Assembly (NCBI GenBank): GCA_030656195.1
Contig: JAUSOJ010000220.1
Coordinates: 14,133 to 78,132, forward strand
Direction of reading: 5' to 3'
Length of the DNA: 64,000 nucleotides
Source of the DNA: Lutibacter sp.
GTDB taxonomy: Bacteria > Bacteroidota > Bacteroidia > Flavobacteriales > Flavobacteriaceae
The notes beneath the pieces are model-generated. The model searched no databases, was not told where the DNA came from, and was given only the letters and a program-made list of their open reading frames with translations. Shown here in pieces: positions 1 through 64,000 of the stretch. The stretch's first letter is position 1. Each line of letters opens with the position of its first letter. The position numbers and the translations under genes were made by a program.

Positions 1-1
1 T

Positions 2-76
2 GCGGGTGCGGTTGTCGCCATTTTAACCGTGGTATTAATTTATGCCAATTGGAAAAAATTTAAAACATTGTTTTAA
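2..76 (+). CDS. 3' end of an upstream membrane-protein gene (partial, runs off the window edge)
   Basis: Frame open from the window edge, reading [24 protein letters not shown], with TAA at 74-76. The tail is hydrophobic and TM-like, and a terminator hairpin follows. Confidence 0.4.
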
Positions 77-96
77 GCTTTACCTCCAATCATAAT

Positions 97-131
97 AAAA
101 AGACATATTCAATTGGATATGTCTTTTTTTA
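97..131 (+). terminator. Rho-independent terminator
   Basis: Stem agacatat (101-108) pairs with atatgtct (117-124). A T-run follows to 130 and an A-run precedes the stem. Confidence 0.7.
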
Positions 132-133
132 TT

Positions 134-141
134 TAATTTTG
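134..141 (+). promoter_or_regulatory. Bacteroidota -7 box TAATTTTG (TAnnTTTG)
   Basis: Exact match to the Bacteroidetes sigma-A -7 consensus, 25 nt upstream of the ATG at 166. It lies too close to the TTG at 139 and the ATG at 145 to serve those starts. Confidence 0.45.
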
Positions 142-165
142 TTAATGTCTAAAAATTCAACCCAA

Positions 166-2295
166 ATGAAATCACTTTTTATAATAACCTTGATTGGTAT
201 TTTAACTATTTCCTGCAAAAATTCCGAATCTCAAACAACAACAACCTTGAATTATCCTATAACAAAGAAAGTTGATACCGTCGCAAATTACTTCGGTACT
301 GAAATAAAAGATCCTTACCGCTGGCTGGAAGATGATATGTCGGCCGAAACTGCCGATTGGGTTATTGCCCAAAATAAAGTGACTTTTGATTATTTGTCTA
401 AAATTCCTTATCGCGAAGCTTTAAAAAACCGTTTGGAAAAATTATGGAATTACGAAAAAATTGGTGCGCCTTTTAAAGAAGGTGACTTTCACTATTTTTA
501 TAAAAATAACGGATTGCAAAATCAGTATGTGTTGTATCGTCAAAAAAATGGGGGAACTCCCGAAGTTTTTTTAGATCCAAATACTTTTTCTGAAGACGGA
601 ACCACTTCTTTAGGAGAAATTTCCTTTTCAAAAGATGGAAATATGGTGGCCTATTCCATTTCTGAAGGCGGATCGGACTGGCGAAAAATTATGGTGATGG
701 ATGCTAATTCCAAAGAAATTAAAGAAGATACCATTATTGATGTAAAATTTAGCAGCATTTCATGGAAAGAAAATGAAGGGTTTTATTATTCGAGTTACGA
801 AAAACCTAAAGGAAGTGAACTTTCTGCAAAAACCGACCAGCACCGTTTGTTTTACCACAAATTGGGAACTGCACAAAAAAATGACCCAATTGTTTTTGGC
901 GAAACACAAAAACGAAGATATATTACAGGAACCGTAACCGAAGACGGGAAATATTTACTGATCCGCGCTTCGGTGTCAACCTCAGGAAACGAATTGTATC
1001 TAAAAGATTTATCAAAACAAAACAGTCCGATTGTGGCAATTCTTGATAATTTCGATTCTGAAACTACTTTATTGGACAACCAAAACGAAACATTGTTTTT
1101 TGTCACCAATTTAAATGCGCCAAATAAACGCGTAGTAAAAGTGAACGCCAATAATGCATTTCCCAAAAATTGGGTGGATGTTATTCCGGAAACCAGCAAT
1201 GTGCTGTCGCCTTCAACTGCAAGCGGATTTATATTTGCAAAATATATGGTTGATGCTGTTTCGCAAGTAAAACAATTCGATTACAATGGAAAATTAATTC
1301 GTGAAATTGCATTGCCGGGCGTTGGAACCGCTGGCGGATTTAGCGACAAAAAAGAGGCAACAACAATATATTATTCTTTTTCAAATTACATCAATCCGGG
1401 GACTATTTATGCATTTGAGTCTTCAACCGGAATTTCAACATTGTACAACAAACCTGCCATCGATTTTAATCCTGATAATTTCGAAACCAAACAGGTTTTT
1501 TACACTTCAAAAGACAGCACTAAAATTCCGATGATTATCTCCTATAAAAAAGGAACGGTATTGAATGGAAATAATCCGACAATTTTATATGGTTATGGCG
1601 GATTTAACATCAGCTTAACTCCAGGTTTTAGCATTGCCAATGCAGTTTGGATGGAACAAGGCGGAATTTATGCAGTACCCAATTTACGTGGTGGCGGTGA
1701 ATATGGCAAAGCTTGGCACGTAGCAGGAACCAAAATGCAAAAACAGAATGTTTTTGATGATTTTATCGCAGCAGCCGAATATTTAATTGAAAACAAGTAC
1801 ACCTCGTCAAATTATTTGGCCATAAGCGGCGGTTCCAATGGCGGCCTTTTAGTGGGCGCAACAATGACGCAACGGCCTGATTTAATGAAAGTGGCTTTGC
1901 CTGCAGTTGGGGTTTTGGATATGTTGCGTTACCATACGTTTACGGCAGGTGCCGGCTGGGCTTATGATTATGGCACTGTGGAAGATTCAAAAGAAATGTT
2001 CGACTATTTAAAAGGGTATTCGCCAGTTCACAATGTAAAAGCAGGCGTTGCATATCCTGCAACATTAATCACCACAGGCGATCACGATGACAGGGTTGTG
2101 CCAGCGCACTCGTTTAAATTTGCCGCTGAATTGCAGGAAAAACAAACAGGAACCAACCCAACATTAATCCGCATTGAAACCAAAGCCGGACACGGTGCAG
2201 GTACGCCAGTTTCCAAAACCATTGAACAATATGCCGATATTTATGGCTTTACCTTATACAATATGGGTTTTAAGGAATTGCCGAAAGGTTTATAA
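166..2295 (+). CDS. Prolyl oligopeptidase (S9A family serine peptidase), lipoprotein
   Basis: 718-aa ORF. Catalytic Ser motif GGSNGGLL, Asp in GDHDDRV and His in KAGHGAG. The N-terminal region (DPYRWLED) is typical of prolyl endopeptidases. Start moved to [17 protein letters not shown], which gives a lipobox and fits the -7 box position. Confidence 0.9.
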
Positions 2296-2342
2296 TTTTT
2301 TAATGTTGGATTGTAAATGTTGAATTATAAATTATCTATTGT

Positions 2343-2424
2343 TATTCTGAATGAAGCGTAGCGCAATGAAGAATCTCTAGGACTTATTGTAACGTGAGAT
2401 GCTTCACTATCGTTCAGCATGACA
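2343..2424. repeat. REP-like inverted repeat pair (Bacteroidota intergenic palindromic element)
   Basis: attctgaatgaagcgtagcgcaatgaagaatctc and gagatgcttcactatcgttcagcatgac are imperfect reverse complements, separated by about 18 nt. The pair lies just after the peptidase stop and probably acts as a terminator or stabiliser. Confidence 0.6.
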
Positions 2425-2528
2425 TTGGGTAATTCGCATATTGGCTTATTGACTCATTTGCTTTTTAACTTTTAATATCTAACTTTCAATATTAAACTTC
2501 TCTGATCTGGTGCTTGTGGGCTTTTACG

Positions 2529-2536
2529 TATATTTG
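2529..2536 (+). promoter_or_regulatory. -7 box TATATTTG
   Basis: Exact TAnnTTTG match, 17 nt upstream of the ATG at 2553. Confidence 0.45.
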
Positions 2537-2552
2537 CACTCAAACAAATCCT

Positions 2553-3788
2553 ATGCAATTTAAAGACTTACAGTTAAACAAACATATTTTAAGAGCAATT
2601 TCAGAAAAGGGCTATGAATTTCCTACGCCTGTTCAGGTGCAAACCATTCCGCTGATGTTGGCAAAAAAAGATGTGATTGCTTCTGCACAAACCGGAACTG
2701 GAAAAACAGCTGCTTTTGCCTTACCTATTTTGCAAAGGTTATTCGACAAACAAGACCCTTCAAAAAAAGGAAAAAAAATACGCGCGCTGGTGGTAAGTCC
2801 AACGCGTGAATTGGCCATTCAAATCGAAGAAAGTTTTAAAGGTTATGGCAAATACACCAATATAAAAACTGCAGTTATTTTTGGAGGAACCTCCATTGAC
2901 CCGCAAGTAGCATTGCTAAAAAATGGCGTTGATATTTTAATTGCCACGCCAGGCCGATTATTGGATTTGCACAAACAGGAACTTGTAAATTTATCTTTTA
3001 TTGAAACATTGGTTTTGGATGAGGCCGATCTCATGTTGGATATGGGTTTTATAGACGATGTTAAAAAAATTGAACGCTTGTGTCCGAAAAGCAAACAAAT
3101 AGTCTTGTTTTCTGCCACAATGCCTCACAAAGTGGTTGAACTGGCTAAAACCATTTTAAAAAGTCCCGAAAAAATAGACGTAACGCCACAATATGCTGCC
3201 GCACAAGGCATAAATCAGATATTGTATTATGTTCCTAAAACAAAAAAAATGGAATTGTGCCTCCATTTATTAAGGAACACTATTAAAGGAGACATCCTTA
3301 TTTTTAGACGTACCAAATTTGGCGTGGATAAATTGGAGAAAATGTTGCGCAAAAACGACTTTAGTGTTGCCAGCATTCACGGCGATAAAACCCAAGCCGA
3401 CCGCGAAGAAGCCTTGAACAGATTCAAAAATAAAGCGGTTTCCGTTTTAATTGCCACTGATGTGGCTTCCCGCGGACTTGACATTGACAATTTGGATGCC
3501 GTTATAAATTTTGACATCCCTAATATACCGGAATCTTATGTTCACAGAATTGGCAGAACCGGCAGAGCAGGAAATACTGGCGCCTCTTATTCATTTTGTG
3601 CCGCCGATGAAAAAATATACATTCAAGGTATTCAAAAACTGATTAACACCATAATTCCTGTAATGGAAGACCATCCATATCCCTTAGATCCAAACGCAAA
3701 ACCTGAAATCTACCGAAAATTGGGCGTTAAACCCAAAAAAGGACGAAAATCAGATGCCTCCAAAAAAAACAAAAAACGTTGGTATTAA
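2553..3788 (+). CDS. DEAD-box ATP-dependent RNA helicase (RhlE-like)
   Basis: Motifs AQTGTGKT, PTRELA, DEAD, SAT and HRIGRTGRAG, with a basic Lys-rich C-terminal tail. Start set at MQFKDL; the ORF-track start at 2514 lies upstream of the promoter box. Confidence 0.92.
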   Translation: MQFKDLQLNKHILRAISEKGYEFPTPVQVQTIPLMLAKKDVIASAQTGTGKTAAFALPILQRLFDKQDPSKKGKKIRALVVSPTRELAIQIEESFKGYGKYTNIKTAVIFGGTSIDPQVALLKNGVDILIATPGRLLDLHKQELVNLSFIETLVLDEADLMLDMGFIDDVKKIERLCPKSKQIVLFSATMPHKVVELAKTILKSPEKIDVTPQYAAAQGINQILYYVPKTKKMELCLHLLRNTIKGDILIFRRTKFGVDKLEKMLRKNDFSVASIHGDKTQADREEALNRFKNKAVSVLIATDVASRGLDIDNLDAVINFDIPNIPESYVHRIGRTGRAGNTGASYSFCAADEKIYIQGIQKLINTIIPVMEDHPYPLDPNAKPEIYRKLGVKPKKGRKSDASKKNKKRWY

Positions 3789-4565
3789 AATAGGAGTTAT
3801 AAGTTATTGGTTGTAAAGTTAGAAGTTAACTTAGCGAACAATATTCTCCTATCTATTCTATATATTGTATAACTATCCCATTTGCAGTTATAAGGGGCTT
3901 GTTCTTGCCCAATATTTCTTTTAATATCTTGATGCCCTAACGAGGCGTTCACTTTGGCTGCGATACAAATAAATTTAAAATTCACAATCCAGGTTCCCTG
4001 AGAAAATTCGAATTACAATATTTATGCACCATTTTTCTTCTAAAAAATCTGAAAATCTCCAAATAAATTGATTGGTTGATTTTTGGCAATATTTGGGTCT
4101 ATTTTAACCATAAAATGCGTAAAACAACCCATTTTCAAACATTTGGTAAATTTTTTGCTTCTCAGCAAAAAACATAAAACCCGCTTTATTGCTGATAATT
4201 AATACATTATAGCCAAAAAAAACAACGACCCTAAATTTCAAAAAAATTCGGGAAGCTAAACAAAATTTTTTGTCTAAAACTAACATTTATCATAGATTTT
4301 GAATAATTTATCCATTCAACTCCATTTTACCCTTAAAAACTTGTTAATATAAGGTGAAAAGGGCCAAAAAAACAGTTAAAATTCGGTAAATTAATGGTGA
4401 TTTCAACAAATTAAAATACATTTTAAAAAATAAATCGCCAAAAATAATATGCTTAACTGCTTATTATATAATATTTTATAAAGAAACACCACAAAACACC
4501 ATCCTTTTATTATCAAAAATAACTGGTTTTGACAAATCATTATTGCATAATAAAAATTATATATG

Positions 4566-4573
4566 TAGATTTG
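4566..4573 (+). promoter_or_regulatory. Candidate -7 box TAGATTTG for the Ala-rich lipoprotein gene
   Basis: Exact TAnnTTTG match 74 nt upstream of the ATG at 4647, with an ATTG about 20 nt further upstream. The same TAGATTTG octamer recurs at 37822 and 53544. Confidence 0.35.
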
Positions 4574-4646
4574 TTAATAACTTATTAAAACAGTAAGTTT
4601 ATTGACCTATTTAAATTTCAAAGAATATTAATTAAAAAGTTACAAA

Positions 4647-7409
4647 ATGAAACATTTAAAAAAATTGTCGGTAGTCCTGATGATTACCACCTTGTTTAGT
4701 GTGAGCTTTACGTCTTGTATAGACAACGAAGTTTCCCCCCTAGTTGAAGCCATTTATGAGGCTCAAGCTGATTTAATTGCTGCACAAGCCGGTGTGCAAA
4801 ATGCTGAAGCCGCTTTATTGCTGGCGCAAGCCGCAAATCAACAAGCTAATTCAGCTTTGTTAGCGGCTCAAGCTGCAGCTGCCACCTCTATTGCTCAAGG
4901 CCAATTGGCAGTTTTACTTGCCAATGCAGGTTTAACGGATGCACAAGCACAAGCTGTATTAGCAGCTGCTGAAGGTAATTTAGCCCAAGCTTTGGCTGAT
5001 GCTGGTTTAACGGATGCTATAGCAGCTCAAATTTTAGCCGACATTGCTATTCAAGAAGCAAATGCTGAGTATACTGCTTCTGTGCGCCAACAAGAACTTT
5101 TAGTATTGGCCGCTCAAACTAGTCTAGATGTAGCTACATTACAAAATGATCTTGCCCTTGCACAGGTTAATTTCCAAACACAAATGGCCATTGCTATGGC
5201 CGCTATGGAAGCTGCAGGTGTTCAAATTGCGATTGGTTATGCTTGGGATTACGCATGGGCTATGCAACATGCAAACAACCTTATGTCACAATTATTAGGA
5301 GCGCAAGCTGATTTAGCCAATGCGCAATTAATGCAAACTGGTGGCGTTTCTTGGGAATTTTACTTAGCGCAATTGCAAGGTGCTGTTGCTACCAATATGG
5401 CCGCCAAAGCTGATTTACAAGCTGCGATCACTGCTATGGAAGCTTATATTGCAAACCCTTCTACTCCAGAAGCAATTGTTTCAGGATTAAAAGCCCAAAG
5501 TGCTATGTATGAAGCAGCAATTGACGCTAAAGAGGTTGAAATGCAAGTACAGTACAATAAAATTATGGCTCTTTATCAAGAAAATGGTGTGAGAAATGAA
5601 TTAGATGACAGAATTTTTGATTCTTTAGATGAACACAATTATGCTGTAAATGAGAAAAACGACCGATTAGATTGGATTGAAACTGCAGAAGATGATATTG
5701 CATTTTGGCAACTTGCAATTACCAATTACCCTGCTGCATTGGCTGCTTTACAGTTAACTAAAGACAACGCCACAACTGCAAAAAATGCTGCCCAAACTGC
5801 TTTTAATACTGCTTCTGCTACTCAAGCATCTGCCAACACCGCGCAAATTGCGGCTGCTGCTGCCTTAACCTTCCTTCAAGGTGAACTTGCACAATTATAT
5901 GCCTCATTACAAATTGCCGCAGGTGAATTGGCTACTGAACAAGCACTTTATAATGCTGGTATTGGCGTTGCTACAACTAATAACAATACTGCCATTGCCA
6001 ATGTAACAGCCGCTGGAGCTGCGCTTGCTGCCGCACAAGCGAACTATAATTTATGGAAAACCAGATTTGAAGGTAATGTGGGTGTTGATAATGTTATTAA
6101 TGGAGGTTGGTACTGGGAAGATACAACTTCACCTTCTACAGTTTTAGGTGATACTGTTTTAGGTATTCACACTAACGCTAATGGTGTTGCTTCAACTACT
6201 TATGTAAGAGTTGAATCTTGGACTTACAATGATATTGCTCCTGCTGGTGCTGGTCCTGAAGATACTTATACACCACTAACTATTGGTACTGCCCAACAAG
6301 TAACACTAGGTGCTGGTCAATTTCCTATAGCTGGTAATGGTGCTATTACTCAAGGGGAATATGTTACTACTTATCCTTTAGCTGGTTATACTTTAGCTTT
6401 CTATGTTGAAGTAGGATTAGATGACGTTGTTTACAATAACTTAACCCAATTGAATTTGGCTATTGCTGCATTGGGTGATGAGGATATCTTTGATGTTGCT
6501 CCTGTATTGGGTGCTACACCTAAAATAGGTACAGATGCTTACTCTGTTCTTTGGAATGCTATATTGGCTCAATTAGGGACTCAAGATTATTTAGATAATT
6601 TTGGTGATGATTTAGCAGATGCACAAGCAAATTATGATTACTGGAAAAACATTTATGAAAATGAGTTGGCTCTTTTAGATGCTGCACAAGCTGTTTTGGC
6701 AAGTGCAAACACTACTTTAGCCGCTGCCAATACCGCAAAAGCAAGTGCACAAACTACTTTAAATCTTGCGATTACTGCTGAAACGAATGCCATCAATGCT
6801 TTAAACGCTTTCTTAGCTACATCTATGGATGATTATCAAGACTGGATAGATGCTGCTATATTGGATATCGCTGCTTGGAACCAACAAATCGCAGCCATAC
6901 AACCTATCATTGACGCTAAATATGCCGTAGTAGCAGGTTTATTGGGTGAATTAACAGCAGCTGGTATTCAATACACATTTGTGGTAGAAGCTGACGGCAC
7001 AGGTACTTTGGTAATCACTAATTACGGTGTACTTTCTTCATTGTACCCAGATATTCACGCTGCAATCATTGCCGAATGGCAAGCATACTGGGTTATGGAA
7101 CAAGAGTTAACTGCTTTACAAAATTCTCTTGACTTAAATGAAGACTTGATATTTGCTTATGGGTCTGCTGATGATTTAGATGACTTGGCAGGATATTTAG
7201 CTATTTTAAAAGCTGATCTTGTAAATGCTATTTATGACATGGAAGTAGCGCTACAAGCTTTAGCTTCTGCTCAAGTTAATGCAAATGCTGCTACTGCATC
7301 TATTGCTTACTATCAAGCATTAATTGTAACATTACAACAAAGACATGCAAATACTTTAGCAATTGCTGCTAAATACAAAGCATTAATGGAAGCTGCATTA
7401 GCCTCTTAA
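4647..7409 (+). CDS. Ala/Gln-rich, highly acidic 920-aa surface lipoprotein of unknown function
   Basis: Signal peptide plus lipobox (LFSVSFTSC, Cys24). By hand count about 202 Ala (22 percent) and only about 22 Lys+Arg. Two long helical-looking low-complexity arms flank a Gly/Thr/Tyr-rich, beta-looking core (about aa 476-600). I recognise no catalytic motifs. Confidence 0.85.
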   Translation: MKHLKKLSVVLMITTLFSVSFTSCIDNEVSPLVEAIYEAQADLIAAQAGVQNAEAALLLAQAANQQANSALLAAQAAAATSIAQGQLAVLLANAGLTDAQAQAVLAAAEGNLAQALADAGLTDAIAAQILADIAIQEANAEYTASVRQQELLVLAAQTSLDVATLQNDLALAQVNFQTQMAIAMAAMEAAGVQIAIGYAWDYAWAMQHANNLMSQLLGAQADLANAQLMQTGGVSWEFYLAQLQGAVATNMAAKADLQAAITAMEAYIANPSTPEAIVSGLKAQSAMYEAAIDAKEVEMQVQYNKIMALYQENGVRNELDDRIFDSLDEHNYAVNEKNDRLDWIETAEDDIAFWQLAITNYPAALAALQLTKDNATTAKNAAQTAFNTASATQASANTAQIAAAAALTFLQGELAQLYASLQIAAGELATEQALYNAGIGVATTNNNTAIANVTAAGAALAAAQANYNLWKTRFEGNVGVDNVINGGWYWEDTTSPSTVLGDTVLGIHTNANGVASTTYVRVESWTYNDIAPAGAGPEDTYTPLTIGTAQQVTLGAGQFPIAGNGAITQGEYVTTYPLAGYTLAFYVEVGLDDVVYNNLTQLNLAIAALGDEDIFDVAPVLGATPKIGTDAYSVLWNAILAQLGTQDYLDNFGDDLADAQANYDYWKNIYENELALLDAAQAVLASANTTLAAANTAKASAQTTLNLAITAETNAINALNAFLATSMDDYQDWIDAAILDIAAWNQQIAAIQPIIDAKYAVVAGLLGELTAAGIQYTFVVEADGTGTLVITNYGVLSSLYPDIHAAIIAEWQAYWVMEQELTALQNSLDLNEDLIFAYGSADDLDDLAGYLAILKADLVNAIYDMEVALQALASAQVNANAATASIAYYQALIVTLQQRHANTLAIAAKYKALMEAALAS

Positions 7410-7428
7410 TTCTTTAAGAAAATTAACT

Positions 7429-7454
7429 AAAGGGCTGCCTCACAGCAGCCCTTT
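7429..7454 (+). terminator. Hairpin after the lipoprotein gene (weak or leaky terminator)
   Basis: GGGCTGC (7432-7438) pairs with GCAGCCC (7445-7451). Only three T follow, and there is no TAnnTTTG box before the next ATG at 7491. Confidence 0.5.
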
Positions 7455-7490
7455 AAAAACAAAATTTTAACTCTTAAAGAACTAAAACAT

Positions 7491-8321
7491 ATGAAAAAAT
7501 ATTTAATTTTATGCTTTATTTTAGTCTTTGCACTAACAAGTGCAAATGCACAGGATAAAGATTCACATCACCACCACTATAAAGGAGATACCTGCAAGGT
7601 TGAGCCAAGATTTGCTCCAAAGCAAGGTGACTTTACAGCGGCAATGGTTTTTGGACGAGGAGCATATCTAAATGGAGGTTTGGTTGTACCTAGTTCTTCT
7701 GCCACGATACCTAGTGTGGCGCCGTATGAAAACAGTGTAGACACTAATGACAACAGCATTACCAATATGGTTGGTGCAGAAGGAAGATATTACGCTTCAA
7801 ATAGATTCGCTATCACAATGAGTGGAGGCGCAATTTGGAGACATACGCCTTCACAACTTGCCATACCTGCTGTAATAGACGGAAACGGAAACACAATTAT
7901 TCCCGCTTACAATGCGGTTGTGGAAGATGAACGCATCGACGCAAGCTTTTCAGTAGGCGGACAATGGCTGTTCAATACCAAAAATGATCGTTTATTTCCT
8001 TATATAGGATTTGCGTTCCCTTTTGATTATGCAAGAAGATCAATGTTTGAACCAATCACAATTGATGCAAACGGAAATCTTGCTGTGAACGATTTAGGTG
8101 CACGCCACGTAGACATTACTGCTTTCGGAGTACAAGCGGTTGCGGGTGTTGATTATTATGTTGCTAAAGACGTGTTCTTTGGTTTTGATATCAAACCGGT
8201 AGCTTATACATACGCCGTAAGTATGAAAACGCCAGGCCCAGGATTATTTAACCTGGAATCTGACACAAATACATTATCATTTTTTGCTCAATTTTCTTTC
8301 AAACTTGGGTTCAAATTTTAA
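7491..8321 (+). CDS. Small outer-membrane beta-barrel protein with an N-terminal His4 tract
   Basis: Sec signal peptide (ALTSANA-QD). The mature N-terminus is QDKDSHHHHYKGD. Alternating hydrophobic strands run through the protein, and the C-terminal beta-signal ends FKLGFKF. Confidence 0.8.
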   Translation: MKKYLILCFILVFALTSANAQDKDSHHHHYKGDTCKVEPRFAPKQGDFTAAMVFGRGAYLNGGLVVPSSSATIPSVAPYENSVDTNDNSITNMVGAEGRYYASNRFAITMSGGAIWRHTPSQLAIPAVIDGNGNTIIPAYNAVVEDERIDASFSVGGQWLFNTKNDRLFPYIGFAFPFDYARRSMFEPITIDANGNLAVNDLGARHVDITAFGVQAVAGVDYYVAKDVFFGFDIKPVAYTYAVSMKTPGPGLFNLESDTNTLSFFAQFSFKLGFKF

Positions 8322-8349
8322 TTTGTAGGTTAATAAATTTGATAAGAAA

Positions 8350-8376
8350 GGGTTGCATTTGCAGCCCTTTTTTTAT
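8350..8376 (+). terminator. Rho-independent terminator
   Basis: GGGTTGC-attt-GCAGCCC stem (one G.U pair) followed by a T7 run. Confidence 0.8.
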
Positions 8377-8377
8377 A

Positions 8378-8440
8378 TGCTGAACTTGCCCGTGCTGAAC
8401 TTGCCTGTGCTGAACTTGCCTGTGCTGAACTTGTTTCAGC
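8378..8440. repeat. Tandem 15-bp repeat, about 4 units (tgctgaacttgcc[c/t]g)
   Basis: Units at 8378-8392, 8393-8407 and 8408-8422. A fourth unit ends in the REP-type hairpin gctgaa-cttgt-ttcagc. Confidence 0.85.
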
Positions 8441-8526
8441 ATCTGCCACTAGCAAATCAAATCATGAATTTACTTCACCATCTTTAAATGCTCAACCCAA
8501 TTATTTTTATCAATTAAATTCAGAAG

Positions 8527-8547
8527 ACCCTGAAATGAATTCAGGGT
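8527..8547. repeat. REP-like hairpin accctgaa-atgaa-ttcagggt
   Basis: Perfect 8-bp stem immediately downstream of the tex stop on the minus strand. Same hairpin family as gctgaa...ttcagc. Confidence 0.6.
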
Positions 8548-8557
8548 GACGTAGATT

Positions 8558-18814: not shown

Positions 18815-18945
18815 TGCGTTAGGGATTGCAGCGGAAAGCCCGCAGTCACGCTTTTGGGCGTGCGAGGACTTGCAGCGAAAAGCCCGACCCGCCAGCTGGC
18901 GGGCCTGCCCGCCAGCTGGCGGGGAACGCCAACCAAAAAGGCGGA
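18815..18945. repeat. GC-rich composite repeat island with two tandem CCCGCCAGCTGGCGGG palindromes
   Basis: Direct repeats ttgcagcggaaagcccg and ttgcagcgaaaagcccg. 16-nt perfect palindromes at 18888-18903 and 18908-18923. The GC content contrasts sharply with the AT-rich flanks. Confidence 0.8.
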
Positions 18946-18987
18946 CAGGAACAAAATATAAATAAATTAAATTTTATACTCAAACTT

Positions 18988-19782
18988 ATGAATTTTGACC
19001 ATAAAATAATTTGGATTACGGGAGCATCATCGGGCATTGGAAAATCGTTGGCGCTGGCGCTTTCAAAACAACAAACTAAATTAATTCTCTCTTCCCGAAA
19101 TGAAAAGGAACTGAATGCCGTGAAAAACAGCTGTGAAAATCCAGAAAATATCAAGATTTTACCACTCGATTTGGAAAATTACAAGAGTTTATCAGGCAAA
19201 GTTGACGAAGCTTTGGCGCTATTTGGCGGTGTTGATGTGCTTTTTAACAATGGCGGCATTAGCCAGCGGTCTTTTGCAAAGGAAACTTCAATTGAAGTGG
19301 ATGAACGAATTATGGACATCAATTATTTGGGAACAGTGGCGCTTTCAAAAGCTTTATTGCCTCATTTTATCGAAAAAAACAGTGGCTATTTTGTGGTAAT
19401 CACAAGCATTGTGGGGAAAATTGGCACGCCTTTGCGGTCGTCTTATGCCGCTTCAAAACACGCGTTGCATGGATTTTTCGACAGTTTACGCGCCGAAGTT
19501 TATCAAAACAATATTAAAATTACGCTTGCTTGTCCGGGATTTGTGCAAACCAATGTTTCCTTAAATGCATTGACGGCCGATGGAACGCCTCAAAATAAAA
19601 TGGACAGCGCCACTAAAAACGGATTAACGCCCGAAGTATTTGTACAAAATTTGCTGAAAGCGGTTCGCCAAGAAAAACAGGAAGTTTATATTGGCGGATT
19701 TAAAGAAAAATTGGCAGTTTACGTAAAGCGCTTTTTTCCTAAACTGCTTTCAAAAATGATACGCAAATTGGCGGTCACCTAA
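18988..19782 (+). CDS. Short-chain dehydrogenase/reductase (SDR)
   Basis: TGASSGIGKS cofactor motif, NNGG, and catalytic YAASKHAL (YxxxK). Start moved to MNFDHKIIWITG; the ORF-track N-terminus is read through the GC-rich repeat. Confidence 0.88.
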   Translation: MNFDHKIIWITGASSGIGKSLALALSKQQTKLILSSRNEKELNAVKNSCENPENIKILPLDLENYKSLSGKVDEALALFGGVDVLFNNGGISQRSFAKETSIEVDERIMDINYLGTVALSKALLPHFIEKNSGYFVVITSIVGKIGTPLRSSYAASKHALHGFFDSLRAEVYQNNIKITLACPGFVQTNVSLNALTADGTPQNKMDSATKNGLTPEVFVQNLLKAVRQEKQEVYIGGFKEKLAVYVKRFFPKLLSKMIRKLAVT

Positions 19783-20132
19783 ATAAGTTCATTTTTTTTA
19801 AAATACAACACAATAGCCTCTTTCATCAACACGGTTTGTTCTCCCGATTTTAATGGCGGCAATTCTTCCAACACTTTGTAATGCGGCCAGCCATCATTGT
19901 CGAAAAAGTCAAATTCATAATAGCCAAAAGGCTCCAGCAATCGGCAAATTGCAATGTGCATTAAATTGAGTTTATCGTCTTTTTTAAATTCTTTGGCGCC
20001 TTGTCCCAGTTCCTGAACCCCAATTAAATATATAATGGCATCTAAATTTAGGACTTCCCCATCGCCAAAATTTTCTGTTAATATTTTGAGAACTTGTTCC
20101 CATTCTTCCTTTAAATTTTTATCTCGTGACAT
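19779..20132 (-). CDS. Conserved hypothetical protein (117 aa)
   Basis: Clean ORF with a -7 box 22 nt upstream. No motif recognised. Its stop overlaps the convergent SDR stop. Confidence 0.6.
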   Translation of the reverse strand: MSRDKNLKEEWEQVLKILTENFGDGEVLNLDAIIYLIGVQELGQGAKEFKKDDKLNLMHIAICRLLEPFGYYEFDFFDNDGWPHYKVLEELPPLKSGEQTVLMKEAIVLYFKKNELI

Positions 20133-20153
20133 TTTGATTCTTTAGTTAGATGG

Positions 20154-20161
20154 CAAATATA
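20154..20161 (-). promoter_or_regulatory. -7 box TATATTTG
   Basis: The plus strand reads CAAATATA, 22 nt upstream of the ATG at 20132. Confidence 0.4.
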
Positions 20162-20196
20162 CAAATCGATTCATGTATATTTACAAAAATCATGAG

Positions 20197-20712
20197 ATGA
20201 ATATATTTGACATTATCATCACCGGACTTTTGTTATTTGGTTTTGTAAGAGGTTTGTTTAAAGGCTTATTTCTTGAAGTTGCCTCGTTTATTGCACTTGT
20301 TGCAGGGATTTACGGCGCCATTCATTTCTCTTATTTCATAAAGGATTTATTGATTACCAAAGTTTCCTGGGAAGAAAAATACATCACGCTGGCTGCATTC
20401 GCCATCACTTTTTTGGTGATTGTGATTGTGGTTACTTTAATTGGTAAATTATTTACAAAAATTGCTGATTTTGCCAGTTTGGGCATTTTAAACAAACTGC
20501 TTGGTGGTGTATTCGGCGCTTTAAAAATTGGGTTTGGACTAAGCGTTATTTTATTGATTTTCAGTAAATTGAACAATAAAATTCCATTTATATCTGTTGA
20601 ACAACAAGAAAGCGCGATTTTGTATGAACCCATCAAAAATTTGGCGCCAAACATTTTTCCTGATTATGTAAAAGTTGAAGAGGATGAAAATGAAAAAAGC
20701 TTTTTAAACTAA
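20197..20712 (+). CDS. cvpA: CvpA-family membrane protein
   Basis: Starts MNIFDIIITGLLLFGFVRG and has four TM segments, typical of the colicin V production protein family. Confidence 0.75.
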   Translation: MNIFDIIITGLLLFGFVRGLFKGLFLEVASFIALVAGIYGAIHFSYFIKDLLITKVSWEEKYITLAAFAITFLVIVIVVTLIGKLFTKIADFASLGILNKLLGGVFGALKIGFGLSVILLIFSKLNNKIPFISVEQQESAILYEPIKNLAPNIFPDYVKVEEDENEKSFLN

Positions 20713-20765
20713 TTTAATATCAGGTATTTAAAATTTATCGTCAACTATTCAAATGCATCACAATA

Positions 20766-21893
20766 ATGATCTATAAAAATCGGTTTTATTTTTTCCTTTC
20801 ATTTTTTCTTTTACTGATTGTGGGTTGCACTGCAGAAAAACAGCATTCATTTTCAATTACTGGAAGTGTATCAAATTTAAAAGAAAACTTCGTTTTACTA
20901 TCCGTTATTGATGATCTTCAAAATAACACATCAACCGTAATTGACACTCTAAAAGTGAATGAACTTGGCGAATTTAAAGCAGATTATTTTTTAGAACCCA
21001 ACATTTACAGCCTCACTTTTGACGGAACAAAAACAATGAATTTGGCTATTGACAAAGGGCAAGATATTTTTGTAAAAGGAACTTCATTGGATCAATTAAC
21101 AATCACCGGCTCAGTTGATACCGATTTATTAAATGCCTATGAAACCATCAGAAAAGAATCTTTAGACCGATTGGTAAATTCTGTAAGAAATGAAATTAAA
21201 ACATTACAAAGCGACAACGCAAACGAGGATAAAATTGCCGAATTAAGGGAGCTTGAAGTTGAAAACTACGATAAGCATTTACATGAATTAATGACTTTTG
21301 TAAAGGATAAAATGGGAAATTCCCTGGCTGTTTATCCAACATCCATTCGCTGGATTGGTGGTGAATACTTACCATTTTTACAAGAATTGGTTGGGGATTT
21401 TGAGAAAAAATATCCGGCTTCAAAAATTACTGAAAATTTGAAAAGCAAAATTCAGTTGTTAGAGAAAACAAGTGTTGGCGGTGTAATTTCAGGAATTGAA
21501 ATGCCAGACAGCAACAATGAAACAATTAGCCTTAACAGCATTCAAAAAAAATACACGTTAATCGATTTTTGGGCAAGCTGGTGTCCGCCATGCAGAACGG
21601 AAAGCAAATTGTTGAACAATTTATACAGCGCGTACAATGCCAAGGGTTTTGAGATCTATGGAATTTCTTTAGATTCTAAACGTGAAAGTTGGTTAAACGC
21701 CATTGAAAAAGACAAAAGAATATGGGCGAATGTTTCAACGCTTGATGGTTTTAAAACGCCAGTTTCTCTCGAATATGGAATTACTTCTTTGCCTACCAAT
21801 TTTTTAATAGACAGTTCGGGGAAAATTGTTGCCGTAAATATTCACGGACGAGCATTGAAGGAAAAAATTGACGCTTTGTTTCTTAAAAACTAA
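20766..21893 (+). CDS. TlpA-family thiol:disulfide oxidoreductase lipoprotein
   Basis: Lipobox LLIVGC. C-terminal thioredoxin domain with WASWCPPC. An N-terminal extra domain of about 230 aa. Confidence 0.8.
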   Translation: MIYKNRFYFFLSFFLLLIVGCTAEKQHSFSITGSVSNLKENFVLLSVIDDLQNNTSTVIDTLKVNELGEFKADYFLEPNIYSLTFDGTKTMNLAIDKGQDIFVKGTSLDQLTITGSVDTDLLNAYETIRKESLDRLVNSVRNEIKTLQSDNANEDKIAELRELEVENYDKHLHELMTFVKDKMGNSLAVYPTSIRWIGGEYLPFLQELVGDFEKKYPASKITENLKSKIQLLEKTSVGGVISGIEMPDSNNETISLNSIQKKYTLIDFWASWCPPCRTESKLLNNLYSAYNAKGFEIYGISLDSKRESWLNAIEKDKRIWANVSTLDGFKTPVSLEYGITSLPTNFLIDSSGKIVAVNIHGRALKEKIDALFLKN

Positions 21894-21895
21894 GC

Positions 21896-22651
21896 TTAAA
21901 TCTCTTTGATATCTGCCATATTTACCCAACCAATTTTACCGTCGGCAAGTTTAATTTTTTTCCAGTTGGAAAGTTCATCCAAAATAGTCACTTTGGTTCC
22001 TTCATGAAGTTCAAAAACGGTTTCACCATCTAATGACGGCGCATTTTTTATCTCACTTTTTGGCGAAAAAATGATGGCACTTCTGCTTTTTTGAATGGTT
22101 TCGTAGTTGCTGTAGGCAAAAATTACCGTGACTGCCATTACAAAAACAGCAAAAATTGTGATGTTAAAATACAATATTTTTCTTTTTGGAGAAGAAGAGA
22201 AATAATATAACAAAAATAGCAAAGCCGCTAAAAACGAAGCGGTTACCGCTAAAATTGCCCAAGTGTTATACGTTAATTTCTGAATTACATTTGATGAAAA
22301 CCGCTGTAAAAATGTTTTTGGCAAATCTTCAATAACATCAATGGTCATGCGCTTTGCAAAGACCAGATTATTTGAAGCATCGTGGTTCATTGGATTTATT
22401 TTTAACGCTTTCTCATAGTAATAAACGGAAGGCGCCACTTTGTTCAATTTGTAATAACTGTTGCCCAAGTTAAAAAACAAATCATCCGATTCCAGTCCGT
22501 TTTTTTCAATGTTTAAATACAATTCAATCGCTTTGGAATATTGTCCGTTTTTGTACAAATCATTTGCCTCTGAAAACAATTCATTTGAAGTTTGCGCAAA
22601 AGAAATGTACCCAAAAAATAACACCATTGTAAAAATAAATCTCCTTTTCAT
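21896..22651 (-). CDS. batE: BatE-like TPR/SH3 domain protein
   Basis: N-terminal TPR repeats (AIELYLNIEK, NLGNSYYKLNK), TM segments and a C-terminal SH3b-like domain (WKKIKLADGKIGWV). Last gene of the Bat operon. Start set at MKRRFIF. Confidence 0.7.
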   Translation of the reverse strand: MKRRFIFTMVLFFGYISFAQTSNELFSEANDLYKNGQYSKAIELYLNIEKNGLESDDLFFNLGNSYYKLNKVAPSVYYYEKALKINPMNHDASNNLVFAKRMTIDVIEDLPKTFLQRFSSNVIQKLTYNTWAILAVTASFLAALLFLLYYFSSSPKRKILYFNITIFAVFVMAVTVIFAYSNYETIQKSRSAIIFSPKSEIKNAPSLDGETVFELHEGTKVTILDELSNWKKIKLADGKIGWVNMADIKEI

Positions 22652-22652
22652 A

Positions 22653-24419
22653 TTACAACTGTTTATCAATTTCAGTTAATATTTCTACGGTTTTTTCATA
22701 CTCATTCTTCATCATAACATCCGTTGTTGGCGTGTAACGCGCAAAATCACAATCGTTTAAAACGGTTATGAATTCTTTAATTGTGTTGGCGTCAACCCCT
22801 TTATTTTGCAATAATTCTGCAATTTTTTCTTTGGAAATTTCAGAAGTTTCAATCTGAAGTTTTGCTTTTAAAAAGTTATGAAGCGCTTTTTCCAAGGCAA
22901 TATAAAAAGCTTCTTTTTTGCCCAATTGTTTTTTGGCTTCCGACAAATATTTACGTGCCAATCTGTTGGCATTTCTAATTTTATTTCCAAAAATATCTCC
23001 TGCACGTTTTGCGCGTTTTTTTCCGATAATTATTCCAATTGGAATCGCTAAAAACGGCAGCAGCAGCAATAAATAAAATTCGGTTGAATGCAGAAAATCA
23101 TTTTTTATAATGGGCTTAAGCTTGGTTTCCAAAGCAATAAACCGGAAATTATTTCCATTTGAAACTACATTTTTTTTGAAAGTTCCGGCAGAGTCATTAT
23201 TGACAAAAGGAAGGTCTTTGCCTTCGGTAACTTCCACAAAAACAGCCTCGGCCAAGATGGTGTAATATTTTTCTTCTTTCGGATTGAAATAGGAAAATGA
23301 GACTTCCGGAATTTTATATTTTCCCTTAAACTGGGGCACCACCGTGTAAGCATCAGAAACAGATCCTCGCAAACCGCTTAACGAAGTGGTCACCTCTTCC
23401 TTGTGTTCTGGCGTGTAAGCTTCCAATTCGGCTGGCGTAACTATTTTAGGGATTTCAAATAATTTTAAATTACCGCTACCTTTTACTTCAACTTTAATTT
23501 GGGCTGCATCATTTGCTTTTAATACATTTTTATCGGCTGACACAGTGAACTGAAATTCACCTACCGCTCCTGAAAAACCTTCGGGCTTTCCTGCTTCAGG
23601 CAATGCTTTCACCCTCACTTTTCTAACATCCGATGCTGTTGAATAACTAATATTTCTGGTAATCATATTTCCAAAAAAATCGCCTCTTCCGGTTGGAATT
23701 CCAACTGAAAAGTCCATTTTCATAGGTTCAATAATTAATTCTCCAGAGCGTTGCGGAATTAGCACGGCTCTTTTAAGGACTAAAAACCGATAATCCTCGC
23801 CATTGTATTTTCCGTTTTGGACATTGATATCGGTCACTTCAATATCCTGATTCCAAAATCCATTGTATTGCGGAGAATCACTCACGCGCCAATCGTTTAC
23901 GCTGATGTTTTGACTTACATATAATTTATAAACCACATAAATTCCTTCACCAACATACGGATTTAAATTAGACACTTCCGCAACCAAATGGATATTTTGC
24001 TGTGCAATATACTCGGGATTGTTCGGGTCTTTTGGGATTTCTATGGATTTTGAAACCAATATTTTTACCAAATTTGATTTTACAATTTCATTGTTATATT
24101 CTATCGTGGCCGCATCAATAATAAATTCACCCTCTTTTTTTGGTTCGATAATATAAATGTATGTTTGAGAATAGCTTGCTTTTCCGTTAATCCAGGATTG
24201 GCTTACGGATGAACTTGGACCACCCACCACTTTAAAATCGGCAAATGAAGGCGGTTTAAAATTGTCGGCACCTTGCTTGTCTACAGAAAATTCAATTCTA
24301 AAGCGTTCATTTAAACCCAAATTGGTTTTACTCACAGAAGTTTTAAACTCCACCTGAGCCAAAAGCACTTGTGAAGCAAACGCTAAAATTGTAAATATGT
24401 AAAACTTTGCACTCTTCAT
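22653..24419 (-). CDS. batD: BatD-like oxygen-tolerance protein
   Basis: Signal peptide, a large extracytoplasmic Ig-like region, a TM segment near aa 470, and a cytoplasmic helical tail. The position between batC and batE fits. Start set at MKSAKFYIF. Confidence 0.7.
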   Translation of the reverse strand: MKSAKFYIFTILAFASQVLLAQVEFKTSVSKTNLGLNERFRIEFSVDKQGADNFKPPSFADFKVVGGPSSSVSQSWINGKASYSQTYIYIIEPKKEGEFIIDAATIEYNNEIVKSNLVKILVSKSIEIPKDPNNPEYIAQQNIHLVAEVSNLNPYVGEGIYVVYKLYVSQNISVNDWRVSDSPQYNGFWNQDIEVTDINVQNGKYNGEDYRFLVLKRAVLIPQRSGELIIEPMKMDFSVGIPTGRGDFFGNMITRNISYSTASDVRKVRVKALPEAGKPEGFSGAVGEFQFTVSADKNVLKANDAAQIKVEVKGSGNLKLFEIPKIVTPAELEAYTPEHKEEVTTSLSGLRGSVSDAYTVVPQFKGKYKIPEVSFSYFNPKEEKYYTILAEAVFVEVTEGKDLPFVNNDSAGTFKKNVVSNGNNFRFIALETKLKPIIKNDFLHSTEFYLLLLLPFLAIPIGIIIGKKRAKRAGDIFGNKIRNANRLARKYLSEAKKQLGKKEAFYIALEKALHNFLKAKLQIETSEISKEKIAELLQNKGVDANTIKEFITVLNDCDFARYTPTTDVMMKNEYEKTVEILTEIDKQL

Positions 24420-24423
24420 TTTT

Positions 24424-25209
24424 TTACCAGTCCTTTTCTTGTTTAATTTTTTGGCCTCTTGCTTTTTGGGCATTCAATTTCTTTTGCGTTTTGTTTTCTT
24501 CATTGTTCATCGCCTCCAGCAATTGCTTCATTTGTTCAGGCGACAACTGATTTGGTCTTGGTTTCTGATTTTGCGGATCGTCTTTGTCTTTTTTAGGATC
24601 GCCTTTGTCATCTTCTTTGTCTTTTCCCTTGTCTTTATCTTTGTCTTTTTCGTCCTTTTTATCTTTATCGTCGCCTTCCTTATCTTTTTGATCTTTATTT
24701 TTATCGTCTTTATTATCGTCCTTTTTATCTTTATTGTCCTTATTGTCTTTGTCTTGCTGATTTTTCAATAATTCCTGGGCCATTGCCAAATTATAGCGCG
24801 TTTCTTCATCTTTGGAATTATTGCGCATCGAATTTTTATAGGCAGCCACAGCTTTATCATATTGTTTTTCTTTCATAAAGGAATTTCCCATATTGTGAAA
24901 AATTTCGGCTTTGCTCATTTTATTCGGCGCTATTTTTTCAGCCAAATCATATTGAAAAACCGCTTCTTTATTTTGGTTTTTCTGGTAAATGGTATTTGCC
25001 AGATTATAGGACGCTTTTGCGTAATTCGGATTTTTATCCAACGCTTTTTTATAGGCAATTTCAGCTTCTTCAAATTTTAGCTGATTGTATAATTCGTTAC
25101 CTTCTCTCACGTCTTTTCTTGCTTCTCGCTCCAGATCTTTTAGATCTTTTTGCTGAGAAAACATTAAAGATGTAATGCTTAAAAACAGGATGAAAATGCT
25201 ATTTCTCAT
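24424..25209 (-). CDS. batC: BatC-like TPR protein with a Lys/Asp low-complexity tail
   Basis: Signal peptide and three TPR-like repeats, followed by about 70 aa of KDKD-type mixed-charge sequence. Confidence 0.7.
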   Translation of the reverse strand: MRNSIFILFLSITSLMFSQQKDLKDLEREARKDVREGNELYNQLKFEEAEIAYKKALDKNPNYAKASYNLANTIYQKNQNKEAVFQYDLAEKIAPNKMSKAEIFHNMGNSFMKEKQYDKAVAAYKNSMRNNSKDEETRYNLAMAQELLKNQQDKDNKDNKDKKDDNKDDKNKDQKDKEGDDKDKKDEKDKDKDKGKDKEDDKGDPKKDKDDPQNQKPRPNQLSPEQMKQLLEAMNNEENKTQKKLNAQKARGQKIKQEKDW

Positions 25210-26233
25210 TGAATAAATTTAATTTTTGAACCCATTTTGTTTTCTTTTCCAGCAATGTTACGTCAATAATTAACAACAACAAGCCGATGCCCACAAACCA
25301 CTGAAACTGATCTTCATAATCTGAAAATTGCTTGGTTTCAAATTCGTTTTTTTCGGCTTTTTCCAAAACCTCTTTAATAGTGGCAATGGTTTCTTGTGTT
25401 TTATTTCCGTTGATGTATTTTCCGTTTCCTACGTTGGCAATATCTCTTAAAATTTGTTCGTTTAGTTGGGTGACTACCACCGTTCCTTCATTGTTTTTTT
25501 TATAGGCAACAACCCTTCCGTTATCTTTTAGCGGAATTGGACCTCCTTTTGCGGTTCCAATGCCGACAGTGTATATTTTTATGCCTTTTTTGGCAGCTTC
25601 TTTGGCCAAGTCTAACGTGTTTTCCTGATGATCTTCGCCATCGGAAACAATCACTAAAAACCGATTGGTTTGCTCGTCATTGTCATAATAGGAAAGCGCT
25701 CGTTCAATGGCATCATTTATGGCCGTTCCCTGATTGGAAACCATCTCTGTATTTGCATTTTGAAGAAACATTTTTGCCGCAGCATAATCTGTGGTAATCG
25801 GAAGCAGCGGGTACGAACTTCCTGCATAAATAATAATACCTATTCGGTCGCTCCCCAAGTTTTCTATCACTTTCGTGATAATTTGCTTGGCTTTTTCAAG
25901 TCTATTTGGTGCAATATCTTCTGCCAACATACTTTTTGATACATCCAAGGCAAAAACAATGTCAACACCCTGGCGTTTTACCGTTTCCAGTTTGGTTCCC
26001 ATTTTTGGGTTTGCCAATGAAATAATCAGAAAAAACAAGGCAAAACAAAATACAATTAACTTTAAAAACGATTTAAACGTTGATTTTTCCGGACTTAATT
26101 TTTGAATTAATTTAGGATCCGCAAATCGTTTTTGAATGCGTTTTTTCCACCAAAGCACCAATAGAAACAACACAACTATTGCCGGAATAATTGCCAAATA
26201 ATAAAAATATGTCGGTTCTTCTATTTGATACAT
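25199..26233 (-). CDS. batB: BatB-like von Willebrand factor A domain membrane protein
   Basis: Two N-terminal TM segments and a VWA domain with MIDAS motif (DVSKSM). Confidence 0.8.
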   Translation of the reverse strand: MYQIEEPTYFYYLAIIPAIVVLFLLVLWWKKRIQKRFADPKLIQKLSPEKSTFKSFLKLIVFCFALFFLIISLANPKMGTKLETVKRQGVDIVFALDVSKSMLAEDIAPNRLEKAKQIITKVIENLGSDRIGIIIYAGSSYPLLPITTDYAAAKMFLQNANTEMVSNQGTAINDAIERALSYYDNDEQTNRFLVIVSDGEDHQENTLDLAKEAAKKGIKIYTVGIGTAKGGPIPLKDNGRVVAYKKNNEGTVVVTQLNEQILRDIANVGNGKYINGNKTQETIATIKEVLEKAEKNEFETKQFSDYEDQFQWFVGIGLLLLIIDVTLLEKKTKWVQKLNLFNEK

Positions 26234-26314
26234 TTCTTTTTGATATTTAATCTTTTAACTGATGAATTTGTATTTGTTATGGTCTGTTTTTAAACGCCTA
26301 AACAACTCAACAAT

Positions 26315-27322
26315 CTATATAAAACTTCTAAAAACGGTATTCTTCAAGGCAAATTCCATCAACAAAAGAAAACCTGCCAATAAAACCAGAAATCGATATT
26401 TTTCCTGATAATTGTAATACTTAAATTCTTCCACTTCGGTTCTTTCTAATTTATTAATTTCGTTGTAAATGGCTTTTAACTTTAAATTGTCTGTTGCCCT
26501 AAAATAAATTCCGCCTGTTTGCTGAGCGATGTATTGCAATAATTTCTCGTCAATTTCAACCAAAGAATTTTTAAACAATATTTCTCCTGATGTTGGGTCT
26601 TTTGCATAAGGAAACGGCGCTGTTCCGTTAGTTCCAATTCCTATGGTGTAGACTTTTATTCCTTCACCAACCGCCAATTCAGTGGCTGTTTTAGGATCAA
26701 CAAATCCGGTATTGTTAACACCATCCGTCAATAAAATAATCACTTTGCTTTTGGCTTTGCTTTCTTTTAATCGGTTAACTGCCGAGCCCAATCCCATTCC
26801 AATGGCTGTTCCGCCGTCGAGTTCTCCCCATTTAAGCTCGGAAAGCGTGCTCATTACTATTCTTTTATCGCTGGTAATTGGCATTTGTGTATAGCTTTCG
26901 CCTGCATAAACAACAATTCCTATTCTGTCATTCGGACGCTGATTTACAAATTCGGCCGCTACCACTTTTAAGGCTTCCAGCCGGTTTGGTTTTAAATCGC
27001 GCGCCAGCATACTTGCCGAAACGTCAATGGCCATCACAATATCAATTCCTTTGTTTGTTTTGGTATTTTGGCTCATTTGAACTGTTCTTGGGCGCGCCAA
27101 AGCAACAATTAATGAGGCAATTGCCAGCAATCTCAAAACATAAAGCAACGGTTTCAATTTCGACCAAATTGAAGGTTTTGCTTCAAATCCTTTTGTGCTC
27201 GAAATGGTCAATGCTGCACTGTCGTCTTTTCGTATTAAAAAATACCAAATAGCCAGCAATGGTATCAGCACCAATAACCATAAAAACTGCGGATGTAAAA
27301 ACTCAAAATTATTCCACTTCAT
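26315..27322 (-). CDS. batA: BatA-like von Willebrand factor A domain membrane protein
   Basis: N-terminal TM segments, a VWA MIDAS motif (DVSASM) and a C-terminal TM segment. Confidence 0.8.
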   Translation of the reverse strand: MKWNNFEFLHPQFLWLLVLIPLLAIWYFLIRKDDSAALTISSTKGFEAKPSIWSKLKPLLYVLRLLAIASLIVALARPRTVQMSQNTKTNKGIDIVMAIDVSASMLARDLKPNRLEALKVVAAEFVNQRPNDRIGIVVYAGESYTQMPITSDKRIVMSTLSELKWGELDGGTAIGMGLGSAVNRLKESKAKSKVIILLTDGVNNTGFVDPKTATELAVGEGIKVYTIGIGTNGTAPFPYAKDPTSGEILFKNSLVEIDEKLLQYIAQQTGGIYFRATDNLKLKAIYNEINKLERTEVEEFKYYNYQEKYRFLVLLAGFLLLMEFALKNTVFRSFI

Positions 27323-28220
27323 TTTTTGTTTCTTTTGCAGGTTTTAAATTTTGTAAAATACGTTCAGACAAATTTCTGTGCGCTTTTATTTCTTCAACAA
27401 TTGGTTTTGATTTTGCGAATTTCACCATATCGGCGCTTTCCAACACCTCTTTTAATTGTTGAATTGTTTCCTTTGAAATTCCTAATTTGCTCGACTCATT
27501 AAAATCGTTGATGGTGTCAATCAATTCGTTGGTGGTCGATTCCAACGCGGGAATATAAATGTCTTTTTCAATATAGGTTCTTACAATATCCGTAAGTTCC
27601 GTGTAATATGTTTTTATTTTGTTTTGCTGAAGCAGTTGCTTTTCGTCCAATTCTTTAAGACGTTGCAGCGCTTCCTGAATTGGAGCAATCACCACAATTA
27701 CTTCTTCTTTTTTCTCTTTCTTTCTGAAAATGAAATACAACGCTGTGGCAATAATCGCTAAAATCAGCAAAATCCACCAAAGCATCGGTTTGTAATCGTC
27801 AAATGTTTTTGGCTCGCTTTTAATGGCTTTTATGGGAAACATTTGCTGCTTTAAGGTATCCACTTTAACCGTGGCAACGCTCACCAGCAATGAATCGGTG
27901 AAAAATATTTTGTTGTTAATAAGCACCTGTTGTTTTGGTATGGTATAACGCCCGCTGTCAAAACTTGTAAGCACATATTTTTTTTCGTAGGTGTCTTTTA
28001 AAGTATCCACCGCAAAAGATTCCACCACCTCAACTTTTCCCAAACTGTCTGACTGAAATTTCGGAAAAACAACTTTGCCGGTCTTATTTACCGATATTTT
28101 ATATTGAATATGCTCGCCAATTCTAATGGCGGCGGTATCTATAGTAATTTTCACAGGATTTTCCTGTGCAAAACCTATAAAACCAATTAAAAATAATATA
28201 TAAACTATCCGTTTTTTCAT
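27309..28220 (-). CDS. Bat-operon membrane protein (signal peptide, Ig-like N-domain, TM, helical C-domain; DUF4381-like position)
   Basis: Sits between the DUF58 and batA genes with overlapping ends. One internal TM segment (LWWILLILAIIATALYFIF). Confidence 0.65.
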   Translation of the reverse strand: MKKRIVYILFLIGFIGFAQENPVKITIDTAAIRIGEHIQYKISVNKTGKVVFPKFQSDSLGKVEVVESFAVDTLKDTYEKKYVLTSFDSGRYTIPKQQVLINNKIFFTDSLLVSVATVKVDTLKQQMFPIKAIKSEPKTFDDYKPMLWWILLILAIIATALYFIFRKKEKKEEVIVVIAPIQEALQRLKELDEKQLLQQNKIKTYYTELTDIVRTYIEKDIYIPALESTTNELIDTINDFNESSKLGISKETIQQLKEVLESADMVKFAKSKPIVEEIKAHRNLSERILQNLKPAKETKNEVE

Positions 28221-28234
28221 TTAGTGTTCATTTG

Positions 28235-29107
28235 CTATTTAGCTCCTTTTCGCTTAAAATAACCCAATAATTTTTTAACATAACTTTCATCTATTTGAGA
28301 ACTGATCGTTCCCGATCCGCTATGCGTAAAAGATTTTTCAAAATAATCTACCGACTCCAGATAGTGTGCTTTATAGCTATTTCTAACGCTTTTTGAAGCG
28401 GTATTCACCAACATTGTTTTTCCTGTTTCGGCATCGCGCATTGGCACCATTCCCAGATTTGGAATTGAACTGTCGTGAATGTCATAAATCCTTATTCCGG
28501 TTACATCATGCTTTCTTCCAACAATTTTTAAGGTATGGTTGTAATGCGCATCCATAAAATCAGAAAGGATAAAAACAATGGCTTTTTTCTTCATCACGCT
28601 TGAAAAAAACTTAAGTGCTTCATTTAAGTCTGTTTTTTTGCTTTGAGGCTTAAATTCAATCAATTCCCTGATAATTCGCAACACGTGACTTTTCCCTTTT
28701 TTAGGCGGAATGTACAATTCCATTTGGTCTGAAAATAAAAGCAAACCAACTTTGTCATTATTTTGAATGGCCGAAAAAGCCAATGTCGCCGCTATTTCTG
28801 TAATGGTATCGCGTTTAAATTGCTGGGTGGTTCCAAAATATTCAGAGCCGCTTACATCAACCATTAAAACCATGGTCAATTCCCTTTCTTCCTCAAAAAC
28901 CTTCACATAAGGTTCATTATAGCGTGCAGTCACATTCCAGTCAATTGCCCTGATGTCGTCGCCGTATTGGTATTGTCGAACTTCAGAAAAAGTCATACCG
29001 CGCCCCTTGAACGAACTGTGGTATTCGCCAGAAAATATGTGATTAGACAAGCGACGTGTCTTAATCTCAATTTTACGAACTTTTTTAAGTATTTCTTTAG
29101 TCTCCAT
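28235..29107 (-). CDS. DUF58-family protein (MoxR partner, VWA-like)
   Basis: Motif YQYGDDIRAIDWNVTAR is typical of DUF58. Lies directly downstream of the MoxR ATPase gene. Confidence 0.8.
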   Translation of the reverse strand: METKEILKKVRKIEIKTRRLSNHIFSGEYHSSFKGRGMTFSEVRQYQYGDDIRAIDWNVTARYNEPYVKVFEEERELTMVLMVDVSGSEYFGTTQQFKRDTITEIAATLAFSAIQNNDKVGLLLFSDQMELYIPPKKGKSHVLRIIRELIEFKPQSKKTDLNEALKFFSSVMKKKAIVFILSDFMDAHYNHTLKIVGRKHDVTGIRIYDIHDSSIPNLGMVPMRDAETGKTMLVNTASKSVRNSYKAHYLESVDYFEKSFTHSGSGTISSQIDESYVKKLLGYFKRKGAK

Positions 29108-29194
29108 TTAATTAAAGTTGAAAGTTAAAAGCTGAAAGTTGAAAGGTTTTGAAAAAATCAAATAAACGATTATACGATTCAACAATTAAACCTT

Positions 29195-30202
29195 TTAAGG
29201 TACTTCAACCTCGTTCACAATTTTATTGATGATGTCTTCTGAAGTGATGTTTTCTGCTTCCGCTTCATAAGTAACGCCAACTCTGTGACGTAAAACATCG
29301 TGCACAACAGCACGAACATCTTCAGGAATTACGTAACCTCTGCGTTTTATGAAAGCGTAGCATTTGGCTGCAAGCGCCAAGTTGATGCTTCCTCGGGGAG
29401 AAGCGCCAAAGCTTATCAAACCTTTTAAATCGGGTAAATTATATTTTTCAGGAAAACGTGTGGCAAAAATAATATCGAGAATGTATTTTTCAATTTTCTC
29501 ATCCATATAAACTTCTCGCACCGCTTGTCTGGCTCTGATAATTTGATCAATGGAAGCAACTGAATTCACAACGCCATAAGTATCATTTAAATGTTGACGC
29601 ATAATTAATTGCTCTTCATCTAATTTCGGATAATTAATCACCGTTTTAAGCATAAAACGGTCAATTTGCGCTTCCGGCAACGGATAGGTTCCTTCTTGTT
29701 CTATTGGGTTTTGGGTTGCCATCACCAAAAATGGTTCTTCCAATTTAAAAGTAGTGTCTCCAATGGTGATTTGGCGTTCCTGCATGGCTTCCAACAAAGC
29801 GGACTGCACTTTTGCCGGCGCACGGTTAATCTCATCAGCCAATACAAAATTTGCGAAAATTGGTCCTTTTTTTATGGAAAAGTCATTGACTTTAATATTG
29901 TAAATCATAGTTCCAATCACATCGGCCGGCAACAAATCGGGTGTAAACTGAATTCTGCTGAACTTGCCTTGAACCGCTTTGGCCAAAGTATTAATTGCCA
30001 ATGTTTTTGCCAAACCGGGAACACCTTCCAACAAAATATGTCCATTTCCCAACAAACCGATAAGCAATCTTTCAACCATATGTTTCTGGCCAACAATCAC
30101 TTTATTCATTTCCATCATCAACAAATCAACAAAAGCGCTTTCTCTTTCAATTTTTTCATTTATAGCCCTAATATCTACTGAAACGTTATTTTCTTCAATC
30201 AT
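29195..30202 (-). CDS. MoxR-family AAA+ ATPase
   Basis: Walker A (GVPGLAKT), Walker B (ILLADEINRA-type: VLADEINRAPAKVQSALLEAMQE) and MoxR-like length. Start set at MIEENNV. Confidence 0.9.
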   Translation of the reverse strand: MIEENNVSVDIRAINEKIERESAFVDLLMMEMNKVIVGQKHMVERLLIGLLGNGHILLEGVPGLAKTLAINTLAKAVQGKFSRIQFTPDLLPADVIGTMIYNIKVNDFSIKKGPIFANFVLADEINRAPAKVQSALLEAMQERQITIGDTTFKLEEPFLVMATQNPIEQEGTYPLPEAQIDRFMLKTVINYPKLDEEQLIMRQHLNDTYGVVNSVASIDQIIRARQAVREVYMDEKIEKYILDIIFATRFPEKYNLPDLKGLISFGASPRGSINLALAAKCYAFIKRRGYVIPEDVRAVVHDVLRHRVGVTYEAEAENITSEDIINKIVNEVEVP

Positions 30203-30317
30203 ATTTATTGTTTTAAAGTGGGTGAATTTAACATGCTTTATTACGCTATGCAAATAGCAGAATATTTTATTTAAATCTTGTTAAAAATTGGTTAAAAATA
30301 ATAGCAAAATGCGAGGT

Positions 30318-31064
30318 TTAGTAAGATTTTAACATCATTTCCCCACCGTCAAATTCACCATAAGTGAAATGCACAATCCAATCGCCGGTATTGATGTATT
30401 TTGAATTTGGAGAAAGCGGTATTTCAAGCGGCAAATGACGGTGGCCAAACACAAAATAATCGTAATGTTTCTCGGTTAATTTCTTTTTGGCGTATTGCAC
30501 CAGCCATTCCTTTTCTTCACCCAAAAACTTTAAATCTTCCTCGCCTGAAATTAATTTGTTTTTTACCGATAAATAGTGTGCCACTCGAATGCCGACATCA
30601 GGATGAAGCCATTTAAAGAACCATTTTGAAATTGGGTTGGTAAATACTTTTTTCATCCTTTTATAGCCTTTGTCTTCAGGTCCTAAACCATCTCCGTGGC
30701 CTATAAAAAATGATTTTCCGTTAAGCATGAATTCTTTTGGCTGGTGGTAAACTGGAATGTTCAGTTCTTTTTCAAAATAATCGTGCATCCAAAGGTCATG
30801 GTTTCCAACAAAAAAATGGATTTCTATTCCCTGGTCGCTTAATTCGGCCAATTTTCCCAAAACGCGCACAAAACCTTTTGGAACGGCTTGTGAGTATTCA
30901 AACCAAAAATCGAATAAATCGCCTAAAAGAAAGAGTACATCAGCATCTTTTTTGATGAAATCCAGCCAATTTACAAACTTTTGTTCCCGTATTTTACTTG
31001 CTTCAACAGTAGGCGCACCAAAATGCTGATCGGAAGCAAAATATATTTTTTTATTGGTTGTCAA
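30318..31064 (-). CDS. lpxH: UDP-2,3-diacylglucosamine diphosphatase (LpxH-like metallophosphoesterase)
   Basis: Motifs SDQHFG, LGDLFDFW, GNHD and GHRH in the order characteristic of LpxH. Confidence 0.8.
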   Translation of the reverse strand: MTTNKKIYFASDQHFGAPTVEASKIREQKFVNWLDFIKKDADVLFLLGDLFDFWFEYSQAVPKGFVRVLGKLAELSDQGIEIHFFVGNHDLWMHDYFEKELNIPVYHQPKEFMLNGKSFFIGHGDGLGPEDKGYKRMKKVFTNPISKWFFKWLHPDVGIRVAHYLSVKNKLISGEEDLKFLGEEKEWLVQYAKKKLTEKHYDYFVFGHRHLPLEIPLSPNSKYINTGDWIVHFTYGEFDGGEMMLKSY

Positions 31065-31111
31065 AATTTTCGAGCGTTAAGTGCTAAAGGTATTTAAATT
31101 TGTTAAAAGCG

Positions 31112-32737
31112 CTATTTCTTACTGTCCAGTTCAATCACCTTCAAAATCATATTGTCTTTTTTCTGGACAATCATAAAATAGCCTGTTTCATCGAATAAAT
31201 TTCTGGCCATAATTGCCTTAAAATAGCGTTTTAAATCTTCTCTGGCTGCTGGCGGAATTGGAAAATTTATATCCAGCTCGCTGATATATTGATTGAATAT
31301 TTTGTCGCTTTTATCGAAGTTTTTAACAAAATCATACAATTCCCACTTGTTCATTTCTTTTCGATTGTTATCGATATATTTAAAAATAAACGGATTCAAC
31401 TCACTGTATAACATATTATTGAACGTGCCAAGCGTATCTATTGAAACAAAAACATCAGGGATTATTCCACCTCCGCCATAAACGATTTTTCCTTTTGGCG
31501 TTTTATATTTTAAAGAGTCAATAACTTTAATGCTGTCTCTTGAAAGCAGTTCCCCATTGTGAATTCTTTCCAAATAATCATTGTTATACTTACTGTTGTC
31601 TGTGTGGCTGTAAGGTTTTTGGATAGACCTTCCGGTTGGTGTATAATATCTTGCCGTTGTAAGCCTAACAGCCGATCCATCGCCCAATTCCATTTCCTGT
31701 TGCACCAGTCCTTTTCCAAAAGAGCGGCGGCCAACAATGGTTCCTTTATCATTATCCTGAAGCGCACCAGCAACAATTTCACTGGCAGATGCCGAATTTT
31801 GATCAATTAACACAAATATTTTACCGTTTTCAAAATCGCCTTTTTCAGTTGAAAATGATTTATCTACCGCGCCATTTTTGCTTTTGGTGAATACGATTAA
31901 TTTACCATCCTCTAAAAATTCATCCACAATCATATTGGCAATGTCCATATAACCTCCCGGATTTCCACGTAAATCAAGCGCCAAAGAAGTCATTCCTTTT
32001 CCAATGAGCTCATCCAAAGCCTTTTTAAATTCCTGGTAAGTGGTTCTGGCAAAACGATCGACTTTAATGTATCCCAAAGTATTGTTGATCATATAATGAG
32101 CTGATACACTTGTGATTGAAACATCACCACGTGTGATTGGAAAATTTAATATTTTATTTGTTGAACGTCTGTAAACCTTTACATTGACTTTGGTATCCGG
32201 TTCGCCTTTAAGCGCTTTCATCACCGCATCGCTCATTTTTCTGTTGCCTTCAATCGTTCCGCGTTCAATTTCAGTAAAACCGGCTTTTTTCATAAGACTT
32301 TTACCAAACAGGGTGTCGTTATTTGCGATAATAATTCTATCTCCTGCTTTTATTCCCGCTTTTTCGCTAGGCCCGCCTTTAATAACGCCGCTTACGGCGA
32401 CAGAATCTTCATGAATCAGGAACGAAACACCGATGCCTGCAAATTTTCCCTGCATACTTTCTGTAACGCGCTGCAATTCATCTTTTGGAATATAAACAGA
32501 ATGCGGATCTAATTTTGCCAAGATTGTAGTAATGGCATCATCAAGCAAACTATCCGTATTTACTTTATCAACATAATCATACTGAATGAAGTTTATCAAT
32601 CGTTTTATTTTTGCTTCATTTGAATTGGAGCTGAATAAAACCGATTTGTTTTTAAAGTTAAAAGTGCTGCCAATAAATATCCCTGCGGCAATGGCAATAC
32701 CAATCATTAAGGGAAAATATATTTTTCTTTTTGTCAT
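31112..32737 (-). CDS. S41-family C-terminal processing peptidase with a PDZ domain
   Basis: N-terminal TM segment, PDZ domain (GIGVSF...GGPSEKAGIKAGDRI), and Ser/Lys dyad region (NSASASEIVAGALQD...GKG). Confidence 0.88.
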   Translation of the reverse strand: MTKRKIYFPLMIGIAIAAGIFIGSTFNFKNKSVLFSSNSNEAKIKRLINFIQYDYVDKVNTDSLLDDAITTILAKLDPHSVYIPKDELQRVTESMQGKFAGIGVSFLIHEDSVAVSGVIKGGPSEKAGIKAGDRIIIANNDTLFGKSLMKKAGFTEIERGTIEGNRKMSDAVMKALKGEPDTKVNVKVYRRSTNKILNFPITRGDVSITSVSAHYMINNTLGYIKVDRFARTTYQEFKKALDELIGKGMTSLALDLRGNPGGYMDIANMIVDEFLEDGKLIVFTKSKNGAVDKSFSTEKGDFENGKIFVLIDQNSASASEIVAGALQDNDKGTIVGRRSFGKGLVQQEMELGDGSAVRLTTARYYTPTGRSIQKPYSHTDNSKYNNDYLERIHNGELLSRDSIKVIDSLKYKTPKGKIVYGGGGIIPDVFVSIDTLGTFNNMLYSELNPFIFKYIDNNRKEMNKWELYDFVKNFDKSDKIFNQYISELDINFPIPPAAREDLKRYFKAIMARNLFDETGYFMIVQKKDNMILKVIELDSKK

Positions 32738-33159
32738 TATAAATTTTTAAGATGGGTAAGTTCAACGCCTGCTTTTTCTAAAAACTCCAAGCCCATTTCA
32801 TCTTTATAGGCATTGGCGTAAACCACTCTTTTTATTCCTGATTGATGTATTAATTTACTGCATTCTTTACAAGGCGACATTGTAATGTACAAGGTTGAAT
32901 CTTTGCATGATTGTGTTGAAGCCGCCACTTTTAATATGGCATTTGCTTCGGCATGCAACACATACCACTTTGTATCACCAGCTTTATCTTCACACGGATT
33001 TTCAAAACCCGTTGGCGTACCGTTAAAACCGTCGGAAATAATCATTCGGTCTTTCACAATTAATGCGCCCACTTGTTTTCTTTCGCAGTATGATAATTTT
33101 GACCACTCAAATGCCATTCGCATATAAGCTTGGTCGTATTTTAATTGTTTCTTGTTCAT
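32737..33159 (-). CDS. dCMP deaminase (ComEB-type cytidine/deoxycytidylate deaminase)
   Basis: Zinc motifs HAEANA and PCKECSKLI. 140 aa. Confidence 0.88.
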   Translation of the reverse strand: MNKKQLKYDQAYMRMAFEWSKLSYCERKQVGALIVKDRMIISDGFNGTPTGFENPCEDKAGDTKWYVLHAEANAILKVAASTQSCKDSTLYITMSPCKECSKLIHQSGIKRVVYANAYKDEMGLEFLEKAGVELTHLKNL

Positions 33160-33215
33160 AAATTTTTAAGCGTTTTCAAAAGTACTAAGATTCTAATAAA
33201 CTCTACGTTAATTTT

Positions 33216-33800
33216 TTACCAAAATATGGACGCTTTTAGGATTGGCAAAACCAAACCGATCACTACGGATGAGATGATCAAAATCCAGTCGCGCTTCGGA
33301 AATCGGAAAACGGTTTGAAAAATAAGTCCAATTAATAGGATTGCAATTACCACGATTACTTGTGCAATTTCTATTCCAAGCGCAAATTCCAAAAGCGGAA
33401 TTAATTTTTCGGTTGAACTGCCTATCAATATTTTAAAATAACCGGAGAACCCGAGTCCGTGAATCAATCCAAAAAACAGTGCAAAAAATAAATTGGTATT
33501 TGTTTTTGCCAGTTTTGTCGCATTTTTTGCAAAAAACACATTCACCAAAGCGGTAATTATAATGGTAACAGGAATTAAAAATTCAATCCAGTTTTGACTT
33601 ATTGTTACAATTTTATATGCCGACAAAATTAAGGAAAGCGTGTGCCCAATGGTAAATAATGTAATAAGCCACAATATTTTTTGCCAATTTTTAAAATCGT
33701 ATATCACCACCAAAACTATCAAAAAAAGCACATGATCATAGGCATTCCAATCCAACACATGAAAAAGCCCCTCTTTAAGAAAGAACATAAAATTATCCAT
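33216..33800 (-). CDS. HupE/UreJ-family membrane protein
   Basis: Six TM helices, with His-containing motifs GHTLSL and HGLGF. ATG chosen at 33800 rather than the TTG at 33803. Confidence 0.7.
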   Translation of the reverse strand: MDNFMFFLKEGLFHVLDWNAYDHVLFLIVLVVIYDFKNWQKILWLITLFTIGHTLSLILSAYKIVTISQNWIEFLIPVTIIITALVNVFFAKNATKLAKTNTNLFFALFFGLIHGLGFSGYFKILIGSSTEKLIPLLEFALGIEIAQVIVVIAILLIGLIFQTVFRFPKRDWILIISSVVIGLVLPILKASIFW

Positions 33801-33823
33801 CAAATATATTTATTATTTAAGCC

Positions 33824-33831
33824 CAAATATA
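33824..33831 (-). promoter_or_regulatory. -7 box TATATTTG
   Basis: The plus strand reads CAAATATA, 24 nt upstream of the ATG at 33800. Confidence 0.35.
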
Positions 33832-33852
33832 GAAAAATTTGTTGCCCAATAG

Positions 33853-35358
33853 CTAAACCTTGAACCAATTATTTACCAGTTCGTTTTCTATTGGTTTGGC
33901 GGTTTTATGCATAAACTCGTTTTTTATGGCATCATATTGGTAATCATTGCGCCATTCTTCAATATTTTCGGCAACTTGTTTAATGCTTTCGCATACATAA
34001 AGTATTTCTTCATTGGTAATTGTTGGGTGAATGGACATGCGAATCCATCCCGGCCTTTCAACCAAACATCCCTCACTAATTTTTTCTTCAATACTTCTTG
34101 ATGTTTGCTGATCAACATGCAACAAAAAGTGGCCATAAGTTCCGGCGCAAGAGCAACCTCCGCGGGTTTGGATGCCAAATCGGTCGTTTAACAATTTAAC
34201 GAATAAATTAAAATGTGCATTTTCAATAAAAAAAGAAAAAACGCCCAATCGGTCTTTATGCTGCCCGGCCAATAGTTGAAGATTTGGAATTTTGGTCAGT
34301 TTTTCAAACACCAAATCAATCATTTCATGTTCTCGCGCCAAAATATTGTTAACGCCCATCTTTTCTTTGAGCTGAATGGCCAAAGCAATTTTTATGGTTT
34401 GCAAAAAACCAGGCGTGCCGCCGTCTTCACGGGTTTCAATGTCATCAATATAATCGTGGTTTCCCCAAGGATTTGTGTAGTTAACCGTTCCGCCGCCCGG
34501 ATTGTCGGGAACCATATTTTTGTACAATTTTTTGTTGAAAATCAACACGCCCAATGATCCCGGACCGCCTAAAAATTTGTGCGGTGAAAAGAAAATGGCG
34601 TCTAAATAGGCTTCTTCATCTTTAGGATGCATATTTATTTCAACATACGGCGCCGAACAGGCAAAATCTACAAAACACAATCCGCCATAATGGTGAATCA
34701 TTTTTGCGATTTTGTGATAATCGGTCACAATGCCCGTTACATTGGAACAAGCAGTTACGGAAGCAATCTTTATGGGCCGGTCTTTATGCTGAATTAAGAG
34801 TTTTTCAAAACTGTCAAAACACATCAAACCCGATTCCTGACAAGGAATAATTTCAACATCAGCAATGGTTTCCAGCCAAGAAGTTTGGTTGGAATGGTGT
34901 TCCATATGCGTAATAAATACGATGGGTTTTAGATCCGCAGGAATTTCAGCGTATTTTTTTAAATTTTCTGACACTTTCAACCCTAAAATACGTTGAAACT
35001 TGTTTACAACCCCAGTCATTCCGGTTCCGGAAGTAATCAAAACATCTTCTGCAGTTGCGTTTACATGATTTTTTATGATAGATCTCGCTTTGTGGTAAGC
35101 GATGGTCATTGCAGATCCTGTGACGGAAGTTTCGGTATGCGTATTGGCCACAAACGGACCAAATTCATTGAGTAATTTCTCTTCTATGGGGCGGTACAAT
35201 CTGCCGCTGGCAGTCCAGTCGGTATAAATAATTTTCTTTTGCCCGTAAGGCGACTCAAAAGTTTGGTCAATGCCAACAATATGCTTTCTGAATTGTTGAA
35301 AATAGGTTTCCAGTTCAGAAGGTTGACTTTTTTTTTCGATTGCTGATTTTGTTGACAT
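33853..35358 (-). CDS. Class V aminotransferase-fold PLP enzyme (cysteine desulfurase/selenocysteine lyase-like)
   Basis: 501 aa. PLP-lysine region is FSPHKFLGGPG. The class V fold layout is present. The specific function is not determinable here. Confidence 0.75.
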   Translation of the reverse strand: MSTKSAIEKKSQPSELETYFQQFRKHIVGIDQTFESPYGQKKIIYTDWTASGRLYRPIEEKLLNEFGPFVANTHTETSVTGSAMTIAYHKARSIIKNHVNATAEDVLITSGTGMTGVVNKFQRILGLKVSENLKKYAEIPADLKPIVFITHMEHHSNQTSWLETIADVEIIPCQESGLMCFDSFEKLLIQHKDRPIKIASVTACSNVTGIVTDYHKIAKMIHHYGGLCFVDFACSAPYVEINMHPKDEEAYLDAIFFSPHKFLGGPGSLGVLIFNKKLYKNMVPDNPGGGTVNYTNPWGNHDYIDDIETREDGGTPGFLQTIKIALAIQLKEKMGVNNILAREHEMIDLVFEKLTKIPNLQLLAGQHKDRLGVFSFFIENAHFNLFVKLLNDRFGIQTRGGCSCAGTYGHFLLHVDQQTSRSIEEKISEGCLVERPGWIRMSIHPTITNEEILYVCESIKQVAENIEEWRNDYQYDAIKNEFMHKTAKPIENELVNNWFKV

Positions 35359-35378
35359 CCCTATTCAAAAATATTTGT

Positions 35379-37421
35379 TTATTTAAAATTTGCGATTCCT
35401 TTTTTTAACCAATCGTGATATTCCTTCACATTTGGCGTATAAGCAACAGGTTCATTTAAATTTTCTTCGTTATGATCCATCAAAACATAAAATGGCTGCG
35501 CGTTGGCGCCGTATCTTATAATTTGGAATTCGCTCCATTTTTGTCCGATATATTTTAACTTTTTACCCGGATATAATTTCGATTCAATTTCTTCGCCATT
35601 GGCAAGCGGCCTTTTATCATCCACATACAACGAAATTAACACCACGTCGTTTTTAAGAATTGGAAGAATCTCGTCTTTTGGCCAAACATTTTGCTCCATT
35701 TTTCTGCAATTTACACAGGCGTGTCCCGTAAAATCAATCATCACCGGCTTATTCACTTTTATGGCATAGGCCAAACCTTTTTCATAATCGTTAAAAGCCA
35801 AAATATTGTGAGGCGGCATTAAATGAGCGCCATCGGGTATTTCTGCATTTTCTCCGGATGGCATGCCACTGTTCATTCTTGAAAATCCGACTCCGTAGGG
35901 CGATTCACTGTAATGTTGCGCGGGCGGAAAAGCACTGATTAAATTTAAAGGTGCGCCCCACAAACCGGGAATCATATAGATGGCAAATGCCAAGGAAAGC
36001 ATTCCCAAACTGAGTCTTCCCACAGAAATATGCGTCAAAGGAGAATCGTGCGGCAATTGAATTTTTCCAAAAAGATAGAAAGCCAAAGCCAAAAATATGG
36101 TAATCCAAATGGCTAAGAAAACTTCTCTTTCCAGCCAATGAAGCTGTAATACCAAATCGGCATTCGATAAAAATTTAAATGCCAAAGCCAATTCCAAAAA
36201 TCCCAACACCACTTTTACGGTATTTAACCATCCACCCGATTTTGGCAATGAATTTAACCAACCCGGAAAAGCGGCAAACAAGGCAAATGGAATTGCCAAT
36301 GCCAAGGAGAATCCCAACATGCCAATAATTGGACCTATTTGATTTCCGCCAGCTGCGGCTTCAACCAATAAAGTTCCAACAATGGGTCCGGTACAGGAAA
36401 ATGAAACAATGGCCAAAGCCAAAGCCATAAAAAATATCCCGATGATGCCGCCTTTATCAGCTTGCGCATCAACTGTTGTTCCCCAAGAACTTGGCAAAAC
36501 GATTTCAAAAGCACCCAAAAAAGACACCGCAAAAACTACCAGTAACAAGAAGAAAATAACATTAAACCAAACATTTGTTGAGAGTGCATTTAAGGCATCG
36601 GCACCAAAAACGGCGCTCACCAGCAAGCCCAAAAGCACATAAATAATCACAATGGAAATTCCGTAGATAATGGCATTTCTTACTCCTTCGGCCTTGCTTT
36701 TGCTTTGTTTTGTAAAAAAACTCACGGTCATAGGAATCATAGGAAATACGCACGGCGTTAAAAGTGCCGCAAATCCCGAAAAGAATGCAATGATAAAAAT
36801 GGTTAACAAACTTTTATTAGATGTTTTATTGCTGTTTTTGGCAGCTTTTACTGCAACATCTGTTTTATTTTTATCAACAGGCGTTGGAGATATTGTGGCA
36901 TGATCCTTAGTTTCTGCGGATGTTATTGCGGGAACTTCTTTATCATCTTTGGCATTCACAATTGCCGCATTTGCAGGGATAAGAAATGCCAAATCAATTT
37001 CAGTTGGCGGCAAACAACTGGCATCGTCACACACCATAAATTCAACTGTTCCTGCAATTTTAAATGATTTTTCCGACAGAACTTTTATTCGTTGTTTAAA
37101 CGTTGCTTTATTTTCAAAATACTTGATTTGCATCTCAAAAACAGGGTCGTAACTGCTAACGCCTTTTTCTTCGGTAGTTTTTCCGATTAACTTATAATCA
37201 GGACTTGTTTTAAACGAAAAAGAGGTGGGTATTGGCCCATCGGCAGGGACGTTTTGCGAATATAAATGCCACTTCGCCTCAATGGTTGCGGTTACAATTA
37301 AATCGTATTCTGTTTCTGAAATTTTTTCTGTTGAAGTTGACCACTTTACCGGATCGTGAATTTGGGCAAAACTTGAATTGACTAGCGCAAAAAACGCCAA
37401 AAGCAAAAATATTTTTTTCAT
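35379..37421 (-). CDS. dsbD: DsbD-like thiol:disulfide interchange protein
   Basis: N-terminal DsbD-alpha-like domain (MVCDDASCLPP), a central TM domain with CVFPMIP and SCTGPIV, and a C-terminal thioredoxin domain (GHACVNCRKME). Confidence 0.88.
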   Translation of the reverse strand: MKKIFLLLAFFALVNSSFAQIHDPVKWSTSTEKISETEYDLIVTATIEAKWHLYSQNVPADGPIPTSFSFKTSPDYKLIGKTTEEKGVSSYDPVFEMQIKYFENKATFKQRIKVLSEKSFKIAGTVEFMVCDDASCLPPTEIDLAFLIPANAAIVNAKDDKEVPAITSAETKDHATISPTPVDKNKTDVAVKAAKNSNKTSNKSLLTIFIIAFFSGFAALLTPCVFPMIPMTVSFFTKQSKSKAEGVRNAIIYGISIVIIYVLLGLLVSAVFGADALNALSTNVWFNVIFFLLLVVFAVSFLGAFEIVLPSSWGTTVDAQADKGGIIGIFFMALALAIVSFSCTGPIVGTLLVEAAAGGNQIGPIIGMLGFSLALAIPFALFAAFPGWLNSLPKSGGWLNTVKVVLGFLELALAFKFLSNADLVLQLHWLEREVFLAIWITIFLALAFYLFGKIQLPHDSPLTHISVGRLSLGMLSLAFAIYMIPGLWGAPLNLISAFPPAQHYSESPYGVGFSRMNSGMPSGENAEIPDGAHLMPPHNILAFNDYEKGLAYAIKVNKPVMIDFTGHACVNCRKMEQNVWPKDEILPILKNDVVLISLYVDDKRPLANGEEIESKLYPGKKLKYIGQKWSEFQIIRYGANAQPFYVLMDHNEENLNEPVAYTPNVKEYHDWLKKGIANFK

Positions 37422-37509
37422 CTGTTTAAATTTTATTTTTTAGCTGTAACAGATGCTGTTCGCCATTAATCATTCCTTTGTGTGTTAAAATTTGTAATGC
37501 TCGTTTCAT
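37422..37509 (-). mobile_element. MITE-like element copy (88 bp) abutting the dsbD-like start codon
   Basis: Read on the minus strand: ATGAAACGAGCATTACAAATTTTAAC...AAAATTTAAACAG, followed directly by the gene ATGAAA. About 85-90 percent identical by eye to the copies at 10722-10895. Confidence 0.8.
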
Positions 37510-37541
37510 ACTAAAAGCTTGGTTTCTTTTATAAGAATTTT

Positions 37542-37549
37542 CAAAATTA
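37542..37549 (-). promoter_or_regulatory. -7 box TAATTTTG, probable native dsbD-like promoter displaced by the element
   Basis: The plus strand reads CAAAATTA, 33 nt beyond the distal element end. It is 121 nt from the ATG with the element and would be 33 nt without it. Confidence 0.35.
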
Positions 37550-37821
37550 AACAATATTAATCAGTATGTCGCTTTATAATCGTTTTTCCCTTATTTCAGG
37601 TTGTTAAATTTTTCTTAATTATATAGCTTTTAGGTCAAATAATTCCATTTTTTGAAATCATAAAATTCATAAATATGTTTCATTTTTGTGATTTCAGTAA
37701 ACCTGTTTAACCCAATCAGATTAAAAAATAAAGGACTCTTTTTCCATCAAAATTATCAAAAAACTTATTTTAAAATTCAGCGTATTTTTGATGCTTTCTT
37801 TTATTTTATGCTTTATTTACC

Positions 37822-37829
37822 TAGATTTG
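37822..37829 (+). promoter_or_regulatory. -7 box TAGATTTG for the PUL regulator
   Basis: Exact TAnnTTTG match, 35 nt upstream of the ATG at 37864. Confidence 0.4.
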
Positions 37830-37863
37830 TTAGCAATAAAAATATTGACGCTTTAAATTATTT

Positions 37864-40674
37864 ATGAGGTTCGCCAATAACATTAAATATTCCCTTTGTT
37901 TTCTGCTTGCGGTTTTAATATCTCAACATATAAATGCGCAATATGCCCATTACATAAATAATTATACACTTTATGAATACAAGGCGGGCAATCAAAATTG
38001 GGACATTGCAAAATCTGCCGACGGGAATTTATTTGTGGCGAATAACAACGGACTTCTGGAGTTTGACGGGTTAAACTGGAATTTATGGGAAATGCCGAAT
38101 AAAACCACCATTCGTTCATTGTTGGTTTATCAAAATAAAATTTACGTGGGCTCGTATGAGGAATTCGGTTATTTCTCAAGAAACAACAAAGGTGCTTTAA
38201 AATACACTTCCCTGCTAAGTGCCCACAAGAAAATAAACGTCTCTAAAGATGAAGAATATTGGCAAATAGTTTTGTTAGGCGATGCTGTGGTATTTCGGTC
38301 TTTTTTAAATATTCATATTTATAAAGACGGGAAAATTACCTCGCACAACTTGTCGGGCACCATTATGACTTGCGATGTTGTCTATGAAAAATTGTATGTC
38401 GCTACTTTAGACAACGGTATATTTGTGTTGGAAAATCAACAGTTAAAGCCTTTCTTTTATGCTGAAAAATTAAAAAATTCCAAGATTATTTCAGTCACAG
38501 CAAAAAACGATTCCCAGTTATTAATAAACACCGCTTTGGAGGGTTCCTTTTTGTTGGATAATAACATCCTAATTCCTTGGCAAACCGAGATCAATCAAAT
38601 TGTTAAAAAGCACCAGCTTAATAAATTTACACAACTGCCAAATGGGAATATGCTTTTTGGCACCATAAAAAATGGAATTTATATCACGGATAACTCCGGC
38701 AAAATCCTATTCAACATCAACAAAGAAACCGGACTTATAAACAATACTGTTTTGGGACAATTTGTTTCCGAAAACAATGAACTATGGCTGGGATTGGATA
38801 ACGGAATTGCCTTTGTTGATTTGAACACGCCCAATTATTTTTACAATGATATTTCTGGCAAGCTAGGTGCTGTTTATGATATCATCAGTTATAAAAACAC
38901 CATTTATATTGGCAGCAATACCGGTTTGTATTTTATTGATGCTGAAGGCAAATTACAATTTATTGAAGGTTCTCAAGGGCAGGTTTGGAACTTAAAAGAA
39001 TTAGACGGCGATTTGTTTTGCGGACATAATAATGGCACTTATTTGGTAAAAAACAACACCTTAAAACTTATTTCGGGCTATACCGGCGGCTGGGTAATCA
39101 ATAAAGTGCCGGAACAAAAAAATACCTATGTTCAGGGAACTTATGCCGGCTTGGTGAGCTTTAAAAAAATAAATGGTGAATGGCAGGTAAAACATTTGGG
39201 GAAAACCACCATCCCTGCACGATTTCTGGTTTTTGAAGATGAACAAACTGCTTGGATTTCGCACGCAAACAAGGGTTTGTACCGCGTTAAGTTTGATAAA
39301 AATTATGAGACAATTACTGAAATTAAAGATTACAATAAAAAAGGGCTCTGGTCCGATTATTTTGTGCGAATTTACAAACTCAAAAACACCATTGCTTTTC
39401 ACACCATAAAAGGCTGGCAAAATTATGAAACACTCATAGACAGCATTGTTCCCTACAATTTATTAAATGAAAAAATTGGCAAACAAGGATATATCATTTC
39501 CGAAGAAAACATTCCAGAAATTGCCTATAAAACAGAAAATTCCATCACTTTTGGTTCCTTTTTAAGTGAATCAGAAAACATTTTAATTCCGAATAAGTAC
39601 TTCAAAAAAAGACTTATAACCGGTTATGAAAATATTTCTAAAATTAACGATTCAACTTTTGCCCTTAATTTATATGATGGATTTATGTTTATTGATGCGG
39701 CCAAATTTTCAATAAAAGAAACCTTAAAAAAACCAATACTTGCTAAAATAATCATTAACAATCAAGCCATCGCGCTTGATACAACCGAAATTTCACTCCC
39801 ATTTCGAAACAATTCAATTGCCATATCCGTAAGTTCTCCGTTTTCCAAAGACCATAGTTTTGAGTATAACCTTTCAAGTCTGCATTTAAATCCGCCCTGG
39901 ACTGAATCTAAAAACGGTATAATAGAATTTTCAAATCTTTCTGACGGAACTTATCTTTTAACCATAAGAACCGTTGGTTACAACAAAGAAAAATCGCCTG
40001 TTTTATCTTTGGAATTTACCGTTTTATCACCTTGGTATAAAGGTACCACCGGATTTATTATTTATGCTTTTATATTTATTATTGCCGCTTTTGTCATTTA
40101 TCTTCTTTATAAAAAGAAGATAAGAAAAGAACAAAAGTTGCTTAAATTGATGTTTGAAGAAGCGCAGAAAAAATTATTGGAAGAACGTAAACAAGAAAGT
40201 GAAAAAGAAATTATTAGGCTAAAAAACGAATCCCTTAAAAATGAAATTAAACTCAAAAGCAAACAGCTGGCAAATACCGCAATGACTTTGGTTAAAAAAA
40301 ATGAAACATTGTTGCATTTAAAAGATGAATTGCTTTCCAATAAAAATAATTTTACCAATCAGTATTCCTTTAAAAAATTCATAAAACAAATAGACAATTC
40401 CATTGAACACGTTGATGGATGGGAACTTTTTGAATACAATTTCAATCAGGTTCATGAAGAGTTTTTTAAACAATTAAAAGCCAGCTTTCCAACTTTAACG
40501 CACAAAGATTTGAAAATTTGTGCCTATTTAAGAATGAATATGAGCAGCAAGGAAATTGCGCCACTGCTCAACATCTCCATTAGAGGTGTTGAAACAAACA
40601 GATATCGGCTAAAAATAAAACTCGGCATCTCAAAAGAAGGCAGTCTTCGCGGTTTTTTACAAAATTATAATTAA
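37864..40674 (+). CDS. Membrane-spanning one-component regulator: periplasmic beta-propeller repeats + Y_Y_Y domain + TM + coiled coil + LuxR-type HTH
   Basis: Signal or anchor at the N-terminus. Two-component-regulator-propeller-like repeats (LFVANNNGLLEFDG, IYVGSYEEFGYF). A TM segment near aa 735-755 (FIIYAFIFIIAAFVIYLLY). C-terminal HTH (LTHKDLKICAYLRMNMSSKEIAPLLNISIRGVETNRYRLKIKLG). No histidine kinase or receiver motifs. Confidence 0.85.
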   Translation: MRFANNIKYSLCFLLAVLISQHINAQYAHYINNYTLYEYKAGNQNWDIAKSADGNLFVANNNGLLEFDGLNWNLWEMPNKTTIRSLLVYQNKIYVGSYEEFGYFSRNNKGALKYTSLLSAHKKINVSKDEEYWQIVLLGDAVVFRSFLNIHIYKDGKITSHNLSGTIMTCDVVYEKLYVATLDNGIFVLENQQLKPFFYAEKLKNSKIISVTAKNDSQLLINTALEGSFLLDNNILIPWQTEINQIVKKHQLNKFTQLPNGNMLFGTIKNGIYITDNSGKILFNINKETGLINNTVLGQFVSENNELWLGLDNGIAFVDLNTPNYFYNDISGKLGAVYDIISYKNTIYIGSNTGLYFIDAEGKLQFIEGSQGQVWNLKELDGDLFCGHNNGTYLVKNNTLKLISGYTGGWVINKVPEQKNTYVQGTYAGLVSFKKINGEWQVKHLGKTTIPARFLVFEDEQTAWISHANKGLYRVKFDKNYETITEIKDYNKKGLWSDYFVRIYKLKNTIAFHTIKGWQNYETLIDSIVPYNLLNEKIGKQGYIISEENIPEIAYKTENSITFGSFLSESENILIPNKYFKKRLITGYENISKINDSTFALNLYDGFMFIDAAKFSIKETLKKPILAKIIINNQAIALDTTEISLPFRNNSIAISVSSPFSKDHSFEYNLSSLHLNPPWTESKNGIIEFSNLSDGTYLLTIRTVGYNKEKSPVLSLEFTVLSPWYKGTTGFIIYAFIFIIAAFVIYLLYKKKIRKEQKLLKLMFEEAQKKLLEERKQESEKEIIRLKNESLKNEIKLKSKQLANTAMTLVKKNETLLHLKDELLSNKNNFTNQYSFKKFIKQIDNSIEHVDGWELFEYNFNQVHEEFFKQLKASFPTLTHKDLKICAYLRMNMSSKEIAPLLNISIRGVETNRYRLKIKLGISKEGSLRGFLQNYN

Positions 40675-40903
40675 AATAACTGCATTTTCTAGTCATTTTA
40701 GTAAAACAAAACTACGTCATTACTACTTCATTTATCATATTTGCTCGGCTATTTGCTATAAAAAATAATCTGTTTTGTAATACGCCTTTCAGAAAAAATC
40801 ACTTTTTAAATTAATGTGGCGTAACTAAGGCGTATGCATATTGTATTGAAAAGGCCAAAAACCCAGTAACTTTAACAATTACTTAACATTAAATTTATTT
40901 TAA

Positions 40904-43894
40904 ATGAAAACAAAAATAATTTACGCCTTATTATTCCTTCCTTTCTTAATTTTTGCTCAGGAAAGAACTGTTTCAGGTAAAGTTACTTCATCAGATGGAG
41001 TACCTATTCCTTCGGTAAATGTTTTAATAAAAAACACCGCCCGAGGAGTTGTGACTGATTTTGACGGAAATTTCAGTATTGCAGCCAGCCAAAATGAAGT
41101 GTTGGTATTCAGCTATATTGGGATGAAACCTAAAGAAATTGTGGTAGGAACGGCTAACATTATTAATGTTGTGCTTGAAGATAGCGCAGAAAGTTTAGAA
41201 GAAGTTGTTGTTATTGGATACGGAACACAGAAAAAAGCAATCCTTACCAGCTCTGTGAGTTCAATTAAGGGGGAAGAACTTTCAAAAGAACCGGTAACCA
41301 ATGCGGCGCAAGCATTACAAGGAAAGGCTGCCGGAATTCAGATAATTGCCTCAGACGCGCCTGGATCGGCTTCAACAGTGATAATAAGAGGGTTGGGAAC
41401 AATACAAGGAGGGCGAGATCCTTTGTATGTTGTTGATGGGATCTTAACCAACAACATCAATAATATCAACACCTCCGACATTCTAACGATGAATGTTTTA
41501 AAAGATGCCGCTTCATTAGCCATTTATGGTAATAGAGGCGCGAATGGCGTAATTATCATTACCACCAAAAAAGGACGTTCAGGAAAAATGCAAATATCCT
41601 TTGATTCTTATACAGGAATTAAAGATATTTTAAGCACCGTTAAAATGGCTGATGCTGCATCTTATGTAATTTATAGCAATGAAGCCATCCAAAGAGATTT
41701 AAGAAGAGATGATGACCCAAGCAATGATAATAATACAAGCGGGTTTTTTCCAAGCAACCAACAATACAATACCAATTGGTTGGATGCTATCACAAGAATA
41801 GGCCGTGTAACAAATCACAATTTGTCCTTATCTGGCGGTTCTGATAACATCACAGCCTTTTTTAGTGTAGGATACAATAATGAAGAAGGGATCTTAAAAG
41901 ACAATGATTTTGATAGGCTTACCTTACGTAGCAACGTGGATTATAAAATAAGCGATAAATTAAATTTTGGTCATAATGTTAGTGTTCAATTGGCAAATGT
42001 AACTCCAAAAGGCTATAGTGCATTTACAAATGCTTATAAGCAAGCACCAATTGTTCCTGTAAGGGATGAACAAGGAAGATTTGGTTCCTCAACAGCATTT
42101 AATAATGTAGGGAATCCTGTAAAAGATTTACATTTTCAAGACGAAAAACAAAAATACTTTAAAATTCAAGCTTCATTTAAAGCAGATTATAAAATCATAG
42201 AACCGTTAACATTTACCTCTCGTTTTTCTGTAGAAACTGAAAATGGACGGATGTATAATTTTCAGGACAGATTAGGATCTTTCTTAGCCAACGACCCTGG
42301 AAATATAGAAGATAATTTTGAAAAGGATAATGAAAATCCGGCAAAAACAAGACTTAGTGTAACCCATACCAATAATTATCGCTGGTTTCTAGACAATTAT
42401 GTTACTTATAATAAAACGTTTCTTGAAGACCATACCATAAATGCCACTTTAGGGATAACTGCGGAAGAAAACAGAAGTGAATTTTTAACAGGGACAAGAA
42501 ATAATGTACCTTTAAATTCAAACCTAAAATACAATTTAAGTATTGGTGATGAAGACAATACACAACTCTCCGGAGGGTCAATTAGTGTTATGGACAGGTT
42601 ATATTCCTATATCGCAAGGGTAAATTATGATTTTCAGGATAAATACCTTTTTAACGCCTCTTTCAGAAGGGATGGTTCCAGTAAATTTCAACAAGGAAAT
42701 AAATTTGGTAATTTCTTCGCAGTAAGCGCAGGATGGGTTTTAACAGAAGAAACTTTTATGCAAGATGGCATATTTAATAAATTAAAACTAAGAGCAAGTT
42801 ACGGAGAATTGGGGAATCAAAACGTTCCTTTTAATATTGTAACAGCAACAACAGGCAGTGGCGGATTCTATCCGTTTGGCCCTAACCAAGATTTACAACA
42901 AGGAATTACTATAACTGGAACTGTTGAAGAAGATTTAACCTGGGAAACAACCAATGAAATAAATTTAGGGGTTGAGTATACCTTGCTTGATAATAAATTA
43001 AGCGGTGAAATTGATTATTACAAAAGAGTAAACAGCAATGCGGTTTTAGAAATAAAGCTCCCTGATGTTTTTGGTTTCGACCCTTATAATTCGCACGTTG
43101 GTGAAGTTACAAATCAAGGTGTGGAAGTGCTTTTAAATTGGACCGATAAAATAAATGATCATTTAAAATATTATATAGGCGGTAATTTTTCCTACAATAA
43201 AAATGAGTTGACCAAAGTAACCAACCCTTTCTTTAATGAACAACGGGGAGGGAATATTGATAACGGACAGTACACTAAAAAAATTGCTGTAGGCCAACCT
43301 TTGGGCAGTTTCTTTTTATATGAAGTAATAGGAATTGATGACAGGGGAGAATTTGTTTATGACGATGTAAATGATAATGGCATTACAGATGAAGGAGACA
43401 GAAAATTCTTTGGGTCGTACATTCCAAAATATTACTTTGGTTTCAACTTTGGGCTTGAATACAATAATTTTGATTTTTCTGTTGATACTTACGGAAATTT
43501 TGGAAATAAGGTTTATAACGGTAAAAAAGCACAACGTTTTTCAAATGAAAACATTGAGCAATCTACTTTTAACAACCGATGGACTTCCGGAGGACCAAGC
43601 AATACAGGCCCAATTGCCTTTAATGACGTGCCTTTATCTTCTGATTATTATTTAGAATCTGGAGATTTTTTTAGAATCAACAATATTACTTTAGGTTACA
43701 CATTACCCGAAAATGTTTTAAAGCTTTTTTCTAAAATAAGAGTCTATGCCTCGGCAAAGAATCCATTGATTATAAAGAGCTTTTCAGGTTACACTCCTGA
43801 ATTGTCAGGAGCTCCTTTAGGCACCGCCGGTATTGAGTTGAATGCATATCCAACCTTGCAATCATATTTTATAGGAATAAACACATCATTTTAA
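40904..43894 (+). CDS. susC: SusC/RagA-family TonB-dependent outer-membrane transporter
   Basis: 996 aa. N-terminal carboxypeptidase-regulatory-like domain (VSGKVTSSDGVPIPSVNVLIKNT), plug (VVVIGYGTQKK), and a C-terminal barrel ending in F. Followed by a susD-like gene. Confidence 0.92.
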   Translation: MKTKIIYALLFLPFLIFAQERTVSGKVTSSDGVPIPSVNVLIKNTARGVVTDFDGNFSIAASQNEVLVFSYIGMKPKEIVVGTANIINVVLEDSAESLEEVVVIGYGTQKKAILTSSVSSIKGEELSKEPVTNAAQALQGKAAGIQIIASDAPGSASTVIIRGLGTIQGGRDPLYVVDGILTNNINNINTSDILTMNVLKDAASLAIYGNRGANGVIIITTKKGRSGKMQISFDSYTGIKDILSTVKMADAASYVIYSNEAIQRDLRRDDDPSNDNNTSGFFPSNQQYNTNWLDAITRIGRVTNHNLSLSGGSDNITAFFSVGYNNEEGILKDNDFDRLTLRSNVDYKISDKLNFGHNVSVQLANVTPKGYSAFTNAYKQAPIVPVRDEQGRFGSSTAFNNVGNPVKDLHFQDEKQKYFKIQASFKADYKIIEPLTFTSRFSVETENGRMYNFQDRLGSFLANDPGNIEDNFEKDNENPAKTRLSVTHTNNYRWFLDNYVTYNKTFLEDHTINATLGITAEENRSEFLTGTRNNVPLNSNLKYNLSIGDEDNTQLSGGSISVMDRLYSYIARVNYDFQDKYLFNASFRRDGSSKFQQGNKFGNFFAVSAGWVLTEETFMQDGIFNKLKLRASYGELGNQNVPFNIVTATTGSGGFYPFGPNQDLQQGITITGTVEEDLTWETTNEINLGVEYTLLDNKLSGEIDYYKRVNSNAVLEIKLPDVFGFDPYNSHVGEVTNQGVEVLLNWTDKINDHLKYYIGGNFSYNKNELTKVTNPFFNEQRGGNIDNGQYTKKIAVGQPLGSFFLYEVIGIDDRGEFVYDDVNDNGITDEGDRKFFGSYIPKYYFGFNFGLEYNNFDFSVDTYGNFGNKVYNGKKAQRFSNENIEQSTFNNRWTSGGPSNTGPIAFNDVPLSSDYYLESGDFFRINNITLGYTLPENVLKLFSKIRVYASAKNPLIIKSFSGYTPELSGAPLGTAGIELNAYPTLQSYFIGINTSF

Positions 43895-43907
43895 ATAACA
43901 TAGAGAG

Positions 43908-45350
43908 ATGAAAAATTTAATTAAAAATACTATTCGCATTAAAGTTTCACTGATTGTGTTTCTATTGCTCATTATTTCCTGCAGTGAAGATTTTATCAAT
44001 GTTGAAGCCAATCAGGAAACAGAAGAAGCATTGACTGCAGACAAAGCACCTGAACTTGTAAACGCAGTGTATAACAGCTTTTTGACGTGGCAAATGAGCT
44101 CATTTTCTTGGAATGGAGTCACAAGTATAACTTCTGATGATGCCGATAAAGGAAGTACCCCAGGTGATACAGGAACAGACAAAAATTTATTGGATGCACT
44201 TGCTTTTGACGCATCCACCATCTCTTTTGCTGAAGTTTGGAGTGCACATTATGCAGGTATTCAAAGAGCAAATCAGGCCATCAATAGGTTGCAGGGATTT
44301 GAAATGGAAGATGGCTTAAAAAACAGGTTGATTGGCGAAGCAAAATTCTTAAGAGCACTAATGTATTTTAGATTGGTTCAGTCATTTGGAGGCGTGCCAT
44401 TAATAACGGAAGCTCCAGATCCACAAGCGGAAAATGCAAGCGATGTGCTTAAAAGAGCAACAAAGGAAGCTTCTTATGCTTTAATTGAAAAAGACTTGCA
44501 AGAAGCCATCCCTGTGCTGTTGAATAAGAACCAATATAATGCAGCCGATTTAGGCCGGGTTACAAAAGGAGCTGCGAAGGCTTTATTGGCAAAAGTGAGT
44601 ATGTACCAAAATAAATGGCCAGAAGTATATAGTTTAACAAATGAAATAATAGCCTCTGGAGAATATGGACTCACCACTAATTATGAGGATATCTGGAAAG
44701 AAATTGGAGAAAACAATACAGAATCTATTTTTGAAATACAATCTAGAGGAGAAACGCCAACTGCAGGAGTTCAAGGGTATAGCGCAACTCAAGGAGCTCG
44801 TGGTACAGGTGGCTGGGGCTGGGGTTTTAATACGCCAACGCAAAACCTTGCAAATTCTTATGAAGCAAATGATTTAAGACGGGATGCCACTATTATGTTT
44901 AGGGGAGAAATTTTATTTGATGGCCGATTAGTGCCTAATGATGCTGATAATGAAAGATACAATCAAAAAGCTTATTCTAGTGCTTTTTCTGATGCTTGGG
45001 AAACTGGAAAAAACATACGAATTCTTCGCTATGCTGAAGTGTTGTTAATGAATGCAGAAGCTGCTTTAAAACAAGGTGGTGATGCCGCAACACCATTGAA
45101 CAGAGTAAGAAACAGAGCCGGATTAGGAAATGCGCCTGTGGTTAATCAACAGGCTGTTTGGAATGAAAGAAGATTTGAATTGGCTTTTGAACATGATCGT
45201 TATTTTGATTTAGTGCGACAAGGAAGAGCCGGTACAGTACTTAGAGCCCATGGAAAACCTTTTGTTGATGGCAAGCACGAAGTATTCCCAATTCCTCAAG
45301 AACAAATTGATAAAAGTGGTGGAATTCTTGTACAAAATCCAGGATATTAA
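43908..45350 (+). CDS. susD: SusD/RagB-family nutrient-binding lipoprotein
   Basis: Lipobox LIISC. TPR-like helical core (RALMYFRLVQSFGGVPL) and a SusD-typical C-terminus (ERRFELAFEHDRYFDL...PIP). Confidence 0.92.
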   Translation: MKNLIKNTIRIKVSLIVFLLLIISCSEDFINVEANQETEEALTADKAPELVNAVYNSFLTWQMSSFSWNGVTSITSDDADKGSTPGDTGTDKNLLDALAFDASTISFAEVWSAHYAGIQRANQAINRLQGFEMEDGLKNRLIGEAKFLRALMYFRLVQSFGGVPLITEAPDPQAENASDVLKRATKEASYALIEKDLQEAIPVLLNKNQYNAADLGRVTKGAAKALLAKVSMYQNKWPEVYSLTNEIIASGEYGLTTNYEDIWKEIGENNTESIFEIQSRGETPTAGVQGYSATQGARGTGGWGWGFNTPTQNLANSYEANDLRRDATIMFRGEILFDGRLVPNDADNERYNQKAYSSAFSDAWETGKNIRILRYAEVLLMNAEAALKQGGDAATPLNRVRNRAGLGNAPVVNQQAVWNERRFELAFEHDRYFDLVRQGRAGTVLRAHGKPFVDGKHEVFPIPQEQIDKSGGILVQNPGY

Positions 45351-45422
45351 TAATTTATTGTAATGATCAAATGCATTTAAGGATTCCTTCTTTGCATGAT
45401 AATGAAACATTAAACTTTATAA

Positions 45423-46790
45423 ATGACTTATTTAAAAAATAGCATGTATTTACTTAATCCATATTTTTTGGCATTGTTAATAATGCTTAACAGTTGTGGT
45501 GGCGGAAACGATATTACGCCGCCTCCTCCAGATGTTGATCCTATTGTGAAGGAACTTTCCGACACCGAGTTGATGGATTTGGTGCAAAAAAATACCTTCA
45601 AGTATTTCTGGGATTTTGCACATCCTGTGAGCGGTTTGGCTTTGGAACGTTCAAATTTAGAAGCTTATGGCGGTGAAGCTGCCAACATTGTCACCACCGG
45701 CGGAAGCGGTTTTGGGGTTATGGCCATTGTTGTGGGCGTTGAAAGAAACTATATTACCAGAGATCAGGCCATAGAGCGTTTGCACAAAATAACGGATTTT
45801 CTGTTAAAAGCCGACCGTTTTCACGGCGCTTTTCCGCATTGGTATTATGGGGACACGGGAAAAGTAAGACCTTTTTTCTCAACGGATAACGGCGGAGATA
45901 TTGTTGAAACTTCCTTTTTAATTCAGGGTTTGTTAACCGCACGCCAGTATTTTAACAAAGACAATGCGCTAGAAAATTCACTTCGCACAAAAATCAACAA
46001 ACTGTGGAATGAAGTGGAATGGGATTGGTACACCAACAACAAAGATGTATTGACCTGGCACTGGTCCCCAAATTTTGGCTGGGCCATAAATCATGAATTA
46101 AAAGGCTATAATGAAGCACTTATTACCTATGTGCTGGCTGCCTCATCAACAAGCCATCCCATCAATAAATCTGTTTATCATAATGGCTGGACTTCAGGCA
46201 ATGATTTCGCCAACGGAAATGTATATTATCAGAAATGGAAACTAAAATTAGGTCCTGAATTGGGTGGCCCGTTATTTTTTGCGCATTATTCCTTTTTAGG
46301 ATTGGATCCAAGAAATTTAGTGGATAAATACGCAAATTATTGGGAACAAAATGTGAATCACACGCTAATCAACAGAGAGTATTGCATTAAAAATCCGAAG
46401 CAATTTATTGGATACAGCGCAGTAAACTGGGGATTGACGGCAAGTGACCATAAAAATGGGTATTCCGCACACAGTCCAACCAACGATTTAGGCGTTATTA
46501 CCCCAACGGCGGCATTGTCGTCATTTCCTTATACGCCAGAATATTCTATGCAGGCAATGCGAAATTTTTATTACAATTTCAATGGAAAGTTATGGGGAAA
46601 ATATGGTTTTTACGACGCTTTTAACCAAACGGAAAATTGGTACGCCACCAATTATTTAGCAATCGACCAAGGCCCGATTATTATTATGATTGAAAACCAC
46701 CGCACCGGATTGCTATGGAATTTGTTTATGTCGAGCCCGGAAGTGAAGGAAGGATTAAAAAAACTGGAGTTTACAAGTCCGCATTTTTAA
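45423..46790 (+). CDS. Lipoprotein glycoside hydrolase candidate, GH144-like (DUF3131 / 'glucoamylase family', endo-beta-1,2-glucanase family)
   Basis: Lipobox MLNSCGG. An (alpha/alpha)6-like sequence with FKYFWDFAHPVSGLALERSN and GGSGFGVMAIVVG. The family assignment is from memory of that family's conserved N-terminal region and is not verified. Confidence 0.55.
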   Translation: MTYLKNSMYLLNPYFLALLIMLNSCGGGNDITPPPPDVDPIVKELSDTELMDLVQKNTFKYFWDFAHPVSGLALERSNLEAYGGEAANIVTTGGSGFGVMAIVVGVERNYITRDQAIERLHKITDFLLKADRFHGAFPHWYYGDTGKVRPFFSTDNGGDIVETSFLIQGLLTARQYFNKDNALENSLRTKINKLWNEVEWDWYTNNKDVLTWHWSPNFGWAINHELKGYNEALITYVLAASSTSHPINKSVYHNGWTSGNDFANGNVYYQKWKLKLGPELGGPLFFAHYSFLGLDPRNLVDKYANYWEQNVNHTLINREYCIKNPKQFIGYSAVNWGLTASDHKNGYSAHSPTNDLGVITPTAALSSFPYTPEYSMQAMRNFYYNFNGKLWGKYGFYDAFNQTENWYATNYLAIDQGPIIIMIENHRTGLLWNLFMSSPEVKEGLKKLEFTSPHF

Positions 46791-46887
46791 TAAAAAAAAA
46801 CGAGCGACTTAATTCGCTAAAATAAAACGGATGCTGAAAAATGATTATTTTTTATCAAATTAATTCAGCTTAAAAATTTAAAATAAC

Positions 46888-49161
46888 ATGAAAATTAAAC
46901 AATTTATCATTCCCTTTTTCATCATCCTGTTTGGCTTTTCAAGCTGTACAGAAAAGACTACCGTTGCCAAAAAAGATTTAAGCAGCACTGATGAAACTAA
47001 ATTTGATGCCAAAATGGAATCATTTTTAGACAGTTTGACCAAAATTATGACCCTTGAAGAAAAAATTGGTCAGTTGACGCTTATGTCCACCGATTGGGAA
47101 CAAACTGGGCCAACCATCAATGAAAATTATAAAAATTTAATCAAAGAAGGAAAAGTTGGCAATATTTTCAATGCCTATTCCGTAAAATTTACCAGAGAAT
47201 TACAACAGCTCGCCGTAGAAAATACACGTCTTAAAATTCCTTTGTTGTTTGGCTATGATGTTATTCACGGACATCGCACTATATTTCCAATTTCCTTGGG
47301 CGAATCCGCCAGTTGGGATCTAAAAGCAATTGAAAACGGCGCACGTATTGCGGCTACGGAAGCTTCCGCAGAAGGTGTTCATTGGACTTTTGCGCCCATG
47401 GTTGATATTTCTAGAGATGCGCGTTGGGGAAGGGTTTCAGAAGGATCGGGAGAAGATGTTTATTTGGGTTCAGAAATAGCGAAAGCTAGAGTTAGAGGTT
47501 TCCAGGGAGACGATTTATTCGCCACAAACACCATTTTAGCTTGCGCAAAGCATTATGCCGCTTATGGCGCACCAATTGCCGGAAGGGATTACAATACGGT
47601 TGACATGTCTGAAAGAGAGTTAAGAACCACGTATTTACCGCCTTTTAAAGCGGCTGTTGATGCTGGAGTTACCACATTTATGACTGCTTTTAACGATGTA
47701 AGTGGCGTGCCTGCAAGTGGAAGCAAATATTTGCTGACGGATATTTTAAGGGAAGAATGGGGGTTTGAAGGATTTGTGGTCACCGACTATACGTCTATCA
47801 ATGAATTGGTTCCTCACGGCGTTGCAAAAGACAACAAACAAGCTGCAGAAATCGCCATCAATGCCGGTGTGGATATGGATATGCAAGGCGGCTCTTATTT
47901 GGATCATTTAAAAGAACTTATTGCCGACGGAAAAGTGACCGAGAAACAGGTAACATCCGCCGCAAGAAAAATTTTAGCGTTAAAATATAAACTGGGATTG
48001 TTTTCAGATCCTTACAGATACTGCGATGAAACCAGGGAAAAGGAATTGCTGATGACTCCAGAACACCTTGAGGCCGCGAGAGATATGGCGAGAAAATCGG
48101 CTGTATTATTAAAAAACAGCAACCAAACGCTTCCGCTTTCCAAAGATAAAAAAATTGCGTTGATAGGTCCTTTGGCCAATGACAAATACAATATTATCGG
48201 GTCTTGGACGGCAGCCGGCGATCGTTATACAAAACCGATTACCGTTTTGGAAGGCTTCAAAGAAAAAATTTCAAATCAGGCCAACTTAATGTTTACACAG
48301 GGATGCGAAATTAATTCAGACAACACCTCCGATTTTCAAAATGCGATAAACATCGCCAAAAAAGCGGATGTTGTGGTGATGGTTATGGGAGAATCCGAAG
48401 GATTGTCGGGTGAAGCCGCAAGCAGAACGAATCTTGATTTGCCAGGAAATCAAAAAGAATTGTTGAAAGCCATCAAAAAATTAGGCAAACCTATTGTATT
48501 GGTTTTAATGAACGGAAGGCCTTTAACCCTTGAATGGGAAAATGAAAATATGGATGCCATTTTAGAAACTTGGTTCCCCGGAACAATGGGTGGTTACGCC
48601 ATTGCCGATTTAATTTTTGGCGATGCAAACCCTTCAGGTAAGTTAACCATGACCTTTCCAAGAAATGTTGGGCAAATTCCTATTTATTACAATGTAAAAA
48701 ATACAGGAAGACCTTATGAAGCAGATGGTCCTGAACAAAGATACCGTTCAAGATACCTTGATGTTGCCAATTCTCCGCTTTATCCTTTTGGCTATGGGTT
48801 GAGTTACACCACTTTTAAATATTCAAATTTCGCCATTGACAAAAAAACCTATGCATTTAAAGAGAAAATTAACATTAGCGTTACGGTCAAAAATACCGGC
48901 TCTTTTAAAGGCGAAGAAGTGGTTCAACTATATATGAGGGATATGGTAGCGAGTGTTACGCTGCCTTTAAAAGAACTTAAACGTTTTGAAAAAGTGATGC
49001 TGGAACCCAATGAATCCAAAAAAATAACCTTCACGCTAACTTCTGATGATCTTGCATTTTACACACAAGATATGAGTTTTAAAGCTGAAGCAGGTGAATT
49101 TAAACTTTTTGTGGGAACCAATAGTGAAGAGTTGCTTGAAACAAATTTCACGCTGAAATAA
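46888..49161 (+). CDS. bglX: GH3 beta-glucosidase (BglX-like), lipoprotein
   Basis: Lipobox GFSSC. GH3 motifs (KHYAAYG and GFVVTDY, the latter with the nucleophile Asp). C-terminal alpha/beta sandwich and FnIII-like domain. Confidence 0.9.
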   Translation: MKIKQFIIPFFIILFGFSSCTEKTTVAKKDLSSTDETKFDAKMESFLDSLTKIMTLEEKIGQLTLMSTDWEQTGPTINENYKNLIKEGKVGNIFNAYSVKFTRELQQLAVENTRLKIPLLFGYDVIHGHRTIFPISLGESASWDLKAIENGARIAATEASAEGVHWTFAPMVDISRDARWGRVSEGSGEDVYLGSEIAKARVRGFQGDDLFATNTILACAKHYAAYGAPIAGRDYNTVDMSERELRTTYLPPFKAAVDAGVTTFMTAFNDVSGVPASGSKYLLTDILREEWGFEGFVVTDYTSINELVPHGVAKDNKQAAEIAINAGVDMDMQGGSYLDHLKELIADGKVTEKQVTSAARKILALKYKLGLFSDPYRYCDETREKELLMTPEHLEAARDMARKSAVLLKNSNQTLPLSKDKKIALIGPLANDKYNIIGSWTAAGDRYTKPITVLEGFKEKISNQANLMFTQGCEINSDNTSDFQNAINIAKKADVVVMVMGESEGLSGEAASRTNLDLPGNQKELLKAIKKLGKPIVLVLMNGRPLTLEWENENMDAILETWFPGTMGGYAIADLIFGDANPSGKLTMTFPRNVGQIPIYYNVKNTGRPYEADGPEQRYRSRYLDVANSPLYPFGYGLSYTTFKYSNFAIDKKTYAFKEKINISVTVKNTGSFKGEEVVQLYMRDMVASVTLPLKELKRFEKVMLEPNESKKITFTLTSDDLAFYTQDMSFKAEAGEFKLFVGTNSEELLETNFTLK

Positions 49162-49226
49162 AATTAATAAATAATTGAAATCAAATCCAAAAATAGCAGT
49201 TTTAACGATAACAAAAACCGAATTTT

Positions 49227-51203
49227 ATGAGAACTTTTAAATTTAAACCAGCCAATTTATTACTTGTTATACTGTTGACAATAAGTATGGTATCATGCGA
49301 TGAAGACACTTTTTATCCTTTTATTGAAACAGTTCCTTGTGAAACTCCGGAAACTGCGGACCCTTCCATTATCAATGATTTTCAATGTCAGGACAATCTG
49401 TTGCTTCCAAATGTAGAAGCGATGAGAAATCCTTATGAAACAGGAGTCAATAAAAGTTCCTTTGTTGGAAAATACATTGATCCAAGCGGAGCCTGGGATG
49501 CATTAATTATAGATTTTGGCGCTCCAATAAACCTCTCAACAAAAAATACCTTTAAAATTAAAGTGCAAACAAGTGTTGCCGGTACTTTAAAAGCCAAACT
49601 GGAAGGCGGAACTTCTGGCGGATTTGAAGTGGATGCCACTATTTCGAACACATCCAACTGGGTGGAATATTCATTCGATTTCAGCAGCCAGTTTAACCAA
49701 AATCATCAAAAATTGGTGTTGTTTTTCAATGCTGGAGTGGATACAAATAGTACCGACATTTATTATATTGATGATTTGAAATGGGACACTTCCGCAGATC
49801 CTTGCGTTGGCGTGGCAGTGGATATCAATGTTATAAATGATTTTGATTGTCAGAAAAATCAGGTTATTCCTGAAGTGACACTTACCGCTACTCCAAATAA
49901 AAACGCTATAAACAGCAGCAAATTCTCCGGTAAATATATTGATGAAACAGGTGCTTGGGATGCCGTAATCGTTGATTTTGGCGCGCCAATAAATTTAACC
50001 ACCCACAATGCATTCAAAATAAAAGTGCTTGCGCCTGTTGAAGGTATTTTAAAAGCCAAGTTGGAAGGCGGAGCTTCTAACGGCATTGAAAAAGATGTCC
50101 AAATAACAACTACCGGACAATGGGTTGAGTACACCTTCGATTTTAGCAGCGAAGCAAACGCAAATCATAAAAAATTAGTATTGTTTTTTAATGCAGGCGT
50201 TGATACCGATGGCACACAAGTTTATTTTATAGATGACTTAAAATTTGCTGAAATTACTGATCCTTGCAATGGCGTTGTACCCGATTTAAGCATTATAAAC
50301 GATTTCAATTGTCAGCAAAATTCAACCATAGCCGGTTCTGTTTCAAATTCAATTGTTGCAAATCCTGATCCTAGTGGCATAAATAAAAGTGACGCGGTGC
50401 TAAAAGTTACCGATAAAGGAACAGATGCTTGGGATGCAATCATATTTAATTTTGACGGTCCAATTAATTTATCTGTAAAAAACTACCTTAGAATTAAAAT
50501 ATTGTCCACAAAAGCAGTGCCTTTATTGGCCAAATTAGAAGGAGGAACTTCTCCTCAAAAAGAAGTTTGGGGCAATATTACTGTAACAGGAATCTGGACT
50601 GAGTATGTCTTTGATTTCAGTAACCAAGCAAGTGCTAGCCACAATCAACTGGTGTTATTCTTCAATGGAGGCCAAGAAAACGGAACCGCATCAGATGTTT
50701 ATTATATTGATGACATCAGGTTTGCGGCATATGATGCTTGCGCTGGCGTAATTCCAGATTTAAGCATTGTGAATAATTTTGAATGCCAACAAAATTATGC
50801 AATTTCAGGTTCTCTTTTAAACTCTATTATTGAAAATCCTTACAAAACAGGAATCAACACCAGTGCATCGGCTTTAAAAGTAACCGATAATGGAACAGAG
50901 GCCTGGGATGCAATAATATTTAATCTTGGGGCTGTAATAGACTTATCGGCAAAAAATAAATTGAAAATAAAGATTTATTCCACAAAAGCAGTGCCTTTAT
51001 TGGCTAAATTAGAAGGAGGATCTTCTGGTAATAAAGAAGTTTGGGGCAATATTACCACCGCAAATGCCTGGACGGAATACACTTTCGATTTTAGCGACCA
51101 GGCAGCGGCAAACCATAAACAAATAGTGTTATTTTTCAATGGAGGACAAACTGACGGAACAGCAACCGACATTTATTATATCGATGATTTGAAGTGGGAA
51201 TAA
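49227..51203 (+). CDS. Surface lipoprotein made of four tandem ~155-aa CBM-like repeats (candidate glycan-binding protein)
   Basis: Lipobox ISMVSC. Four repeats share DPC-GV-PD-S-INDF-CQ-N ... AWDA-I--F--PI-L---N---IK ... LKAKLEGG ... W-EY-FDFS ... LVLFFN-G ... YYIDD-K. Confidence 0.85.
   Translation: MRTFKFKPANLLLVILLTISMVSCDEDTFYPFIETVPCETPETADPSIINDFQCQDNLLLPNVEAMRNPYETGVNKSSFVGKYIDPSGAWDALIIDFGAPINLSTKNTFKIKVQTSVAGTLKAKLEGGTSGGFEVDATISNTSNWVEYSFDFSSQFNQNHQKLVLFFNAGVDTNSTDIYYIDDLKWDTSADPCVGVAVDINVINDFDCQKNQVIPEVTLTATPNKNAINSSKFSGKYIDETGAWDAVIVDFGAPINLTTHNAFKIKVLAPVEGILKAKLEGGASNGIEKDVQITTTGQWVEYTFDFSSEANANHKKLVLFFNAGVDTDGTQVYFIDDLKFAEITDPCNGVVPDLSIINDFNCQQNSTIAGSVSNSIVANPDPSGINKSDAVLKVTDKGTDAWDAIIFNFDGPINLSVKNYLRIKILSTKAVPLLAKLEGGTSPQKEVWGNITVTGIWTEYVFDFSNQASASHNQLVLFFNGGQENGTASDVYYIDDIRFAAYDACAGVIPDLSIVNNFECQQNYAISGSLLNSIIENPYKTGINTSASALKVTDNGTEAWDAIIFNLGAVIDLSAKNKLKIKIYSTKAVPLLAKLEGGSSGNKEVWGNITTANAWTEYTFDFSDQAAANHKQIVLFFNGGQTDGTATDIYYIDDLKWE
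49335..51200 (+). repeat. Four in-frame tandem domain repeats (R1 49335-49796, R2 49797-50258, R3 50259-50732, R4 50733-51200)
   Basis: Hand alignment of the translated protein. R1 and R2 form one subtype (GKYID--GAWDA). R3 and R4 form a second subtype (LKVTD-GT-AWDAIIFN, STKAVPLLAKLEGG, KEVWGNIT). Confidence 0.8.
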
Positions 51204-51237
51204 TGAGTTCAACGTAAAATAATTTTCACCTTAGCAT

Positions 51238-51280
51238 AAAAAAACCGTAAAAACTATATGATAGTTTCTACGGTTTTTTA
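51238..51280. terminator. Bidirectional terminator between convergent genes
   Basis: A 13-bp stem, ccgtaaaaactat-atg-atagtttctacgg (one mismatch), flanked by an A-run on one side and a T-run on the other. Confidence 0.75.
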
Positions 51281-51296
51281 TTGTTTTATATCGCTA

Positions 51297-53147
51297 TTAA
51301 AAATTTAAATGTTTTTGTATAATTAACAATAAATCATCTTTTAATATAGGTTTAGAAATATAATCATTACAGCCTGCATCTATCGCTTTTTGTCTGTCAT
51401 GAGACAATGCATACGCAGATTGTGCAATAATTACCACATCCTTGTTAAATTGCCTAATTTGACTTGTTGCTTCATATCCGTTCATTCCAGGCATTTGAAT
51501 ATCCATGAGAATTAAATCCAGATCGGGGTTATTACGACAAAAGTAAACTGCTTCAGTACCTGTTCCTGCTGTGATTATTTTGCTGCTTAACCCTTCAACA
51601 GTCATTGAAATTAACATGGCCGATGGTTCATCATCTTCAGCAATGAGTATTTTTAATTTTTCTATCGGTTTACTTTTTTCAAGAGATTCCTTATCATTTT
51701 TAATTTCAAATGCTTCATCTAATTCAATATTGCCGGGAATGGTAAAATAAAACGTTGAACCAATGCCTTCTTCACTTTCCACCCAAATTTTACCTCCCAA
51801 AATTTCAACATAGGCTTTGGTAATGGCCAAACCCAATCCTGTACCTTGAAGTACCATTAAATTTGAGATATCAGCCTGAATAAACCGTTCAAAGATGGCT
51901 TCCTGTTTGTCTTTTGAAATTCCAATTCCAGTGTCTTTAACATAAAACTCCAGATTGGCAATTCCATTGTCTTTTATTAATTGATAACCAAATTCTATGA
52001 AACCTTCATTGGTGAATTTAATGGCGTTTTTTATAAGGTTGGTAAGTATTGCATAGAGTTTTTCACGATCTGTTTTTACAATGGCCTCATTTGCGGATAA
52101 AGATTTTTTAATGACAAACTGTAATCCTTTGGCTTCAACTTCGGGTTTAAAAAAAGTATAAATAAACTCAACCTGCTCATTGATATCAGAATCCTTTAAA
52201 TCAACTTGCATCAATCCGGCTTCAATTTTTGAAATATCTACAATATCGTTGATAATGTTAAGCATGCGAATACCGCTTTTCTGGATAATATCAATATATT
52301 TTTGTTGTTTTTCTCCAGATAGATCCGGTTCTTTCAATAAATCTGCAAAACCCAGAATACCGTTCATTGGTGTTCGAATTTCATGGCTCATATTGGCCAA
52401 GAAGGCCGACTTTAACCGGTCACTTTGTTCAGCGCGTTCCTTGGCGGCAATTAATTGTTTTTCAATTTCTTTTTGGGCAGTAATATCTTCTGAAATCCCA
52501 AGTAAATATTTAACATTTCCTTTTTTGTCCCTAATCGCAATTTTCTTGGTGTATAAAATTTTTATTCCGTTTTCGGTATTTATAACTTCTTCAACTATCA
52601 TTAAAGGCTGATGAGAATTAAGCACTTCCCTATCTTTCATCGTGAAAAAATCGGCTTCCTCTTTCGGGAAAAAATCATAATCATTCTTGCCTATTAATTC
52701 CGCTCTTGTATGGCCCATAAATTGTTCGCCTGCTTTGTTGAAAGTGATAAATCGCAAATCATCGGCATTTTTAACAAAAATCAGGTTTGGAATGTGGTCA
52801 AAAATAGTATTTAAAAAAATTTCACTCTCCTCCACTTTTGCCTTCGCCAACAGTAATTCTTCGTTTTGAATTGCTATTTTTTCACTTCTTTGTAAAATTA
52901 AATCTTCGGCTTTTTGCAGTTTATTCATATGTGTTTTAACCAAATAAAACAATAGAATTGAGGTAACTATCACATAAAAAGAACCTTTGAGGATGTTAAT
53001 TTTTGCTAAGGTTTCTTTGTCTTCAAGAAGATTTTCAAAAAAAGTGTCGGAAAAATAAATCCATAAAAACCCTATTATAAAATAGATGATGGCAATTCTA
53101 TATTCAAACTTAAACTTTCTGGCCAGCGGGGTGTTTTTATTTATCAT
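51297..53147 (-). CDS. Hybrid sensor histidine kinase/response regulator with a PAS domain
   Basis: Two N-terminal TM segments, a PAS region, an H-box (SHEIRTPMNGILGF), N/G boxes (LIKNAIKFT, DTGIGI, GTGLGL), and a C-terminal receiver (ILIAEDD...LILMDIQMPGMNG...K). Confidence 0.9.
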   Translation of the reverse strand: MINKNTPLARKFKFEYRIAIIYFIIGFLWIYFSDTFFENLLEDKETLAKINILKGSFYVIVTSILLFYLVKTHMNKLQKAEDLILQRSEKIAIQNEELLLAKAKVEESEIFLNTIFDHIPNLIFVKNADDLRFITFNKAGEQFMGHTRAELIGKNDYDFFPKEEADFFTMKDREVLNSHQPLMIVEEVINTENGIKILYTKKIAIRDKKGNVKYLLGISEDITAQKEIEKQLIAAKERAEQSDRLKSAFLANMSHEIRTPMNGILGFADLLKEPDLSGEKQQKYIDIIQKSGIRMLNIINDIVDISKIEAGLMQVDLKDSDINEQVEFIYTFFKPEVEAKGLQFVIKKSLSANEAIVKTDREKLYAILTNLIKNAIKFTNEGFIEFGYQLIKDNGIANLEFYVKDTGIGISKDKQEAIFERFIQADISNLMVLQGTGLGLAITKAYVEILGGKIWVESEEGIGSTFYFTIPGNIELDEAFEIKNDKESLEKSKPIEKLKILIAEDDEPSAMLISMTVEGLSSKIITAGTGTEAVYFCRNNPDLDLILMDIQMPGMNGYEATSQIRQFNKDVVIIAQSAYALSHDRQKAIDAGCNDYISKPILKDDLLLIIQKHLNF

Positions 53148-53443
53148 TCAAAAAGTTTTATGATGATGTAATACTTTCTCGGCTTCAAAAACGGTCACTT
53201 AAAAAACTCATAGTAAATTGCCTAATAACCAATCCTTAATAAACAAAAATAGTCAAAAGTTAGTTGAAACAAGTTTAATTTATAAAGTATTGTTTACTCC
53301 TGAGTAAACAAAACAGGTTTTTTAAAAAGATGAGATGCGTTTTTTTTCCTCAAATTCAATTTTAACCGTAAATTATTTATAGCCGCATTTGGGGGTAAAT
53401 CATTCGTTTAACGCCCAATTTCTCGTTATTAAATACTCATTAT

Positions 53444-53457
53444 ATGATAAATATCAT
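53444..53457. promoter_or_regulatory. Palindrome ATGATAAATATCAT (CRP/FNR-like TGAT-N4-ATCA core)
   Basis: A 6+6 palindrome about 175 nt upstream of the nfnA-like ATG. Chance palindromes are common in AT-rich DNA. Confidence 0.15.
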
Positions 53458-53543
53458 AATAATATTGATACTAAAAAGCCATATTGTTTGATAATACCAT
53501 AATATAAAGTACTTTTAAAGCAAATTATTTCAATTATTTTTAA

Positions 53544-53551
53544 TAGATTTG
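53544..53551 (+). promoter_or_regulatory. -7 box TAGATTTG
   Basis: Exact TAnnTTTG match, 80 nt upstream of the ATG at 53631. Confidence 0.35.
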
Positions 53552-53630
53552 CATCCGAAATAGCGTTGAAAATTATTTCCAAAGTTTAACGTATTTCTTT
53601 TTATAAAGTTTAACAATTTTGAATTAGAAT

Positions 53631-54473
53631 ATGTTTAAAATTATCGAAAAAAAATTTCTTTCAGAAAATGTGGCAAAACTGGTTATTGAAGCCCCTTATA
53701 TTGCCAAAAGCAGAAGAGCAGGACATTTTATCATTTTAAGAATTGATAAAAATGGCGAAAGAATCCCGCTGACAATTTCAGATGCCGATGTTGAAAAAGG
53801 CACAATTTCCTTAATCGTACAAAGAGTTGGTGTTTCATCACACAAACTTTGCGCCATGAATGCCGGTGATTTTATATTGGACGTTGTTGGGCCGCTTGGA
53901 AAAGCCACCCATATTGCCAATGTGGGAACCGTATTATGCGCTGGTGGCGGTGTTGGTGTAGCGCCTCTTTTTCCTATTGTGCAAGCGATGAAATTGGCAG
54001 GAAACCGGGTGATTACCATTATTGCCGCCAGAAATAAAGACCTGGTAATTCTTGAAAATGAAATGGCCGAATATTCCGATGAACTTATTGTGATGACCGA
54101 TGATGGCTCAAAAGGAACTAAAGGACTTGTAACTCAGGGAATGGAAGAAGTTATTCTCAGAGAAAAAATACATCAGGCCATTGTTATTGGCCCGGCCGTA
54201 ATGATGAAATTCGCTGCTTTAACCACCAAAAAATACGACATTCACACCTTGGCGAGTTTAAACACCATTATGGTTGACGGCACCGGAATGTGCGGCGCCT
54301 GCAGGGTTTCTGTCGGCGGAAAAACCGAATTTGTTTGCGTAGACGGACCAGAATTTGATGCCCATAAAGTTAATTTTGATGAAATGTTAAGCCGATTAGG
54401 CGCTTACAAAGACAAAGAATCAGAAAACTATGAAGCGTACGTAAAATCTTGTGAAGCAATATCACTTAACTAA
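53631..54473 (+). CDS. PyrK-like FAD/NAD(P)-binding iron-sulfur flavoprotein (NfnA/SudB-like small subunit)
   Basis: 280 aa. Ferredoxin-reductase-type fold (RRAGHFIILR, GGGVGVAPLFP) and a C-terminal 2Fe-2S Cys cluster (CGACRVSVGGKTEFVCVDGPEF). Confidence 0.8.
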   Translation: MFKIIEKKFLSENVAKLVIEAPYIAKSRRAGHFIILRIDKNGERIPLTISDADVEKGTISLIVQRVGVSSHKLCAMNAGDFILDVVGPLGKATHIANVGTVLCAGGGVGVAPLFPIVQAMKLAGNRVITIIAARNKDLVILENEMAEYSDELIVMTDDGSKGTKGLVTQGMEEVILREKIHQAIVIGPAVMMKFAALTTKKYDIHTLASLNTIMVDGTGMCGACRVSVGGKTEFVCVDGPEFDAHKVNFDEMLSRLGAYKDKESENYEAYVKSCEAISLN

Positions 54474-54507
54474 CTGAAAAATTTATATCCTATAAAATAT
54501 TCGTAAA

Positions 54508-56001
54508 ATGGAAGAAGAATTAAACGAAGAATATTATAAAGCCGAACGCAAAACCGAATGGCGCGATAAGTTGCGCAAAGAAATAAAAGCAAAAGAAAGA
54601 ACAGACATTGGCAGGGTTCGCATGCCTGAAGCAGATCCTGATGTAAGGAATAAAAGCAATCTTGAAGTAAATAAAGGCCTAACCTTGGAGATGGCAATCG
54701 CCGAATCTCACCGCTGCCTCGATTGCGCAGTTCCAACTTGCATTGTTGGCTGCCCGGTTGGCACAAACATTCCGAAATTTATAAAATATCTTGAAGCTGG
54801 AGACATCCTTGGAGCTGCTGAAGTTTTAAAAGAAAACAACTCTTTGCCGGCAATTTGCGGAAGGGTTTGCCCTCAGGAAATACAATGCGAAGCACAGTGT
54901 TTTTATGTTAAAAAATTAAGTAAAGAAGGTGCCGCAATTGGTCATCTTGAAAGATTTGTTGCCGATTACGCACGCGAACACGGTGAAGCAACAATTCCGG
55001 CTTTGGCCGAACCAAACGGCATTAAAATGGCTGTGATAGGTTCTGGACCTGCAGGATTAACCGTTGCAGGTGAATTGGCGAAATTTGGCTATGATGTTAC
55101 CGTTTTTGAAGCATTACACGATCTTGGCGGCGTTTTAAAATATGGAATTCCTGAATTTAGGCTGCCAAAATCAATTGTAGACTATGAAATTAATACCATC
55201 AAAAATATGGGCGTTAAATTCATAACCAATTTTATTGTGGGTAAAACAGCTTCAATTGCTGATTTAAAAGAAGAAGGTTATGTGGCCTTTTTTATCGCAA
55301 GCGGCGCCGGATTGCCAAATTTCATGAATATACCAGGCGAAAATTATAGCGGCATTCAAAGTGCCAATGAATTTTTAACCCGCGTTAATTTAATGGGTGG
55401 CGGAAATAAAGATTTCGATACGCCAGTTCATACCGGAAAAAATGTGGTCATTATAGGCGGCGGAAATACCGCAATGGACTCCGTAAGAACCGCAAAACGT
55501 ATGGGCGCCGAAAGGGCCATTATTATGTACAGACGTACGATGGAAGAGATGCCCGCAAGAGCAGAAGAAATAAAACATGCCATTGAAGAAGGCATTGAAT
55601 TTATCAATTTGGCCTCGCCAATTGAATATTTTGCTGATGAAAGAGGCAAAGTAAATAAAATGCGCGTGCAAAAAATGGAATTGGGAGAACCTGACGCTTC
55701 GGGAAGAAGAAGACCCGTTGTTATTGAAGGTTCAGAATACGATATTGATGTTGACAGCGTAGTGATCGCAGTTGGCGTTTCTCCAAACCCAATTATCCAA
55801 CAAAGCATGCCCGAACTTGAAATCACCAAATGGAACACCATTAAAGTTGATGGAAATATGATGACTTCAATTCCGGGTCTTTTTGCCGGAGGTGATATTG
55901 TGAGAGGTGGAGCAACCGTAATTCTTGCAATGGGCGACGGAAGAAAAGCCGCCGCAGGAATGCATTCCTATGTGCAAGCAGACGTTTTTGCGAATATTTA
56001 A
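54508..56001 (+). CDS. GltD-like NADPH-dependent oxidoreductase ('glutamate synthase small chain'-type, NfnB/SudA-like large subunit)
   Basis: Two 4Fe-4S Cys motifs (CLDCAVPTCIVGCP and CGRVCPQEIQCEAQC). Two dinucleotide folds (VIGSGPAGL, IIGGGNTAMD). Confidence 0.85.
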   Translation: MEEELNEEYYKAERKTEWRDKLRKEIKAKERTDIGRVRMPEADPDVRNKSNLEVNKGLTLEMAIAESHRCLDCAVPTCIVGCPVGTNIPKFIKYLEAGDILGAAEVLKENNSLPAICGRVCPQEIQCEAQCFYVKKLSKEGAAIGHLERFVADYAREHGEATIPALAEPNGIKMAVIGSGPAGLTVAGELAKFGYDVTVFEALHDLGGVLKYGIPEFRLPKSIVDYEINTIKNMGVKFITNFIVGKTASIADLKEEGYVAFFIASGAGLPNFMNIPGENYSGIQSANEFLTRVNLMGGGNKDFDTPVHTGKNVVIIGGGNTAMDSVRTAKRMGAERAIIMYRRTMEEMPARAEEIKHAIEEGIEFINLASPIEYFADERGKVNKMRVQKMELGEPDASGRRRPVVIEGSEYDIDVDSVVIAVGVSPNPIIQQSMPELEITKWNTIKVDGNMMTSIPGLFAGGDIVRGGATVILAMGDGRKAAAGMHSYVQADVFANI

Positions 56002-56026
56002 AATTACTTTTGAAATAGTTTAAAAA

Positions 56027-56062
56027 CAAAACCCAGTAAATCAAATGATTTACTGGGTTTTT
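56027..56062. terminator. Bidirectional rho-independent terminator (after the gltD-like gene and the tRNA-Leu gene)
   Basis: A perfect 12-bp stem, acccagtaaatc-aaat-gatttactgggt, with an A-run upstream and a T-run downstream. Confidence 0.85.
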
Positions 56063-56063
56063 G

Positions 56064-56147
56064 TACCTCGGGTGGGAATCGAACCCACACAACCTTGCGA
56101 TTACTGGATTTTGAATCCAGCGCGTCTACCAATTCCGCCACCGGGGC
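56064..56147 (-). tRNA. tRNA-Leu (anticodon CAA), type II with a long variable arm
   Basis: Hand-folded as GCCCCGG-TG-GCG-GAATTGGTAGA-CGC-G-CTGGA-TTCAAAA-TCCAG-(15-nt variable arm)-GTGGG-TTCGATT-CCCAC-CCGAGGT-A. The acceptor stem has one C.A mismatch and one G.U pair. CCA is not encoded. Confidence 0.88.
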
Positions 56148-56162
56148 AAATGTTTCGGTCTG

Positions 56163-56170
56163 CAAATTTA
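56163..56170 (-). promoter_or_regulatory. -7 box TAAATTTG for tRNA-Leu
   Basis: The plus strand reads CAAATTTA, 15 nt upstream of the mature tRNA 5' end. Confidence 0.5.
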
Positions 56171-56234
56171 AAAATATTTTTCAACTAAAACACAAAAACT
56201 TCACTTAGTTATAGTATTACCACTTAAATAATTT

Positions 56235-56242
56235 TAAATTTG
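56235..56242 (+). promoter_or_regulatory. -7 box TAAATTTG for prs
   Basis: Exact TAnnTTTG match, 43 nt upstream of the ATG at 56285. Confidence 0.45.
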
Positions 56243-56284
56243 CAATCAAAATACGGAAACCTAATCAAATAACACTGCTAAAAA

Positions 56285-57226
56285 ATGGACATCCCTTATC
56301 TTGAACCTAAAATTTTCGCTTGCACTCAAAGCAAGGAATTGGCTAAAAACATTGCCAAAAATTACGGAATTCCGCTTGGAAACGTAGTGGTAACAAGGTT
56401 TAGCGACGGGGAGTTTCAGCCCGCCTTTGTTGAATCGGTTAGAGGAAGACGCATTTTTATTGTGGGTTCAACTTTTCCAAATTCAGATAATTTAATGGAA
56501 ATGCTTTTAATGCTCGATGCCGCAAAAAGAGCCTCAGCACGTCACGTCACTGCCGTAATCCCTTATTTCGGATGGGCTAGACAAGACCGCAAAGACCAGC
56601 CTCGTGTTGCCATTGGCGCAAAATTAGTAGCAAATCTTTTGCAAACTGCAGGCGCCACAAGAATTATTACCATGGACTTGCACGCTGATCAAATTCAGGG
56701 ATTCTTTGAAAAACCTGTAGACCACTTGTTTGCTTCAACCATCTTTTTGCCTTACATCCATTCATTAAATCTGCAAAATTTAACCATTGCCTCGCCTGAT
56801 ATGGGCGGCTCAAAACGCGCTTATGCCTACTCTAAATTTTTAGAAAGCGATGTGGTGATTTGTTATAAACAACGCATAAAAGCAAATGAAATAGATTCTA
56901 TGGAACTCATTGGCGAAGTAAAAGACCGCCATGTGATTATTGTGGACGATATGGTTGATACCGGTGGAACGCTTGCCAAAGCAGCAGATGTTATGATGGA
57001 AAAAGGCGCATTAAGCGTGCGTGCAATTTGCACACATCCTATTCTGTCAGGCAACGCCTATGAACGCATCGAAAACTCTAAATTAACAGAGCTGATAGTT
57101 TCAGACACAATTCCTTTAAAAAGAGAAAGTTCTAAAATAAAAGTTGTAACTTGCGCCCCTTTATTCGCGGATGTTATGCACAAAGTACAGGACAACACAT
57201 CCATAAGCGGACAATTTTTAATGTAA
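56285..57226 (+). CDS. prs: Ribose-phosphate pyrophosphokinase
   Basis: Motifs RFSDGE, YFGWARQDRK, DLHADQIQGFF and the PRPP-binding loop VIIVDDMVDTGGT. Confidence 0.95.
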   Translation: MDIPYLEPKIFACTQSKELAKNIAKNYGIPLGNVVVTRFSDGEFQPAFVESVRGRRIFIVGSTFPNSDNLMEMLLMLDAAKRASARHVTAVIPYFGWARQDRKDQPRVAIGAKLVANLLQTAGATRIITMDLHADQIQGFFEKPVDHLFASTIFLPYIHSLNLQNLTIASPDMGGSKRAYAYSKFLESDVVICYKQRIKANEIDSMELIGEVKDRHVIIVDDMVDTGGTLAKAADVMMEKGALSVRAICTHPILSGNAYERIENSKLTELIVSDTIPLKRESSKIKVVTCAPLFADVMHKVQDNTSISGQFLM

Positions 57227-57247
57227 ATAATAATTAAATATAAATAA

Positions 57248-57832
57248 ATGAAATCAATTACAATCACCGGATCTAAAAGAGAAAGCGTGGGTAAAGTAGC
57301 TACTAAAGCCCTACGTAATGCTGGAAAGGTTCCTTGCGTATTATACGGAGGAGACAAAGCATTACACTTTTCAGCAGACGAAACTGCATTTAAAAACTTA
57401 GTGTACACTCCAAACGTTTATACAGCTAAGATTGAATTTGAAGGAAACAAATACAATGCAATTTTGCAGGACATTCAGTTTCACCCAGTATCAGACAAAA
57501 TTTTACACATCGATTTTTATCAGTTATTTGATGATAAATTGGTAACAATGGCAATTCCAGTTCAATTGGTTGGCACAGCGCCAGGTATTATTAGAGGTGG
57601 ATCGTTGCGTTTTGCACAACGTAAATTAAACGTTAGAGCATTACCTGCAGATTTACCAGACTTTATAGATGCCAATATCTCAAAATTAGACATTGGAGAT
57701 AAATTGTATGTTACGGAAGTGTCCAGCAAAAAATACACTATTTTACATCCAGAAAATACTGTAATCGCACAAGTTAGAACTTCTCGTAACGTTGCAAAAG
57801 CAGCTACAGCAGAAGCTAAAGGAAAGAAATAA
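57248..57832 (+). CDS. rplY: 50S ribosomal protein L25 / general stress protein Ctc
   Basis: 194 aa. N-terminus is [25 protein letters not shown], in the conserved prs-rplY-pth gene order. Confidence 0.9.
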
Positions 57833-57850
57833 GATTTTTATTAAGTATGA

Positions 57851-57878
57851 AAAAGCGTTGCATTGGCAGCGCTTTTTT
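57851..57878 (+). terminator. Rho-independent terminator after rplY
   Basis: gcgttgc-attg-gcagcgc stem (one G.U pair) followed by T6. Confidence 0.7.
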
Positions 57879-57905
57879 CATTTAAATAAACCGCAATCTT
57901 TTTAC

Positions 57906-57913
57906 TACTTTTG
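57906..57913 (+). promoter_or_regulatory. -7 box TACTTTTG for pth
   Basis: Exact TAnnTTTG match. It ends only 5 nt before the ATG at 57918, which argues for the downstream ATG at 57984 as the pth start. Confidence 0.4.
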
Positions 57914-57983
57914 CATCATGCAATTGAATAAATTACTAAAAATATTGTTTGGTTCAAAAAAGGAAACCCCGGCACATCAGCCC

Positions 57984-58550
57984 ATGAAAAAATATTTAAT
58001 TGTTGGTTTAGGCAATATTGGCGAAAAATATGCGGAAACCCGCCATAACATCGGGTTTAAAATTTTAGATGAATTGGCCTCAAAAGAATCCGTTTCATTT
58101 GAAAGTGAAAAACTGGGCGCCATCACCACTTTCAATTTTAAAGGAAGAACTTTTATTTTGCTAAAACCTTCAACCTATATGAATTTAAGCGGTAAAGCCG
58201 TGAAATATTGGCTTACCAAAGAAAACATAGCCATTGAAAATTTATTGGTAATTTGTGACGATTTAAACTTAGATTTTGGCGTCATTCGCTTAAAAGCCAA
58301 AGGAAGCGACGGTGGCCATAATGGTTTAAAAGATATCACTGCCGTTTTACAAACTCAGGAATATGCCCGATTTAGATTTGGCGTTGGTTCACAATTTTCA
58401 AAAGGCCGCCAGGTAGATTTTGTGTTGGGCGAATGGGACAAAAACGAATTAAAATCGCTCCCTGAACGATTGGACCGATCGGCAGAACTCATTAAATCCT
58501 TTGGAACCGCCGGCTTAAACAACACTATGAATACCTTTAACGGCACCTAA
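57984..58550 (+). CDS. pth: Peptidyl-tRNA hydrolase
   Basis: MKKYLIVGLGNIGEKYAETRHNIGF, plus DDLNL and GGHNGLKDI. An alternative start at 57918 would add 22 aa. The ORF-track start at 57792 overlaps rplY and its terminator. Confidence 0.9.
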   Translation: MKKYLIVGLGNIGEKYAETRHNIGFKILDELASKESVSFESEKLGAITTFNFKGRTFILLKPSTYMNLSGKAVKYWLTKENIAIENLLVICDDLNLDFGVIRLKAKGSDGGHNGLKDITAVLQTQEYARFRFGVGSQFSKGRQVDFVLGEWDKNELKSLPERLDRSAELIKSFGTAGLNNTMNTFNGT

Positions 58551-58565
58551 TATCCCATCCTTAAT

Positions 58566-58634
58566 CCTTCCCCAAGGGAAGGAAACCAGCTAAGTTTTTG
58601 CAGAATCAACAAGAAAGTCTTCCCTTAGGGAAGA
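58566..58634. terminator. Two related hairpins between the convergent pth and queD genes
   Basis: ccttccc-caa-gggaagg (58566-58582) and tcttccc-tta-gggaaga (58618-58634). Confidence 0.5.
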
Positions 58635-58635
58635 T

Positions 58636-59100
58636 TTAGATGGGAATTTGGTCTGATGCAAACCATTCAGCATTTGAAGTTCCGGTTTCCTGCAATTTCA
58701 GGGAATGCAACTTTACGTTTTCTGGTAACCTGTTTTTAATTTTTTCGGCAAAATCCACCAACATCATTTCACTGGTTGGCTGATAATCGACCAAAATAAC
58801 GTTATGGTCTCTTTTTTCCAATTCCTTTGCCAATTCAATATGTGGCGTATTTTTGTTAAACACGGTTGCGTGGTCAAATTTGTTCACGATTTCTGTAGCA
58901 ACAATTTTTTTCAAATCCCCAAAATCGATCACCATTCCATATTTTACGTTATTTGAATCACTTATTGGCGTTCCAATTACCGTAACTGAAAGTTTGTAAC
59001 TGTGCCCGTGAATATTTTTGCATTTTCCGTCGTAGCCGTACAAGGCATGCGCAGTTTCAAAATTAAATTGCTTTGTGATTCTAATTTTACTCATTTTCAT
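58636..59100 (-). CDS. queD: 6-carboxy-5,6,7,8-tetrahydropterin synthase (QueD / PTPS family)
   Basis: Motifs FETAHAL and CKNIHGHSY (Cys plus His zinc and catalytic residues). 154 aa. The first two codons (ATGAAA) coincide with the MITE flank, so the native start may be MSKIRI at 59094. Confidence 0.85.
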   Translation of the reverse strand: MKMSKIRITKQFNFETAHALYGYDGKCKNIHGHSYKLSVTVIGTPISDSNNVKYGMVIDFGDLKKIVATEIVNKFDHATVFNKNTPHIELAKELEKRDHNVILVDYQPTSEMMLVDFAEKIKNRLPENVKLHSLKLQETGTSNAEWFASDQIPI

Positions 59101-59207
59101 CTGTTTAAATTTTATTTTTCAGCGGTACAGATGCTGCCTGCCTGCCGGCTGGCAGGTTCGCCATTAATCATTCATTTGTTTATCAAAATTTGAAATGCTC
59201 GTTTCAT
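59101..59207 (-). mobile_element. MITE-like element copy (107 bp = 87 bp + nested 20-nt palindrome) abutting the queD start
   Basis: Read on the minus strand: ATGAAACGAGCATTTCAAATTTTGATAAAC...AAAATTTAAACAG, followed by the gene ATGAAA. Collinear with the copies at 10722 and 37422 apart from the insertion at 59137-59156. Confidence 0.8.
59137..59156. repeat. 20-nt GC-rich palindrome cctgcctgccggctggcagg nested in the MITE copy
   Basis: Absent from the other three copies, which read cagatgctg|ttcgcc at this point. Closely related to cctgcccgccagctggcggg at 18904-18923 and to cctgcctgccggacaggcagg at 13765-13785. Confidence 0.85.
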
Positions 59208-59222
59208 GTTCAATATTTAAAT

Positions 59223-59405
59223 TTAATCTTCCAAATCTTTTCTGTTTTTGGCTTTATAATAAATAAAATATGCCAATGCAGCCAATAAAACAAAAGGCAA
59301 ATAGGTTCCAATAACCACGCCAATTTCATAATCTTTGTCCGGAGCGTTTTTAATGTTTTCTTCAATGTTAATTTGCAGAAAAAATAAGATGAAATTCAAC
59401 AACAT
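59223..59405 (-). CDS. Small membrane protein (60 aa), hypothetical
   Basis: Two hydrophobic segments. It starts 4 nt after the upstream gene's stop, in the same orientation. No homology evidence is available. Confidence 0.4.
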   Translation of the reverse strand: MLLNFILFFLQINIEENIKNAPDKDYEIGVVIGTYLPFVLLAALAYFIYYKAKNRKDLED

Positions 59406-59409
59406 TTTA

Positions 59410-60165
59410 TTACTTTTTAAATTTTAGCAAAGCGCTTTTTGTGGTCTCAGAAAGCACCAGTTTACCACTAATTTTTGCTCTTTCTTCCAATAATATATCC
59501 CAATGTTCCGTGCCTTCCCACAACACTTTTTTCATTTCTTTTAACGCTTCCGGATTGTATTGTGACAACTTCAAAGCCAAATAATCCACTTCCTTGTCCA
59601 TTTCATTAACAGTTTCAAAAACTTTCGCGAACAAACCTTTTTCTTTTGCCCAATAGGCATTTTGCCAACTGCTTGCGTCTAAGGTCAATTCGCTTAAAGC
59701 CGCCAATCCCATTTTACGCGCAACCGCCGGAGCAATCACAAACGGGCCGATACCAATAGTAAACTCCGATAATTTTATGGAAGCCTGTTCCGTGGCAAAA
59801 CAATAATCGCAGGCGGCAGCCAAACCAACGCCTCCGCCAACAGCTTTTCCCTGAACGCGGCCAATAATTAATTTTGAGCATTTACGCATCGCGTTAATCA
59901 CGTTGGCAAAGCCCAAAAAGAATTTATTTCCTTCTTCGGCAGTTGAAATGGAACTTAATTCATCAAACGAAGCGCCTGCACAAAAAGTGTTTTCTTTCTC
60001 ACTTTTTAAAATGATCACATTCACCTCATTATTTGCGCTTAATTCATCAAAAGCAGCTGTTAACCGAGATAATAACTCCCCGGGAAGCGAATTGCCCGCC
60101 GGATGAAAAAACTCGATGACCGCTATGTTGTTTTGAATGTGCGTATATAAACTTCCGTTTTCCAT
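59410..60165 (-). CDS. Enoyl-CoA hydratase/isomerase (crotonase) family protein
   Basis: Crotonase fold signature region (FCAGASFDEL ... GKAVGGGVGLAAACD). ATG chosen at 60165 rather than the TTG at 60174. Confidence 0.85.
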   Translation of the reverse strand: MENGSLYTHIQNNIAVIEFFHPAGNSLPGELLSRLTAAFDELSANNEVNVIILKSEKENTFCAGASFDELSSISTAEEGNKFFLGFANVINAMRKCSKLIIGRVQGKAVGGGVGLAAACDYCFATEQASIKLSEFTIGIGPFVIAPAVARKMGLAALSELTLDASSWQNAYWAKEKGLFAKVFETVNEMDKEVDYLALKLSQYNPEALKEMKKVLWEGTEHWDILLEERAKISGKLVLSETTKSALLKFKK

Positions 60166-60176
60166 AATGCCCAAAG

Positions 60177-61511
60177 TTACGGGTTTTTATATAAATATTT
60201 TCGCCTAAATTTAAACACCAAAATTCCGGCCCTCATTAACATCCATACCGTAAAAGCCAGCCAAATGGCATACAATTTCAAATTAAAATAATCACCGATC
60301 AAAAGAACGGGGACAAATCCCAGGAACGTGGCGAACAACAATAGATTTCTAAGCGTTGCTGCTTCTCCCAATCCTTTGAATATGCCGTCGAAAACAAAAG
60401 CAACCGCATTGATGGGCTGCATAATAAGCACCATCCAAAAAATACCGTAAAAAGACTCCAATACTAAAGGGTCTTTTGAAAAAAGCCTGCCGATCGGAAA
60501 ATAAAAAACGGCGCAAAATAGTGCAAGAATCAAGGAAACCACCATAGAATACCGCGTTAATTTTACACTGAGTCTCCACAATTTCTTATAATTTTTTTCA
60601 CCCAATAATTTTCCTGAAACAATGTCGCCAACACTCGAATATCCATCAATAAAAAAAGCGAAAAACAACCAAATTTGGAAGGCGATGGTTTGTGCCGCAA
60701 TATAATTATTTCCATATTTTGTGGCATACGCATTTGCCAGATACAAGGCAACATTCAAAGCCAATGCCCTTCCCATTAAATTTAAACTTAAGCCCAGCAA
60801 ATTTTTAATTTCCTTGTTAAAGGTAAACGACAATTTTAGGTTAAACGGCGTTTTTTTCAACAATAAAATCAAGGATAAAATGGCCATCACGGCTTGCGCT
60901 ATCACGCTCGCCCAAGCGGCGCCTTTTACATTCATCGGGTCAATGAATCCTTCTACACCAAATACCAGCACAAAATCCAATCCAATATTAAGCGATGCGC
61001 CGATGATACTAATTACCATAGGCCAATAGGTGTTTTGCAAACCTCTAAACACCCCAAAAACCGAAAACACAAAAAGGGTCAACGGAAAACCGATGGCTCG
61101 GATTTTATAATAATCGATTGAATATTGTAAAATAAGTCCGCTGGCATTGTAAAGCCGAAAAATTTCATCGACAAAAAACAGGGTCATAAAACAAATAATG
61201 CCGCTTAAAACTAAATTAATCCCAATAATTTGGGCGGGTAATGAGGCTATTTCATCCAGTTTTTTAGCGCCCAAATATTTTGAAATGGTGGCCGAAATGG
61301 CCGAACGCGTTTGGGCCAAAATCCAAATCATCGCAGATATAAAGGAGCCGGCAATACCAACTGCCGCAAGCGCTTCGGTTGGATTTACGGTTAAATTCCC
61401 CACTATCGCTGTATCCGTAATGGAAAGAATCGGCTCTGCAGTACCGGCAATAATGGCTGGAATTGCCAATTTATTGATGCCTTTAAACGTAATGTTCGAC
61501 CTTTTATACAT
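60177..61511 (-). CDS. MATE-family efflux transporter
   Basis: 444 aa with 12 predicted TM helices. N-terminus is INKLAIPAIIAGTAEPILSITDTAIVG, typical of MATE transporters. Confidence 0.85.
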   Translation of the reverse strand: MYKRSNITFKGINKLAIPAIIAGTAEPILSITDTAIVGNLTVNPTEALAAVGIAGSFISAMIWILAQTRSAISATISKYLGAKKLDEIASLPAQIIGINLVLSGIICFMTLFFVDEIFRLYNASGLILQYSIDYYKIRAIGFPLTLFVFSVFGVFRGLQNTYWPMVISIIGASLNIGLDFVLVFGVEGFIDPMNVKGAAWASVIAQAVMAILSLILLLKKTPFNLKLSFTFNKEIKNLLGLSLNLMGRALALNVALYLANAYATKYGNNYIAAQTIAFQIWLFFAFFIDGYSSVGDIVSGKLLGEKNYKKLWRLSVKLTRYSMVVSLILALFCAVFYFPIGRLFSKDPLVLESFYGIFWMVLIMQPINAVAFVFDGIFKGLGEAATLRNLLLFATFLGFVPVLLIGDYFNLKLYAIWLAFTVWMLMRAGILVFKFRRKYLYKNP

Positions 61512-62013
61512 TTATTATTTTCTCATAACAATAAAAAGGAAACGCGCTTTGGTTGGGGAAATAAATGCTTTCCAATTTTATATAATTGCGCTTTTTATAA
61601 AACTGCAGATTTCGTTTATTTTGGCTGAAAGTATCTAACCTGATGGATTTATAGCCATTTTCCAAAGCATAATTCTCAGCGAAATCCATAAGTTTTTGGG
61701 CAAATCCCTTTCTCTGAAAATTTGGATGAACCGCCAAGCGATGAATATAGAGATTCTTGTCATTTTTTGTCAGCCATTTTACGTGCTGGTATTCGGCATC
61801 TTCAATTTCGGTGAGCACTATTAAACCAACAATGCTATTTCCGTACTCCAATTTCCAAAGTTCCTGAAGTTCAATATCTTCGAGCAAATCTTCTTTTTTG
61901 GGATATTCTTCATTCCATTGAAAAATGCCCTGTTGTATCAAATTTTGTCCGCAGCTTTTTACAATAGAAAGCAATTGTTCCAAATCTTGTACTGAAGCCT
62001 TATTAATCATCAT
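61504..62013 (-). CDS. GNAT-family N-acetyltransferase
   Basis: Acetyl-CoA binding motif region (LAVHPNFQRKGFAQKLM). 169 aa. Confidence 0.8.
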   Translation of the reverse strand: MMINKASVQDLEQLLSIVKSCGQNLIQQGIFQWNEEYPKKEDLLEDIELQELWKLEYGNSIVGLIVLTEIEDAEYQHVKWLTKNDKNLYIHRLAVHPNFQRKGFAQKLMDFAENYALENGYKSIRLDTFSQNKRNLQFYKKRNYIKLESIYFPNQSAFPFYCYEKIINV

Positions 62014-62040
62014 ATTTATTGTAAATTTTTGCTAAAACGC

Positions 62041-62889
62041 TTATTTATTAAAAACAAAATCGATGCTTTTCTTCACCACTTTCTCCAGTTGCAAAGGCAT
62101 TGCTGAACCTTCCCAAGGCTGTGTACATCCCAGCGGATGATTCATTTCTTCAATAAATACAAGTGTACTTTTTGGATTCCACAAATGCAAGTTTTTGGCT
62201 TCTTGCGGAAGCACAACTTCATCATTTTCGCCGTGAACAATCAAGTGCGGAATGTTTAATTTTTCAACCGCATTTTTGATGGTCAATCGCGCTTCATTTT
62301 CTTTGAAATTTTCATAAAACGCGTAATTGTGCGGCATTTCTTGAAGCGTTCGGGTGTTTAAAATATGGGAAATACCCAGCTTTTTCCAGCCTTGCAACAA
62401 TTCTCCTTCGGGAAAACGGGCACCAAAATCGGAAACTCCAGCCCAAGTGATCAATTTGGTTATTTTATTGTTTTCTGAAGCCTTGATTGAAACAATTCCG
62501 CCGCCTCGCGAATGTCCTATTAAAGTGATGTTTTCAACATCAATTTCATTTTTAAAATCGGGATTGGCAGTCACCCAATCAATAATATCTTCCAAATCAT
62601 CGAGTTCTATTATAAAATTATTGTTGCCAAACGCTTCTAAATCTGGAAAATCTATGGGGTTTTCAAGAGTTCCGCCATTGTGCGAAAAATTAAATTTCAC
62701 AAAAAACAGGTTGCTGTTCGCAAATGTCTCTGCCGCTAAATTCCAGGCGCCCCAATCTTTAAATCCCTTATAACCGTGACAAAACAGTACGATTGGTTTT
62801 TTGACATGGTCTTTTAAATAAAAAACATCGGTTACAATGGGTTTGTTGTGAATACTACTTTTTACTGGTATATTAAGTGTTTTTTGCAT
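62041..62889 (-). CDS. Alpha/beta-fold hydrolase
   Basis: Nucleophile elbow GHSRGG, HG oxyanion region (LFCHGYKG) and a C-terminal His (MNHPLG). Confidence 0.8.
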   Translation of the reverse strand: MQKTLNIPVKSSIHNKPIVTDVFYLKDHVKKPIVLFCHGYKGFKDWGAWNLAAETFANSNLFFVKFNFSHNGGTLENPIDFPDLEAFGNNNFIIELDDLEDIIDWVTANPDFKNEIDVENITLIGHSRGGGIVSIKASENNKITKLITWAGVSDFGARFPEGELLQGWKKLGISHILNTRTLQEMPHNYAFYENFKENEARLTIKNAVEKLNIPHLIVHGENDEVVLPQEAKNLHLWNPKSTLVFIEEMNHPLGCTQPWEGSAMPLQLEKVVKKSIDFVFNK

Positions 62890-62898
62890 TTTAAATTT

Positions 62899-64000
62899 TT
62901 AAAAAGGTAAATTTTGATTTTGGATAAAAGGAATTTCAGGATTTAATATTTCAACGATTATTCTTTTTAATTCGATTAAAAACGGGTCCATATTTTCTTG
63001 GGAAATAAGACTCTCGGCAGCGCCTCTTTTTTCTGAAAAATTCATTTTAAGGAAACCGCTGTTCAAATTTTTAAATGAAATGATTCCGGCTTCAACAGGT
63101 TTTGAAAAATCACCTCCATTTTCTTCAGAAAATAAAAAACTGTAAAGCATTACCTGCAATGGCTTTGTATATTTATAATCGCTGCCCATAACACTAAAAT
63201 CTGTTATTTTAAGATCTTTGGCTTCCACTTTTCCCGTTTTATAATCAATGATTCGGGTAACGCCGTCCAATTCATCAATTCTGTCAACAATTCCTTTTAA
63301 TTTTATGGAGAAATTAATGCCTTCTATATATATTTCGGCAGATAATTTCTTTTCCAAAGCGATAATTTTCAGCTGTTTATTTTGATTGAGAATTTGCAAT
63401 TCCTGATTCAAAAATCGTTTGATATGATTTTTGCACACTTCAAAAATGAGCTTGTTTTTACCGGTTTCCATATTCCCTTTTTCATAGTATTTCTCAAAAT
63501 ATTTCACCAGCAAAGCGTGTGTATTTTTTTGCATTTCAGCAATGTTTTCCTTGCTTAAATAACTCTCTATAAAGGGTTTGTACAAATCTTCAAGCACTTC
63601 ATGAATTACAGAACCCATCGTATTGGCAGCAATGGTTTCCTCCACTTCCTCCTCTTCATAAATCTCCAATACACGTTGCTCATAAAATTTCACCGGATCG
63701 TAAATATAGGTTGCCAAAGCCGATGGAGAAATGCCTTGGGTGAACACCGCCTGCAGTTTTTGCATCATTTCGGGTGTTTTATCAATTTGCAGTATCGGAA
63801 AAATGGTATGTTGCACTTTTGGACTGATAATGGTTTTTGTAATATTTGGATTGTTGATTTCAAGCTGGGTTAAAAAACGGCTTTTTTCACCTGAACCGTA
63901 ACCATCCGATTCTGTATTGTAAATTAAATAAATGTCTTTGGCCCGTTGCAGCAACCGCTGAAAATGGTAAGAAAAAATCGCGTCTTTTTCCTGATAAGTA
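62899..64000 (-). CDS. C-terminal part of a large PD-(D/E)XK nuclease-superfamily (AddB-like) protein; the 5' end lies beyond the window
   Basis: The frame stays open upstream of the ORF-track TTG to the window edge (...TYQEKDAIFSYHFQRLLQRAKD). The C-terminal nuclease-like region has GIVDRID...IIDYKTGK. Confidence 0.65.
   Translation of the reverse strand, partial: TYQEKDAIFSYHFQRLLQRAKDIYLIYNTESDGYGSGEKSRFLTQLEINNPNITKTIISPKVQHTIFPILQIDKTPEMMQKLQAVFTQGISPSALATYIYDPVKFYEQRVLEIYEEEEVEETIAANTMGSVIHEVLEDLYKPFIESYLSKENIAEMQKNTHALLVKYFEKYYEKGNMETGKNKLIFEVCKNHIKRFLNQELQILNQNKQLKIIALEKKLSAEIYIEGINFSIKLKGIVDRIDELDGVTRIIDYKTGKVEAKDLKITDFSVMGSDYKYTKPLQVMLYSFLFSEENGGDFSKPVEAGIISFKNLNSGFLKMNFSEKRGAAESLISQENMDPFLIELKRIIVEILNPEIPFIQNQNLPF

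Follow-up and report, generated by a model that had tools for sequence, protein, structure and literature searches.

A predicted surface lipoprotein and BT1926-family β-barrel operon in Lutibacter, with a conserved intercistronic RNA structure

The stretch of Lutibacter sp. DNA analyzed here (64,000 nucleotides; the window) contains a two-gene operon that, with a probability of about 0.6, encodes a surface lipoprotein and its dedicated small β-barrel, an arrangement of the BT1927/BT1926 kind in a constitutive, flavobacterial form. The lipoprotein ORF of 920 amino acids (4647–7409) has an S-layer-like, BT1927-type architecture and is followed by the ORF for a 276 amino acid outer-membrane barrel (7491–8321). 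Both lie on the + strand, and the original prediction's central reading of a lipoprotein-barrel cassette and candidate surface coat is supported by the barrel homology, the N-terminal module of the lipoprotein, and the pairing of the genes. By homology, this Lutibacter may thus form a surface layer.

Results and Discussion

The barrel belongs to the BT1926 family

The barrel matched PF16961 (OmpA_like) over 190 of the 195 model positions, scoring 70.4 bits (E = 2.3e-19) where the cut-off is 26.6, and its only other Pfam match was PF13505; the Bt1926 ortholog of B. faecis scored 65.1 bits on PF16961 too. That ortholog, like the Bt1927 ortholog used throughout, is from B. faecis MAJ27 and was retrieved via the published BT1927 primer. 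The two barrels are 28% identical over 262 amino acids (BLASTP, E = 2e-27), and close homologues of the Lutibacter protein carry the NCBI name "BT1926 family"; these matches show the predicted product to be a BT1926-family protein. A profile search against the PDB gave only a weak match to the eight-stranded Opa60 (E = 0.25). The predicted signal peptide (residues 1–20) is followed by QDKDSHHHH, and the protein ends in ...GFKF. The four-histidine tract and terminal Phe that had been singled out earlier are therefore present, but the histidines are not conserved among homologues.

The lipoprotein and barrel genes are almost invariably linked: 52 of the 53 metagenomic loci that were informative contain both, as had been expected of a dedicated cassette, and the pair also occurs in Lutibacter (L. 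profundi, in which the locus is syntenic), Polaribacter, Salinimicrobium, and an uncultured Bacteroidota MAG. We propose that the barrel is the membrane anchor of the lipoprotein. It is improbable that it acts mainly in export or release, with the lipoprotein largely shed to the medium or to outer-membrane vesicles. Strict gene pairing would suit such a partner, and a two-partner-secretion-like role was indeed proposed for the Bacteroides barrel, Bt1927 having been found in culture supernatant (Taketani 2015, PMC4611039). However, neither POTRA nor Omp85 features are present in the PF16961 barrel, which is 256 amino acids long when mature; the eight strands predicted for Bt1926 are too narrow for a 90-kDa protein, and later work treats Bt1926 as a putative anchor (PMC12578637); and surface lipoproteins of Bacteroidota use a general signal-dependent pathway (PMC5080379). 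Two-partner secretion proper (TpsA/TpsB) was rejected, as the barrel is only 276 amino acids long and matches only PF16961 and PF13505, and its cargo is without a Pfam (TPS) domain. In that system, a transporter of the 16-stranded Omp85 type bears POTRA domains, and the cargo carries a TPS domain.

The lipoprotein shares an N-terminal module with Bt1927

The signal peptide, lipobox, and conserved N-terminal module of the lipoprotein occupy 4647–4832 (+ strand). The predicted lipobox is confirmed as F-T-S-C, its Cys24 (codon 4716–4718) being the sole cysteine of the protein. The module itself, residues 24–62, begins C-I-D-N-E-V-S-P-L-V-E-A-I-Y-E-A-Q-A-D-L-I-A-A-Q-A..., and we propose that it serves as both a surface-export signal and a barrel-docking segment. 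Family identity reaches 82% at residues 1–40, compared with 23–56% outside the best-conserved ends; T22, S23, C24, I25, V29, P31, V33, I36, Y37, Q40, and A41 are among the invariant positions.

Bt1927 likewise has a conserved N-terminus (the first ~48 residues) and a divergent remainder; it has an adjacent barrel, is surface-located, and forms a lattice by electron microscopy (PMC4611039, PMC12578637). The profile of the lipoprotein family aligns with residues 1–43 of the mature Bt1927 ortholog, in register from the cysteine. Direct alignment of the N-termini gave P values of 1.3e-4 to 6e-3, with all shuffled, reversed, and internal controls at E >= 0.16, and residues 1–150 of mature Bt1927 matched intermediate family members over ~90–140 residues at E values of 1e-6 to 1e-5 (best shuffle 1.3). 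The signal pointing to homology of the module is thus modest, but it is well separated from the controls. Comparison of the lipoprotein body with Bt1927 by BLASTP, hhalign, and phmmer found nothing beyond the N-terminal ~43–100 residues, and a search with the full-length mature protein found nothing above decoys.

The link to BT1927/BT1926 drawn in the original prediction was therefore largely right: the PF16961 barrel (E = 2e-27) and the N-terminal module are common to both systems. The description of the module as "uncharacterised" was only half right because a characterized relative exists. Both loci have the same order, a ~100-kDa lipoprotein and then a small PF16961 barrel, and in both a long AT-rich intergenic region lies upstream (858 bp here and 887 bp there). 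The lipoproteins have in common an F-T-(S/G)-C lipobox, a C-I-D-x-acidic motif, an Ala-rich composition (22% here, 17% there), and a lack of any Pfam match. They differ in that their bodies have no detectable homology and in that Lys and Arg make up 2.7% of residues here but 12.5% in the Bt1927 ortholog. At the level of the locus, the third gene of Bacteroides (the BT1925 ortholog, DUF4369) is missing here, and there is one copy of the pair within the window, in contrast to eight paralogous loci in B. thetaiotaomicron.

Composition and predicted architecture

The lipoprotein contains 202 Ala (22%) and 97 Asp plus Glu, and is also rich in Gln, Asn, and Thr. It has only 18 Lys and 7 Arg (25 residues, 2.7%), three of which sit in the signal peptide, so that the mature protein has 22; the original hand counts of about 202 Ala and 22 Lys plus Arg were accurate. 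A Lys plus Arg content of ~3% is typical across the family. The recurring motifs were also located correctly (AQANYNLWK at 463, AQANYDYWK at 659, DWIETAEDDIAFW at 342, DWIDAAILDIAAW at 732, and AGLTDA at 94 and 119), but the internal duplication they had suggested was not supported: local alignment is weak against shuffles (z = 2.9–3.9), and the order of the motifs is mirrored rather than tandem. The AGLTDA repeat lies within a lineage-specific insertion (residues 81–120; 4887–5006, + strand) that only about one-quarter of family members contain (alignment occupancy 0.24) and for which the AF2 pLDDT falls below 50 at residues 94–122.

The AF2 model, which is only moderately confident overall (pLDDT 75.6, pTM 0.39), bears out the expected helical arms and separating core: it predicts long helices and a β-rich domain, with strands at residues 488–597. 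We place this hypervariable domain between the arms at residues 476–600 (6072–6446, + strand) and propose that it forms the distal, exposed tip. An antiparallel hairpin topology, with the lipoprotein termini close together, is assumed. Helix periodicity is ~3.5 (heptad-like) and significant in only some of the helices. The final helix, residues 881–920 (7287–7406, + strand), is recognized by family conservation; its 65% family identity is second only to that of the N-terminus, and L896, A905, A907, A912, L913, M914, A917, and L918 are nearly invariant.

Searches of the lipoprotein against Pfam, NCBIfam, and the PDB gave no match, nor did its fold, and the β domain has no fold match in the PDB or BFVD. 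The best Foldseek matches were enterococcal PrgA and the arms of SMC/MukB, in all of which an antiparallel coiled coil forms a long stalk that is capped distally by a globular domain; PrgA is a cell-surface protein as well. The resemblance is architectural only, as TM-scores are ~0.1 and identities 9–12%.

Divergence and codon usage

About 100 homologues of the lipoprotein were found, none of them annotated and almost all belonging to Lutibacter, and a profile search yielded 592 cluster representatives; length varies from 800 to 1100 amino acids. The protein is conserved at both ends but hypervariable and mosaic in between, most markedly in the β domain. Thus, dN/dS is 0.02–0.14 for residues 1–62, ~0.4 for the lipoprotein overall, and 0.55–1.10 for the β domain, which across the family is only 23–30% identical and 136–264 amino acids long; dS reaches 0.95 in the β domain versus 0.16 at the N-terminus. 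The barrel evolves slowly (dN/dS 0.09–0.24) beside its fast-diverging partner. As an evolutionary analogy only, this pattern recalls FliC, in which a hypervariable exposed middle is swapped by recombination between conserved terminal assembly helices and which is also encoded by a very highly expressed gene. There is no relation in sequence or fold, and FliC is a secreted filament subunit, unlike a barrel-anchored lipoprotein.

These rates bear on the orientation of the lipoprotein. Long coiled-coil lipoproteins such as Lpp can span the periplasm, and it is conceivable, though in our view very improbable, that this protein likewise faces inward, where it would serve the envelope as a long structural tether or spacer, partnered in the outer membrane by the barrel. 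The hypervariability of the lipoprotein, its near-neutral tip dN/dS, and its mosaic dS are what one expects of exposed proteins rather than of structural proteins in the periplasm, and a slow-evolving barrel beside a fast-evolving partner also speaks against it. The export motif can be argued in both directions. In keeping with the surface-export signals defined for Bacteroidota lipoproteins (PMC5080379), acidic residues are found at +3 and +5 after Cys24, but the consensus is not matched exactly because position +2 is hydrophobic and the acidic residues are non-adjacent. However, the motif (F-T-S-C24-I-D-N-E) is essentially that of the Bt1927 ortholog (F-T-G-C23-I-D-T-D-E), and Bt1927 is experimentally surface-exposed (PMC4611039). 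A surface location thus remains the preferred reading.

The lipoprotein gene has the lowest effective codon number (Nc 36.2), and hence the strongest codon bias, of the 45 ORFs in the window, which supports the predicted native, highly expressed gene. The preference for GCT and GCA among Ala codons (GCT 104, GCA 51, GCC 34, GCG 13) and for CAA among Gln codons (CAA 64, CAG 3) was likewise as predicted. By contrast, the high local GC content that had been reported was not found; at 0.37–0.43, it is not notably above that of neighboring genes.

Operon boundaries and expression

A promoter and 5' UTR block upstream of the lipoprotein gene (4515–4646, + strand) was identified by sequence comparison. 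It is 81–84% identical to distant Lutibacter loci at which the proteins are only 38–50% identical. It includes a Bacteroidota-type -7 box, TAGATTTG, at 4566–4573, ~75 nt 5' of the ATG, and the TAnnTTTG motif of this box lies at -81 here, compared with -80 in L. profundi. The operon ends at a predicted intrinsic terminator (8344–8374, + strand), a 13-bp stem (-17.8 kcal/mol, z = -4.35 by RNA folding) followed by UUUUUUU. The next gene, Tex, is convergent with the operon, and the other neighbors (prolyl oligopeptidase, DEAD-box helicase, and an ECF sigma factor) are likewise housekeeping flanks.

In B. thetaiotaomicron, the BT1927/BT1926 S-layer is phase-variable, and there are seven further paralogous loci (PMC4611039; bioRxiv 521070; PMC12578637). 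A recombinase is present at the B. faecis locus. Here, however, no well-matched pair of inverted repeats was found around the lipoprotein promoter, no tyrosine recombinase was found in the window neighborhood or at four other flavobacterial-type loci (L. profundi, Salinimicrobium, Polaribacter, and the Bacteroidota MAG), and the locus is syntenic between species. Phase-variable expression through an invertible promoter and recombinase was therefore rejected, given the lack of flanking inverted repeats and the housekeeping flanks.

A structured intercistronic RNA

The two genes are separated by 81 nt (7410–7490, + strand), not 82 as previously given, and the spacer is predicted from folding and from conservation across loci to form a two-tier RNA element (minimum free energy -25.3 kcal/mol, z = -7.5). 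An outer 9-bp stem pairs 7411–7419 with 7472–7480 and encloses a GC-rich inner hairpin (7428–7455; stem TAAAGGGCTGC/GCAGCCCTTTA, loop CTCACA) that is not followed by a U-tract. A spacer hairpin of at least 8 bp was found in 58 of 67 loci, compared with 0.32 expected from shuffles, and its stem sequences differ between lineages while the structure stays. The outer stem is 95.8% paired; eight of its nine pairs are conserved in sequence, and only one covaries (A-U 23, G-U 10, G-C 7). The window contains a single copy of the element, where 0.02 would be expected, and each related locus likewise has one; relative to the stop codon and the start codon, the element keeps a constant register. No significant match was found in Rfam 15, the best scores being 26.5, 26.3, and 23.6 bits against gathering thresholds of 100, 229, and 80, respectively. 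This predicted two-tier structure is previously undescribed and, as judged from the loci compared, conserved across lineages; the Bacteroides spacer, in contrast, is 26 nt long and without a hairpin.

The outer stem would join sequence just past the lipoprotein stop codon to the region 8–14 nt 5' of the barrel ATG, and the element could thus be positioned to couple translation of the barrel to that of the lipoprotein. We propose that a terminating ribosome would open the outer stem and that synthesis of the barrel would therefore be tied to that of the lipoprotein. The inner hairpin may stabilize, or partly terminate, the upstream transcript. Structure-mediated translational coupling and stabilizing intercistronic hairpins are both established general mechanisms in operons. 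As here, a stem in known coupling elements joins the post-stop region to the site at which translation of the following gene is initiated, and known operon hairpins follow the gene of an abundant structural protein; the Lutibacter element differs in matching no Rfam family and in being specific to this gene pair.

A candidate surface coat of Flavobacteriia

Taken together, Cys24 would be lipidated and the C-I-D-N-E motif would then route the lipoprotein to the cell surface, where the conserved N-terminal segment would dock on the barrel. The conserved C-terminal helix, returning to the base of the antiparallel stalk, would probably join in docking. The Ala-rich, heptad-like helices would form a stalk tens of nanometers long that presents the variable β domain outward, and many copies would make up a dense, strongly acidic, Lys- and Arg-poor S-layer-like coat, crystalline or not, which could keep phages, predators, and proteases away from the outer membrane. 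Surface exposure would in turn cause the middle of the lipoprotein to diverge rapidly and to be replaced by recombination, much as in flagellin.

The coat could instead be a barrel-anchored, surface-exposed brush of long acidic fibrils that form no lattice and serve in adhesion, as a coat against fouling or grazing, or as a decoy for phages, but we think this rather unlikely. It would explain why no homology could be detected to the body of Bt1927, the part that forms the lattice; lipoproteins of 800–1100 residues with β regions of 136–264 are hard to reconcile with one lattice geometry; and PrgA, the closest architectural analogue from Foldseek, is an enterococcal surface stalk rather than an S-layer protein. 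Against this, S-layer proteins generally diverge very quickly yet keep their lattices, and the very strong codon bias implies abundance at the level of a coat. The sole characterized member of this module type, Bt1927, forms a lattice (PMC4611039, PMC12578637); a tessellated layer by electron microscopy, with protection from phage and complement, is on record for Bt1927 only (PMC4611039; bioRxiv 521070; PMC12578637).

The S-layer-like coat is thus still the reading that we favor, and a fuller version can be offered tentatively, at well below even odds: marine Flavobacteriia such as Lutibacter, Polaribacter, and Salinimicrobium would possess a constitutive, hypervariable, Lys- and Arg-depleted S-layer-like coat in which barrel stoichiometry is set by an undescribed intercistronic RNA switch, namely a ribosome-opened outer stem around a stabilizing hairpin that compensatory change would have kept in hundreds of divergent loci. 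Our literature search found no paper tying Lutibacter or Flavobacteriaceae to an S-layer. If the proposal is true, this would be the first such layer for Flavobacteriia, a class for which none has been described, and it would be built on the BT1927/BT1926 principle.

Composition and predicted structure of the lipoprotein

Both genes of the cassette lie on the + strand where the original prediction placed them, the 920 amino acid lipoprotein being encoded at 4647-7409 and the 276 amino acid beta-barrel protein (the barrel) at 7491-8321; the spacer between them is 81 nt, one less than had been given. The computed composition of the lipoprotein, 202 Ala (22%) and 25 Lys plus Arg, 22 of which are in the mature protein, agrees with the earlier hand counts; Asp plus Glu total 97, and the only Cys is at position 24, within F-T-S-C. 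The described codon usage was also found, with 77% of Ala codons being GCT or GCA and 96% of Gln codons CAA, but the supposedly high GC of the cassette is ordinary. No second copy of either gene was found within the window.

Searches of Pfam, NCBIfam, and PDB sequences gave zero matches to the lipoprotein. Its roughly 100 close homologues are all unannotated and come almost entirely from Lutibacter, and an exhaustive profile search yielded 592 cluster representatives, including 113 with E <= 1e-30; Polaribacter and uncultured Bacteroidota are among the profile matches. An AlphaFold2 model built with 51 homologues (mean pLDDT 75.6, pTM 0.39) is predicted to be nearly all long helix, with single helices up to 105 and 142 residues in length, interrupted by a beta-rich domain at residues 488-597 and a small hairpin at residues 776-790. 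Foldseek returned just generic antiparallel coiled coils for the whole model (PrgA, SMC arms; TM ~0.1), which were not accepted as fold homologues, and the beta domain modelled separately (pLDDT 77.6) had no fold match in PDB (best E 1.3) or BFVD (best E 0.32). All the recurring motifs that had been quoted are at their positions, although the AGLTDA repeat sits in an insertion that is missing from most family members. The internal duplication they were thought to reflect was not borne out: arm-versus-arm local alignments reached z = 2.9-3.9 over shuffles, and the motifs run DWI...AQANY, beta domain, AQANY...DWI, an order that is mirrored and not tandem, and a simple duplication was thus rejected.

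Relationship to Bt1927 and Bt1926

With 70 bits, the barrel clears the cut-off of 27 for Pfam PF16961, and its Lutibacter homologues, which are 70-90% identical, carry the NCBI name "BT1926 family outer membrane beta-barrel protein". Its His4 tract, singled out originally, is not kept in its homologues. A widened barrel search had no Bacteroides member among the best 120 matches listed. Searching species-representative genomes for exact occurrences of a BT1927 qPCR primer (PMC12548429) located a Bacteroides faecis MAJ27 locus consisting of a tyrosine recombinase, a 940 amino acid lipoprotein, and a 288 amino acid barrel. This lipoprotein reads C23-I24-D25/T26, consistent with T26 being the reported first residue of Bt1927 peptides (PMC4611039). 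Alignment of the window barrel with the B. faecis Bt1926 ortholog shows 28% identity across 262 amino acids (E 2e-27), and the two have PF16961 in common; comparison at the sequence level thereby establishes the window barrel as a BT1926 family member. That the barrel is instead an export partner for the lipoprotein is unlikely, as a small PF16961 barrel fits that role poorly and Bacteroidota have a general lipoprotein export pathway. A third gene follows the Bacteroides barrel (positions 7310-7900 of that locus), encoding a DUF4369 lipoprotein orthologous to BT1925; neither the window nor any other flavobacterial-type locus that was examined has a corresponding gene.

Two apparent links between the lipoprotein and Bt1927 were discarded: an iterative-search bridge whose matches were inflated by the inclusion of signal peptides, and a 99% profile-profile match that was circular, its seeds being already in the Lutibacter-profile family. 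The relationship rests only on two cleaner tests. The Lutibacter N-terminal profile aligned to residues 1-43 of mature Bt1927 with no shift in register from the lipidated Cys onward, at 35% identity and P = 1.3e-4 to 6e-3, varying with target length; every control (30 shuffles, the sequence in reverse, and segments from inside Bt1927) gave E >= 0.16. Residues 1-150 of mature Bt1927 matched three intermediate members of the lipoprotein family, P0296, P0257 (from Polaribacter), and P0272, at E 1e-6 to 1e-5 over ~90-140 residues starting at the Cys, the best composition-matched shuffle giving E 1.3. A full-length search with mature sequences gave nothing above reversed decoys. Because the two N-terminal tests are positive and the full-length search is null, the lipoprotein and Bt1927 have, as far as these alignments can resolve, an N-terminal module in common and bodies without detectable relationship. 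The likeness to BT1927/BT1926 originally proposed therefore stands for the barrel and for this module, but not for the lipoprotein body. The same pattern is found within Bacteroides, where the first ~48 amino acids of Bt1927 orthologs are 75-100% conserved and the remainder 31-43% (PMC4611039). The Bt1927 ortholog is likewise without a Pfam, NCBIfam, or PDB sequence match.

Conservation of the gene pair and variation along the lipoprotein

The predicted co-occurrence of the two genes in relatives was borne out. The L. profundi locus is syntenic with the window (lipoprotein, barrel, Tex, MetRS), its lipoprotein being 38% and its barrel 71% identical, and the pair was found too in Salinimicrobium, where the partner matches the family profile at E 3.5e-10 over its mature sequence, in Polaribacter litorisediminis, and in a Bacteroidota MAG. 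A metagenome scan using the barrel alignment yielded 67 loci, 53 with sufficient upstream DNA; in 52 of these 53 the partner matches the lipoprotein-family profile (best decoy 0.019). The complete partners are all lipoproteins, reading C-[IV]-[DEK]-x-x-V-[SA]-[PD]-E-V. Immediately upstream of the L. profundi lipoprotein is a DDE transposase gene (3367-4245 of that locus); the equivalent position in the window is occupied by a DEAD-box helicase gene and an 858-nt non-coding gap.

Identity to the window lipoprotein is 82% over residues 1-40 and 65% over residues 881-920; the beta domain is 23-30% identical across the family and varies from 136 to 264 amino acids in length. The closest relatives give a dN/dS of ~0.40 over the lipoprotein as a whole, with 0.02-0.14 in residues 1-62 and 0.55-1.10 in the beta domain; the barrel has 0.09-0.24. 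Synonymous divergence from the nearest relative, 0.16 at the N-terminus, climbs to 0.95 within the beta domain, with the adjacent barrel at 0.26, which points to replacement of the middle of the lipoprotein gene by recombination. Lys plus Arg poverty extends throughout the family (median 2.9%, range 1.8-5.8%), whereas the Bt1927 ortholog contains 12.5%.

We favor, with a probability of about 0.6, a constitutive, barrel-anchored, surface-exposed coat of the BT1927/BT1926 type, in which the conserved ends of the lipoprotein would dock on the barrel and its long Ala-rich helical stalk would hold out the variable tip. Such a coat may or may not be a crystalline lattice; the main rival, a non-lattice brush, is a possible but distinctly less probable arrangement. 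It is very improbable that the lipoprotein is a periplasmic tether, against which stand both its Bt1927-like export motif and its pattern of diversification.

Expression signals and flanking DNA

Of the 45 window ORFs, the lipoprotein gene uses the smallest effective number of codons (36.2; the others range from 38.9 to 60.8), and GCT makes up 51% of its Ala codons, compared with 21% elsewhere in the window; this bias, the strongest in the window, agrees with the suggestion of a native, highly expressed gene. A Bacteroidota-type -7 box (TAGATTTG) lies upstream at 4566-4573, and the block containing it and a ~80-nt 5' UTR (4515-4646) is 81-84% identical among Lutibacter species where the proteins are just 38-50% identical. 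Conservation exceeding that of the coding region downstream suggests a functional leader, perhaps with a role in mRNA stability or translation. Phase variation was considered and rejected, there being no convincing inverted repeats flanking the promoter and no recombinase. Because such repeats are absent and the genes flanking the cassette are housekeeping, expression of the lipoprotein is probably constitutive; in contrast, Bacteroides has eight loci that are phase-variable, and the window locus is without signs of an invertible promoter.

A strong terminator lies 3' of the barrel gene, and directly past it, in the convergent gap ahead of Tex, is a 15-nt tandem repeat (TGCTGAACTTGCCTG; 8378-8433, 3.7 copies, 97% matches). 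A second, 86-nt tandem repeat (10716-10896, 2.1 copies, 92% matches) occupies the AT-rich gap that separates Tex from the next gene. On the - strand at 10975-13354, an ECF sigma factor gene (12785-13354) is followed by genes for a 247 amino acid protein, probably an anti-sigma factor, and a 351 amino acid secreted protein whose N-terminal half is helical and rich in Lys and Glu and whose C-terminal half is beta-strand-like; neither protein has a Pfam match. A polysaccharide-utilisation locus at 37864-51203 begins with a 936 amino acid protein lacking a Pfam match, followed by SusC-like, SusD-like, glucoamylase-like (PF10091), GH3, and CBM4_9 proteins, with a hybrid sensor kinase after them on the opposite strand.

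RNA element between the two genes

The 81-nt spacer (7410-7490) folds at -25.3 kcal/mol (z -7.5) into a 9-bp outer stem, 7411-7419 pairing with 7472-7480, that encloses a GC-rich inner hairpin at 7428-7455. Of 67 loci, 58 contain a perfect hairpin with 8 bp or more, compared with a shuffle expectation of 0.32, and the stem sequences are wholly unlike between lineages (for instance GGGCTGC, GACTGGAG, GGTGGCGCG, GGCAGCGCGC). The outer stem is paired at 95.8% over 40 sequences, compared with 25-69% for slid partner columns. One of its positions is A-U in 23 sequences, G-U in 10, and G-C in 7, and is never unpaired; the remaining eight pairs are sequence-conserved and hence uninformative on covariation. 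The 64-kb window contains a single occurrence of the element (0.02 expected), as does each related locus, and a generic genome-wide repeat was accordingly rejected; an Rfam search gave no significant match. The B. faecis spacer, in contrast, is 26 nt long and lacks the element.

The two-tier structure is also found in the spacers of comparison loci L001, L002, L005, and L007-L073, in constant register to the stop and start codons: over 52 non-redundant loci, the 5' arm starts 1-8 nt (median 4) past the stop codon, and the 3' arm stops 8-14 nt (median 11) ahead of the barrel ATG. The spacer of L006, from a distant Bacteroidota MAG, has grown to 456 nt (6870-7325) via three inserted copies of a ~60-nt repeat (ATGTCATTTCGA...GATTGAGAAATCTA) that separate the hairpin from the 3' arm, with the outer arms kept at both ends. 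Initiation in Bacteroidota is not driven by Shine-Dalgarno sequences. Because termination at the end of the lipoprotein gene would leave the ribosome covering the 5' arm, we infer candidate coupling of barrel translation to that of the lipoprotein. The inner hairpin, mostly without a U-tract, may be a transcript stabiliser or a partial terminator.

Significance

Work on BT1927/BT1926 has been confined to gut Bacteroides, in which the module is a phase-variable defence against phage and complement. Literature searches on S-layers of Lutibacter or Flavobacteriaceae found no paper, and those on Lutibacter proteomics nothing relevant. The locus is a distinct variant of a kind already described in Bacteroides (PMC4611039, PMC12578637), differing in being flavobacterial, not phase-variable, and Lys/Arg-depleted, with a lipoprotein body not detectably related in sequence to Bt1927, no third gene, and a conserved spacer RNA. 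The two-part design extends to free-living marine Flavobacteriia, where the locus is chromosomal, syntenic, rapidly diversifying, and apparently always on. The scarcity of Lys and Arg is a constraint on the whole family that has no obvious cause, protease resistance, surface charge, and salt adaptation being candidates. The ~600 profile-search clusters provide natural variants for separating the parts that dock on the barrel (the conserved ends) from those that face the environment (the variable tip), and the spacer structure is a testable candidate for coupling the expression of two partner proteins in Bacteroidota.
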